Shown here in pieces: positions 1 through 64,000 of a stretch of 64,000 nucleotides of DNA. Location of the stretch: the NCBI GenBank assembly GCA_032718475.1, contig JAUCBJ010000200.1, positions 35,054 to 99,053 on the forward strand, given 5' to 3'. This stretch comes from Nemertoderma westbladi (taxonomy: Eukaryota > Animalia > Xenacoelomorpha). Every line of letters begins with the position of its first letter. Positions within the stretch are counted from its first letter, which is position 1. A program made the translations under genes and the position numbers. The notes under the pieces are model-generated. The model made no database searches. It saw only the letters and a list, made by a program, of their open reading frames with translations, and was not told the origin of the DNA.

Positions 1-1316
1 GGCCATTTGTCCGTTAGTCAATGCCTTCCAGAATGTCACTGTATTATTATGTATCCTTGGATACTAGTAGTGTGCTATTTATTCCCTATGCTATTCAATG
101 GGACAAGCTTTCTATTGTTCGTTTAACTCAATTCTAATTCTAGCGTGGTTGTTGCTATGGTGACATTATGCAAAGCTAGCGGTAGAATTAGGGTGATTCC
201 AATGCATACAGATCTGGGATGTTATTTAATAGTAATTCTTTAATAGTCAATGTCCTGTTTTTATACATGACTTTATGAATTTTATCGGCTATTGACTATG
301 TTTGGGAGACTTTCGTACACGCATACGCATAATAATATAAATCTCCGCTCCCTTGATCTATTAATTAATGGAATTTTGGGAATGTTATAAATTGCGTAAA
401 ATGGCAATTTATTAAATTCATTAAAAGACATGAATTTAAATTTATTCCCTGAAATTTTATTATTTGATAATTAAATGGGCATATTTTGATTCTAGAACAT
501 GTCTAGGGACACAAGATCCTTAATTCTATGACAATTGTCTTTTTTAAGAATATCGGTAAATGCTACGATATCTTAATTGACTAGAATTGTTGAAGGATCT
601 GAATTTTACAGATTTTGATTTATTAGATTTGCAAATATTAAATAATTAATATTTGAGATGGGCACCGATTTATTCCAGAACTTGTCTGGGGACGTTAACC
701 ACTGATTCTAGAATTTGTCTTTCAAGTATATCGGTGGGTGCCGCGATATCTTAATCGACTAGAATTACAGATGGTCAAAGGGTTTAACAGATTTATTTTG
801 CGTTATACGCTACTGTTAAAGGGACATCACGCTACTATATGTATTATTTAATATACGGTATGAGAGCAATATCGCACGAAGCAATGTCAGTGTGAAGAGG
901 CAAGTCGTTTCCAAGGTCTACCCAGAGCTTGGTTTAGCCGAGACACGAGGATCTGAACTTTGCATTCCTAATACTCTGCCTACCAATAATACTTAAATAT
1001 AGTAGTGGCTTTATTGTACTTTAATAAGTACGGACATTTCATCTTACTGTAGTTACGTATTTGTAATGTAATACGGACAGTAAGGAAAGAGAAAAAGAAT
1101 TATTTCTTGCCGTCGCATTAAATATAATATATATGTAATTAAGTAATAAACGCGAATATATATTGCACTAATCTACTAAATAATCGCTAAAATAACATTC
1201 TACTGAATAAAATTAAAGAAAACGATTATAATAGAATTACATAGTAATACATACATAAATATAAAAATAATAAAATAATATAAAATAATAGAGTCACACA
1301 CCCACTCCATATGTTG

Positions 1317-4300
1317 TTACGTTATGGAGTCCCTAGATGTTTGAAGGATTAGGGAGGTGGTCGTGGGAAGAGAATCTTGCCTTCCACAGTTTCCGGGGAG
1401 TCCTCCATTCCCTTCCGATAAACACAAACGACCGACTGGGTGATTGAGTCGCTGCATCCTGAATACAATTTCAGGTTTCCTCTTCGTCCTGGAATAGTGA
1501 CGATAGAAACATCGCTCAAAGTATATGACGGCGTCACGAAGCCGATTCCAGGAGCTATAGTGGTCCGTCGCTCTCTGCAGGAGAGGTGAGAGTCCCTGCG
1601 AGACGTCTGATGTTCCAGAGCTCCAATCGCTCTCTCTGATCTTCATGAAGGATCCACTCGCGGAGGGGAGGCCCAGATCCACGGCGTCGTCCCTGGCAAC
1701 ATGTAATACCGACAGATCTATCCCGGGTTCAAATAACTCCGATCCACACGTCCGGGTTTCAGGTTCGACTTTCTCCGCTCCCTTGGCTGGTATAATCTCA
1801 GTCGGAGTAAGATGGGGAGGCCATTCATTCTCCTTACTCAGGAAGTCGGGTTCACCTAATCGGTCTGTAGTATCTGTCAGTTCTTGAGGAGTTGTTCCTC
1901 TGGAAGCGATGTCCGTTGGATTAAACTTCTTGGGGCAATATCTCCATTGATCTACATTGGAGCTAAGGTTGTCATTATCTGAGGAGTGTGGTGTTCCCTC
2001 AGTTGGGTCGTCTCCCTCACTAGTATCATCTTCCCATTCACTCACCTGGCAGACGCGATCTTGAAGCAGTCTTTCCCTGAGCGTTCTACGGGAAGGTCCA
2101 GTAAGGTACCAACCTACTCTAGTTCTTACCGCATAGGTCTGTAGGGGCTGCGGTTGAGCAGGCCGTTTCTCTAATGTCTCCAGCGCCTCATGCGCGTTTT
2201 GGCCGATGAGTATTTGCACTCCAGGGTAATCAGTCTGGAATCGAGGTATGTTAAGATGTTGGATGCTCTCATCCTCGTCCCAATTATAAAGGTCTGCTTG
2301 AGTAGTAGCGAAGTTCTTTATAGTCACCATTTTCACTGACCTGATGCTATGTTCTCCTAGTTCGTCCTGGGGGGTGGACAACTCACATATATAATAGTCG
2401 GCAGCTACAGTAGAATTCCAAACCTGCATGATCCCTGACAGGTTTAGCTTGGTTCGGAACTTGGGTTGTCCAGCAAAGATGACTTCGGCTAGTTCCCTAT
2501 CGATGAATGTTCCTGTGCTACCGGAGTCCAGGAGGGCGTTCACTATATAGCTCTTCTGAGGTCCGTGGACTCGTAACTGGACTACAGGAAATTCTCGGAT
2601 TCCTATATTGGAAGTTGGCGCTTTCCAAGATGGTTGTTGATCGGAAGTAGTTAAGGTAAGGTCGCTGTCTGTGTCTTTCTCATACACGAGTGCTCGATAC
2701 ACTGCGGTGGTGTTTATTAGGTAACAGGATTCGTTTTGGTCGGAGAACTCGTCCGTATAGAATCCTTCCATCTCAGATTGATCAGTGTCGTTCACATCAC
2801 TGAATTGGACATGTAACTCGGAATCACTTACCTGACTCGGGCTGTTTCGTTCGAATTCCGTGTGCAACAAGATATGATGATTTGCGCCGCACTTTGCACA
2901 CCTTGCGTCGGAGTTACAGGTTCGCCGTTGGTGTCCTCGTCTGAGGCAATTATAACACAACCGCTTATCCCACATGACTTCACGTCTATCCTCGAGTGAT
3001 TTCCTCAGGAATTTATCACACGCATTTAAACGGTGGGGCCCGTCGCACAGCACACATTTCGGCTTGATGTTACTTACTTTAACCTGTGCTATGTGGTGCA
3101 CACTTGTTCTTTCCTCGGGCTTTCTCACCTGAATTCCTTTAGGAGACGTAGGAGGGGTTTTTTGTACCGGTTCCCTTCTGTCATTGGGTCGAGACTTGGA
3201 TTTACTTACCTGTTCTTTAGGCATTTTATTGACATAATAAGGCCGGTCAGTGTCTTTCCCGCTGTCCTCTCCTTGAGAGGTTTGGCTTTCACCGTCGTCG
3301 GTATAACATACTGGTGTTACCCTTCTCCTAGAAACGGGTTTCTCACTTACCTTGTTTTCCAATGTCTTCTCTCTGGACTGCCTTAGGAGCTGTAATTTCA
3401 CTTCTCTATCTAAGAATGACATGAGATCAGTCATGGTAGGGTCTCGTCGTTGTTGTTCCATCATATATAACACCTTCTTATCCCAGCGTGTACCTACTCC
3501 ACCCTTGGGCAAAGCAGATGCTAAGGCTCTTACAACCATAGAATTCTGGTATTCATGAGACTTACCTAGCCAATCTAATTGTCTACAGATCTCCTGAATC
3601 TCATCGGAAAACTCTATAATCCCGCTGCTAAGAAACTTTCGGGGCGCCATTAATTTTGCATACAAATACCCAGCTATGTCATTCCTATTACCATACCTGA
3701 TGTTTAGTGTATCCCAAACTTGTCTTAATCCATTTGGATGTCCAATAAATTTTAACGCCATTGACTTGGGAGGTCCTTCCAAACATTCGATGAGGAATCT
3801 AAGTTTCTCTCCGTTAGATAGTACAGAGTTCTGTATGTTATCTTTGTAATATTCATTAAAAGGTAACCATTTCATCTCATCTCCATTGAACTTGACAATC
3901 TCTCCCACCTTCACCGCTTGCCGGGCTTCGGTTCTAGCCATTTGACGCGTAAAACTTTCTTGGGCCATCGTGTTATTTAATATCGAGTTATCGGTATATA
4001 AATTTCTCGGATTATGATCAGGTCTATAGGGAATGTCATTATCAACAGGTCTATAATTACCCTTAATAGGGTTCACTATAGGAGTTTCTACTTCGCTAGC
4101 AGTATAGATGCGTGTAGGCTCCACACCTTGCGCATGAGATACTTCAGACCTAACAGGTTGACACATTATTACAGGGGGTGGTGGTATACCCTTTTGTAAA
4201 TTTACTAATTTATCGCGTTCTAGCGCGATATTTTGCTGCACTTCTTGCAACTCTAGCCTACTTTCCCTTACTGTGCCCTTTAACTGTTGAACAGTCCCTT

Positions 4301-5543
4301 CTAACTCTCGGACCTGTTGAGAGGAGCGTGCTTGATTCTCCTCCATCTTTCCGAGGAGAATGTCCATCCCCCGCCGTCTCTCGTCCACCCAATCAACCGC
4401 CGAAACGGGATCCGCCAACGTCGTAGCGGGCAGACGAGGGACAACGGGCGACAAATCAGTAATATTTCGCTCGGGGTCCAGGACCTGAACTGTCTCCTGG
4501 GCAGTTCTACTGGGCACAGGTAGCTTAGTGCTATGCAGAGGGAATTTAGAGGTAGCTTCAGGGAGCACAGGTGTGTCTATCACCGAAGGGGTGATTTCAA
4601 AAACAGGCCTAATTATTTCAGGCTCATCTACTATAGTAGGGAGTCTTTCTATTTTAATTATTTGGTCTGTGGGTTCTGTGCTGCCTAAGTTGGTGTTATT
4701 TAGTTGCCTTCTAACAGCTGGAGGCAAATCAGGCAATTTATGACGGTGGAATGTTCTTTTACGTCTACTTAGACGAGATCTATTTCTCTTACCTTCAGTA
4801 TCGGTGGTATCGCCTTCTTCAGATGATGTATATCCCTGTCTTTTGGGAGTAGATCTATTCATCATCTGCATATTACTAGCTGTTAACTGTTTACTGAAGT
4901 CGTCTTGCTTCTCTTGAAGATTTTCCAACTCCAGTTGGGCGATCTCTTCAGCCGCTCTCCGTTCTGCTTCCGCCACCGCTGCCGCTTTTGCCTCTGCCGC
5001 TGCCGCTTTTGCCTCTGCCTTTGCTTCTGCTGCTGCCGCTGTTGCCTTTGCCTCTGCTTCTGCTGCTGCCGCTTTTGCCTTTGCCTCTGCTTCTGCTGCT
5101 GCCGCTTTTGCCTTTGCCTCTGCTTCTGCTGCTGCCGCTTTTGCCTTTGCCTCTGCTTCTGCTGCTGCCGCTTTTGCCTCTGCCGCTGCTTCTGCCAAGG
5201 TCGCTTTTCTTTCTGCCTCTGCCACTGCTGCTATCTTTCTGTCTTCTATACGTTTTTTCCTTACTTGTTCTTCTTGTTCTCTAGCGATGCGGAGTTGTTC
5301 ATCGAATTTAGCCTGATTCGCAGCCCTCATTTCCACATCGATGGCATCCAACACAAGCTTGGTTCCTTCACTATTAGGGCTAAGTCCCTCTAACCTTCTC
5401 CTCAACTCGTCATCACCTAAAAAACGCTGATAGTCTGATAGATAGATGTCAATGGCATCTCTCTTATGTGGTTTCTCTGCTGTCACTTCGCTCTCGGTTG
5501 TATCTAGTAGACTGTCTGACAGGTTCTGCTTTGCGTCAGACAT
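1317..5543 (-). CDS. BEL/Pao Gag-aspartic protease polyprotein, 1408 aa, uninterrupted; RT/RNase H and integrase deleted in frame
   Basis: Ala/Glu/Lys helical repeat, DUF1759-like capsid region (KFNGDEMKWLPF..EKLRFL), triple BEL zinc knuckle (CVLCDGPHRLNAC, CYNCLRRGHQRRTC, CAKCGANHHILLH), protease ALLDSGS and a residual WRYCP..NPTDIASRG. No YxDD and no integrase DDE core. Confidence 0.93.
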   Translation of the reverse strand: MSDAKQNLSDSLLDTTESEVTAEKPHKRDAIDIYLSDYQRFLGDDELRRRLEGLSPNSEGTKLVLDAIDVEMRAANQAKFDEQLRIAREQEEQVRKKRIEDRKIAAVAEAERKATLAEAAAEAKAAAAEAEAKAKAAAAEAEAKAKAAAAEAEAKAKAAAAEAEAKATAAAAEAKAEAKAAAAEAKAAAVAEAERRAAEEIAQLELENLQEKQDDFSKQLTASNMQMMNRSTPKRQGYTSSEEGDTTDTEGKRNRSRLSRRKRTFHRHKLPDLPPAVRRQLNNTNLGSTEPTDQIIKIERLPTIVDEPEIIRPVFEITPSVIDTPVLPEATSKFPLHSTKLPVPSRTAQETVQVLDPERNITDLSPVVPRLPATTLADPVSAVDWVDERRRGMDILLGKMEENQARSSQQVRELEGTVQQLKGTVRESRLELQEVQQNIALERDKLVNLQKGIPPPPVIMCQPVRSEVSHAQGVEPTRIYTASEVETPIVNPIKGNYRPVDNDIPYRPDHNPRNLYTDNSILNNTMAQESFTRQMARTEARQAVKVGEIVKFNGDEMKWLPFNEYYKDNIQNSVLSNGEKLRFLIECLEGPPKSMALKFIGHPNGLRQVWDTLNIRYGNRNDIAGYLYAKLMAPRKFLSSGIIEFSDEIQEICRQLDWLGKSHEYQNSMVVRALASALPKGGVGTRWDKKVLYMMEQQRRDPTMTDLMSFLDREVKLQLLRQSREKTLENKVSEKPVSRRRVTPVCYTDDGESQTSQGEDSGKDTDRPYYVNKMPKEQVSKSKSRPNDRREPVQKTPPTSPKGIQVRKPEERTSVHHIAQVKVSNIKPKCVLCDGPHRLNACDKFLRKSLEDRREVMWDKRLCYNCLRRGHQRRTCNSDARCAKCGANHHILLHTEFERNSPSQVSDSELHVQFSDVNDTDQSEMEGFYTDEFSDQNESCYLINTTAVYRALVYEKDTDSDLTLTTSDQQPSWKAPTSNIGIREFPVVQLRVHGPQKSYIVNALLDSGSTGTFIDRELAEVIFAGQPKFRTKLNLSGIMQVWNSTVAADYYICELSTPQDELGEHSIRSVKMVTIKNFATTQADLYNWDEDESIQHLNIPRFQTDYPGVQILIGQNAHEALETLEKRPAQPQPLQTYAVRTRVGWYLTGPSRRTLRERLLQDRVCQVSEWEDDTSEGDDPTEGTPHSSDNDNLSSNVDQWRYCPKKFNPTDIASRGTTPQELTDTTDRLGEPDFLSKENEWPPHLTPTEIIPAKGAEKVEPETRTCGSELFEPGIDLSVLHVARDDAVDLGLPSASGSFMKIRESDWSSGTSDVSQGLSPLLQRATDHYSSWNRLRDAVIYFERCFYRHYSRTKRKPEIVFRMQRLNHPVGRLCLSEGNGGLPGNCGRQDSLPTTTSLILQTSRDSIT

Positions 5544-6472
5544 GCTTATGTGTACAGTTGAATGTCTACTGCTGTATTACAGTCTGAGCAAGTCTAGTAA
5601 CTCAGTATTAACTGATAGCCTAGTAATTAATTACCGGTACTGCTACTCAGTGTAGCGTGATATATAATATATTAGAATACCGGTATGCTTATAGTATATA
5701 TAAGTATTATTACAGACTAGGTTTATCTCAGAATACCGGTATAATTTTAGCACAAATATATATAAATATATAACAGGCCTATCGGAATACCGGTATACAG
5801 CTCACAGTTTGTAGCATATATAATTCTGGACTAGAATTAATTACAAGTACCGGTATAATTTCAGCCTAAATTTATAGAAATAAAGATAATAGGCCTATCG
5901 TAAATACCGGTATGCAGTTTACACTTATAGTGTATATATATAAGTATAATTACAAACTAGAATTAATTACAGAATACCGGTATGATTTCAACCTAAAATT
6001 TATAGAAATAAATATAATAAGCCTACTGTAAATACCGGTATATCAATTATTTTAAATAACTGAATTTCTGAATTTCAAGGGTTACTTGTTACTTTACTTA
6101 CTTTATTACCGTTATTTGAACAGTAGTCCAACTGATATTGAGACCTAATGGTTTTATGGTAGGCCTACTATTTATAAATCGTTAGATTTGATTTATAATA
6201 TATATATACCCGTTTTAATGGGCTTTGTCAATATTTGAAATAAATGTTATTATTTCTGGGGAGTAATCACTACACAAAGCGGTACGCTTTCAGTGAAGTG
6301 TTACTTATAGGACACTAAAACAAATAATTCTAATTTATATATATTTCAATACACCCCGGGCGGGGTAAATATGCGGTAAAATTAATTATAAAAACACACA
6401 GTAAAAGGTCGTTCACTTGTAAAATAAATATTAAGTATAAAATATTATTATTATTATTTAACTGGAAGATGA

Positions 6473-9313
6473 CTATGAAGCAGCCAGTTGTGACAGCGGT
6501 GGGCACATCGCACAGACGAGCACGTGGTAACGGTCATCGCAGGGCTCGCCGCAGTATGTACAGCAGCAGGTGGATGTGAGTTCGTGGAACGGTGTAGCGG
6601 TTGAGCAGACACGGAAGTGAAACCCGTGGGCGGTTGCCCTCGTAACTACGTGTCGATTACGTTGTCCGGCGCGTTTCCAGATTTCGCATTGGAAACCCGG
6701 ACCACGCTGGTAACCTTCGTCGTGGAAGTTTAGCTCGCGTTCACGGCGGTAACTGCGGTAATTCGAAACGATATTGGTGTCGAATATATTGGGGCTGGAG
6801 GTGAGTATGGACTCAACGAATGATTTTTCTTGAGTTAAATGCAGCACTAGAGTGGAAGAGGTTGATGAGTGTAGAGAGAGCATTCGCTTTAAATATTTGT
6901 TTTTAATTTTATCGATTTCTTTAAGATTAGCGAGAGTGAAAAATCGTCCGATTTCTTTAAATGAATAAGTAACCAATGGGGCAATTTTCATATTGAATAT
7001 TGATATACCTGTAGATATTGATAGTAGATGGAGATGGTTTAGTGAACCAGTTACTATGGAGGCGCTTTCTTTTTTCTGCTGGATGTGTCGTGTGAAGGAG
7101 AGCGAAGACTGTAGGACGACCCCGAGGTATTCGTAGCTGCTCGCGATAACAACTGGGTTGGCCCCGTAAGTGAAGTTGTCGTTGACAGCGAGGCGGCCTC
7201 CTTTACGGAATTTAATTACTTTGGTCTTAACCAAGTTAACTTCCATTCCGTTGGAGAGGCACCATCCATGGAGCGCAGTTAAACATGCCTGTATATCCTC
7301 CTTATTGTTCGAGTAGATAACGAGATCGTCGGCATAGAACAGGAATTTAATAATGGCAATGCCTGCTGAACGGATAACGGCTGCGAGGTCAGCAATAAAT
7401 ATAATGAACAATGTTGGAGAAAGGCAGTCTCCTTGAAGAATGCCACGCAACTGTTGGATAATATTCGAGAAGCGAATTCCATCGAAAACTCTAAAACTGT
7501 TGTCGAGTAGCTCCTTTATTAGATCGTAAACCTTCCCTTTGATACCTGCGTTGTAGATTTTGTAAAGTAGTTTAGTGCGGGGGACCATGTCGAACGCCTT
7601 ACGGAAATCTATGAAAGCCGCGTATATTATACGTTGCTGCCGTGAAGGGGAATGGAAACCGGCGGATATGTCATCGATGAGTTGGGAAATGGCTTGTTTG
7701 GTTGACTTACCCGGAAGGAAACCGTACTGTTCTGGAGGAAGATAATGAGAGATGAATTGCCTAACCCGATTATTTATTAGCGAGGTTAGGATCTTGAGGG
7801 TCACACAGATCAGGGCGATACCGCGATAGTTATCCGGATTTGTGACGTCACCTTTGCCTTTATATATAATATTGATTACGCTGGTTTTCCAGATCGAAGG
7901 GAGTTTCGCTGTATTGAGGCACACATTATAGAGTAGAGTTATTAATATAACCAAGAAAGGGGCTGCCTGTTTAAGGTGCTCATAAAATATTTTATCCGGG
8001 CCACTTGCTTTGTTGTTTGCCGAAGCATTAATGGTTGTGAGAACTTCGGTGTTGGAGAATGTCTCGTTGTACCATTCGGGGGTGCTACGCTCGTGTTCCG
8101 TGGTGACTGGGATTGGTTCACAGTTAGGAGGATCCACCCGGGTTCCAAGTAAATTCCGAAAGTGGGACTCAAGGCGGGAAGCATCTATAGGGGCAACATT
8201 AGGCTTGTAGTCTCTGAATAAAAGCCAGGGTTTAATTTCCACTTTTCCTATAAGTTTCCTAAGTGAGTTTTCTTCGTAGGCCAAGCGCTTTAACTTTATA
8301 AGCTTTTTGTATTGTTTGCGTTGTTCCCAGAAAGCGAGTTTATCGGAGTTAGAGTCGTTCCTCTTCTTCATTGACTCAACTAAGGTTCCCTTTAGTCGCT
8401 GACAGTCAGAATCGAACCAAGGTTTACCATGGGCTCGGCGGAGGGGGATTGTTTCGGTCGATTCGAGTATTGCATCATTTACTAACTGTATAGCAGAGTC
8501 TATGTCTGAGTTCCCGGAGAGTTCCTCCTCTAGAGACTGTACATCGAGGCATCCACGTAGATGACTGATATCCAACTTCCTGCTAACCCGAATAGGTTTG
8601 CAGCTGATGTCGGGGTTGACCGCCGGAATGGTAATCAATGCTGTTACACGCTGGTGTTTACGAATCGGATTGATAGAGACCGTTGTTGTCTGGAGATCGA
8701 CTGGGAATGACCCCGGGTACTTTATAAATAGAAGATCAATAAGACTTTCGCCTTGTGGTGAAATGTAGGTAGGTTCAGTTGGGTTGTTGATACATATAAA
8801 TCCTAGATTATTAAAGTAGCTGCATAGTTTTGTCCCTCGAATACCACTGTCAAGTCTACAGTTAAAGTCCCCGCCAATGATAATGGGTATATCTGGGTGA
8901 GTGTAGGATAGTGCGTTAGTTACTGATAATGTTATGTCTTCAATTGCGTAATCCGGGTTGAAGTAGAAGACAATGAAATGTGCTGCTATAGTTTTAATAG
9001 CAATAAACGATTCATCTCTGGCGACTATTGCTGGGTTTAAATTGGGTCTACATAGTATCAGTAGGCCCCCATAGGGGCGGCCTCTAGTGGGCTTCACTGC
9101 AGGGCTCGTGAAAGGATAGTATTCAGTTGTATTAAAGGTAGTGGAGGTATGGAATGTCTCCGTGAAGAGAAGAACATCCGAGTGAGAGTAAAGTTCATTA
9201 TCTGGGAGGTGGTCCGTGAGGTATTTAATACCTTCCACATTCCATAGTGATACAGTGAGGGGGTGCGGGTTGTCTGCGCGCGCGTAAGTGTGGAGTTGGC
9301 AGAATGGTGGTTG
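6473..9313 (-). CDS. LINE ORF2: APE endonuclease, reverse transcriptase and C-terminal Cys/His motif; no AUG start, in frame with ORF1
   Basis: Motifs SLWNVEG, TET, GGDFN, WFDSDC, NYRGIAL, FIDFRKAFD, GILQGDCLSP, LFYADD, YEYLG and CTYC..DRYH..C. The frame is open from the ORF1 stop (9314-9316) down to 6473. Confidence 0.93.
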   Translation of the reverse strand, partial: QPPFCQLHTYARADNPHPLTVSLWNVEGIKYLTDHLPDNELYSHSDVLLFTETFHTSTTFNTTEYYPFTSPAVKPTRGRPYGGLLILCRPNLNPAIVARDESFIAIKTIAAHFIVFYFNPDYAIEDITLSVTNALSYTHPDIPIIIGGDFNCRLDSGIRGTKLCSYFNNLGFICINNPTEPTYISPQGESLIDLLFIKYPGSFPVDLQTTTVSINPIRKHQRVTALITIPAVNPDISCKPIRVSRKLDISHLRGCLDVQSLEEELSGNSDIDSAIQLVNDAILESTETIPLRRAHGKPWFDSDCQRLKGTLVESMKKRNDSNSDKLAFWEQRKQYKKLIKLKRLAYEENSLRKLIGKVEIKPWLLFRDYKPNVAPIDASRLESHFRNLLGTRVDPPNCEPIPVTTEHERSTPEWYNETFSNTEVLTTINASANNKASGPDKIFYEHLKQAAPFLVILITLLYNVCLNTAKLPSIWKTSVINIIYKGKGDVTNPDNYRGIALICVTLKILTSLINNRVRQFISHYLPPEQYGFLPGKSTKQAISQLIDDISAGFHSPSRQQRIIYAAFIDFRKAFDMVPRTKLLYKIYNAGIKGKVYDLIKELLDNSFRVFDGIRFSNIIQQLRGILQGDCLSPTLFIIFIADLAAVIRSAGIAIIKFLFYADDLVIYSNNKEDIQACLTALHGWCLSNGMEVNLVKTKVIKFRKGGRLAVNDNFTYGANPVVIASSYEYLGVVLQSSLSFTRHIQQKKESASIVTGSLNHLHLLSISTGISIFNMKIAPLVTYSFKEIGRFFTLANLKEIDKIKNKYLKRMLSLHSSTSSTLVLHLTQEKSFVESILTSSPNIFDTNIVSNYRSYRRERELNFHDEGYQRGPGFQCEIWKRAGQRNRHVVTRATAHGFHFRVCSTATPFHELTSTCCCTYCGEPCDDRYHVLVCAMCPPLSQLAAS

Positions 9314-10075
9314 TCAGTTTGAACTCGACTCCGGCCGGTTCAGCCAGGGTCGGCGAGGTTTAAGTCCAAAAGTTTCCCGTTCAGCGTTGGTTAAACGGTA
9401 ATTTCTTATTGTTATACCCTCCGTCCAGAGAGATGGGTCCATTAGTTTGTCGCGGTCGTCTTGGTCGGCGATAAGATGGAAGCTGTTATATATGGAGTCG
9501 GGGTGAGGTTGTATGGCGATTACCTCCTCGAAGGGGATAGCCTCCGCTTTAAGGTAGTCGCCAATATCTTTGCTGGTTACCTCCGGGTCGAGACGCCCAA
9601 TGTGAATGTGGGCTTTGCGGGGGCCCGGCGCGTTGCGCTGTGGTTGTGTAGGGGGGACTGCGCGAAGTATTCCTCCCTGTCTGTTGCCGCGAATAGTTGG
9701 TGGCCTTGCCGCTCCGTTGGGCCTACCCGCGGCAGGTGGGGAAGTGCTCTGGGTGGTCGGAGTGTTGGTAGAGTGCGATGAGAGGAGCGTTGGTCCGGCA
9801 CCATTGGCGGGGTTGGTGCGCAGGGCATCAGAATATCGGGGAGATGGCTGGACGGCCGTATTTTTACATTCAATGAGAGCGTTCTTTGAGGTTATAGATT
9901 CCGCGCGGGCATCCGCAAGTTTACCAACTACAATGGTATACATTGAAGTCATCCTTGTGAGTCCGTCGATTAGCTGACGTTCCACGCCGTTGTTCACATT
10001 TTTCTTTTCTTTAATTAGTTTTACTAGAGAGATAACCTCATTCTGAATTTTTATGTATTCCTCGGCATCAGCCAT
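9314..10075 (-). CDS. LINE ORF1 nucleic-acid-binding protein (N-terminal coiled coil, Pro-rich linker, C-terminal RRM-like domain)
   Basis: ATG at 10075. The C-terminal IHIGRLDP..I.DYL..YNSF..DPSLW.EG..IR pattern is typical of CR1/RTEX-type ORF1. Confidence 0.85.
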   Translation of the reverse strand: MADAEEYIKIQNEVISLVKLIKEKKNVNNGVERQLIDGLTRMTSMYTIVVGKLADARAESITSKNALIECKNTAVQPSPRYSDALRTNPANGAGPTLLSSHSTNTPTTQSTSPPAAGRPNGAARPPTIRGNRQGGILRAVPPTQPQRNAPGPRKAHIHIGRLDPEVTSKDIGDYLKAEAIPFEEVIAIQPHPDSIYNSFHLIADQDDRDKLMDPSLWTEGITIRNYRLTNAERETFGLKPRRPWLNRPESSSN

Positions 10076-10879
10076 GGGACCATTCACCACAGTGGATTAA
10101 TAAATTATATTAAAATCATAAAGTCTGCAGTCATAGACCGGGTACAGCAGTATTATTCAGTATTTTGGTCAGAAGTACTATTTAACAATTTTTAACTCAA
10201 TAATATATATATAACTCAATAATTCTAATTTACCTAAGTTACTTAATACTACAAATTACGTACAATTCGGGTGAGATTACAATCTCTAAATAAACACAAA
10301 AATTTACAAAAACACAAATACGAAATTTTAGGGTAATTTTACAAGAAGTCTACAAACCAGCCTAACAAAGGGTTAGATAACCGGTTATTACAACGGACAG
10401 AGTACTACGGTATTTGAAATAATAAGTAGTAGTAAATACACTGCGTTGTCTAGATAGGAAAATACCACCGCCTGACGACCTATAGCCGTATCGCTATAGG
10501 TTCTACGTTATGTATCACGGAGTGTTCCTACCTAGAAGTTAATAGAGCTAATCGAATGTGCCTATCATCAACCACTTTACAACACAAATATAATGTCTAC
10601 AATAATTACTTCGGAAAGTACTGTACACTAAACCCTAAATTAGGTACGAGTACTTATATAACAGACAATCAGTAGTTAAATATACTTGAACAGCTAAAAG
10701 AACCACGGCATCTGCTGGAGTGACCGATGCACAAAATCACCAGTCTTTACCTACGCCGAGCAGCCCGTGTAGTACCGGGGTTAATTTAACTATAGCGGTA
10801 TGTATAACAAACACAATTACTGTAGGAACAAACTTGGGGAATGAATGTTGCGGATAATCGCATAAACTCTGAATAATAA

Positions 10880-11450
10880 ATATTACGCTACGCGTACAAA
10901 CTACTCAAACAAAATACAGACCGAACACTGACAGACTACTATCAAGCCTAAACAAACTACGGTATATGCAGACTCCGAAATGATTAGGGAGTATGCGCTC
11001 TAACCCAGTAGTGCGACTTATTCTTTAGTTGGGGGATTACCTTACAGCGTTCGCTGCCCCTACTGCCTAATCGTACTTAATCGGACAGATGATCTACACA
11101 CGCGGCAATCCGTTCAGACCTAATAACAGCCAGACAACTATCCAGCCTACAAATTATCTAAATAAAATTATACGCTACCCGTACAGACTTACACAAACAA
11201 AGTACAGACTAAACGATGGCAGACCACTCTCAAGCCTAAATAAACCACAGGACATATGCAGACTCCGAAATGATTAGGGAGTATGCGCTCTAACCCAGTA
11301 GTGCGACTTATTCTTTAGTTGGGGGATTACCTTACAGCGTTCGCTGCCCCTACTGCCTAATCGTACTTAATCGGACAGGTGATCTACACACACTGCAATT
11401 CGTTCGGACTTAACAGCAATCAGACAACCGCTCAGCCTACAAATCGTCTG
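10880..11450. repeat. About 290-bp tandem duplication in the BEL leader (also in copy B at about 42943-43520)
   Basis: GACTCCGAAA at 10971 and 11261; the complement CATTTCGGAG at 43121 and 43411. Confidence 0.85.
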
Positions 11451-11734
11451 TACTATCTGATCAGGCTTACACGCCTTCTGTTCAATACTGGCCTACAAAT
11501 AAATAAAACTTGACAGAAATAAGTAAACCATATAAAGGTATAAGGGGTGATCAATCCCTAATCCCTTAAACAGCCTACCGGTATGCAATAATCAAATCGA
11601 ATAATACTAGTGTAGTAGTGTACTTATACTGAAGTACCGGTTAGAACAGTTAGGCCTACTGACCTACAGAGTGTACCGGTTCAGGTTTACCGGTTGACCG
11701 GTACTCTCAACTTTATTGCTTACTGCAACAAAGA

Positions 11735-11750
11735 GGCATATATCCTTTAA
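11735..11750 (-). promoter_or_regulatory. Non-tRNA primer-binding site of copy A (TTAAAGGATATATGCC), complementary to the LTR segment 12517-12532
   Basis: Starts directly after the LTR terminal CA, has no TGG, and is 16/16 complementary to its own LTR. Confidence 0.75.
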
Positions 11751-12969
11751 TGTTCGCGCTTTCAGACCTTTGGCAGTTTAACCCGCCAAATTAAGATGTC
11801 TTCTAGATATTAAATCGCTTTTTAGCCTATGACAAGTATTTGATTCACTACACTAGTCGAAACCAATCCGTGCGCGACCATTCACCCGCTGGATATTCCC
11901 GGGAGATTGGGTTCGACGGTTTAATTTTGTTGCTATGTAAGCCTAATGTATTATTCGACTGACAGTATTATATAATCTCTGACAATATTATTCACCTTCG
12001 GTAATATTAACAGTTCCTTTAGGACGTGGCGCTTTATCTATAAACAGAGTTATGACTTAAACTACTCACAACGATATGGCTTAATTATAATTCACATATA
12101 TGGCGCATTCTTTAGGAATTGCTTCTTTAACAGACTCACTCATACACAATGCTGCACAATACTGCACACTAATCTGCCAATCTTCACTGATTTTAGTCAC
12201 ATATAAAAGGAACACAGGCTGACTCATGTAGGGTCTATCAAATAACATTGGATTCACTTCAAACCACTTTAACATAAGTCACAATCGTTATTGGTAACCT
12301 TTCTCTCTTACCTTCGGTATATCAAGAATATTGGGTTTCGGGGTTGTTTATCGTTATTCCAAATATAATAATTCATCAACCATATTATGAAGAACTGACA
12401 GTAAATAGCAGTATAAAACAACAACTGAACACTGATTGTTATGAGTTTGCAATGTTTCAGCAGTCAGTATGTATGATCAGTTAGCAGTGATTCCATGAGT
12501 TTTATCGGTACGTCAGTTAAAGGATATATGCCCTTTATAATTAAACCTACTAGTGTAAGACTAAAAACTGAAACACGGAGGTGCCAAAGCCGGTTCTTAG
12601 GCTCTGGGCAAAAACATAACACTGAACTACTGAGTTTCTGTATATACCTCCAACACAAAGACAACAAACGCTCTGATTGGTCAACCTGAACAACGAGAGA
12701 ACAGAGAAACAAAGAAACGTCGACGTGGCAATATCAGCTGCTAGCTGTCGTCATGGTAGCGACACTGTTTTCAAGAGTATCGAGCTTTTACGTCACGGAA
12801 TTACGGATTATGTCCTCTAAAGTACAAATACAGAAGAAATAGCTCTTATGTCCGCTAAAACACCAGTACAGCAAGGACACGGCCTTTTTATGCCTGGTAA
12901 ACCAACTACAGAGTACTTTACGGGAAAAATAAGGAAAAATAACCGGACAATTCAGTAAAAGCTTTTACA
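11751..12969 (-). repeat. 5' LTR of BEL copy A (1219 bp, TGTAAAAGC...GCGCGAACA)
   Basis: TG...CA termini and homology to 38113-39298 and 56302-57479. Confidence 0.95.
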
Positions 12970-13742
12970 GGGACTTCGAGCAGCACGTGATCACGTGAAC
13001 AACTAAGCTGACTGGTTAACTAGTCTGGGACTTTGAGCAGCACGTGAACAACTAAACTGGCTGGTTAACTAGTCTGGGGCTTCGAGCAGCACGTAAACAA
13101 CTAAGCTTACTGGTTAACTAGTCTGGGACTTTGAGCAGCACGTGAACAACTAAGCTGGCTGGTTAACTAGTCTGGGACTTTGAGCAGCACGTGAACAACT
13201 AAACTGGCTGGTTAACTAGTCTGGGGCTTTGAGCAGCACGTGAACAACTAAGCTGACTGGTTAACTAGTCTGGGTCTTCGAGCAGCACGTGATCACGTGA
13301 ACAACTAAGCTGACTGGTTAACTAGTCTGGGTCTTCGAGCAGCACGTGAACAACTACGCTTACTGGTTAACTAGTCTGGGACTTCGAGCAGCACGTGAAC
13401 AACTAAGCTGACTGGTTAACTAGTCTGGGACTTTGAGCAGCACGTGAACAATTAAACTGGCTGGTTAACTAGTCTGGGGCTTCGAGCAGCACGTGAACAA
13501 CTAAGCTGACTGGTTAACTAGTCTGGGTCTTCGAGCAGCACGTGATCACGTGAACAACTAAGCTGACTGGTTAACTAGTCTGGGACTTCGAGCAGCACGT
13601 GAACAATTAAACTGGCTTGTTACCTAGTTTGGAACTTCTAGCTGCACACGTGAACAACTAAGCTGACTGGTTAAATAGTCTGGGGCTTCGAGCAGCACGT
13701 GAACAACTAAACTGGCTGGTTACCTAGTCTGGGACTTCGAGC
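12970..13742. repeat. 49-bp minisatellite (about 15 units, some with an 8-bp insert) that abuts the 5' LTR of BEL copy A
   Basis: Unit GGGACTTCGAGCAGCACGTGAACAACTAAGCTGACTGGTTAACTAGTCT; an inverted copy of about one unit lies at about 14232-14302. Confidence 0.95.
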
Positions 13743-14449
13743 AAAATTGAAAATTGAGGAGGGGGGGGGGGGGGGGGGGGGGTCGGGGGATTTGGCTTAA
13801 CTTCTATCACTAAAATGTTAAGAACATTTATTATTTGCATCTATCAGTTATAATTACATCAGAGCATTAATTGAAACAATTATACACTTAATACCTAGTA
13901 TATTAATAGTAGATTTCAAGTAGATAGGTGATAGATGATAGAAAGGCGCTGTGAATTGATATTTTTTTGGCGGTTGATTATAATTACAGAAGTATCATAT
14001 TTCCAATACAAACTGTACACAATGAGCTGCAGTATGTACGTGGGTACGTACTAAAAGGTCAAGGGCTAGAGCAGTAGACTTCATACTGTAAACCTCTTAC
14101 TGTAGTAGCTACTGATACTGCATGTGCAGTAGGCCTACTGTAATAACAATAGGCTGATAGGTGTATAATGCCTCTGCCAATACTGCTATATTTGTCTATG
14201 ACATATAATATGATAAAATATTATTATGAATGAATGTGCTGTTCGAAGACCCAGACTAGTTAACCAGTCAGCTTTAGTTGTTCGCCTGCTGCTCGAAGCC
14301 CCAAAATAGAAAAAACAACAACGGATGAGTGAGTTAAGAGTTAAACTGATTCAATACTCGCTGACTTCTCTATACTATTCATGTATTCAATGTTAAAACA
14401 GATTTGAATTTACCGCCAAATATAGTATATATATAGTATATATAGTATA

Positions 14450-17400
14450 GCCTTTCCAGTACAAATTACATGTCTTTCAATCATTTGAATTTCAAAATAT
14501 AAATCTGCATACCTCCTTTAAATCGTTCTCAGTGAAAAATACACCAATGTTATCAAACTTTAAGTGGCCGAAACGTTCTCTTAACTTCTTCGTTAAAATG
14601 CAATTCAAATTAATATGAGGCTCATCCTGTATTGATTCACTATCGCAGCTACAAACCCTACATTCGCGTGGTAACCTACTCCAACGTCCGGTCTCGATAC
14701 GTAGGTTGTGGGACATCAAGCGGAGCCTACTAAAAGCTAATCGTTGATAATCTGGAATATATATATCAGAGGAAATGTAAATTTCAACGGGTTTCAATCT
14801 AGGGTTAAAAATAGTTCTATAAGTTACAAATTTTGTAGCAGAGTCAGGTTTATCTAATACTCCGTTACGTATTGAATGAAGAGGGTCAGAGTTATTATAC
14901 TCTTTAGATTTCACAAGGAGAGCATACCGGGAGTATTATTGTAGTCCCTACATAACTTTAGGATTGACACATAAGGAACATCTGAATCATTAACTGTACT
15001 GTATTTAACAACAAATTTTTTCCGGGCGGAGTTGACATAATGAGTCAAGGGGGGCAAACCTACTTCCAAACAGCACAAGGCAATGGGAGTCTGCTTACGT
15101 ACACCAAGCATTGATCTAATCATACGGTGGTAAAAATCTTCAATTGGTTTAAGATTATTTGAGAGCCGTGATTCACAACCGTATAATAGAGAGGAAATAA
15201 CACGAGCATCAAATACCTTCCGTTTAAAACGGACAAACGGAAAAAGGCATTTCTGAATTCTTAGCACAAAAAATTGAAAACTTATTCGCAGTATCCTCGC
15301 AGCAGGTTAAATGTAAATTCAATACAGTAGAAATTTTACCATCCTCTGAAAAAGGGGAGCCGAGGTATGTATATGTATCACATTGTTTAACAGATAAACC
15401 ATCCTCCAATATAGTTTCTCTATCAACATTCGAACCATTTATAACAAATAACTTTGTTTTTTTTATCGTTCGCTACCATACCAAAATCTTTACAATAAGT
15501 ATTCAATGCCTTTATTTTATCTATACAATTTGATCGCGTGGTGGAAAGAAGCACGGTATCGTCCATTAAAAGTAGTATTGATATCAAACCCAAAAAACCG
15601 TCAACCACAACTGCACCTTTCACTAATTTTACTAACTCGTTCACATAAATACAAAAAAAGAATAATACTAGATGGCGCCCCCTGGCGGACTGCAATGGCA
15701 GTGAAGATAATGGCAGAACCTAAAATTGATTTTGTGCCACAATATAGGCCTTTTATGGCATACAACATTACCTTTCCGCATCCCATATCCCTCAACAGTT
15801 CTAGCAATTTGTATCTGGGGACTCTGTCATAAGCTTTACTAAAGTCTACAAACACTATAAAGAGTTTATATTTCATAAATATTGCACAATCAATCAACAG
15901 CCGTAAAGAGACAATTTGTTCGGTACACCCCCGACCCTTCTGACCCCCCGCTTGACACTTATCAATGTTCGAACCATAACTCTAAACGTCTACTGATCAA
16001 TGTATCGTACACTTTGGCTAATGTTGACAAAATTGAAATGCCGCGATAGTTATTACAATTTGACATTGCACCAGATTTAAACAACGTTACAAGTTTAGAG
16101 GTGCACCAAACGACGCGATACCAACCATGCAAAAATATTACATTAAATATCGTTAAAAATAATATCAACCAGTTACCGGATAAAGATTTAAATAGCCCAG
16201 GCGATATACCAATATATGACTTTGAACTCTTTATGTCACTCATTGTATTAGCTAGCTCTCGATACGTGAAACTGTCGTCTAAACAAACTGCATCAGACGT
16301 TGGCGGATTAAGTAACTTATCATAATGTTCTTTAAACTGAAGTTCATTAGGCAGGTTACAATTTTCAGAGCTGTTATGCTGAATATTAAGGTTACCATTC
16401 CAGTCCAGGGCATTCCAAATATCTTTAGAATCTTTACCAATAAGTAAGTTCTCCCATATATTTAGGTTGTTATTACAATATTTAACATTTACTGGTGCCT
16501 TACAAGATCTGGCCACACAGTCTATCTTTTCCCAGCATTCTGCTAAAACGGATTCTAATGAACTTTTGGTATTACCTAGAGTGGGTGGTGTCATAGATTT
16601 TAACGCAGATTCAAAGTCAGATAACTTAACTATACGATGAGAAATAGACTTCTTCAACTTCCCAGGATCGGCGCAGTCACTTGATAATGGCAGGGTTTCA
16701 CCGAGCAAAGAAGCCATGATGTCTAGTAGCCCGCGATCCAACGGTATATCAGCCATATTTAGTCTACAGGTGCTTGGATTCTACTCAATACATAGTAGAG
16801 CATGGTCCGACCCACCAACCGATTGGTCGATCATTAGCGATTTAATCAAGTTCACTGATGAATTATTACTAATACATATATCTACTTCAGACACCCAGAT
16901 ACGCCCCTTGCGGTAGGATAATCCTCCCCCAAAACATTGCTCCTGTGTTTCTAAATGGTTGACAGGGAAACCGCCGACTGCTCTACATACAGTATATTCC
17001 TTAATACTCGACCGTTCTGATTTTGTATCTCGTCCGAAAAAAAAATGTGTTTAAGAAAAACATTATCATAAACAAATTTTTCTTTCCCAAACCTGCTGTT
17101 GAAGTCCCTAAGGACAATATAATTCTGTACACGTGCCAGACGGCTATGTAGAATGCTGAATAAGTTCTGATCGAAGTAAGGAGAGTCATATGGTGGGATG
17201 TAGCATCCACCAAAAACCAATCCATGTAGGTAAGACAGGGTAACCCAAATTTGCCCTTCAGTACTTACATCAATTTCTTGAACAAATTGCACTAGGATGT
17301 TTCGTATCAGCAGCAGAATTCCACCCCTGTGCGGATGCGATGAGGGATTCGAGTAAGCAGTAAAACCTGGTACATAAGGAAGGGTTGCGGTCTTTGTTTC

Positions 17401-17560
17401 TGAAAGCCAGACAATGTCGTAACCAGCTATAAATTTAACTAAGGAACTCTCCGAGTGAGATAGTTTATCGCGCAAGCCGCAAACATTCCAAGAACATAGT
17501 TTAATATCAAAAATGCGTGAGTCTGAATGTGCCTGAAACCCCTAGAATATAGCTGTCACA
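14450..17560 (-). pseudogene. Decayed APE-RT LINE (RTEX-like) with multiple frameshifts
   Basis: Fragments KLCSWNVCGL, WLSETK, DFNSR, NYRGISIL, FVDFSKAYD, VRQG, LLLMDD, YTYLG and RLMSHNLRIETGRW..RVCSC..QDEPH..C. Confidence 0.9.
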
Positions 17561-18114
17561 CTCCATAACACCCGTAAGAATTAAATTCCTCTCCCTCTCT
17601 TTATATCGACACGTTCGATATAAGATTGTTGCTTATCGATTACAATAGTACATACTATGTTATTCATAACTTCCCACTTTCCCAGTTTATTTAGCGTTAC
17701 AGTAAACGGCCTGAGTTCTGCCCTGACCTTTATTCGTGTCATTAACCCTTTGTTGCACTTGTTGCTTTTAGGCAACAGTTCTATTATCGGTCTTATCTCA
17801 TAGAAAAACCATCAACCAACCATTACTGCACCTTGTAGCTTATAGTAGGATAATTAAATTATCCAATAAAAACGAAGAGTCTTGGGTGGTGGGAGGTTTA
17901 AATTGTGTTGTAAGTTAACATTCAAAAATGCTGATAGGAAAATTGATATTTCTAGTTTATAAGTGTCTTTACTCTTTAGGTTGGCTTTTTTTATTCTTGC
18001 GATAATTTTGTGGTGCCAAAAAAAAATACTAACGTATTTTCTTGTATATCCTGCACCAATTACATGTATTATTGCAAATATACAGGTTTAATTTGTAATT
18101 CTAAGGCACAAAAT

Positions 18115-19345
<1,231 letters not shown>

Positions 19346-19632
19346 AATCATAAAATTTTGGCTTTTTTTGTTATATTTCACAGTATTGACACCGTTTTAT
19401 TACCAAAAAAACATAAATTTAATTGTTTTCATTAAAATCGTCTGCTCGGTGCAATAAAGGGTTAACAGTTTAACCTCTGAACCGAACTATTCAGCTTTCA
19501 GCTATTCAGCTATTCAGCTATTACCGGTCTGCCGGTATCCATTCTGCCATTTACTGATTTACCCAGTTCTGCAGTTACCTGGTCCTACTGTCCTAGGCTG
19601 GACCCTAGACATTATACAGACTTAACAGCTTA

Positions 19633-20256
19633 ATGGCTAATCCAACGATATACCAAACAGCAGGTTATAACAATAACAGTAGTTTAATGAAAATTGCCGT
19701 TATTTGTTCGAGCAACCAAAACCGCAGTATGGAAGCGCATAACTTTCTGGGGAAGAAGGGTTTCAACGTCCGATCCTTCGGCTCCGGGAATCAAGTTAAA
19801 TTGCCGGGCCCGGCCGCCGATAAACCGAACACCTACGAGTTCGATACCTCATACGACGACATGTATAAAGACTTAGAGGCGAAAGACAGAAATCTGTACA
19901 CACAGAACGGTCTGCTACACATGCTGGATCGAAACAGAAGGATAAAATCAGCGCCTGAAAGATTCCAAAACTGCTCCGAAGAGTTCGACCTTATATTCTG
20001 CTGCGAAGAAAGAGTTTACGACCAGGTGATAGACCATTTGAGTGAACGCGAGCAGATCACATACAAGCCCGTTCACGTTGTTAACTTGGACATTCAGGAC
20101 AATCACGAGGACGCTACTATAGGCGCCTTTATGATCTGCGATCTTTGTGCAATGCTTGCAGATACCGAGGATATGGACGATGAAATAGAAGAAATTATTC
20201 AGAGTTTTGAGGGAAAATGCGGCCGGGAAATTTTACATACTATGTTGGGTTACTGA
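19633..20256 (+). CDS. SSU72: RNA polymerase II CTD phosphatase Ssu72 (single coding exon)
   Basis: Catalytic CX5R motif VICSSNQNRSMEAH, then SFGSG..VKLPG, YTQNGLLHMLDRNRRIK, CEERVYD and IQDNHEDATIGA. AATAAA follows at about 20316. The start may instead be the downstream Met at 19687. Confidence 0.97.
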   Translation: MANPTIYQTAGYNNNSSLMKIAVICSSNQNRSMEAHNFLGKKGFNVRSFGSGNQVKLPGPAADKPNTYEFDTSYDDMYKDLEAKDRNLYTQNGLLHMLDRNRRIKSAPERFQNCSEEFDLIFCCEERVYDQVIDHLSEREQITYKPVHVVNLDIQDNHEDATIGAFMICDLCAMLADTEDMDDEIEEIIQSFEGKCGREILHTMLGY

Positions 20257-21075
20257 ACAGTAGTTATTTCCCATTTTCTGTTAAATCTATTTATGTATTT
20301 TATTTTTTTATCTGCAATAAAATAACCTCAAACAAATAAAAATAAAGACCCTTGCATATCTATGATATTTTGAATTGGCGCTTCTATCAGCATAACAATG
20401 ATGAATTGTGTTATTTTCTATTTTAGCCTCGCGCCTTTATAGTGCGAGGCCTGAGTGTATCCGACAATCTCTACACCAGAATTAATGAAACGAAGTTGTT
20501 GGGAGATTGTAGATATGTAAATCGTTAAAAAATTAGATAAAAATTACCACAGCGGATGGCAGAGTCGAAAAATGTACATTAGTGACAGCAAGGATAACAG
20601 TAATTATCGATAGCCGTTAAATATTATTGCATAGCCAGTCATAGGGAATTTGGTTATACGACAATCGTCGGTAATATGGCAGACCCACCAAAGTGCAAAA
20701 ATGCTGCCAAATAACTTCAGCTATTATACCACACCTCTCTACTTCCCTAAGATACTCAAGTACAAATTTATGACTGTGTAATGTATAAATTTATAATAAT
20801 TATATACGTATAAAAAGTGTATAATGAAAATTATACTTCGAAAAATTATCTCTATCAGCTTATTTATAGGGCGAAGATTGGGCGTGGGCACAGGGCGATG
20901 TTTACTCACGAGCCAAGTTTTCTGCGAAGTGCCCAGCACATAATGGATGCATTTGTAAGAAGGAGCAGGGAAGGTGTGTTTATAACAGTCTATTTTTGTA
21001 AATGTAAAGTGACACAGTAGGCAGCACCCGCGTCCAATCTTCGTCAATATATAATTACAACTTAATTAAGTGACT

Positions 21076-21760
21076 CAGGGGCGTCACAGCCACCCCTGCG
21101 ACCCCTGCACTCCAGGGGGGCGCAGGGCCAGTGGGGGCGCAGCATATTTTTGAGACAGGGGGGGGGGGGGGGAAACTCGACGCAAATGACAGCTTATTAC
21201 TCCCAAAAATAAAACAGTGACCTGTTCTATTGACTAATTGTTTTGGTCAGTGTAACGTTCCACAGTTACCTGCTCCTTTCCTAAAATTGATAATACACAA
21301 TTGAGACGAAATTTTAAATTTATTTAGAATTTTTTTTATTCCAACACAAAAAACCTAATCCATTTATTTTTCTTTAAAAAAACACAGCATTTTAAAAATA
21401 TTGTACTTTTCCTATCCAATATTATACATGTATTCCTGAGCATTTCATTTATGTATGAATAGCAAACTAAAGTACTAATACGTAATATAGTCCATTGTTG
21501 CCCAGCTAATTGTGTGAGATAAATTAGTCTTTCGAACTCCCATACCTCAGATATTTTTCAACGAAATTCAGATTGTGTTACAAATTGTTAGAAATTCAGA
21601 TTACTTTTTAATGTAAGGGGGTGGGTGAGACGTGAGGGGGTGTACGCACAAGCCAAATTTTGTAGGAAGGCTTGCATGAAGATTTAACTTTTTAATCCAC
21701 TGTAAGGGGGCGCATGCAAAATTTTGCAGGGGGGCGCATTGCGATGTTGCGACGTCACTG
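21076..21760. mobile_element. Non-autonomous hAT-type DNA transposon (685 bp)
   Basis: 8-bp TSD AAGTGACT at 21068-21075 and 21761-21768; imperfect TIRs CAGGGGCGTCACAGC / CAGTGACGTCGCAAC. Confidence 0.8.
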
Positions 21761-22579
21761 AAGTGACTGCCTAAGTGTCCGGTAACTGTAACCTGCAGAT
21801 AGGGGAGATTTTCGACGCAATAAAAATTCATCCCTCTCCAGGAGAAATTCGACGCAGATGACCTGATTACTCTCAAAAATAGAACTGTAACATGTTCTAT
21901 TGCGTTTAGTTTATTGTTTTGGTTAAAATAACGTCTAAGCAGGTGTACATAATAAATCCAGTTGCTGTGTTACATATATAAAATAGTTGTAAGTTACAAA
22001 ACTGCACATTTGCAATAATGTGAGGTAGATAATTACCGACTGGCAGTTAGTTATAGGCAAGGTACATAACGACAATAAATAAAATATCATTATGATTATA
22101 CATAGTAAATAACAATAAGATTATGTTACTAGTATATCCCCGCTAAGCTTATACCTATCATTTATGAAATAATAAATTTCGAATCCATTTCGTTATATCG
22201 GCCAAGCAATATTCTTGACCTCTCACTCCACACCGCCCGGTTGCAAGGCAATTCAATATAATATACCTCATGCAAAGTTGCAATATTTCTAATGAAAAAA
22301 TTTGTTTTGAGATTTGCCACAATTTTCTGGATTTCCGAAATAATCATAATTAAAAATGTTTTGAAAGTATTCATTTTTTTATTTTAGGTCGAACCTTCCA
22401 GTGATTGAAATAAATTTTCCAAGCTACTCTACAAACTTAGATTGCATGGAAGGCGGCACACCACGGCGGGACACCACGGCCTTGATGAAAATCCAGGATG
22501 TTAATTGGTATTCCCGCTGTCTGTCAGTCTGTAACTCATCAACAAGCTTTTGTCGATTAGTGGAAAATGATTTGAAAAA

Positions 22580-23305
22580 TTCTCTATTTCACCACACCCA
22601 CTACAGGCCGCAGATACACTGAGGTGCCGAATCCTCTATTTCACCACACCCACTACAGGCCGCAGATACACTGAAGTGCCGAATCCTCTATTTCACCACA
22701 CCCACTACAGGCCGCAGATACACTGAAGTGCCGAATCCTCTATTTCACCACACCCACTACAGGCCGCAGATACACTGAAGTGCCGAATCCTCTATTTCAC
22801 CACACCCACTACAGGCCGCAGATACACTGAAGTGCTGAATCCTCTATTTCACCACACCCACTACAGGCCGCAGATACACTGAAGTGCTGAATCCTCTATT
22901 TCACCACACCCACTACAGGCCGCAGATACACTGAAGTGCCGAATCCTCTATTTCACCACACCCACTACAGGCCGCAGATACACTGAGGTGCCGAATCATC
23001 TATTTCACCACACCCACTACAGGCTGCAGATACACTGAGGTGCCGAATCCTCTATTTCACCACACCCACTACAGGCCGCAGATACACTGAGGTGCCGAAT
23101 CCTCTATTTCACCACACCCACTACAGGCCGCAGATACACTGAGGTGCCGAATCCTCTGTTTCACCACACCCCTACAGGCCGCAGATACACTGAGGTGACG
23201 AATCCTCTATTTCACCACACCCACTACAGGCCGCAGATACACTGAGGTGCCGAATCCTCTATTACACCACAACACCCACTACAGGCCGCAGATACACTTG
23301 AGGTG
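22580..23305. repeat. 52-bp minisatellite (about 14 units)
   Basis: Unit TCCTCTATTTCACCACACCCACTACAGGCCGCAGATACACTGARGTGCCGAA, head-to-tail. Confidence 0.95.
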
Positions 23306-23729
23306 TCGACTCACCATATCTGCACCCAAAATACACATCCAAGTCGCATTTGACACAGACGTATCTGTGTTATTCGAGATTCAAGGTGCGAATATGAATT
23401 TACAGTTGATGTATAAAATAACACAGAACGAAACTGCGCCATCGGTAATTGGCGTTGTGAGATAGGAAGATTGATGTTGCAGGGATGAATGATTTATGAT
23501 ATAATTCCTTACGTGCGTGTTTGTATTAGAGATAATGTCAAGGGCATTTCGCAATGGATATCTGTGACAACTGGCCTCGCCAACTGATGATGGCAGTAGC
23601 CGTGGTAGGTAGCTAAGTACAGTACAATGCCATTAGCAATCTTGTAGAAGTAAAATAAACAATTGGCATTCCTTCGATATGATAATTTTTGTATGCCACT
23701 CGCAATAAGAAGTGCCCCGATATACTGTA

Positions 23730-23960
23730 TACCATATAGCGAACGGGACTGGCGTATTTCATAAAGTGAAGGTCTGATGAAACCTTTATATTTTTGAATA
23801 ATAGATTTTTTTGGAATGATATTTATTTAAAGCTGCGATTGATATTGAAACTCTACCTACATATTATTGATCGGATATGTTCAGTAAATATAACGGTCGT
23901 TGAGAAGGAGACACCTAAATGTCTGTGGGACTCCACAATTGGTAGGGCTGTTGCTGTAGG
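23730..23960 (-). pseudogene. Degenerate CR1/L2-like RT C-terminal fragment
   Basis: Minus-strand translation gives LPIVESHRHLGV and YKGFIRPSL..YASPV with frameshifts. Confidence 0.5.
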
Positions 23961-24993
23961 CAATGAGTGTCGATTCTACTGTTTTGAACGTTGTTACACG
24001 CCATTTAGGTGTCACTCGTGAAGTGCATTCAGCCATTCAGGTCTATGTTTAGAAAATGTGTCCTGACTGAAGGATGTTGCATACGAGTGTACGTAGGCCT
24101 ACATTGACGTATCATCTGCAAAAAGGGAAGTTGTGGATGTCAATACAATGCTGAGGTCATTTGAAATTGAGATAGTTTCACAACTCCTGGGTAGGTGAGT
24201 CAGAATTTTTGCTCTCATTTTTTAGCTACACCGACAAGCGTTTATAAAAGTTGTCTCCGCGCGATATTTACACTGTAGTTATTCTTCAAATAGTTATTTG
24301 TTGGTACTGATGGAAAGCTGGCCATGAAAGGATTAAAAATGTTACACAATCTACATTTCGGTGAAAAATAGCTGAGATATGAACGTTCAAAAGTTGCATG
24401 GTTTTGCACATTACGCGAGGCTATTATAATATATTAAATAAAAAGGCCATATTCTACAGTAGAAAATTCTGTTTATGTATGAATAGCTACATATGAGTAT
24501 GATCAAATAGACATTGCACTGTTGCGCAGCTATGTATGGGATAAACAAAATGTTCCAGAATATGACCAGTGAAAACTCACCCCTCCATTTATCAATTTTC
24601 ACTCTGTGCAAATACATCGCCGGTTTAATGTCCCTAGTGTATTCTCACTCCCCTGCTCGCTGCTCCCGGGGTATCAACCGCGGTATGGTACGACGGGGAC
24701 GGCAGGTTATAACTTCCATATAAAAGTAAATTAATAAATTCATTTTTAGCTGAGTCGCTTGCTGCAGTATTTTGCAGTTTTGAAATTCCGATCAGCCATT
24801 ACACTTTTAGAGGCAACCATCACCTGATCCCAGCCTCATCTACCGGCTTTTCTGCAGTTTACAGATTGCAAACTGCAGTAGTAGTGGCATACCGGTACAG
24901 GCACAGGCATAGGCCTATATAAAAATAATTTTCTGAAACAACTGCTGAACAGGAACTGAGGAAACAGGATTAGACAAAAAGAATACAGTTACC

Positions 24994-25917
24994 ATGACAA
25001 CTACAAGTGACCTAGACCGCCAAATAGACCAACTGCGACGCTGCGAACTAATAAAAGAGAGCGAAGTTAAATCGTTGTGCGCGAAAGTTCGTGAAATATT
25101 GATAGAGGAGAGCAACGTGCAGCGAGTTGACGCCCCGGTAACTGTTTGTGGCGACATCCACGGACAGTTCTACGATCTACGCGAACTATTCAAAGTCGGA
25201 GGCGACGTCCCGGACACCAACTATTTATTCCTCGGAGATTTCGTGGACCGAGGATTCTACAGCGTCGAGACATTCCTGTTGCTACTCGCGTTGAAAGTTC
25301 GTTACACGGATCGGATAACGCTAATCCGCGGGAACCACGAATCGCGACAGATTACCCAGGTTTACGGGTTCTATGACGAGTGTTTACGTAAGTACGGTTC
25401 AATAACGGTATGGCGGTACTGCACGGAGATCTTCGACTATCTCTCCCTCTCCGCTATTATCGACGGAAAGATTTTGTGCGTTCACGGCGGTCTCAGTCCC
25501 TCCATACAGACCCTGGACCAGATTCGGACTATAGACCGTAAGCAAGAGGTCCCCCACGACGGGCCCATGTGCGATCTCTTGTGGTCTGACCCCGAGGACA
25601 CCCAAGGCTGGGGGGTATCGCCCCGCGGTGCCGGCTATCTGTTCGGCTCCGATGTAGTACAACAATTCAACTCGACGAATAACATCGACCTCATTTGTCG
25701 CGCTCATCAGCTCGTTATGGAGGGCTACAAATGGCACTTCAATGAGACCGTTTTGACTGTTTGGTCGGCGCCGAACTACTGCTACCGGTGCGGCAATGTC
25801 GCCGCTATTCTAGAACTAGACGAACACTTACAGAGGAACTTTACGATCTTCGAAGCCGCACCCCAAGAACACCGCGGAATTCCAGCCAAAAAACCCACTC
25901 CAGATTACTTCCTCTAG
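24994..25917 (+). CDS. PPP4C: Serine/threonine-protein phosphatase 4 catalytic subunit (single coding exon)
   Basis: 307 aa with PPP motifs GDIHG, GDFVDRG, RGNHE and SAPNY. PP4-type [21 protein letters not shown]-terminus, [10 protein letters not shown] and C-terminal DYFL. Confidence 0.97.
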
Positions 25918-25954
25918 CCAAAAATGAGTGTAACAGTCCAGCAGTCACTATATT

Positions 25955-26430
25955 ACTTTCTCTAGAGATCGAGCCACTGGCTCTAACGGATCCACTGAAT
26001 TTAACAGACACCCAAATTATTCCTCTAGACCCACTGAGTTTAACAGACTCCCCATAACTTCCTCTAGACCCACTGAGTTTAACAGACACCCAATAACTTC
26101 CTCTAGACCCACTGAGTTTAACAGATACCCCATAACTTCCTCTAGACCCAATGAGTTTAACAGACACCCCATAACTTCCTCTAGACCCACTGAGTTTAAC
26201 AGACACCCCATAACTTCCTCTAGACCCACTGAGTTTAACAGACACCCCATAACTTCCTCTAGACCCACTGAGTTTAACAGACACCCCATAACTTCCTCTA
26301 GACCCACTGAGTTTAACAGACACCCCATAACTTACTCTAGACCCACTGAGTTTAACAGACACCCCATAACTTACTCTAGACCCACTGAGTTTAACAGACA
26401 CCCCATAACTTACTCTAGACCCACTGAATT
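25955..26430. repeat. 39-bp minisatellite directly downstream of the PP4c stop codon
   Basis: Unit CCTCTAGACCCACTGAGTTTAACAGACACCCCATAACTT (about 11-12 copies); the last unit resumes at 27851 after an insertion. Confidence 0.93.
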
Positions 26431-26432
26431 TA

Positions 26433-27848
26433 GGGGGGGGGGGGGGGGTGTGACTAATTGAATTTAGAAAAAAATGCAAATTTTTCAATTACACCTAGTG
26501 CATATTTTTTTGAGGATTTCAAAACTTTAAACCGTTTGTTAATAGCTAATGTACTTCAAAAGTTATGAGTATTATGATAACCTAACTCTGTGTAAGTGTC
26601 TGAAAAGTGTCTGTCAAAATATAACAAGAGCAATTATCTTAGCTAAAAGTTTTGTTATAGGGGTTTTCATGGTCGCTGATTTATTCCTAACATCAGTTTT
26701 CACTTTTAATGAAAACTATTATGTCTGTCAGTCTGTCTGTCGGTCCGACAATGTGACTGACAAAATATAAAGACACACCATCAAGCTAAAACGTTGCTGT
26801 TGTGATTTTCCTGGTCGCCGATTTCAATTCCAATGTCAGTTTTCATATTTTGAGAAGTCTATTCTGTCTGTCAGTCTGTATGTCAGTGTGTCTGTCTGTC
26901 AAAATTTAAGAAAAGCATTCCAACTAGATATACGTTTTTTTTTGTTATGGGGGTTATACTGGTTGCTGATTTCATTTCCGACGTCAGTATTCACTTTTAA
27001 CAGAACCTACTATGTCTGTCTGTCGGTTTTTCTGTCTGTCCACGGATCTGTCTGTCACAATAATAGGAAAGCATACCAACGAGCTAAAAATGTTGTTATG
27101 GGGGTTTTAATGGTTGGTGATTTCATTTCCGATCTCAGTTTTCATGTATTACGTCATCCACATCGTCTGTTTGTCTGTTCAGCTGTCAGTCATATTTTTG
27201 ACGGACAGACAGACAGCAATTCAGACAGACATGACGTTGTCAAATGAGAAAACTTACTTCAGAAATGAAATCAACGACCCGGAAAACCCCTGCAACAAAA
27301 TGTTCAGTTGGGTTGTGTGCAGTCTAACTCATTTTAATTAATTATATTACCCTGAACGATAAACTTTAAATGCGTTTTATGAAGGGGAAATTTCAAAATG
27401 CAAAGGCTTTTCTAAAAGTGAACGAATTCGCGTGAAATTTGGCATGAATGATGACTAGGTGTGCTTAACACCCCCTATGACCACTTTTTGAATTTTCTTT
27501 GTTATATATAGCTGAAATATTTAACAAAATGTGTCAATTTTTGGTCAAAGATAAAAATGTGGCAAAAAATCGGTTTTAAAATAATTTTTGAACATAAGCA
27601 ATAATCAAAATTCTGGTCATAGGGTCGTTTCAGAATTCCATTGTATACAAATTATGAAATTTTGGGCGAGTGATGTGATGACCTTTGACCATTTCTCTAA
27701 GAGCCTTTGTATTTAAAAAAAATTCGCAAAAATTTAGTTAATTAGGTAAAAAATAATTTTTTATCCACCTATTGTATAAATTTGGGTAAAATACGGGCAC
27801 GAAAATTTTTAGTGAATTAGTCAACCCCCCCCCCCCCCCCCCCCCCCC
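26433..27848. mobile_element. Non-autonomous DNA transposon with poly-G-tipped TIRs and TA target duplication
   Basis: G-run+TGACTAATT on the left and AATTAGTCAA+C-run on the right, both flanked by TA; it interrupts a 39-bp repeat unit at GAATT-TA-ACAG. Confidence 0.7.
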
Positions 27849-29873
27849 TAACAGGCACCCCATAACTGCCCCTACCAATTTAGCAGTGACTCACTACTTC
27901 AGGGTTGTAAGAATTCCCGTAGAGTCTGTATCTAAACGTTAACCATATACCTAACAAGGTTAGGTTTAGGTGCGTAATTATTGTATTATTTATTTATTGT
28001 GATTTCTTGCGCTCACCACAACACAGAGTTATAATAGAGCCATTTTAGTTTCTGTCGTATGGTTTTATATATCGACAACTAATAACTCATTGTAAGTAAA
28101 ATATATTAATGATTGTGGCATTAAAAGTAATTTATTTATAAATGGCGTCATTTTCATTTGTCGATCCGAAAAAATATGCCAGCTAAATGGCGCTAAAACT
28201 GTTTAACTGTTTCATTATAACTCCCTCTATAACTCTGAAGTTTATAAATTATTGTTCAAGCTGATTAGCGCTTTGAACTCCGACAACGATAATTAGTGGG
28301 TTTAACATCGATCTTATGTTAGCTGTGAAAAAAAAACGTTCATATTTTATTTAATAAGGATTTATCCTGCTTATTTCTTATCGATACTAAATCAAACAGT
28401 TTACGAATTCCTTATTGTGTGTGCCAAGTAATTAATTGTCATGTGTAAAAATGTTTTATTATTCAGTTTCGTTTTTATATATCTAAAAACCGTTTGACAA
28501 TATTTTAGGATGTTATATCAGGTTTTAAGATCTTGTAAAATTTGTAACTTTGCATCGCGCTCATATGTTTTAACTAAATAAACTACAAAACTCAAAGTCG
28601 ATTATTCTACCAATTGTCACCGGTAGACGGCTTTACATTTGTCGCTTTCTCTACGATTATAAAATATTTTAAATAATTATATTTGTAGATGTAGACATTT
28701 ACGCGTGTTTAAGTCTCTACCCTTATAATATTTTGTGATTTTCTTTGATACATTGAATAAAATATTTTGCGTGTCTCGATTTTACTTAATTGGTGATTTT
28801 ATGTCTGATGCTGTTTATTTTGACATTAAATAATTACTGTTATATAAATCTACATTATACAGCATTACTAGTCATTTATTGTGATTTTGAATTATTTTAT
28901 ATTGTTTTGTAACTCTAATTAAAACTATCGAACAGTTTTAATATGTGTATAAAACCAGCAAAACCACCAACATTGCTCAGTTAGCATATTCTTAACGTAA
29001 TTCCAAGGTTACCAGACTCGAAATGCGTTATTATTATACAGTCGGCTCGGTGTCGAATCTGCAGAATTTGACTAATTAATAACCAACATTGCACCACCAG
29101 ACGCACCACAGATAGTTCTATGTGGACCCATGGAATGCTATATATGGATCTATTTATAGCATTCCATGATGGACCTCATCTTGGCCAATACTGCCGTCTT
29201 AAGGCAAAATACCCTATCTCCTCCAAAAATCATGTTTTGAGTAATTTAACGAAACGCGTTTTCTTCTACAAGAATATTATTCAGGTACCTGGATACCAGA
29301 ATTTGAACTGCAAGTCACCCAAATATACTAACTTAGAATTTCAAATGCGAGATACACAACTTTTGTAATTTGGGAGCTTAAAAAATGCTGAAAAGATTTT
29401 ATAGGGTGTTTTGCCTCGAAAATGTTGGCAACAAATGAAACTGAAAGCTGATTAGGGTGTTTGTCAATCAAGAGTTGGTATCAAATAGTTTAATACCTTC
29501 AAATAATAATACTGCAGGGTGGAAATTATACTTGACATTTTGTAGTTAAGGGTTGGGTTTTGGTAAATAATGCATATTATAATTCAAAAACATGAGATAA
29601 ACAGCTGATAATTTATGTATAATTGGTTGCCTGGTAACGTCACCATGGTTACCATTCTATGAATTACTCAAACTCAACTCTTGGCAATCGATTATAGTTA
29701 CACTTTGCCCGTAAAAATTTTAGAATTATTCTAGCTAGCTACTGTATAACTATGTGACCAGTTTTACAAAACCTAGTCCGCCAAAATCAAACTCGTCTTT
29801 CATAAGATGATAATTGATGTTAACGACATACTGACTAACAGGGGGTTGGTATGTATATATTAAATTAAATTAA

Positions 29874-30742
29874 AGGAAGAACAGGAGTCTTACACCCCCA
29901 ATAAAAAATATAGAATCAGGACATTTAGCCCAAAATATTTCTCGACCCCTAGGGTCATCGAAGAACAACAAACACACAAACACAAACAACTATAAATACA
30001 TGCTAAACATACAGGTACAGTATGTGTCGCAACCCTAACCCTAAGCCTACCCGCCATACACTAAATGATACCGTTAATAAACTGCACAATAGCTAAGCCT
30101 ATATTCTATAAGAAAATATATGACAATTTTGTCGCTGTGAAAGGGGTATGACTGAGGCAAAAATAATTAATTTGTGAAAAATATGGTTGCGTTTCGGCGT
30201 CTAGGACCAGTACGCGCTAATCCTCGACACCTCGTCAGCTGGACAGGGAATTAGCCAAGCCTATCTATAACGCACCAATGACCTAAATTAATCGCACCAT
30301 CAACTCTGTTACCACCTAGCCCAAACAGAAGTCAGACCATAGAACACAGGAACCTTATAGGCCTATGGTAAGTAAATATGTTACCAATGGAAAACTGGTA
30401 GAGTGCTAGGGCACACACACAGTACAAAATTTATATAAGATTTTATGATTTGCAGTAATGTCGGAATTGTGCTCCACTTTCATAAGATGATAATTGATGT
30501 TATATTTGCTTATAGAATATAGGCTTAGCTATTGTGCAGTTTATTAACGGTATCATTTACTGTATGGCGGGTAGGCTTAGGGTTAGGGTTGCGACACATA
30601 CCTGTATGTTTAGCATGTATTTATATTTGTTTGTGTTTGTGTGTTTGTTGTTCTTCGATGACCCTAGGGGTCGAGAAATATTTTGGGCTAAATGTCCTGA
30701 TTCCATATTTTTTATTGGGGGTGTAAGACTCCCGTTCTTCCT
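29874..30742. mobile_element. MITE with about 245-bp TIRs and TTAA flanks (Kolobok-like)
   Basis: 29874-30120 is the reverse complement of about 30501-30742; termini AGGAAGAAC...GTTCTTCCT are bordered by TTAA. Confidence 0.7.
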
Positions 30743-30772
30743 TTAATTTAATTTAAAATCAAACTCAGTCTA

Positions 30773-31165
30773 CTTTACCTTGTAGTGCAGTCTTTCATTA
30801 TTGACATGTTAAGTTCACCATCACACTTTAACTAACGAATTCCACAAACCAATTATATTTCTTGGAATTATTTGCCAAAGTCGTTGAATCAATTTATTGA
30901 CTGTCTATGGGAACTCCTTTGGGTTGAGACAGTGGACGTGGGATACCAATACTGACGTTGCGCTTCAATTTTACCTTGTAGTGCAGTCTTTCATTATTGA
31001 CATGTTAAGTTCACCATCACACTTTAACTAACGAATTCCACAAACCAATTATATTTCTTGGAATTATTTGCCAAAGTCGTTGAATCAATTTATTGACTGT
31101 CTATGGGAACTCCTTTGGGTTGAGACAGTGGACGTGGGATACCAATACTGACGTTGCGCTTCAAT
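30773..31165. repeat. About 196-bp near-perfect tandem duplication, possibly a decayed transposase C-terminal fragment on the minus strand
   Basis: TTTACCTTGTAGTGCAG...GCGCTTCAAT occurs twice. Minus-strand IPRPLSQPKGVP..QRLWQIIPRNIIGLWNSL loosely resembles Sola-type C-termini (by eye only). Confidence 0.8.
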
Positions 31166-31174
31166 AAGTTGACT

Positions 31175-31978
31175 CCCCACAGCCACATATCCTCCCCACA
31201 CAGCCACATATCCTCCCCACACAGCCCCATATCCTCCCCAAAGCCACATATCCTCCCCATACCCCACAGCCACATATCCTCCCCACAGCCACATATCCTC
31301 CCGCCTCCCCACAGCCACATATCCTCCCGCCTCCCCACAGCCACATATCCTCCCCACAGCCACATATCCTCCCCAAACAGCCACATATCCTCCCCACAGC
31401 CACATATCCTCCCCACAGCCACATATCCTCCCCACAGCCACATATCCTCCCCACACAGCCACATATCATCCCCACAGCCACATATCCTCCCCACACAGCC
31501 ACATATCCTCCCCACAGCCACATATCCTCCCCACAGCCACATATCCTCCCCACAGCCACATATCCTCCCCACAGAGCCACATATCCTCCCCACAGCCCAC
31601 AGCCACATATCCTCCACACAGCCCACAGCCACATATCCTGCCCACAGCCACATATCCTCCCCACAGCCCACAGCCACATATCCTCCCCACAGCCCACAGC
31701 CACATATCCTCCCCACAGGCCACAGCCACATATCCTCCCCACAGGCCACAGCCACATATCCTCCCCACACAGCCACATATCCTCCCCACACAGCCACATA
31801 TCCTCCCGCCTCCCCACAGCCACATATCCTCCCCACACAGCCACATATCCTCCCACACAGCCACATATCCTCCCCACACAGCCACATATCCTCCCCACAG
31901 CCACATAACCTCCCCACACAGCCACATATCCTCCCCACACAGCCACATATCCTCCCCACACAGCCACATATCCTCTCC
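31175..31978. repeat. 19-27-bp C-rich minisatellite (CCCCACAGCCACATATCCT)n
   Basis: About 37 variant units; this repeat accounts for all overlapping ORFs here. Confidence 0.95.
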
Positions 31979-32910
31979 ACTGTCCACCCTGACCTGAGCT
32001 AAAATACCAACACCGATATCCTCATCCAAGTTGAAGCCGTAAAACGTGTCTTCCAGTTCCATTGGCTTTGTATATTCCTAATCGACTGAATTGAGATTCT
32101 ATAGAGACAATAGAAAGTACAAAATCTTTCCTAGGGTATTTTACCCGCATGTAAATGCGAACAAACTGAAATTCCCGCCAATATCTACGCATAAGTAATA
32201 GGAAATAACACTATTATATTATAAGCTTTTCTAAGGAAAAACGCCCTACCGTTAAATGTAAGGTAAACTAAATAAAAGTGTTACTAAGGCATATTACCCT
32301 TATGTACCTTATTTTAGATGGAGCGTGTTTTGCCTTTAAGTGACAGGGCTGAGGATCAAGCATAGGGTGTTTTAAACTCGCAAAATATGACTTTCTTGCA
32401 TATAAACCATGGTATTTCTTGGTTTCATTTGAAAGCGTGCCTTAAATTAGGCCGGTCTGTACAATAAAAAATATTCCAAATATTTTGAGATAGGGCATTC
32501 TGCCTTAAGACGGCAGAATAATCCATTACCCCTTGTATTCCCTTCCCGTATCTCTGGTACCCGAGCGTGTGAGTCCGATCAAAGAAAGGGTCCACTTCAT
32601 TTCGGTAGGAATACTTTACAGAAATTCCTCTGGGGAGTATAGTTCTGGGGGGACCATTCTGATAAAAAATCTGACACTTTGTCAAATCACCGTGACATTT
32701 TACATACCATCTGCCAATATACCATAATTACAGTAACATAATTTCTTACACTTATTTATTTAATAATGCAATAAAATCACATGTTATTCATAAGATTACA
32801 GTACTTGTAGATTCCAAGTCGTTGAAGTAAATCTTAAACAACATCTTAGTTAAAAGAACACTGTAGTAGTCGTAACCGGATGCAACCGTAACCGTAGCGT
32901 AGCTGCTGTG

Positions 32911-33153
32911 CTAATCGATAAAGTATCCAAGCTCGTTGTTGTGCCAACGTTTGAGTTGGCGGCCCCTAGCATTAGCCGACGCCACACCTAGCATCCTGTT
33001 AAACAATACCTTCTCCATGCGCTCTTGTTTATCTATAACACTTATCATTGAATCGATTGTGAGTTCCACATCTCGCTTGGTGGTTGCGTTGTTAAGGCTG
33101 AGGGTCGTCATTATGAGAAGGACTATAATGGGAGATATTGAAAAATTCATCAT
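32911..33153 (-). CDS. Candidate secreted prepropeptide (neuropeptide/peptide hormone precursor), 80 aa
   Basis: Hydrophobic N-terminal signal (SISPIIVLLIMTTLSLNNA), two KR dibasic sites and a G-R potential amidation site. AATAAA lies about 155 nt downstream on the minus strand, and the ORF is a GC island in AT-rich DNA. Confidence 0.55.
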   Translation of the reverse strand: MMNFSISPIIVLLIMTTLSLNNATTKRDVELTIDSMISVIDKQERMEKVLFNRMLGVASANARGRQLKRWHNNELGYFID

Positions 33154-35101
33154 AAATCATTAAAATAGTAGGCCTGCCGGTATCAACAGCTACAGTATAT
33201 GTAATTTAGTTATTTATTTATCTATTTACATAATCTTATGAGTAAACAAATATTACTACTATCTTATAAAGTAACACTTTTTACAGTGTTTTGTTTTTAC
33301 ACGATTGGGCGTATTGAGTGAAGGTACATAAAGATTACGACGTTCAAGAAACTGTAAAATACTTAGTAACAAGTATAAATAATAAAGTTTATAACATTAC
33401 GAACCAAACGATCACTGATGTAAAACACCATGATTTTTATCTATAAAATGTATTAATATAAGTATAAGTATTAAGTATAAGTATTAATATAAATAAAAGC
33501 AGAAAAACTTATGTGTATTATATTCTGTCTAAAGCATTCCAAATTGGTTTATTTCATTGAATATGACACTAAACTCTAATTTTTTATTTTTTTTCTCTTA
33601 TTTTTAGTAGGCCTAGTAGTATTCTTCATAATTTTTTGAAGAATATAGGCCTACACCATGGCCTACTAATATATTTATAATATTTATTACTTAAATATTT
33701 AAGTAGGCCATGCCTACACGTAGTTTAAATCATCCCTCCATTTAACACAAATTGGCGTGAGGCTTAAAATACTATTATCTCAGAATTATATTTTTCGTTT
33801 TATTTTTTACTCAATATTTTCCTGTTTATCTGGAACCACTGGAACAATCTGTATATGTTCCTCTACTAATCCTTTACAGCTGGTATCCCTTTTAGACATG
33901 TACATGAGGTTTGAAATTGCAAAAGTTACATCACAAAAAACAGCCAAAATACTTGTTTTTTCCACTTCCATTAAATCTAAACTAATTCCCATTAAACTTG
34001 CAAACCATTACGTTGAACGAATCCCTCAGAAGGATGGACATCTATCTGTAAGCTTAATTGTAAAACGTATTGACAAACAGGTGCCCTTAATTAAGTACAT
34101 TCCTTAGCGCAATAATATTTTTTGAAATTAACGGCGGCCAATGTTCATAGATGACGTCACGGTGAATAAGTAACGTTGTTATGGAGGGCTTTAGTTCACC
34201 GCCTAGGTATTACTTACACTCAGTTACAAGTTCGTGGGGCAGCATGCGAACTTGAGCAAGTTCGAAACAAGTTCGATTTGATCTGAAGTCAAAAGGTATT
34301 TGCCCGTAACTTTCAAGAATATTGGAACTTTTCTCTAGTATGCCTAAACAAAATTTAGTTGAAAAGGGTTAAAATCTTTAAAAGTTATCTACGAATGTAT
34401 TTTTGTTACAGACAGACAGACAGATATGAAATTTTGCCCTATTTACTAAGTATTTTTCGTACTAAAATTTTCAAAAATTGTTACGTCTAACTAAAATAAA
34501 TTTATTTGCCGTATACAGTGGTATTTTTGGATGCTAAACACGATTATAAAACTCAAGTATAACATTCGTGAAAATTTTTGGTAATTTCGAATGTGCCCCC
34601 TGGGGCACGAAAAAAACGACTAGAGCAAATATGATAATGAAAAATCACCACAAAATCAAATTGATTTTATGACCATACAGTATACAGTAGGTTTTTTTAT
34701 GCACGAAAATGACATTGAAATATAGGCCTATGGTACATTGTTTGTTAGATAGGGATAAAGAAGTTAGTAGAATCGCCAATCGATCACCAGCGTTGTATAT
34801 AGGACTACAGTGTTCGTACATCGTCTACTCCTCTTTGGTCTGGCGCTTAGGTGCGATGATTATTGAACTATGTGTTCATTAGATTACTCAGTATTATATT
34901 ACTCATTGAACATTATATTACTGTAAACTCTCAGCTGTGTTATTCATTCGTTATTATACGAATGAATAAAATCTAAGCAATTGTTGATACCTATAAATTC
35001 AGTTATTGTTATTACTAAGCTAATCAGCATTTTCCATAACTGAGGAGAGTATAATTTTCTAATTTTTTATTGGTGTTTTGGGTGAATGAGTTTCATATTA
35101 T

Positions 35102-35372
35102 TATAACTTTTGTTGAGCACAGCTTTGCAAAGTCGATAATAACGTCCAGCTGGGATCGAACTGATGACCTGGCAACATAAGATTATGGTATCAACAGATG
35201 GGGGGTAAATTGGGGACATACAAGGTATCATGTAGTATTTCAAGGTCTACCTTTTACCTGAGCGGCTAGCTGAATGGTTGGAGCGTCCAACTTCCAACCT
35301 TGAGGTCACCAGTTCGATCCAACCTTGACGTCATTGCCGACTTTGCAAAGTTGTACCCAATAAAAGTTACAA
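35102..35372. mobile_element. Two back-to-back tRNA-derived SINE fragments (plus copy about 35262-35372, minus partial copy about 35102-35172)
   Basis: A box TAGCTGAATGG and B box GTTCGATCC; the tail GACTTTGCAAAG..AAAAGTTA is present in inverted form on the left. Confidence 0.6.
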
Positions 35373-35421
35373 ACCTGAGAGTGACACATGGAAAGCCTGA
35401 TTAGCATCAGATGGGACAAAA

Positions 35422-35790
35422 CTAAGCGAGGCAGCATCCAGTGTTTTTGTGTCTCAGGCTAAGCGAGTCAGCATCCAGTGTTTTTGTGTCTCAGGCTAAA
35501 CGAGTCAGCATCCAGTGTTTTTGTTGTCTCAGACTAAGCGAGTCAGCATCCAGTGTTTTTGAGTCTCAGGCTAAGCGAGTCAGCATCCAGTGTTTTTGTG
35601 TCTCAGGCTAAGCGAGTCGGCATCCAGTGTTTTTGTATCTCAGGCTAAGCGAGTCAACATCCAGTGTTTTTGAGTCTCAGGCTAAGCGAGTCAGCATCCA
35701 GTGTTTTTGTGTCTCAGGCTAAGCGAGTCAGCATCCAGTGTTTTTGTGTCTCAGGCTAAGCTAGTCAGCATCCAGTGTTTTTGTGCCTCA
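35422..35790. repeat. 37-bp minisatellite (about 10 units), followed by an about 104-bp duplication at 35862-36066
   Basis: Unit CTAAGCGAGTCAGCATCCAGTGTTTTTGTGTCTCAGG. Confidence 0.92.
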
Positions 35791-36944
35791 GCAGTTCGAA
35801 CTCACTCGAGAGGCGAGAGCTTTCCAGGATTTGGAAGTCAAACCGTCAGAAACTTATGGTCTGATTATTTAGAGCAGCAGTTGAACCAGGACTCCTATAT
35901 GGGAATCCATATGGGCTCTAACTGCTGAGGACGACATCGGGATTTGTGGCGGTGCAATTGTTGGTCCGATTATTTAGAGCAGCAGTAGAACCAGGACTCT
36001 TATAGGGGAATCCATATGGGCTCTAACTGCTGAGGACGACATCGGGATTTGTGGCGGTGCAATTGTGTTCGTTAAGATGGCATAGCATTCTTAATGCACG
36101 CTGCATCACAGCAGGCCAATTGTGGATTGCATGGTTTTGGAAAAAATAATTGTATTAAGTCAGCATAGCATCTCAATGCGCAGCTGCATTGCAGCAGGCC
36201 GATTATACTGTAGTAGTACTAGTAGTAGTAGAGAGTCGAGAAGAGTTAAAAAAAAAGTTACTACTATTTTACAATGTAATACGTAAATTTATTTTCTTAA
36301 CGACTATTATGATGTATGATGAAAATATTCATTCAATGGCTTAACTCTCGTTCAATAGGGAGTTAAGAAAACAAGTATTTTGCAAATTAAATTATTTTCA
36401 ACTGAATTAGCATTGTTCTGGAACCCAGCTCTCATTCATTGCATTGAAGAAAGTTCCAGATATATTAAAACTTTACAAAATATGTAGGCCTAATAATTTA
36501 GGATTATAGGACAATTTACATGTAGCTAATGTTTACAAATTTAGCTAATATTTACACGAAAATATTATAATAAAATATGCAGAAGCAAATGTGTACAAAC
36601 AGTAAAATTGTGTTTGGTAGCAATAAATAACTATAATATATATTTATTTTTATGATAATTAATGATGGATTGCTACTGTTATAACAATAAACAAACTGTA
36701 GTAGTACAGTACATGCGAGCGAGGAGGGATTGAATAGGACAATTCAACTCGATAATTTAAACGGATATGAACTAAAAGCAGGTGGCGTAACGAAACGTCC
36801 TCGAAACATCAAAGTAGCCCCCCCCCCCCCCCCCCCCCCCCCTAAACCGGCAGCAGAGAATCCGATGAGGTAGGTTTTAGAATCTAGTTATCATGGCAAC
36901 TGTTAGAAATACGTTTTCAAAATGTAGTTTTTTCTTCAAATGTC

Positions 36945-38112
36945 GGTGATATTTTGCAAATAACAATAGTTTTCTAAAGTACGTGTACCCCTTGTGGTAA
37001 AACATTCCAAATATATTGTCAATATGACCCACAATATTTTTAATGGTAGCCCCATAAAAGTGAATTCGCAGTTGCCACGTAACCATGGAAACTAGCAAAA
37101 AATAACCTTCTGTTATGTTTCATCACTTTAAATATAGTTACTATCAGTTTAAAAAGAAATCCATTTTGGGTCAATCACCTTACATGTGAATAACCCGAGA
37201 CAATTATTTCCCGAAGAGTAGGTATTTTCTTATTACCGGAAACATTTTGTAGTATGTAGAATAGCCGTCAGAATGATTTTATTTGTACTTCAGATGCACA
37301 TGAATATGTTATAGTCAACATTCATGATCACAAGCGAAGTCATTATTCTATTGTTACCATAGCAACGGGCATATTTAATTATTTATATAGTTCCAGTAAC
37401 GTTTTGATCTTTTAATTGCCTTAGAGGTTAAGAATTTAAGGATTTTTGATAATTAAAAGAATGGGGGTCTTCTATGGTTTTTATATTTAACAAAGCAATC
37501 ATTTATTGCCATGGCAACGGGAGTTTTCCTCCTAATAAGGGAATGACTGTTGTTGTGTGTCTCAAAATTTGGTAAATAATGCATTTCAGTATTTTAAACA
37601 TTACAAAAATATATTTAAATTAACTTTATTGTTCATAGCAACGAAACCTTACCACAGCAACCACAGCAATCTTATTTTTCATAAGAACATTGGGTTTTTC
37701 ACTGTATTAACATTTGCATTTTTTATTCATTTAACTGCGAATATTATATAAGAGTAGCAAGTTATCTGTAGTAATGGCATGTGTTGCATATCAATGATAT
37801 TTTTCTCATAGCAACGGCTTCTTTAGTCTAGCAACGACGTGTATTCTTTGTAACAGTGTTTACACAACAACAACATACAGTATTTATATACAGTACATAA
37901 AAGGTGTAACTGTAGATAGCAACTGTAAATTATCCTTAACAACGCAAGTTTTGTATAGCAATGACGAAACGAAAACGATAATATTCCCGTTGATATGGTA
38001 ACAATAGAATAAATGAATATCATGAATGTTGACAATATAACATATTGAAATTCCATAATATGCACAAGTAAAATGTTTCTGACGGATATTCTACATACAG
38101 TACTTCAAAATG
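36945..38112. mobile_element. Old foldback/MITE-like element with long inverted arms; the right arm is split by BEL copy B and continues at 57480-57812
   Basis: Joining 38060-38112 to 57485-57812 gives the reverse complement of about 36945-37290. Many GTTGCCATGGCAAC-like motifs are present. Confidence 0.75.
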
Positions 38113-39298
38113 TGTAAAAGCTTTTGCGGAATTAGCCGGTTATTTTCCCCGTAAAGTACTCTGTAGTTGGTTTAACAGGCATAAAAGGCCGTATCCTTGC
38201 TGTACTGGTGTTTTAGTGGACATACAAGCCATTTCTTCTGTATGTGTACTTTAGCGGACATAATTAGCAATTCTATGACGCAATGCGCTAGATCGTCTTG
38301 AAACAGTGTAGTTACTATGACGACAGCTAACAGCTGAGCTGTACACGTGTAGCTTTTCCTTGTTCTCTGGTGTTTCTTTGTTCGGTCAACCAATCAGAGC
38401 GATTCTCCTGCTTTTTGTACAGAAACCTCCGAGAAATCGCGCAATGCATTATGGGTCAATGTTTACATTTTGTCCTGAGCCCAGAAGATCGGCTTCGGAA
38501 TCTCTGTTTTTTCAGTCTTTAGCCCAACATTAGTAGGCTTAATTATAGAACGTATATCTGTTATCAAACCAAACTCATCTCACAACTCACTCACCTAATC
38601 ATATTGTCAACTACAAACAACGCATTTTTACTGCTATTTACTGTCGGTTATTCATTATATCTGTTGATGGAATATTATTATATTGGAGAATATCAATCAA
38701 TAATCAGACACCCCAATCTTCTTGATATACTGAAGGTTAGAGAGACCGGTTACATATAACGATTGCGACTTACATTAAAGTGGTTTTGAAGTGAATCTAA
38801 TGCTATTTCATAGGCACTACATGTATTGTCTGTTGTTCTCTTTATATGTGACTAAAATTAGTGAAGGACGGCAGATCAGTGTGCAGCATTGTGCAGTATT
38901 GTGTATGATTGTGACTGATAACAAAGCATCTCCTAAAGAATGCGCCATATACGTGAATCTATAGCCATCCCGTTGTGTCTAGTTTAAGTCATAATTCTGT
39001 TTACATATTTAGAGAGCCACGTCCTAAAGGAACTGTTAATATTTCCCGAAAGTGAATAATATTTGTCAGAGATTATATATATTACGATCAGTCGAATAAT
39101 ACAGTAGGCCTACACCGCAATAAGATTAAGCTTCCGAATCCAGTCTCCCGGGTATATCCAATGGGTGAATGGACGCGCATAGACTGGCTTCGGCTAATGT
39201 AGTGTATCAAATACTCGTCATAGGCTAAAGTCGATTTATTATCTAGAAGACATCCCAATTTGGCAGGTTAAACTGCTAAAGGTCTGAAAGCGCGTACA
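38113..39298 (+). repeat. 5' LTR of copy B (1186 bp)
   Basis: About 99% identical to the 3' LTR (roughly 7 substitutions and 2 indels by eye). CCAAT at about 38390 and an Inr-like TCAGTC at 38512-38517. Confidence 0.97.
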
Positions 39299-39310
39299 AT
39301 AACAGATATA
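39299..39310 (+). promoter_or_regulatory. Non-tRNA primer-binding site of copy B (ATAACAGATATA), complementary to the LTR segment 38553-38564
   Basis: Directly abuts the LTR CA, has no TGG, and is 12/12 complementary to its own LTR with a further 7-bp extension. Confidence 0.75.
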
Positions 39311-40189
39311 GCTTCTGTATTGCAGTAGGCAATAAAGCTGAAGTACCGGTCAACCGGTACCTAGTAGGCCTGACTACCTAACCACCAAGGCCTACTAGAG
39401 AAACAGGCCTGGAATCCGAGATCAAGCCAATTCTATTGAAGGCCTAATAATCCAATGTATGTGTGTGTGTGTGTCCGGAGCTCTACAGCCCCCGCATTTC
39501 TAAACCAATCTGATCGAGTAAGGTATCAAACGAAGCGGAATTGTCATACGATGCTCACCGCCCAAAAACATTTTGGTATTCTAGAACATTAATTAGCTAT
39601 TAATAGCTATTATCACTACAGACCGCATTTATAAATCGATTTGATCGATTAAGGTATCAAACGAAGCGGAATTTACCTGCAATGCACACCGCCCAAAAAA
39701 TTTAGTACTCTAGTATTCTACTACTTAGTATTCTAGAACATTATTTAGCTATTAATAGCTATTATTGTAAATTGCAATTTTTCATGTGTGTTGCCGTTAT
39801 CCCAACACCAGGGGGGAAAAACGCCGATGCTGGAGACGTGACTTTACAGACCACCGAGCCCCGGCCAGTCACCGGATATTGATTGTGGAAAAGGAATGTT
39901 TTCTGAGATGCAAGTTTGCGGTTGATAAAAAGCTGCATTAGTTGGATATACTCTTTAATGTAACTTCCTATAGTTGAAACCTGTTCAACATCATTGAAAC
40001 CTGATTAAGAATAATTTTGGGCTTCCCCAAATCAATATACACCAAATATTCACAATAATTATACACGATAATATAAATCCCTACAGTATTTTATTTAATT
40101 ACCCACTGTTCGCTCAGAATTTTAGCCTACCTAATATTCCCCAGATTTTCCCTCGGTCCTAGTCTTAGTGCCGTAGTGTTGGTGTCGGT

Positions 40190-40992
40190 CGACCCTGTTG
40201 CGTGTCCGTTCCACCCCTCACGAACCCCGAAGGGAACGATCATCGAGAACCAGCACGGCTTGGCTAAGGGTCGGTCCAGTCGGTAGACTCTGTCGCGTAT
40301 CCGTACCACCCCTCTCGAACCCCGAAGGGTTCGGTCATCGAGAACCAGTACGGCTTGGCTAGGAGTCTGTCGTGTCGGTGGACCCGTTCGCGTGTCCGTT
40401 CCACCCCTCACGAACCCCGAAGGGTTCGATCATCGAGAACCAGAACGGCTTGGCTAGGGGTCCGTCGTTTCGTCACAGAAACCCAACCACCTAGGCTTTC
40501 CGAGTCGCTTTCAGGCTCGTAGTCGCTTCGGCAGCCGAGAAACTGCTCCGAACAGTCGGTAGGCCAGTAGAGTCTAGTCGAGTCTAGTCCTTTGTCTTTC
40601 GACCCCATCGCGTGTCCGTTCCACCCCTCACGAACCCCGAAGGGAACGATCATTGAGAACCAGTACGGCTTGGCTAAGGGGTCTGTCGTCGGTTCCCGTC
40701 GCAAATCCCAGTACAAGCAGTCAGCGTTCCGAGTTCTTTTCAGTCTCGTAGTAGCTGCCGTTGACCAGAGACCGCTAAGGGCAGTTCTCGTCAAACCCGT
40801 CCTGTGGCCAGCCCTTTCGCATGTCTGTCCCACCCCTCGCGAACCCCGAAGGGATCGGTCATCGAGAACCAGTACGGCTTAGGTCAGGGGGCAGTCGTAA
40901 GTTGGCCACCCGTTCGCGTGTCCGCTCCACCCCTCACGAACCACGAAGGGAACGATCATCGAGAACCAGAACGGCTTGGCTACTAAGGGGCC
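40190..40992 (-). ncRNA. Array of six ~82-nt structured repeats (kink-turn plus UUCG hairpin), putative RNA elements of unknown class
   Basis: Units start at about 40190, 40285, 40380, 40601, 40811 and 40904. Closing and middle stems show compensatory changes, and G-U pairs form only on the minus strand. Confidence 0.55.
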
Positions 40993-41614
40993 GTCGTTTC
41001 CCGTCGCAAATCCCTGACACAAGCAGTCAGCGGTCCGAGTTCTTTTCAGTCTCGTAATGGCTGCTGTTGGCCAGGGACCGCTAAGGGCAGTCCTTGTCCT
41101 TTAGGCCTGGCGCATTACCAAATCCACCCCTACAGGCAGCAGGAAGTTGGCCAGGGCCTAATAGTACTCAGGCTAACCTGAATACTGCTTGCATTTTCCA
41201 TCCCCCCCTGGCCCTTATAACTATGAAATTATTCCCGTACCCTGTAAGTTGCCCCAAAGTTCGCCCATAAATCGCCCCCAGTTTATTGAATGTGCCCAAA
41301 ACCCATGGTCCCGCACCCAGTAGTAATATCGGAATAATCAATTTTAAATAAATACAAAAATATTCAACTCGCGTTATGGAAAGTTGAAATACCGCGAACA
41401 ATGTGTAAACCATAGGCTATTATATACTACTACTTCTACTTGGGACTACGTTAGGAGGACAAGCTGGCCGCCGCTAGCGCTATTCTAGAACATAGATAAA
41501 TAAAGGTAATAGGATTTATTAATAATATTAATATAATAATAATAAACTGGAATATAATTTTTTTGATGAAATGGATGAACCCACCGCAAATCCATATACA
41601 TATACAACATATAC

Positions 41615-42490
41615 ATATAAATCCATATACAGATCCACCACTATAGCTCAGCGTCGGCTTCACATGCATCTCATCAATAATTAGCCAGCAAACTCGAGAA
41701 CGCGGCTCTAATCTTGAGAAGTATTCTCGATAAAATCTCCTTTCCTCATCGTTACAGCATGAACTTGTTATCCTTCTCAACAGCCGTGGCGATGGAAGAG
41801 GAAGGAAAATCCTAAGCTTCATATATAGTGAGCGTGATGTTGCATACCACTCGAAAGCTAAACTCAAGTCACTTGTGGAATACAATTTCTTATTTTGTGG
41901 GGCATTTAACAGGTCCACACAACGAATCATATATCCCCGCTTTGCTACAACCTGTTCTTTCACATTGTCTGGTTGGCGAAGAATATTTATCAGTTCTTCA
42001 AGTTGAGACCAATAACGCAATTCACTAGGAAAGTTCGGATTCTTTATAGAAATAAGTTTACTATAAGCCTCATAAGGGATTGTAATGTAAATGATGCAGA
42101 GTTTGGAGTGTCACACTTAACCGGAATAAATAGAGTCTTTGGAGTTAGATAAATACTCTTGTCATGTATAGCGCCCTTTCGATTTAAACTATACAATGCT
42201 ATGGGAGATTCAGTGTTATTGCCAGATTTAGGCATAGATTAAACAAAAACCGACATCTGGTCAATATCCGGATTGCGTTTAGAAGAACTTGCGCGCGTCG
42301 TTGAGCGTGGAGGGGCTGGAGGCGTTGGGATGGAGAGCAGAGGAACATTTGGGAATACCGACTGACCGACGGCGGTTCCATTTGGGAATACCGACGGCGA
42401 ATTCTCCTCCCCGTCGTCCATACCGGTCAGTTTATCCTTCGCGTTCGCATAACCAGTTCTGCAACCGCCGACGGAACACTTCCTTCCCAT
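41615..42490 (-). pseudogene. P-type (THAP9-like) transposase remnant
   Basis: THAP start MGRKCSVGGCRTGY and a degenerate AVP-box; WYATSRSLYMKLRIFLPLPSPRLL and CWLIIDEMHVKPTLSY contain the first catalytic Asp. The remainder is deleted. Confidence 0.88.
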
Positions 42491-44849
42491 CGAGTTAACG
42501 GTCGTACAGTCGTATCAGGTTGTCAGTTGTCACTTGGGTAGTTTATTTGGGTAGACACTCGTGTATTCAGGTAAACACTCGAGCAGTCAGGTAGGAAGAG
42601 TAAACGATAACATAATTCAGTGCAGTAGGTAGTTTAAGATTTGTAAACTATAGGCCTACAGTATACCGGTATCAGAATTCTAGGCCTTCAATAATGAAGG
42701 CCTGTAGGCTGGCTGCCAGGCCTGTTTCTCTAGTAGGCCTTGCTAACCACCCGGACCGGTACCTACAGCAGTACAGGTACAGCAGTATTATTCGATTTTG
42801 ATAATTATATACCGGTAGGCCTTAATAATTAATCAGGGACTGCAGCCCTGGTTTCTTATTGAGATTTTACTTATTTCTGTCAGTTTTATTTACTTGTAGG
42901 TTAATATTGAGCAGAAGACGTGTAAGCCTGCCCAGATTGTACAGATAATTTGTAGGCTGGACTGTTGTCTGACTGTTGTTAAGTCTGAAGGGACTGTAGT
43001 GTGTGTAGAGTGTATGTCCGATAAATTACTAGTTAGGAAAGTAGGGGCTTCCAGTGCTGTGAGGTAAACCCCCTCGAAAGAATAAGTCGTACTACTCGGT
43101 TAGAACGCATACTAACTAACCATTTCGGAGTCTGCATATACTGTAGTTTGTTTAGGCTTGATAGTAGTCTGCCAGCGTTTGGTCTGTATTTTGTTTGTGT
43201 AGTTTGTACGGGTAGCGTAATATTTCTTATTCAGATAATTTGTAGGCTGGATTGTTGTCTGGCTGTTGTTAGGTCGGAAGAGATTGCGGTGTGTGTAGAG
43301 TGTATGTCCAATAAAGTGCCAGTTGGGAACGTAGGGGCTTCCAGTGCTGTGAGGTAAACCCCCTCGAAAGAATAAGTCGTACTACTCGGTTAGAACGCAT
43401 ACTAACTAACCATTTCGGAGTCTGCATATACCGTAGTTTGTTTAGGCTTGATAGTAGTCTGTCAGTTTTTGGTCTGCATTTTGTTTGAGTAGTCTGTACG
43501 CGTAGCGTAATATTTATTATTCAGAGTTTATGCGATTATTCGCAACATTCATATCCCCAAGTTTATTCCTACAGTAATTGTGCTTGTTATACATACCGTT
43601 ATAGTTAAATTAACCCCGGTACTACATCAGGGCTGCTTGGCGTAGGTAAAGACTGGTGATTTTGTGCCCCGGTCACTCCAGCAGATACCGTGGTTCTTTT
43701 GGCTGTTCAAGTATTTTAACTACTGATTATTGGTTGTATGAGTACTTGTACCTAATTTAGGGTTTAGTGTACAGTGCTTTCCGAAGGTAATTAGTGTGTA
43801 GGCAGTATATTTGTGTTGTAAAGTGGTTAATAGGCACGCTGGTTCTGGTAGACCGCGGTAATTAACTTCTAGGTAGAAACACTCCGTGATACATAACGTA
43901 GTACTTATAGCGATATGGCTATAAGTCGTCAGACGGTGGTATTTTTTCTATCTGGACAACGCAATATATTTACTACTGCTTGTTATTTTCAAATACCGTA
44001 GTACCCTGTCCGTTGTAATAACCAGATATTCTAACCCTTTGTTAGGCTGGTTTGTAGACTTCTTGTAAAATTACCCTAAAAATTCGTACGTGTAATTTTT
44101 GTGTTTATTTAGAGATTGTAATCTCACACCGAATTGTATGTAATTTGTAGTATTAAGTAACTTAGGTAAATTAGAATTATTTGTTTTAGTGTCCAACAAG
44201 TAGCACTTCACTGAGAGCGCACAGCTTCTGTGTAGTGACTCCCCCCAGAAATAATAACATTTATTTCAAATATTGACAAAAACCCATTTAACGGGTATAT
44301 ATATTATAAATCAACTCAAACGATTTATAAATAGTAGGCCTGCCATACAACAATTAGGTCTTAATATCAGTTGGACTACTGCTTAAATAACGGTAATAAA
44401 GTAAGTTAAAGTAACCAAGTAACCCCTAAAATTCAGAAATTCAATTATTCCAAAATAATTGACATACCGGTATTTACCATAGGCTTATTATATTTATTTC
44501 TATAAATTTAGGCTGAAATCATACCGGTATTCTGTAATTAATTCTAGTTCATAATTATACTTATATATACTATAAGTGTAAGCTGTATACCGGTATTCAC
44601 GATAGGCCTATTATATATTTATATATATTTGTGCTGAAATTACATACCGGTATTCTGTGACAAACCTAGTCTGTAATAATACTTATATATATACTATAAG
44701 CATACCGGTATTCTAATATATTATATATATATATCAAGTTACATTCAGTGACGATATCGGTAATTAATTACTAGGCTAACAGTGATACTGAATTACTAGA
44801 CTTGCTTAAACTGTAATATAGCAGTAGGCATTCAACTGTACAAACAAAC

Positions 44850-47800
44850 ATGTCTGATACAAAGCAAAACCTGTCAGACAGTCTCCTAGATACGACCATC
44901 TGTGACCCAGACAGGAGTGTGGAACGTGTGAGACCGAAGTTCAACTCACCTCCTACTGTAAGAAAGATCATTCCCCCAGTAGTAATATCAGACCCTAGGC
45001 TAGTCCAACATCGTAGGTCTATCATAGGCACTCGAGCTCAGGTCAAGCGGAACCAAGAAGCAGCGGAACAGCAACAACCCGCGAGCCGAGAACTTATTTC
45101 TCAGCGGCCCGACAGCTCAAGTAGTGAGGATACTGTAGAGCTGACACCCGAGCACGGAGCAAAGATGACAGATGCGGTTTATTCGGATCCCCTTCTCATC
45201 CTTCCTGCAGCCGTACTCACTAGGGTATTGATTGCGGTGGAGGAACACCAGATTGATTGGGCGAGAAGTAAGCGATCTACTAAGGATAGTTATGCGGGAT
45301 ACACAAGGGAAGAACTGAAGTCTATTGTCGAGTCGCAATGGAACTTCCCCGGATCCGGACTCCCGTTTGACTTATCGGAAGCTGCCTGGGAAGACATACA
45401 CAGGATGGGAGTAACCGAGGAAACCATCGATCCAGCTGTGTGGATGAGGTCCGCAGCCGGATACGTACAGGGATTCTTCAGCTCCATGGAGCGATTAGAA
45501 GAACAATTGTTTAGACAACCACAAGGACCTCAGGAGCAGGAAGATCTGCTTTATCAAGTTCGAGAAAGAATTCTAAGAATCAGACTAATCCTATCGGCCT
45601 TTGAGGAGGCTTCGAAAAGAAGACAAGACACGTCGTTGCAAGTTGCCGTGAAGACTTGGTTACAGCGGGTGAGTCTCCAAGTTCAAAGAACTGCCCCGTG
45701 GAAATCTCAGTTGGAGGAGCGCTCAACCCTTGGAGAATCAACAGACGCTACCTTTTCCCAGGTGGAAAGTGAAGCGACAGCAGAGAAACCGCATAAGAGG
45801 GATGCTATTGACATCTATCTGTCAGACTATCAACGTTTTGTAGGTGATGAAGAGTTGAGGAGAAGGCTAGAGGGATTTAACCCTAATAGTGAAGGAGCCA
45901 AGCTTGTGTTGGACGCAATCGATGTGGATATGAGAGCTGCGAACCAAGCTAAATTTGATGAACGCCTCCGCATCACTAGAGTCCAAGAAGAACAAGTAAA
46001 GAAAAAACGTATAGAAGACAGAAAGATAGCAGCAGCGGCAGCAGCAGAGGCAGAAGCGGAAAGAAAAGCGGCAGAAGTGGATAGAAAAGCGGCAGAGGCA
46101 GCGGCAGAGGCAAAAGCGGCAGCGGCAGAAGCAAAAGCGGCAGCTGCAGCAGTAGAAGCAGAGGCAAAAGCGGCAGCGGCAGAGGCAAAAGCGGCAGCTG
46201 CAGCAGTAGAAGCGGAAAGAAAAGTGGCAGCGGCAGAGGCAAAAGCGGCAGCGGCGGAAGCAGAAAGAAAAGCGGCAGAAGCCGAAAGAAAGCGAGCCAT
46301 GGCAGAAGCAGAACGAAGAGCATCTGAAGAGACCACCCAACTAGAGTTGGAAAATATTCAAGAGAATCAAGACTGCATAAATAAACAGATAACAGCTAGT
46401 AATATGCAGATGATGAATCGATCTACTCGCAAAAGACAGGGATACACATCATCTGAGAAAGGCGATACCACTGATACTGAAGGTGGAGGAAATAGATCTC
46501 GTCTCAGCAGACGTAGAAGAATGTCTCATCGTCAGAAATTGCCTGATTTGCCCCCAGCTGTTCGAAAACAACTAACTAGCACAGACTTAGGTAGTACAGA
46601 ACCCCTAGACCAAATTATTAAAATAGACAGACTCCCTACTATAGTAGATGAGCCTGAAATAATTAGGCCGGTTCTTGAATCCACCCCCTCGGTGATAGAG
46701 ACACCTGTACTCCCTGAACCTATCTCTAAATTCCCTCTGCACAGCACTAAGCTACCTGTGCCCAGCAGAACAGCCCATGAGACAGTTTATGTCCTGGACT
46801 CCGAGTGAAATATTAATGATTGGTCGCCCGTTGTCCCTCGTCCGCCCGCTACAACGTTGGCGGCTCCCTCTTCGGCGGTCGAGTGGGTGGATGAGAGACG
46901 GCGGGGGATGGATCTCCTGCTCGGGCAGATGCAGGAGACTGTTAAGCAGTTCAAGGGCACAGTAAGGGAAAGTAGGTTAGAGTTGCAAGAAGTGCAGCAA
47001 AGTATCGCGCTAGAACGCGATAAATTAGTAAATACAAAAAAGGGTATACCACCACCCCCTGTAACAATGTGTCAACCTGTTAGGTCTGAAGTATTTCATG
47101 CGCAAGGTGTGGAGCCTACACGCATCTATACTGCTAGCGAAGTGGAAACTCCTATAGTAAACAATATATATATATCCTATAGACAATGATATCCCATATA
47201 GACTTGATAATAATCCGAGAAATTTATATACCGATAACTCGATATTAAATAACACGATGGCCCAAGAAAGTTTTACGCGTCAAATGGCTAGAACCGAAGC
47301 CCGTCAAGCGGTAAAGGTGGGAGAGATTGTCAAGTTCAATGGAGATGAGATGAAATGGTTACCTTTTAATGAATATTACAAAGATAACATACAGAACTCT
47401 GTGCTATCTAACGGAGAGAAACTTAGATTCCTCATCGAGTGCTTGGAAGGATCTCCCAAGTTAATGGCGTTAAAGTTTATTGGACATCCCGATGGATTAA
47501 GACAAGTTTGGGATACCCTAAACATCAGGTATGGTAATAGGAATAACATAGCTAGGTATTTGTATGCAAAATTGGTAGCGCCCCGAAAGTTCATTAGCAG
47601 CGGGATAATAGAGTTTTCCGATGAGATTCAAGAGATCTGTAGACAATTAGATTGGCTAGGTAAGTCTCATGAATATCAGAGTTCTATGGTTATTGGAGCT
47701 GTGGCCTCTACCTTACCGAAGGGTGGAGTAGGTACACGCTGGGATAAGAAAGTGTTATATATGATGGAACAGCAACGACGAGACCCTACCATGGCTGATC

Positions 47801-50800
47801 TCATGTCATTCTTAGATGGAGAAGTGAAATTACAGCTCCTAAAGCAGTCCAGAGAGAAGACACCGGAAAACAAGGTAAGTGAGAAACCCATTTCTAGGAG
47901 AAAGGTAACACCAGTGTGTTATACCGACGATGGCGAAAGCCAGGCTTCTCAAGGAGAGGACAGCGGGAAAGACACTGAAAGATCTTATTATGTCAACAAA
48001 ACGCCCAAAGACGTAAGTAAATTCAGGTCTCGAACCAATGACAGGAGAGAACAGGTAAGAAAAACCCCTCCTACGTCTCCTAAGAGAATTCAGGTAAGAA
48101 AGCCCGAAGAAAGAACGAGTGTGCACAACGTTACTCAAAATAAGGTAAGTAACATCAAACCGAAATGTGCGCTGTGTGACGGGCCCCACCGTTTGAACGT
48201 GTGTGATGAATTCCTAAAGAAATCATTAACGGATAGACGGGAAGTCATGTGGGATAAGCGGTTATGTTATAATTGCCTCAGACAAGGACACCAACGGCGA
48301 ACCTGTTACTCCGACACAAGGTGTGCAAAGTGCGGTGCGAAACATCATATCTTGTTGCACACTGAATTCGAGCGAAACAGCCCGAGTCAGGTAAGTGAGT
48401 CCGAACTACATGTCCAATTCAGTGATGTGAATGACACTGACCAAAGTTCTGAGATGGAAGGATTCTATACGGACGAATTCTCCGACGAAGATGAATCCTG
48501 TTACATGATAAATACCGCAGTGTATCGAGCACTTACGTATGAAAAAGACACAGACAGCGAGATCCCCCTAACTACTTCTGACCGACAACCATCTTGGAAA
48601 GTACCAACTTCCAATGTAGGAATCCGAGAATTTCCTGTAGTACAGTTAAGGGTCCACGGACCTAAAAGGAGTTATATAGTGAACGCCCTCCTTGACTCCG
48701 GTAGCACAGGAACATTCATCGACAAAGAACTAGCCGAAGACATCTTTGCTGGACAACCCAAGTTCCGAACTAAGCTAAACATGTCAGGAATTATGCAGGT
48801 TTGGAAATCTACCGTAATAGCGGATTATTATGTAGGCGCGTTGTCCACCCCCCAGGATGAACTAGGAGAACATAGTATAAGGTCAGTAAAAATGGTGGTG
48901 ATAAAGAACTTCGCTACCAGCCAAGTGGAACCTTATAACTGGGATGAGGACGATTTCACCCAGCAGCTTGAAATACCTAGATTCAACACCGATTACCCTG
49001 GAGTGCAAATACTCATCGGTCAAAACGCGCATGAAGCGCTCGAGACATTGGAGAAACGGCCTGCTCAACCGCAACCACTACAAGCTTATGCGGGAAGAAC
49101 TAGAGTGGGTTGGTACTTTACTGGCCCTTCCCGTAGAACTCTCATGGAAAGATTACCGAAAGATCAGGTATATCAAGTAAGAGAATGGGAAGTTGATAGC
49201 AGTGAGTTAGACGATCCAACTGAGGGAACACCATACTCCTCAGATAATGACGATGTCCACCAACTCTTCGACGAGGAGAATACCATTGATCTCCTTAAGG
49301 AAAACGAGACTTGGCAAAACCAAGTGAACTTATGTCTGCTCCTTCGTCCATCAGAACGAGACGACTATAACGACGAACTGAATGACGTCATCGAACGTTA
49401 TAATGCCAAGACTCGGGATGAACACGCCGTACGATTCTTTACTCAAGAGGCTGTAGAGCCCAATTCCTACGATAAGGCCCTATTGGTAGAAGAAGAAAGA
49501 GCCAAGCAGATCCAAGAGACAACTACACGTTTTCTTAAAGATCAAGGTAGATATGAAATCGGTCTACCTTTCCGAAAGCGAGAACCAAAGTTCATAAACA
49601 ACAGACCCTTGGCGGAGAAAAGAATTGCTCAACTACATCGACGCCTTACGGCAAATACTTCAGCTAAAGAAATGTATCAAACACAGTTGAAGAAATTTAT
49701 TAGCAAGGGATATGCGGAGCGAGTACCAGAAGAAACACCTATAACAGAGAGAACGTAATATTTAACTCACCATTACGTTCCCAAACCCGGTAAACCCCAT
49801 GAGGTACGAGTAGTGTTTGACAGCTCCGCCCTCTACATGGGCCAATCCCTTATTCCGAATTGTTACCCGGACCCAACTTACTCCAATCCTTGTTGGGAAT
49901 ACTCTTAAGATTAAGACAATATTCAATCGCTTTCGCCTCAGATATAGAAGGCATGTTCTTACAGGTCAAGGCGCTGGATAGGGATCGAGATAGCCTACGA
50001 TTTCTGTGGTGGCCTGAAGGAGACCTCAACCAGAAACCGGTGGAGTACTGGATGACCATCCAGGCTTTTGGGATAATCTCAAGCCCTTCAAACGCCTGTT
50101 CAGTGGTGCGCACCACTGCGGATGACAACCGAGAAGCCTTCTCTAAAGAGGTGATTGACAACATCAAACGGGATATATACATGGACGACAATCTAAAGTC
50201 CCTTCCATCAGTCGAAGAAGCCATTGATGTCGCTAAAGGAACGGTAGAGTGCTTAAAAAGAGGTGGATTTCGATTAACTAAATTCACCAGCAACTCCCGT
50301 GAGTTTCTGGAGTCGATCCCTGTAGAAGATCGAGGAGCGAAAGACCTAGATCTAATCAAAGATGATCTTCCAGAAACCAAGACACTTGGTTTGAAATGGG
50401 ACACAGAGAGAGATATCCTGTTTTTCCAGCTAAAACAGCGAGATAATCCAGTTCGGACAAAACGGATTTGTTTAAGTATCCTGAGCACTTATTTCGATCC
50501 ATTGGGATTTATTAGCCCAGTTATATTGATTGCTCGGAGTTTAGTACAACAAATGTGGCTTGAAAACCACTCATGGGACGATCCACTTAAGGGAGAATTA
50601 TTAAAGAAGTGGATGAAATGGGAAGATTCTCTACCAGCCATCGAGAACTTTATAATTTCCCGTTCATATTTTGGTCATGTTCTCCCTACGTATTCCTATC
50701 AACTCCATGTGTTTGGAGACGCCAGTGATATGGGAATAGGTATAGTAGCCTACCTAAGAGTGGAAACTCCGGATGGAATCAAAGTCGCCTTGGTTACATC

Positions 50801-53069
50801 TAAGGCATTGATAAACAACAAGTTGAAAGTTCCTCGAGCGGAGTTAAAAGCGGCGCTATACGCTACAGCCATCGGCCGGAATGTAACGGAACAGATCGAT
50901 TATCCGTTGGAGAAAACTGTCTATTGCACCGACGCTTTACTCGTGTTGGAGTATATAACCAATGAAGTCTGTCAGTTCAGCGTCTTCGTTACCAACAGAG
51001 TAGCCATTATACTTAGTCGCACAACGATGGATCAATGGAGACATTGCCCCGGAACGATTAATCCAGCAGACATCGCCTCCAGGGGAGCAACTCCACAAGA
51101 ACTGGTAGATACTCCAGACTGGTTAGGTGGACCCGACTTCCTCTACAAAGAAGAAAAAGAATGGCCTCCTCATCTTACTACAGCAGAGATTAGACAGGCC
51201 AAGGGAGCGGAGAAAGTCAAACCTAAAACTCGGGCGAGTAAATCGAAGTTATTTAAACCTATGGTAGATCTGTCTGTACTACATACTTCCGGAGACGACG
51301 CTTTGGATCAGAAACCCACAGCCGCAAATAAGTCTGTAGTGGAAATATGTGAGAAGGATTGGAAATCTGGAATACCAGACGTCTCGCAAGGACTCTCACC
51401 TCTCCTGCAGAGGGCGATACATCACTACAGTTCCTGGAATCGGCTCTGTAAAGCCGTTACATATTTAAGACGATGTTTTCATCATCACTACTCCGGGACG
51501 AAGACCAATAGTGATACCTCTCCACTGACATCTGTGCAGGTCCATGTTGTTAAAGATCTTCCCAAATATAAGATATCCGACAGGTTTCTGAAGGAGAAGA
51601 TCAGTTATCAGGAGCATGAAGAAACCAACAAGCAGATACTGAGACTCCTGCAATGCTATGAGGATTCCGATAAGTATTTCCTGTTGTTGAGAAATCCACA
51701 GATGCGCTTAAGGGATCGTTTCTCTAGCACAATGATAGATGGGTTGATACGTGTTGGAGGAAGATTAACGAATGCTCCATTATCCTTTGACACTAAGTTT
51801 CCCATGCTCATTAGAAATCTTGAGATACAAGTCAAGATGATTGTAGATGTTCACAGCAAACTTTATCATGCTGGTAGAGAACGAGTTCTTAGCGAAATTC
51901 GAACTCGCTATTATTTTTATAAACCCCGTAGAGCTCTGAACCAAGTTCTTAGGAACTGCATACCCTGTAGGAAAGCATTCAGTGGCATAAGGCCTTTAAC
52001 ACAGCGAGAGGCAGAATTACCTAGGGAACGAGTAAGCTTCTATGAACCACCCTTTACTAATACCGGTGTAGATTTATTTGGCCCTATTGAAGTATATCGT
52101 GCTAGGACTATAGTCAAGAGATGGTGTGTCATCTTTGTTTGTATGACTTGTAGAGCTATCCATCTCGATATGGTGAACGATTTATCTACCAACAGCTTCC
52201 TATTAAGCTTACGACGACAGATCGCTCGCTTTGGAACCAGTAACACGATGAGATCTGATAAGGGAACAAACTTCATTGGTGCCAACAATGAAATCAAAGC
52301 TTACGTCAAAGATTGGAACCAAAGACAGGTGGATGATCAGCTAAGGGTAACAGCGTCTAGCTGGACCTTTAACGCCGCCGACGCCCCTTGGTGGGGAGGA
52401 AGTTGGGAGAGATTAATTAGAAGTGTGAAGACTGCATTTCACTTTATAGTGCCGTGCCGCGCGTATCTCACCGACGAACTTTTGCGGACGTTAATGGAGG
52501 AAATCGCCGCCTATCTCAACGAGAGACCGCTTATGCCAGTCTCATTGAGTCCCGATTCCCTGGAAGCGCTAACACCCGCGCACTTCCTACTGAAGAAACC
52601 TGTAGCCATGCTCCCACAATCGGAAATCACAGACGGAGACGAATACTGCCGGCAAACTTGGCAACTTATGCAGTTGTTATCCCATCGTTTCGCTGACCAT
52701 TTCGAAAAACATTATCTGCCCACGCTACAACTTCGAACTAAGTGGTTTGCGCAGCAAGAAAACGTCAGCGCTGGAGACATGGTCCTTATTGTGGATGCAG
52801 ATCTTCCACGTAAGAGGTGACAGACAGGTCGTATCATCGAGACTCACATCTCGGATGACGGTTTGGTGCGATCGGTAGAACTCGTCGTCATGCGACGTAA
52901 CTTCAAGAAACCGGGAATTGTCTTCAAGACACAGCAGCTCAATCGCCCAGTTGGTCGTTTATGTTTACTGGAAAGAGACAGAGAACTCTCCGGAAACTAT
53001 GGAAGACAAGATACCCTTCCCACGACCACCTCCCTAATCCAACAAACATCTAGGGACTCCCCAGCTTAG
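44850..53069 (+). pseudogene. BEL gag-pol polyprotein of copy B, disrupted
   Basis: Zinc knuckles, ALLDSGS, DIEGMFLQV, YMDD, LHVFGDAS, NPADIASRG, H..LYHAG/CIPC, GVDLFGP, SDKGTNF and PWWGGSWERL. Stops at 46806, 49756 and 52818; frameshifts near 47170 and 49850. Confidence 0.95.
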
Positions 53070-54702
53070 CAGCGTCTGGAGTGGGTGTGTGACCATATTA
53101 TTTTATATTCTTATTATTTTATATTTATGTATGTATTATTATGTAATTTTATTATAATCGTTTTCTTTAATTTTATTTAGTAGAATGTTATTTTAGCGAT
53201 TATTTAGTAGATTAGTGCAATGTATATTAGTGTTTATTATTTAATTACTTATATATTATATATTTAGTGCGACGGCGAGAAATAATTATTTTTCTCTTTC
53301 CTTACTGTCCGTATTATATTACAAATACGTAACTACAGTAAGATGAAATATCTGTACTTATTAAAGTACAATAAAGCTCCTACTATATTCAAGTATTATT
53401 GGTAAAGTAGAGTATTAGGAATGCAAAATTCAGATCCTCGTGTCTCGGCTAAACCAAGCTCTGGGTAGACCTTGGAAACGACTTGCATCTTCTCACTGAC
53501 ATTGCTTCGTGCGATATTGCTCTCATACCGTATATTAAATAATACATATAGTAGCGTGATGTCCCTTTAACAGTAGCGTACAACGCAAATAAATCTGTTA
53601 AACCCTTTGACCATCTGCAATTCTAGTCGATTAAGATATCGCGGCACCCACCGATATACTTGAAAGACAAAATTCTAGAATCAGTGGTTAACGTCCCCAG
53701 ACAAGTTCTGGAATAAACTGGTGCCCATCATAAATATTAATTATTAATATTTACAAAATCTGTCAAATTTTAGATCCTTTAAAATTCTAGTCTATTAAGA
53801 TATCGTAGCACTTACCGATATTCTTAAAAAGACCAATTTCCTAGAATCAAGGATCCCAGTCCCCAGACATGTTCTGGAATAAAATTGTGTCTATTTAATA
53901 TTAAATAATAAAATTTACGGGAATAATTTTAAATTCATATTTTAATGAATTTGATAAATTGTTATTTTTATACAATTTATAACATTCCCAAAATTCCATT
54001 AATTAATAGATCATGGGAGCGGAGATTCACCCTATTAAGTATATTAGTGTGCGAGAATCTCCAAAATATAGTCAATAGCCGACAAAATTCATAAAATCAT
54101 GTATAAAGAGGAATATTGACAATTAAAGAATTACTATTAAATAGCATCCCAGATCTGTATGCATGAGAATTACCCTAATTCTACCGCTAGCTTTCCATAA
54201 TGTCACCATGGCAACAACCACGCTAGAATTAGAAGTGAGTTAAAGGAACAGGAAAGGCTTGCCCCATTGAATGGCATAAGGAATAAATAGTACACTGCTG
54301 GTATCCCAGGATACCCAATAATAACGTGGCATTCTGGAAGGCACTGACTAACGTACAAATGGCCCGAATGTGTACAGTTTGTGACAGTTGTGTTGAATTT
54401 GTGCGTTTATAGGTGAATGTTACTGCTAAAGTGTGTTTACAGTAGCGAGTCGCAATTGTGAAAGTAGCCCTAACTCTCCAGAAAGAACCTGAAGTACATC
54501 TAAGCCTTTGGGACGGACAGTGGAGTGACTTGTGCCGGTTATCGTTGTCGTTGTGTAGCTACATCGTTGGCGAAAGCACAGCGACGACGGTACATCGGCG
54601 CTGAGGATCTTGCACTGTCCGGGGGCAAAGAGGGGTAGGCAGCGACGCCCGCTAGCCTAAAATATAAACTCATTATAATATTGATAAACTCATATAGCAG
54701 AT

Positions 54703-56223
54703 ATGACTGAGTTGATAGAAGATGATCTTGGTATCAGGGAGCGATATACTCTACCTTTACAAGTGTTTATCGATAGCTTGATACGCGGCGACGCTGGTCC
54801 AACTACTACGGAGGATGATGGTCGTTATATCGAACCGCCAATGTCCCAGGAGCAACTTACGCGTGAATTGGATTATAGAAAGTTCACCGCTCGCTATACG
54901 CATCGTAATGGTACGTATATGGACTTCTTAACTACCGGCCATCCTATCGATTTACACGATACGGACGATGTAGACACCGAAAGGGAAATAGTTTTATTTA
55001 AATATCCTACCCAGCGGAGGCGGAACGATAAACCGAGAATGGAACACGAGAATTCTATTCGAAACAGACTCGAAGGAGAAGACATTGAAGAGTCGGATAA
55101 ACGCAGCGACTTCAATGATTATCTGGAATTCCTGAGAGAAACATATCTCAATATTGCCAATCAACAAAATCCAGAAACTCGATATCCTCAAGGTATACAT
55201 CATGATCCTATGATAGAACTCAAACGACTCTATTTCACTATGATGTATCTTACCGCCGATCGACCACTACTTGTCATCCCAGATAGCTTCGAACAGATGG
55301 AGGAATATTGTAAAACCGAATAAATATCACCCGCGTTTCCCCTATAAGACGTGCGTCTTTGGTATTATTGCAATGAATGCCCAAGACCCAACCAACAAAC
55401 GGAAAGACATAAACATCCGAAGAGACGTTGCTTTGGACGCGGTTACTCGCTGTATTTACGGGAGTTTCGAGCGAAACTTGTTCGACGTATCACCTACGCT
55501 CGCTCGATTCAAACAATCCTTAAATAAACCTATGATCAGAGTTCCAGAATACTCGGTCAGACCTCCTCATTCTCTAGTTGGACCTCGGACTCTTGATCCT
55601 AATAGTATCACGGATCCTCCCGAACTGTCCTCACTGTTCAAAGATCTAGTGTTACTCGAGCGGTTGGTCGGTGGCACTCCGGTTGTGGGCTCCCTAAATA
55701 TTCGCCCATCTTGCCTGGTCGGATTGGGACGCGGACATCTAATATCGCCATTCAACCGTGTCATCGTCCCTGTTTAACCCGATACAACCTGTCACCGAGG
55801 CGGAGGAAAGAGTTATACGAAACGCGTTGGACACTATTCGTCAAAAGAGCGGAAAATGAACCTACAATTGTTTAAAGAAACGTAAATTGCAGTAGCAAGT
55901 CCAAGCGGTAAACGAATTAACTTTATCTCAGTTCGATCAGGAAATTCAGAATCTCTAAGAAAATATCGAACTTGGACGACCCTATTCTCTGCAAGAGTTT
56001 TGGACGAACGCATCCAACGATAAGCGGAGGAAAATCAGCTCGAGGAGAAGCATATCGAAATAGACGAGACATCGACCGTAACCCTAAACCTTCAGATGCA
56101 ATTGTATTGCACCCTTTACCCAAGGGTTATAGCCCTCCTAGTAAAGTGGCTCGCCCCTAAGAGAAAAGGACTCTTGCTAGCCTCAAAAAACTACGTAAAC
56201 GCCGTCCGCGCAAGAAAAACTAA
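54703..56223 (+). pseudogene. Accessory ORF3 inside BEL copy B (about 500 codons, disrupted), unknown function
   Basis: 206-aa and 168-aa overlapping ORFs are followed by stop-interrupted frames ending in KRTLASLKKLRKRRPRKKN-stop, just upstream of the PPT. A CAG acceptor-like site lies immediately before the ATG. Confidence 0.6.
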
Positions 56224-56293
56224 CTGTTTAGAGTATTTTTATATTTTAGAAACTGTGATTTTTTATATTTTATAGACTAAAATCCCATTTTCT

Positions 56294-56301
56294 GGGAGCG
56301 G
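56294..56301 (+). promoter_or_regulatory. Polypurine tract (GGGAGCGG) with upstream T-run
   Basis: Directly abuts the TG of the 3' LTR. Confidence 0.7.
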
Positions 56302-57479
56302 TGTAAAAGCTTTTGCGGAATTAGCCGGTTATTTTCCCCGTAAAGTACTCTGTAGTTGGTTTAACAGGCATAAAAGGCCGTATCCTTACTGTACTGGTGT
56401 TTTAGTGGACATACAAAGCCATTTCTTCTGTATGTGTACTTTAGCGGACATAATTAGCAATTCTATGACGCAATGCGCTTGAAACAGTGTAGTTACTATG
56501 ACGACAGCTAACAGCTGAGCTGTACACGTGTAGCTTTTCCTTGTTCTCTGGTGTTTCTTTGTTCGGTCAACCAATCAGAGCGATTCTCCTGCTTTTTGTA
56601 CAGAAACCTCCGAGAAATCGCGCAATGCATTATGGGTCAATGTTTACATTTTGTCCTGAGCCCAGAAGATCGGCTTCGGAATCTCTGTTTTTTCAGTCTT
56701 TAGCCCAACATTAGTAGGCTTAATTATAGAACGTATATCTGTTATCAAACCAAACTCATCTCACAACTCACTCACCTAATCATATTGTCAACTACAAACA
56801 CCGCATTTTTACTGCTATTTACTGTCGGTTATTCATTATATCTGTTGATGGAATATTATTATATTGGAGAATATCAATCAATAATCAGACACCCCAATCT
56901 TCTTGATATACTGAAGGTTAGAGAGACCGGTTACATATAACGATTGCGACTTACATTAAAGTGGTTTTGAAGTGAATCTAATGCTATTTCATAGGCACTA
57001 CATGTATTGTCTGTTGTTCTCTTTATATGTGACTAAAATTAGTGAAGGTCGGCAGATCAGTGTGCAGCATTGTGCAGTATTGTGTATGATTGTGACTGAT
57101 AACAAAGCATCTCCTAAAGAATGCGCCATATACGTGAATCTATAGCCATCCCGTTGTGTCTAGTTTAAGTCATAACTCTGTTTACATATTTAGGGCGCCA
57201 CGTCCTAAAGGAACTGTTAATATTTCCCGAAAGTGAATAATATTTGTCAGAGATTATATATATTACGATCAGTCGAATAATACAGTAGGCCTACACCGCA
57301 ATAAGATTAAGCTTCCGAATCCAGTCTCCCGGGTATATCCAACGGGTGAATGGACGCGCATAGACTGGCTTCGGCTAATGTAGTGTATCAAATACTCGTC
57401 ATAGGCTAAAGTCGATTTATTATCTAGAAGACATCCCAATTTGGCAGGTTAAACTGCTAAAGGTCTGAAAGCGCGTACA
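56302..57479 (+). repeat. 3' LTR of copy B (1178 bp)
   Basis: Direct repeat of 38113-39298, followed by TSD AAATG. Confidence 0.97.
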
Positions 57480-59321
57480 AAATGTTTCCGGTTACTATGG
57501 TACAGTAATAAGAAGAGACCTCCTGCGTCGGTAAATAATTGTCTTGGGTTATGAACACGTAAGGTAATTGGCCCTAAGTGGATATCATTTTAAACTGATA
57601 GTAACTATATGTAAAGTGATGAAACATTACAGAAGGTTATTTTTTGCTAGTTTCAATGGTTACAAGGCAACTGCCAAAGATAATCCATTTTTATGGGGCC
57701 ACCATTAAAAATATAGAGGGTCTTATTGACATTTAGAATGTTTCATGATTTTAGCACAAGGGAAGCACATATTTGGCAATGATTTAGAATACTACTGATA
57801 TTTGCACAAATTCATCTTCTCAATTCAATTCAATTCAATTCTCGATTTATCTTAAAACCGTTGGATGCCAGCCATTACACAAATTTGCCTTCCCCATCAC
57901 TGTAATATTTAAAATATATAAACAGCAAAGGCTGTAAAAGAAGGCATAGGCCCACAGTACTTAGATATCCACATTTATGGGGCCTTCGCGCAGCACGAGA
58001 ATCGGTTAACCAGAGAGCGGTTAAACAGAGAAAACTGTGTTCCCGAGAACTTGTTCTTTTTGCTCTACTACTGTACTTCGTTAGCTTGCCGACTTGTTCT
58101 ATTTAACCAATGCTCATAAGACATTCCTATCAAATTACAAATGAATCTGCTGGTTGGTTCTATAATTACAGCTGCTTCTACGTTTCTGACAATTCGCCCC
58201 CTACTGTAGCGGCAGTCGACAGAGGAACTATAGAAGTCTGTCTGTGAGTATAATTTCTGAATACCACTTCTACCAAATTATAGATGAATCTGACGACGAG
58301 AGAGAAGTCGTTCAAATATAATTTATACATAAATAAGGATGTTAACTGGTATTAAGATTAATAATGACATGATGATTTTCATCCCCATGACGTAACGGCC
58401 AATATGATCGACAATTCGGCCAATCCCCTCCTTCACACTTCCTTAGAAAACATTAATTCATTTGAATTCTTATGAAAATTATGATATTTATTAAAATGTA
58501 AAATGCAGCGGTGTAGATATTTATACGTACAGAAGGCACTACAGTATAACATAATGCTTACCGGTAGGCAACCCAAACATATGAAATATTAATCTATTAT
58601 AATAAGGTAAAATAAATGATACAGAAATATTTAATTAATTTGTCAAACTTTGTATTTAAATTGTAATTCTGAAAAACTATGTTTTGTATATTTGGTTAAT
58701 TAAACTTGAGCAGAACTGTTAATGCTAAATTTGGAATCTAATTTGAACTGCCGACGAATATGTTTTAATTAGAGAACATTGGAAAATGTCGCAAAAGTAG
58801 AAATACGTTACATTATTAACGCAACCAGTATTTTATACCTGGTGGAGAAGTCCCAGCTGGATTAGTTCAAATTAGGCAGTGAATCCTATTATTATACTCC
58901 AGTAATTACTATATACACTTATTCTTCTTCAACGTCCAATTACTTCCAACTTGAATTACACAGCCGCTAACAATAAAATTGTCGAAGGCGAATGACGTAA
59001 AAATATTGGCGTTTGCACCATATAAATACTGTAACATTAAATTAATGTTAAACCAATAGGCTTAATCGAGTTTTAAAGAGAATGTAATCAAAAAATATTA
59101 GCACTTCAAAACTTAAACTACATGCGTAATTATGCTTAATTATTTAAGACTGTAAACAAAATCCCACACGCTACCGAACTATCTGGTAAAATTTACCATA
59201 AAGAAGAAATTTTAATTGTTACTTTTTTTTATATTTTATTTTATTATTTAGCCCAAAATATCATTATTATTGCGATATTTCAACCAGTAGCACCTGACTA
59301 CGGCTTACGAACCTAAAACAA

Positions 59322-59450
59322 TTTATAACGCGTAAAAAATCATTTATTACGCGTAAAAAAATCATTTATTACGCGTAAAAAAATCATTTATAACGCGTAA
59401 AAAATCATTTATTACGCGTAAAAAAATCATTTATAACGCGTAAAAAATAA
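59322..59450. repeat. 21-22-bp tandem repeat (6 units) containing ACGCGT
   Basis: Unit ACGCGTAAAAAA(A)TCATTTATW. Confidence 0.9.
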
Positions 59451-59644
59451 TTTCATGTGTCAAAAATTGTGAAACTATTAACGAATAAAAACGCCAAATG
59501 TATGCCATACAGACACGCACCAGTTTCCTTATGTGAGGCGTGAGGCCTAATTCTTTCTATATACAGTGTAGAATCATTTTGTTCTATATTTTGGCAGCTA
59601 CCATAAGCGGACAGATCCCCACGATAGTTTGTTGGTATACCCAA

Positions 59645-60010
59645 GTCTCATTTCTTTGGGGAGAGGCTTTATGACCTTTAGTCCCAATTGGTGGTGACTA
59701 TTCCCCTTTCAGTATCCGGTTGCAAACATCCCAATAATGGCCTGTTTAGCACTCTTGTTTTCCATACCTCCGCTGGGATTTCATCTAATCCACTCGCTTT
59801 ATTATTGGACATGCTTTTAATGCTTCTTTGGAGTTCGGCAGGTGTGAAGTCCCCTGTTTCTATTGGTAGTGTCTTGTCATATATTTTCATTATGCCTGTA
59901 AGGCAGACCTCGATGTTTGGTTGCTGAAGTGATCTTTCCATTTTCCAACACGTTCTTCAGGAGTATTAGCTTTTAGGCGCCCCTTAGCACAACTTTTCCG
60001 ACCAGATACC
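59645..60010 (-). pseudogene. RTE-clade LINE ORF2 fragment
   Basis: GDFTPAELQRSIKSMSNNKASGLDEIPAEVWKT, plus a frameshifted PLPKK..LGIPTNYRG downstream. Confidence 0.8.
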
Positions 60011-60147
60011 TTCGTATGACACCATCTAAATGCACCCAAATATCAATATTCTAAAAGCAGGCATGTTGTTATATACGATTTTTGGGCAGGGATTAGTGGA
60101 AGAACCCTTTTTAGTGGCACTCTATTTGTAATATTCACTTATGTTGT

Positions 60148-60366
60148 ATGCCAGGTCTACCAGCTGTTGAAGAAATCGAAGTGGACGAAGTTCAGCTGCC
60201 GATCGCTCCACATCCGAACAACAACGCCAACCAATCAAACTGGCTGGGCCGAATGCTGCTGAATGATTGCGATTATCAAATGAAACTTTTAGCCGCGGCA
60301 ATAGGAATTCTTCTAGTTGCTCAAGTAACAGTAATAATACTGATGCTGTTACCATCCTTAAAATAA
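60148..60366 (+). CDS. Candidate 72-aa tail-anchored membrane micro-protein
   Basis: Acidic/Pro N-terminus and a single C-terminal hydrophobic segment LLAAAIGILLVAQVTVIILMLL. Abrupt AT-rich 3' flank with AATAAA at about 60451. Confidence 0.4.
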   Translation: MPGLPAVEEIEVDEVQLPIAPHPNNNANQSNWLGRMLLNDCDYQMKLLAAAIGILLVAQVTVIILMLLPSLK

Positions 60367-60666
60367 TTAATTTTATTTTAATTTTAATGTAAATTAATTT
60401 TGCTTCGTAATAACATTCAGTTTTTTATTCCATTATTTTTTTTAGCGTAAAAATAAAATAACTAACTATAATTATTTATATTTATAGACGAATAATAATG
60501 GCGAAGTAGTCAAAGGGAAACGCGATTTCCGACACTTACTGTCACGTAAAGGTCACAAAAACGCCATACAGGTGTGTAACTGAGTGATTGGTATAAATTA
60601 TGTTGTATTAATTAATTATGTTTAGTTCTGTTATAGAAGTTATTTGCTGTGATAATATCTTGTTCC

Positions 60667-61276
60667 TATAACATACATATATATAACATACTGTTATATA
60701 ACATACTGTTATATAGCATACATATATATATAACATACTGTTATATAACATACTGTTATATAACATACTGTTATATAACATACTGTTATATAACATACTG
60801 TTATATAACATACTGTTATATAACATACTGTTATATAACATACTGTTATATAACATACTGTTATATAACATACTGTTATATAACATACATATATATAACA
60901 TACTGTTATATAACATACTGATACAGTATATAACATACTGTTATATAACATACTGTTATATTACACACTGTTATATAACATACTGTTATATAACATACTG
61001 TTATATAACATACTGTTATATAACATACTGTTATATAACATACTGTTATATAACATACTGTTATGTAACATACTGTTATATAACATACTGTTATATAACA
61101 TACTGTTATATAACATACTGTTATATAGCATACATATATATAACATACTGTTATATAACATACTGTTATATAACATACTGTTAAATAGCATACATATATA
61201 TAACATACTGTTATATAACATACTGTTATATAACATACTGTTATATAACATACTGTTATATAACATACTGTTATAT
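60667..61276. repeat. 15-bp quasi-palindromic tandem repeat (ATAACATACTGTTAT)n
   Basis: About 40 units; each unit is ATAACA-TAC-TGTTAT. Confidence 0.95.
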
Positions 61277-61989
61277 TTAATCGAAAATGTCTCCAGGCGG
61301 AGAGATAGTAGGGTTGTTGAGGGTCTAACCACGGTTATAAATAATAAAAAAGTTAATTTACCGTATGCGCATTTCGCCCGTTGCGGGTGTCCTCAGCGGT
61401 ATTTATTTATGATAAAATGAACATTAAAAACAATTTATATAAAAACAGAATGACTGGCTAGGTAGAACGCGTACATTATCATTATAACTATAAGGAAACA
61501 CAGTGACATGCGGTCCTACTGTATGTCTATTTAATTAAGTAAGGGTGGTACAATTAAAATTAAAGTGGGTCTGGCGGGGAGGGGGGACATGTGTCGTTTA
61601 GGTATGTTAGGTAGGTAGGTTGCCAAAGTATGCAAGTACTGTAGCTGACGGTAACTACCTAGGGTTGTAGGGGGTATGAGTCTGCGGCAGGCAGGCTGTT
61701 AACTGGTTGTGGGGAGCTACCGGTTTCAGGCTAGGGGTTACTTAGGGCTGTGTTACTGTATAATTTAGTATCAAGGGGCACGTAGATACAGTATGAATAA
61801 AAATGGCTACGTTGGGCTTTGTTGTGGGCAGTCCGAGAATGGGCGTAGTTGGCGGAAAGTATTTTTAGGACAAGGTTTGAGTCTCGAGAAAATAAGGAGG
61901 AATATTTCAGCAGGTTTGAGAGGGGGGTTTGGGGGGGGGGGGGGGGGGTGGTGGGTTTCTTTGTTAGATGTTTTTAGAATGGTAGGTAT

Positions 61990-62690
61990 AAATAATTATT
62001 GCAGCAAAAATTAAAATAAAATAGCACCATAAAACTGTGAGGTAATAAAACTGTGTACCGCATATACGTCATATGGACCAAAGTGGTTTGGGGTCTGTGG
62101 TAAAAGTATTAAAAAGTACAATAAAACTGTAAATGATTTTGTGAGATAATTAAAGTAGGCCTATGTACTGTATGAAAGATGCGCCAAAATGGTTTAGGGT
62201 CTCGTGAAACTGTAAATGATTTTGAGAGATAATTAAACTATGTACCATGTATACGGCAGATGCACCAAAGTGGTTAGGGGTCTCTGGTAGGAACTTGCGG
62301 GGATATGAATTAATTATTGCAGCAAAATTTCATAAAATATTAAAAATAGCACCGTAAAACTGTAAATGATTTTGTGGGATAATTAAACTATGTACTGTAT
62401 ATACGGCAGATGCACCAAAATGGTTTAGGGTCACTGGTAGGAATTTCAGGGGTTCTTGCGGGGATATGAATTAATTATTGCAGCAAAATTTCATTAAATA
62501 TTAAAAATAGCACCGTAAAACTGTAAATGATTTTGTGAGATAATTAAACTATGTACTGTATATACCAAATACACCAAATGGTTGATGCACCAAAATGGTT
62601 GAGGGTCTCTGGTAGGAATTTCAGGGGTTCCTTAATATTGCAGCAAAATTTAATTAATTATAAAACATAACACCGTAAAAACAAATGTTC
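61990..62690. repeat. About 160-bp imperfect tandem repeats adjoining the Penelope ORF
   Basis: AATTATTGCAGCAAAA...AAAACTGTAAATGATTTTG...GCACCAAAATGG recurs about 4 times (for example 62311 and 62472). Confidence 0.8.
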
Positions 62691-62704
62691 AAACTAGGAT
62701 CGAG

Positions 62705-64000
62705 TCACATGGCCGGTGTGATTTTGTTGAGGGGAGGGTGGTGGAGATTGATGAGGACGGACTCGGTGTTGATACGTCGGTAATGGTTGCGGAACTGTTT
62801 AATGCAGGTGATGTTAAGGTCATCGAGGGGGCAGTCTACGAAGTGTTGCAGTAGGAGAACTTCTGGGTCAGAGGTGTCGAGCCCTTTTCGTGCGTCTCTT
62901 ATGGCGGATCGGTGCGTGTTCAGCCGTTTGTGTATGTATTGTTCAGTCTGTCCCAGGTACCATTGTTTGGGGTGGGATTTACATGTGATCATGTAAAGTA
63001 CGTTGTGTGTTTTACAGTCGAAAGGGCCTGTGATCCGTTGGCCCCATGGGGTGGTGGAGGGGTTGGCAATTGCTTTGCAGCAAAGGCATCGGGGTTTGCG
63101 GCAGGGTTCATTGCCGGTGGTGCGGTGGGGTACTGTTTTGCGGATGAGCATCTGACCAAGGTTGGGCAGATTGCGGGGAACTGGTATAATGCAAATCTGG
63201 TTGTCGTTTAGAAATTTTTTGTGTCGCTTAATGGTATTAGTAAGGATGTTCAAGAAATGGGGCGTGGTCGCAAGGTAGATTGGGGGGAGTGTTTGGGGGA
63301 TGACGGTGGGGGGGTTGCATGGTAGCCGGGGTTCAGGATTCCAGGCGTAGAGTTGCAGGAGGAAGTTGAGTGGATAACCTCTGAGTTTGCATAGTTCCAG
63401 ATAGGAGTGTCGGGCTAGATTGAACTGGTGGTCATTATCAGTGAGGCGTCGGTATCTAAGTATTTCGGATTTAACAACAGCTAAGAGTGATGGTTTATGG
63501 TGGTAACTAGAGTACAGGATTGGGAGTTTATTGGATGTCGGTTTTTTATAAAGTTTAGTTAGGAGAGAGTTGTGGTGGCGGTATATTGTGACGTCTAGGT
63601 AGTTCATTTGGGTGTAGGAGAATTCAGTCGTAAATTGTACATCGTTGGTGTGGTATAATTGTTCGCATGCTGTGTTAAGGTTGTGAGTGAGGGTGTCGAT
63701 CTGCTGGGGGGTAAGGTGTTGGTCGTAAATGAGTAAACTGTCGTCGACTAGAGTACGGAAGAATGTGTGTGAGAATAGTGTAACGTTCAGAGCCCTATGG
63801 ATGATTTTGGATGTGGTTAATACGGCATAGTCTCCACTGTGGGAGCCGCCCATGGGTGCCCCGGCAATCTGTAAATAGAATTTTTGGTCAAATTGGAAGT
63901 AGTTATGATACAGTAAAAAGCGGAGTATGAGGCATAGTTGATGGGGTGTGTATATGGATCGGTAAGGTAGTGATGGATCCTCTGTGAGTGCCTCCATAGT
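62705..64000 (-). CDS. Penelope-like element: RT C-terminal half plus GIY-YIG endonuclease (5' part outside the window)
   Basis: YLQIAGAPMGG, RTLVDD, NYLDV, LYKKPT, CRKPRCLCC, NVLYMITC..HPKQWYLGQT..RLNTH. Confidence 0.93.
   Translation of the reverse strand, partial: TMEALTEDPSLPYRSIYTPHQLCLILRFLLYHNYFQFDQKFYLQIAGAPMGGSHSGDYAVLTTSKIIHRALNVTLFSHTFFRTLVDDSLLIYDQHLTPQQIDTLTHNLNTACEQLYHTNDVQFTTEFSYTQMNYLDVTIYRHHNSLLTKLYKKPTSNKLPILYSSYHHKPSLLAVVKSEILRYRRLTDNDHQFNLARHSYLELCKLRGYPLNFLLQLYAWNPEPRLPCNPPTVIPQTLPPIYLATTPHFLNILTNTIKRHKKFLNDNQICIIPVPRNLPNLGQMLIRKTVPHRTTGNEPCRKPRCLCCKAIANPSTTPWGQRITGPFDCKTHNVLYMITCKSHPKQWYLGQTEQYIHKRLNTHRSAIRDARKGLDTSDPEVLLLQHFVDCPLDDLNITCIKQFRNHYRRINTESVLINLHHPPLNKITPAM

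Follow-up and report, generated by a model that had tools for sequence, protein, structure and literature searches.

Priming of minus-strand synthesis by the element's own RNA has been described for Tf1/sushi retrotransposons and predicted for Tcn1 and for the TAR lineage of copia, in the sections covered of four sources (PMC6317226, PMC4600332, PMC6934838, PMC5445492). According to the parts covered of two studies, Tf1 needs three duplexes, one between primer and PBS and one between each PBS-adjacent segment and the LTR downstream of the primer (PMC10085805), and its RNase H cut falls between bases 11 and 12 (PMC7175516). TAR-type self-priming is called from at least 10 bp that are complementary to the LTR and start 0–5 bp after it (PMC6317226, in the part covered). 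For the Belpaoviridae, the ICTV gives an 18-nt PBS complementary to tRNA-Arg or tRNA-Gly, a genome of 4.2–10 kb, and a replication that is tRNA-primed and poorly understood (PMC8742986). The sequence-only reading that preceded this work knew of no account of self-priming in BEL/Pao, and the literature searched holds none. Repbase, GyDB, the Anopheles BEL survey, or the original papers of Levin and Poulter may contain an earlier remark. The terms “PBS” and “tRNA” are absent from PMC3118150 and PMC554778, and the parts covered of PMC8220671, PMC3601003, and PMC13524379 contain no report of BEL/Pao self-priming. Tf1-like self-priming in BEL/Pao would be a mechanism known elsewhere and, within the literature searched, new for this superfamily.

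The window (the whole 64,000-nucleotide stretch of DNA analyzed here) contains a full-length LTR retrotransposon, element B (38113–57479, + strand). Its 5′ LTR (38113–39298, 1186 nt, TG...CA) and 3′ LTR (56302–57479) share 98.6% identity, with 7 substitutions in 1176 columns, and the element is framed by a 5-bp TSD (left 38108–38112, right 57480–57484); TG...CA LTRs with a TSD are as expected for BEL/Pao. A short purine-rich tract (56294–56301) precedes the 3′ LTR. The gag-pol region (44817–52820) consists of interrupted frames (44817–46808, 46809–47189, 47161–49758, and 49821–52820) with Pfam matches to DUF1759, Peptidase_A17, an integrase zinc finger (Integrase_H2C2), and DUF5641, and follows the gag-PR-RT-RH-IN order with BEL-type domains. 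The RT carries a YMDD motif, and four acidic residues are present where the alignment places RNase H, a region that we take to be spanned by Peptidase_A17. The closest of 380 protein matches, at ∼35–37% full-length identity, contain the same Pfam families; their named sources are fish, cnidarians, echinoderms, crustaceans, and molluscs. On the basis of the Pfam domains and these matches, the window element is by structure and domains a member of BEL/Pao, although it does not fit the tRNA site of the ICTV description. B measures ∼16 kb without its insert. Its gag has an N-terminal extension of ∼560–660 amino acids with an Ala/Lys/Glu repeat, and the two longest frames of the 3.5-kb region after pol have no Pfam match. 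The leader of B includes ∼3.4 kb missing from the second copy (39360–42777), within which lie a 95-nt repeat family (40182–40992) and, on the minus strand, a frame that weakly matches a P-type transposase (E 0.037).

The second copy, copy A, has minus-strand orientation and extends past the window start. Its 5′ LTR (11751–12969, 1219 nt) differs from that of B by 22%; most of pol is deleted, and a gag-protease frame of 1419 amino acids with DUF1759 is retained (1317–5576). A LINE with endonuclease and RT (946-amino acid frame) sits inside copy A at 6337–10218, and a 49-bp tandem array (12970–13743) adjoins the outer end of the LTR. The window also holds an Ssu72 phosphatase (19609–20256, +, E 5e-89) and a serine/threonine phosphatase (Metallophos; 24949–25917, +, E 1e-48), each a single uninterrupted frame; these are intronless genes or retrocopies. 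The BEL/Pao family of B is young and very abundant, with 9271 contigs of run X1 on the LTR.

As the sequence-only reading had claimed, the letters after both LTRs contain no TGG-type tRNA PBS, and an 18-nt tRNA-complementary PBS of the ICTV type is not found there. In B, the 12 nt directly after the LTR (39299–39310, offset 0) are the exact reverse complement of 38553–38564 (LTR 441–452), which places the predicted 3′ end of a self-primer at 38564. After two mismatches, the pairing continues for 7 bp, one of them G-U, between 38544–38550 and 39313–39319; this extension shares 2 nt with one of the flanking arms described below. In A, the 16 nt after the LTR (11750–11735, offset 0) are 16/16 complementary to 12532–12517 (LTR 438–453), followed by a 1-nt bulge and 6 bp. 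The complementarity ends at the LTR edge, since starts 1–3 nt inside the LTR yield just 4–6 nt, and at other sites. Both copies therefore show the perfect LTR segment/PBS complement at the LTR edge known from Tf1 and also conform to the TAR-lineage rule (≥10 bp to the LTR, 0–5 bp behind it). The segment indeed lies ∼440 nt into the LTR, as reported earlier; the CCAAT box said to adjoin it is located 163–174 nt upstream of its 3′ end.

Comparison of the 12-bp core between A and B reveals three pairs that differ on both sides, none that differs on one side, and none that is broken. These three compensatory changes are firm; two more that had been proposed in the 6–7-bp extension are not counted, because the homology of the A and B extensions depends on the alignment. 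Cross-pairing between the copies is weak (−10.2 and −8.7 kcal/mol versus −20.9 and −27.8 for own pairing). A and B are the only two copies phased for PBS and anti-PBS; a third anti-PBS variant occurs in one X5 contig, the contigs of four runs being too short to link its PBS. It is highly improbable that the complementarity arose by chance or as a one-off inverted duplication at the DNA level without function. The LTR is AT-rich, and 36 of 8953 sampled window positions (0.4%) reach a complementarity of at least 12 nt, but both copies pair in an identical register, and their changes match. When the LTR was dinucleotide-shuffled, the observed length was attained at offsets 0–5 in 7/5000 cases for B and 0/5000 for A, and the control flank after the 3′ LTR of B offers at most 6 nt at offsets 0–7. 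Chance is further disfavored by G-U pairs kept in the flanking helices and by distant relatives whose partner segments form only after splicing.

The segments on both sides of the PBS also find partners in the LTR. In arm 1 of B, 39108–39122 pairs with the leader at 39318–39330 (6+6 bp, two double changes), and in arm 2, 39173–39185 pairs with the U5 end at 39281–39295 (6+6 bp, one double and three one-sided changes). The counterparts in A (− strand) are 11928–11942 with 11730–11718 and 11865–11877 with 11768–11754. Within the LTR, leader +13..+36 pairs best at position 996 in B and at 1028 in A, and the U5 end at ∼1055 and ∼1087; in either case the sites are homologous, with nested order, and for the leader arm 0/30 shuffles were as good in each copy. 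All 24 arm pairs are kept in A and B, with three double changes. Together with an 8-bp U5 hairpin (39259–39280; kept in both copies, two one-sided G-U changes), 32/32 pairs are standard in both copies, with three double and five G-U-keeping changes in a pairwise alignment, against 31–38% paired in slid-alignment controls. The structure was derived from the same two sequences that are used to score it, and the covariation shuffle control (59/500) is not significant, this being the limit reachable with two rows. Both PBS-flanking segments are thus predicted, in two copies, to pair with the LTR downstream of the putative primer, as in the three-duplex pretzel of Tf1; the pretzel is a pseudoknot, which the folding program is unable to score. 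The G-U pairs of the arms point to selection on RNA structure, because plus-strand copying of a primer could not create them.

Two further helices involve the leader. An upstream helix (38510–38521 with 39333–39343) comprises 11 bp in A and B, with four one-sided G-U-keeping changes and no double change; it is the weaker candidate, and in A it has a competitor in a local leader hairpin. A leader hairpin at 39343–39360, made of two palindromic hexamers and kept in A, is a candidate dimerization or packaging signal. Palindromic hexamers just past the PBS region number two in B (39343–39360) and five in A (11582–11702).

Priming by a host RNA brings the PBS back to a single sequence. The 3/12 PBS differences between A and B, each matched in the LTR, argue against the reading that the paired segments serve a structural or regulatory purpose (packaging, dimerization, or a translation switch) and a host tRNA half or other small RNA is the true primer, and so do the precise stop of the pairing at the LTR edge and the absence of any Rfam match in either LTR-leader region. 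Rfam returned no family for these regions, with two chance matches each (E 0.77–8), and on this ground we rejected the idea that the element had captured a known RNA family. No tRNA genes were found in the window. We consider a host primer quite unlikely, although competing alternative folds in the leader would suit it and half-tRNA priming is known in copia lineages (PMC6317226, in the part covered).

For the 5′ end of the RNA, an Inr-like motif at 38512–38517 (+) is a candidate transcription start. Located 52–54 nt upstream of the primer end, it is the only such motif common to both LTRs, judged by the consensus. The motif also resembles a splice acceptor, a role rejected because neither LTR has a canonical donor upstream. 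With a start at LTR 398, the core helix forms with P=0.97 in A and B alike; moving the start to around LTR 340 leaves the value at 0.97 in B and lowers it to 0.17–0.27 in A. The core helix is absent from the minimum-energy fold of A, whose ensemble favors the local leader hairpin (+18..+40) over the extension. A self-primer of ∼50 nt, starting upstream at the shared motif near 38514, is plausible given the position of this motif and the helix probability of 0.97 for such a start. Among the relatives, a TATA box is present in 2/9 LTRs checked, with implied primers of ∼105–118 nt. A donor-like splice site is found downstream of the anti-PBS in both LTRs (38736 in B, ∼12311 in A), with no matching acceptor identified; this conserved site could give an RNA spliced across the long leader.

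The primer could also be element RNA without being the 5′ end folded in cis. Transcription might start past 38564, or a separate short LTR transcript might exist (also from solo LTRs), so that a 3′-end or trans fragment anneals to the PBS. In A, a TATA-like heptamer at LTR 431 stands right before the segment and implies a start at ∼460, beyond the anti-PBS, but its canonical form is missing at that point in B. The anti-PBS segment is the same in the 3′ LTR, the family is very abundant, and the splice-made partners of the relatives could come in trans, all of which would suit such a fragment. Against it, both copies possess the Inr-like motif and the 11-bp helix upstream, and no part of the family is less shared than the stretch past 38564, where the start would fall. 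The depth of B-like sequence in DNA-run contigs is maintained over the anti-PBS and collapses right past 38564 (in X1, 328k at 38550–55, 102k at 38562–67, and 1.5k at 38574–79), contig depth being a rough measure. In four runs, family copies have either a different sequence in place of the segment 38565–38637, just after the predicted cut, or a hypervariable one. On balance, we regard a primer supplied in trans or from the 3′ end as unlikely.

The window family probably primes minus-strand synthesis with its own RNA in the manner of Tf1, which is the best reading of the data. This interpretation, put forward in the sequence-only reading, is supported by the covarying Tf1-type pretzel in A and B and by self-complementary sites in distant BEL relatives; the class, the missing TGG site, the three predicted helices, and their covariation are what the letters themselves provide. 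Transcription would start upstream of the anti-PBS, with the Inr-like motif near 38514 as the most likely site, and the capped primer would measure ∼50 nt, compared with 11 in Tf1. The anti-PBS segment ending at 38564 would anneal to the PBS directly after the LTR, while the two flanking duplexes would keep the PBS open in a Tf1-type pretzel. By analogy with Tf1, the RNA would be cut at 38564/38565, probably by the RNase H domain of the element, and from the 3′ end created by the cut RT would proceed into U5. In every cycle, the PBS would then be rewritten when plus-strand synthesis copies the primer, and because of this rewriting, PBS and LTR segment would drift together. As the frames of B are interrupted and pol of A is deleted, neither copy demonstrates cutting by its own enzyme.

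We compared the window element with 69 BEL loci from metagenome contigs, taken from the best 80 of 592 confirmed stretches in 14/64 collection parts. An exact 26-nt LTR stretch has no match in metagenome or viral contigs, and a protein alignment search found no relative in viral contigs. Seven relatives retain both LTR ends: three pair only after splicing, one pairs contiguously, two have TGG sites (L007 and L068), and one (L023) has neither TGG nor a self-complement. In L042, L043, and L056, the PBS pairs over 12, 15, and 11 nt only once a GT-AG intron of the LTR is removed (1, 0, and 0 of 300 shuffles, respectively). Such partners, created by splicing alone, point to RNA. In L061, an 11-nt contiguous pairing is present in the 3′ LTR (L061:6918–6928), and the 5′ LTR has an acceptor at that place (L061:145). 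Either the family of L061 has LTRs both with and without the intron, or two copies were joined into a chimera during assembly; the contig shows how the contiguous type could arise through intron loss.

A stricter scan started from 47 loci with enough upstream DNA, two of them without a candidate end, and covered 45. At a threshold of at least 11 nt with at most 2/40 shuffles, at which 2–3 passes are possible by chance, 8/45 are splice-type (L012, L034, L043, L053, L054, L056, L057, and L062, with L056 and L057 forming one family). Contiguous 11-nt pairing occurs in three (L061, L035, and the doubtful L005), TGG sites in four; the remaining 30, L042 included, are untyped, many of them lacking the LTR part. 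The nearest relatives (L002, L003, and L020) were recovered without LTRs. The self-complementary relatives have no TGG, an offset of 0–4, and LTRs of ∼370–640 nt where these are defined. The TGG site of L058 shows an 11-nt match to the 3′ end of tRNA-Tyr, and the other two TGG-site motifs have no match, in the parts covered of the PMC13524379 supplements. For the window copies, a splice-made primer was rejected: the best spliced matches (11 nt in B, 9 nt in A), with poor splice signals, are shorter than the contiguous 12 and 16 nt, and among 22 of the 47 loose contig ends none begins with a donor. Pretzel arms are undetectable in 9/9 splice-type or contiguous relatives (3–30 of 30 shuffles as good).

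In quick, unrooted RT-RH trees of 54 and 23 rows, the window element sits on a long branch, and all ten self-complementary rows fall on a side that excludes it with 99% support. Its placement inside the group of L061, L056, L034, and L014 is rejected (p-AU 0.006, for a group picked after seeing the tree). A split that separates the window element and the self-complementary rows from the TGG rows receives a support of 75 in the unrooted tree and is neither shown nor rejected. Self-priming within BEL/Pao would have one or two origins, and the trees fit either. It is possible, if somewhat short of probable, that BEL/Pao left tRNA priming more than once, with the giant window lineage independently reaching the full Tf1 pretzel and a long capped self-primer, and a broad aquatic BEL clade making its primer by splicing an LTR intron. 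If so, self-priming would be recurrent in all three LTR superfamilies, and the cutting of RNA duplexes by RNase H would be a latent shared ability.

A self-primed BEL/Pao lineage with a covarying pretzel would bring the mechanism to a third LTR superfamily and, if true, would mean that a complex RNA fold was reached convergently. BEL elements without a recognizable PBS would be accounted for, and annotators would gain a calling rule; the predicted cut site is specified to the single base. Such elements would presumably escape host control exerted via tRNA supply or tRNA fragments.

Like Tf1/Tf2 of Schizosaccharomyces pombe, Tj1, and Tosmo1-3 of the Tf1/sushi group, the window element has no tRNA site and a PBS right after the 5′ LTR that is complementary to its own LTR (PMC10085805, PMC7175516, and PMC4600332, in the parts covered). 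As in Tf1, a central duplex is predicted to be joined by two duplexes between PBS-adjacent segments and the LTR downstream of the primer (PMC10085805, in the part covered). In contrast to the Tf1/sushi elements, which are Ty3/gypsy chromoviruses, it carries BEL/Pao domains and no chromodomain match in the frames scanned, and membership of that group was rejected on these grounds. The primer segment differs from that of Tf1 in lying 440 nt into a 1.2-kb LTR, ∼735–765 nt before the PBS; transcription likely starts ∼50 nt upstream and not at the first paired base, and the pairing comprises 12–16 bp plus an extension instead of 11. LTRs, gag-pol order, Pfam domains, and the 5-bp TSD agree with the Belpaoviridae, whereas the lack of a TGG site and the size of ∼16 kb without the insert depart from the ICTV description. 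The TAR lineage of Ty1/copia (Houba, Osr-1) and the Tcn1 clade resemble the window element in that self-priming was called from sequence by the same criterion (PMC6317226, in the part covered), but they are plant and fungal and belong to other superfamilies. Finally, the BEL relatives from aquatic animals (L012, L034, L042, L043, L053, L054, L056/L057, and L062, together with L061 and L035) share with the window element a PBS without TGG that is complementary to the RNA of their own LTR, whereas they mostly require splicing of an LTR intron and have short LTRs and no detectable pretzel.
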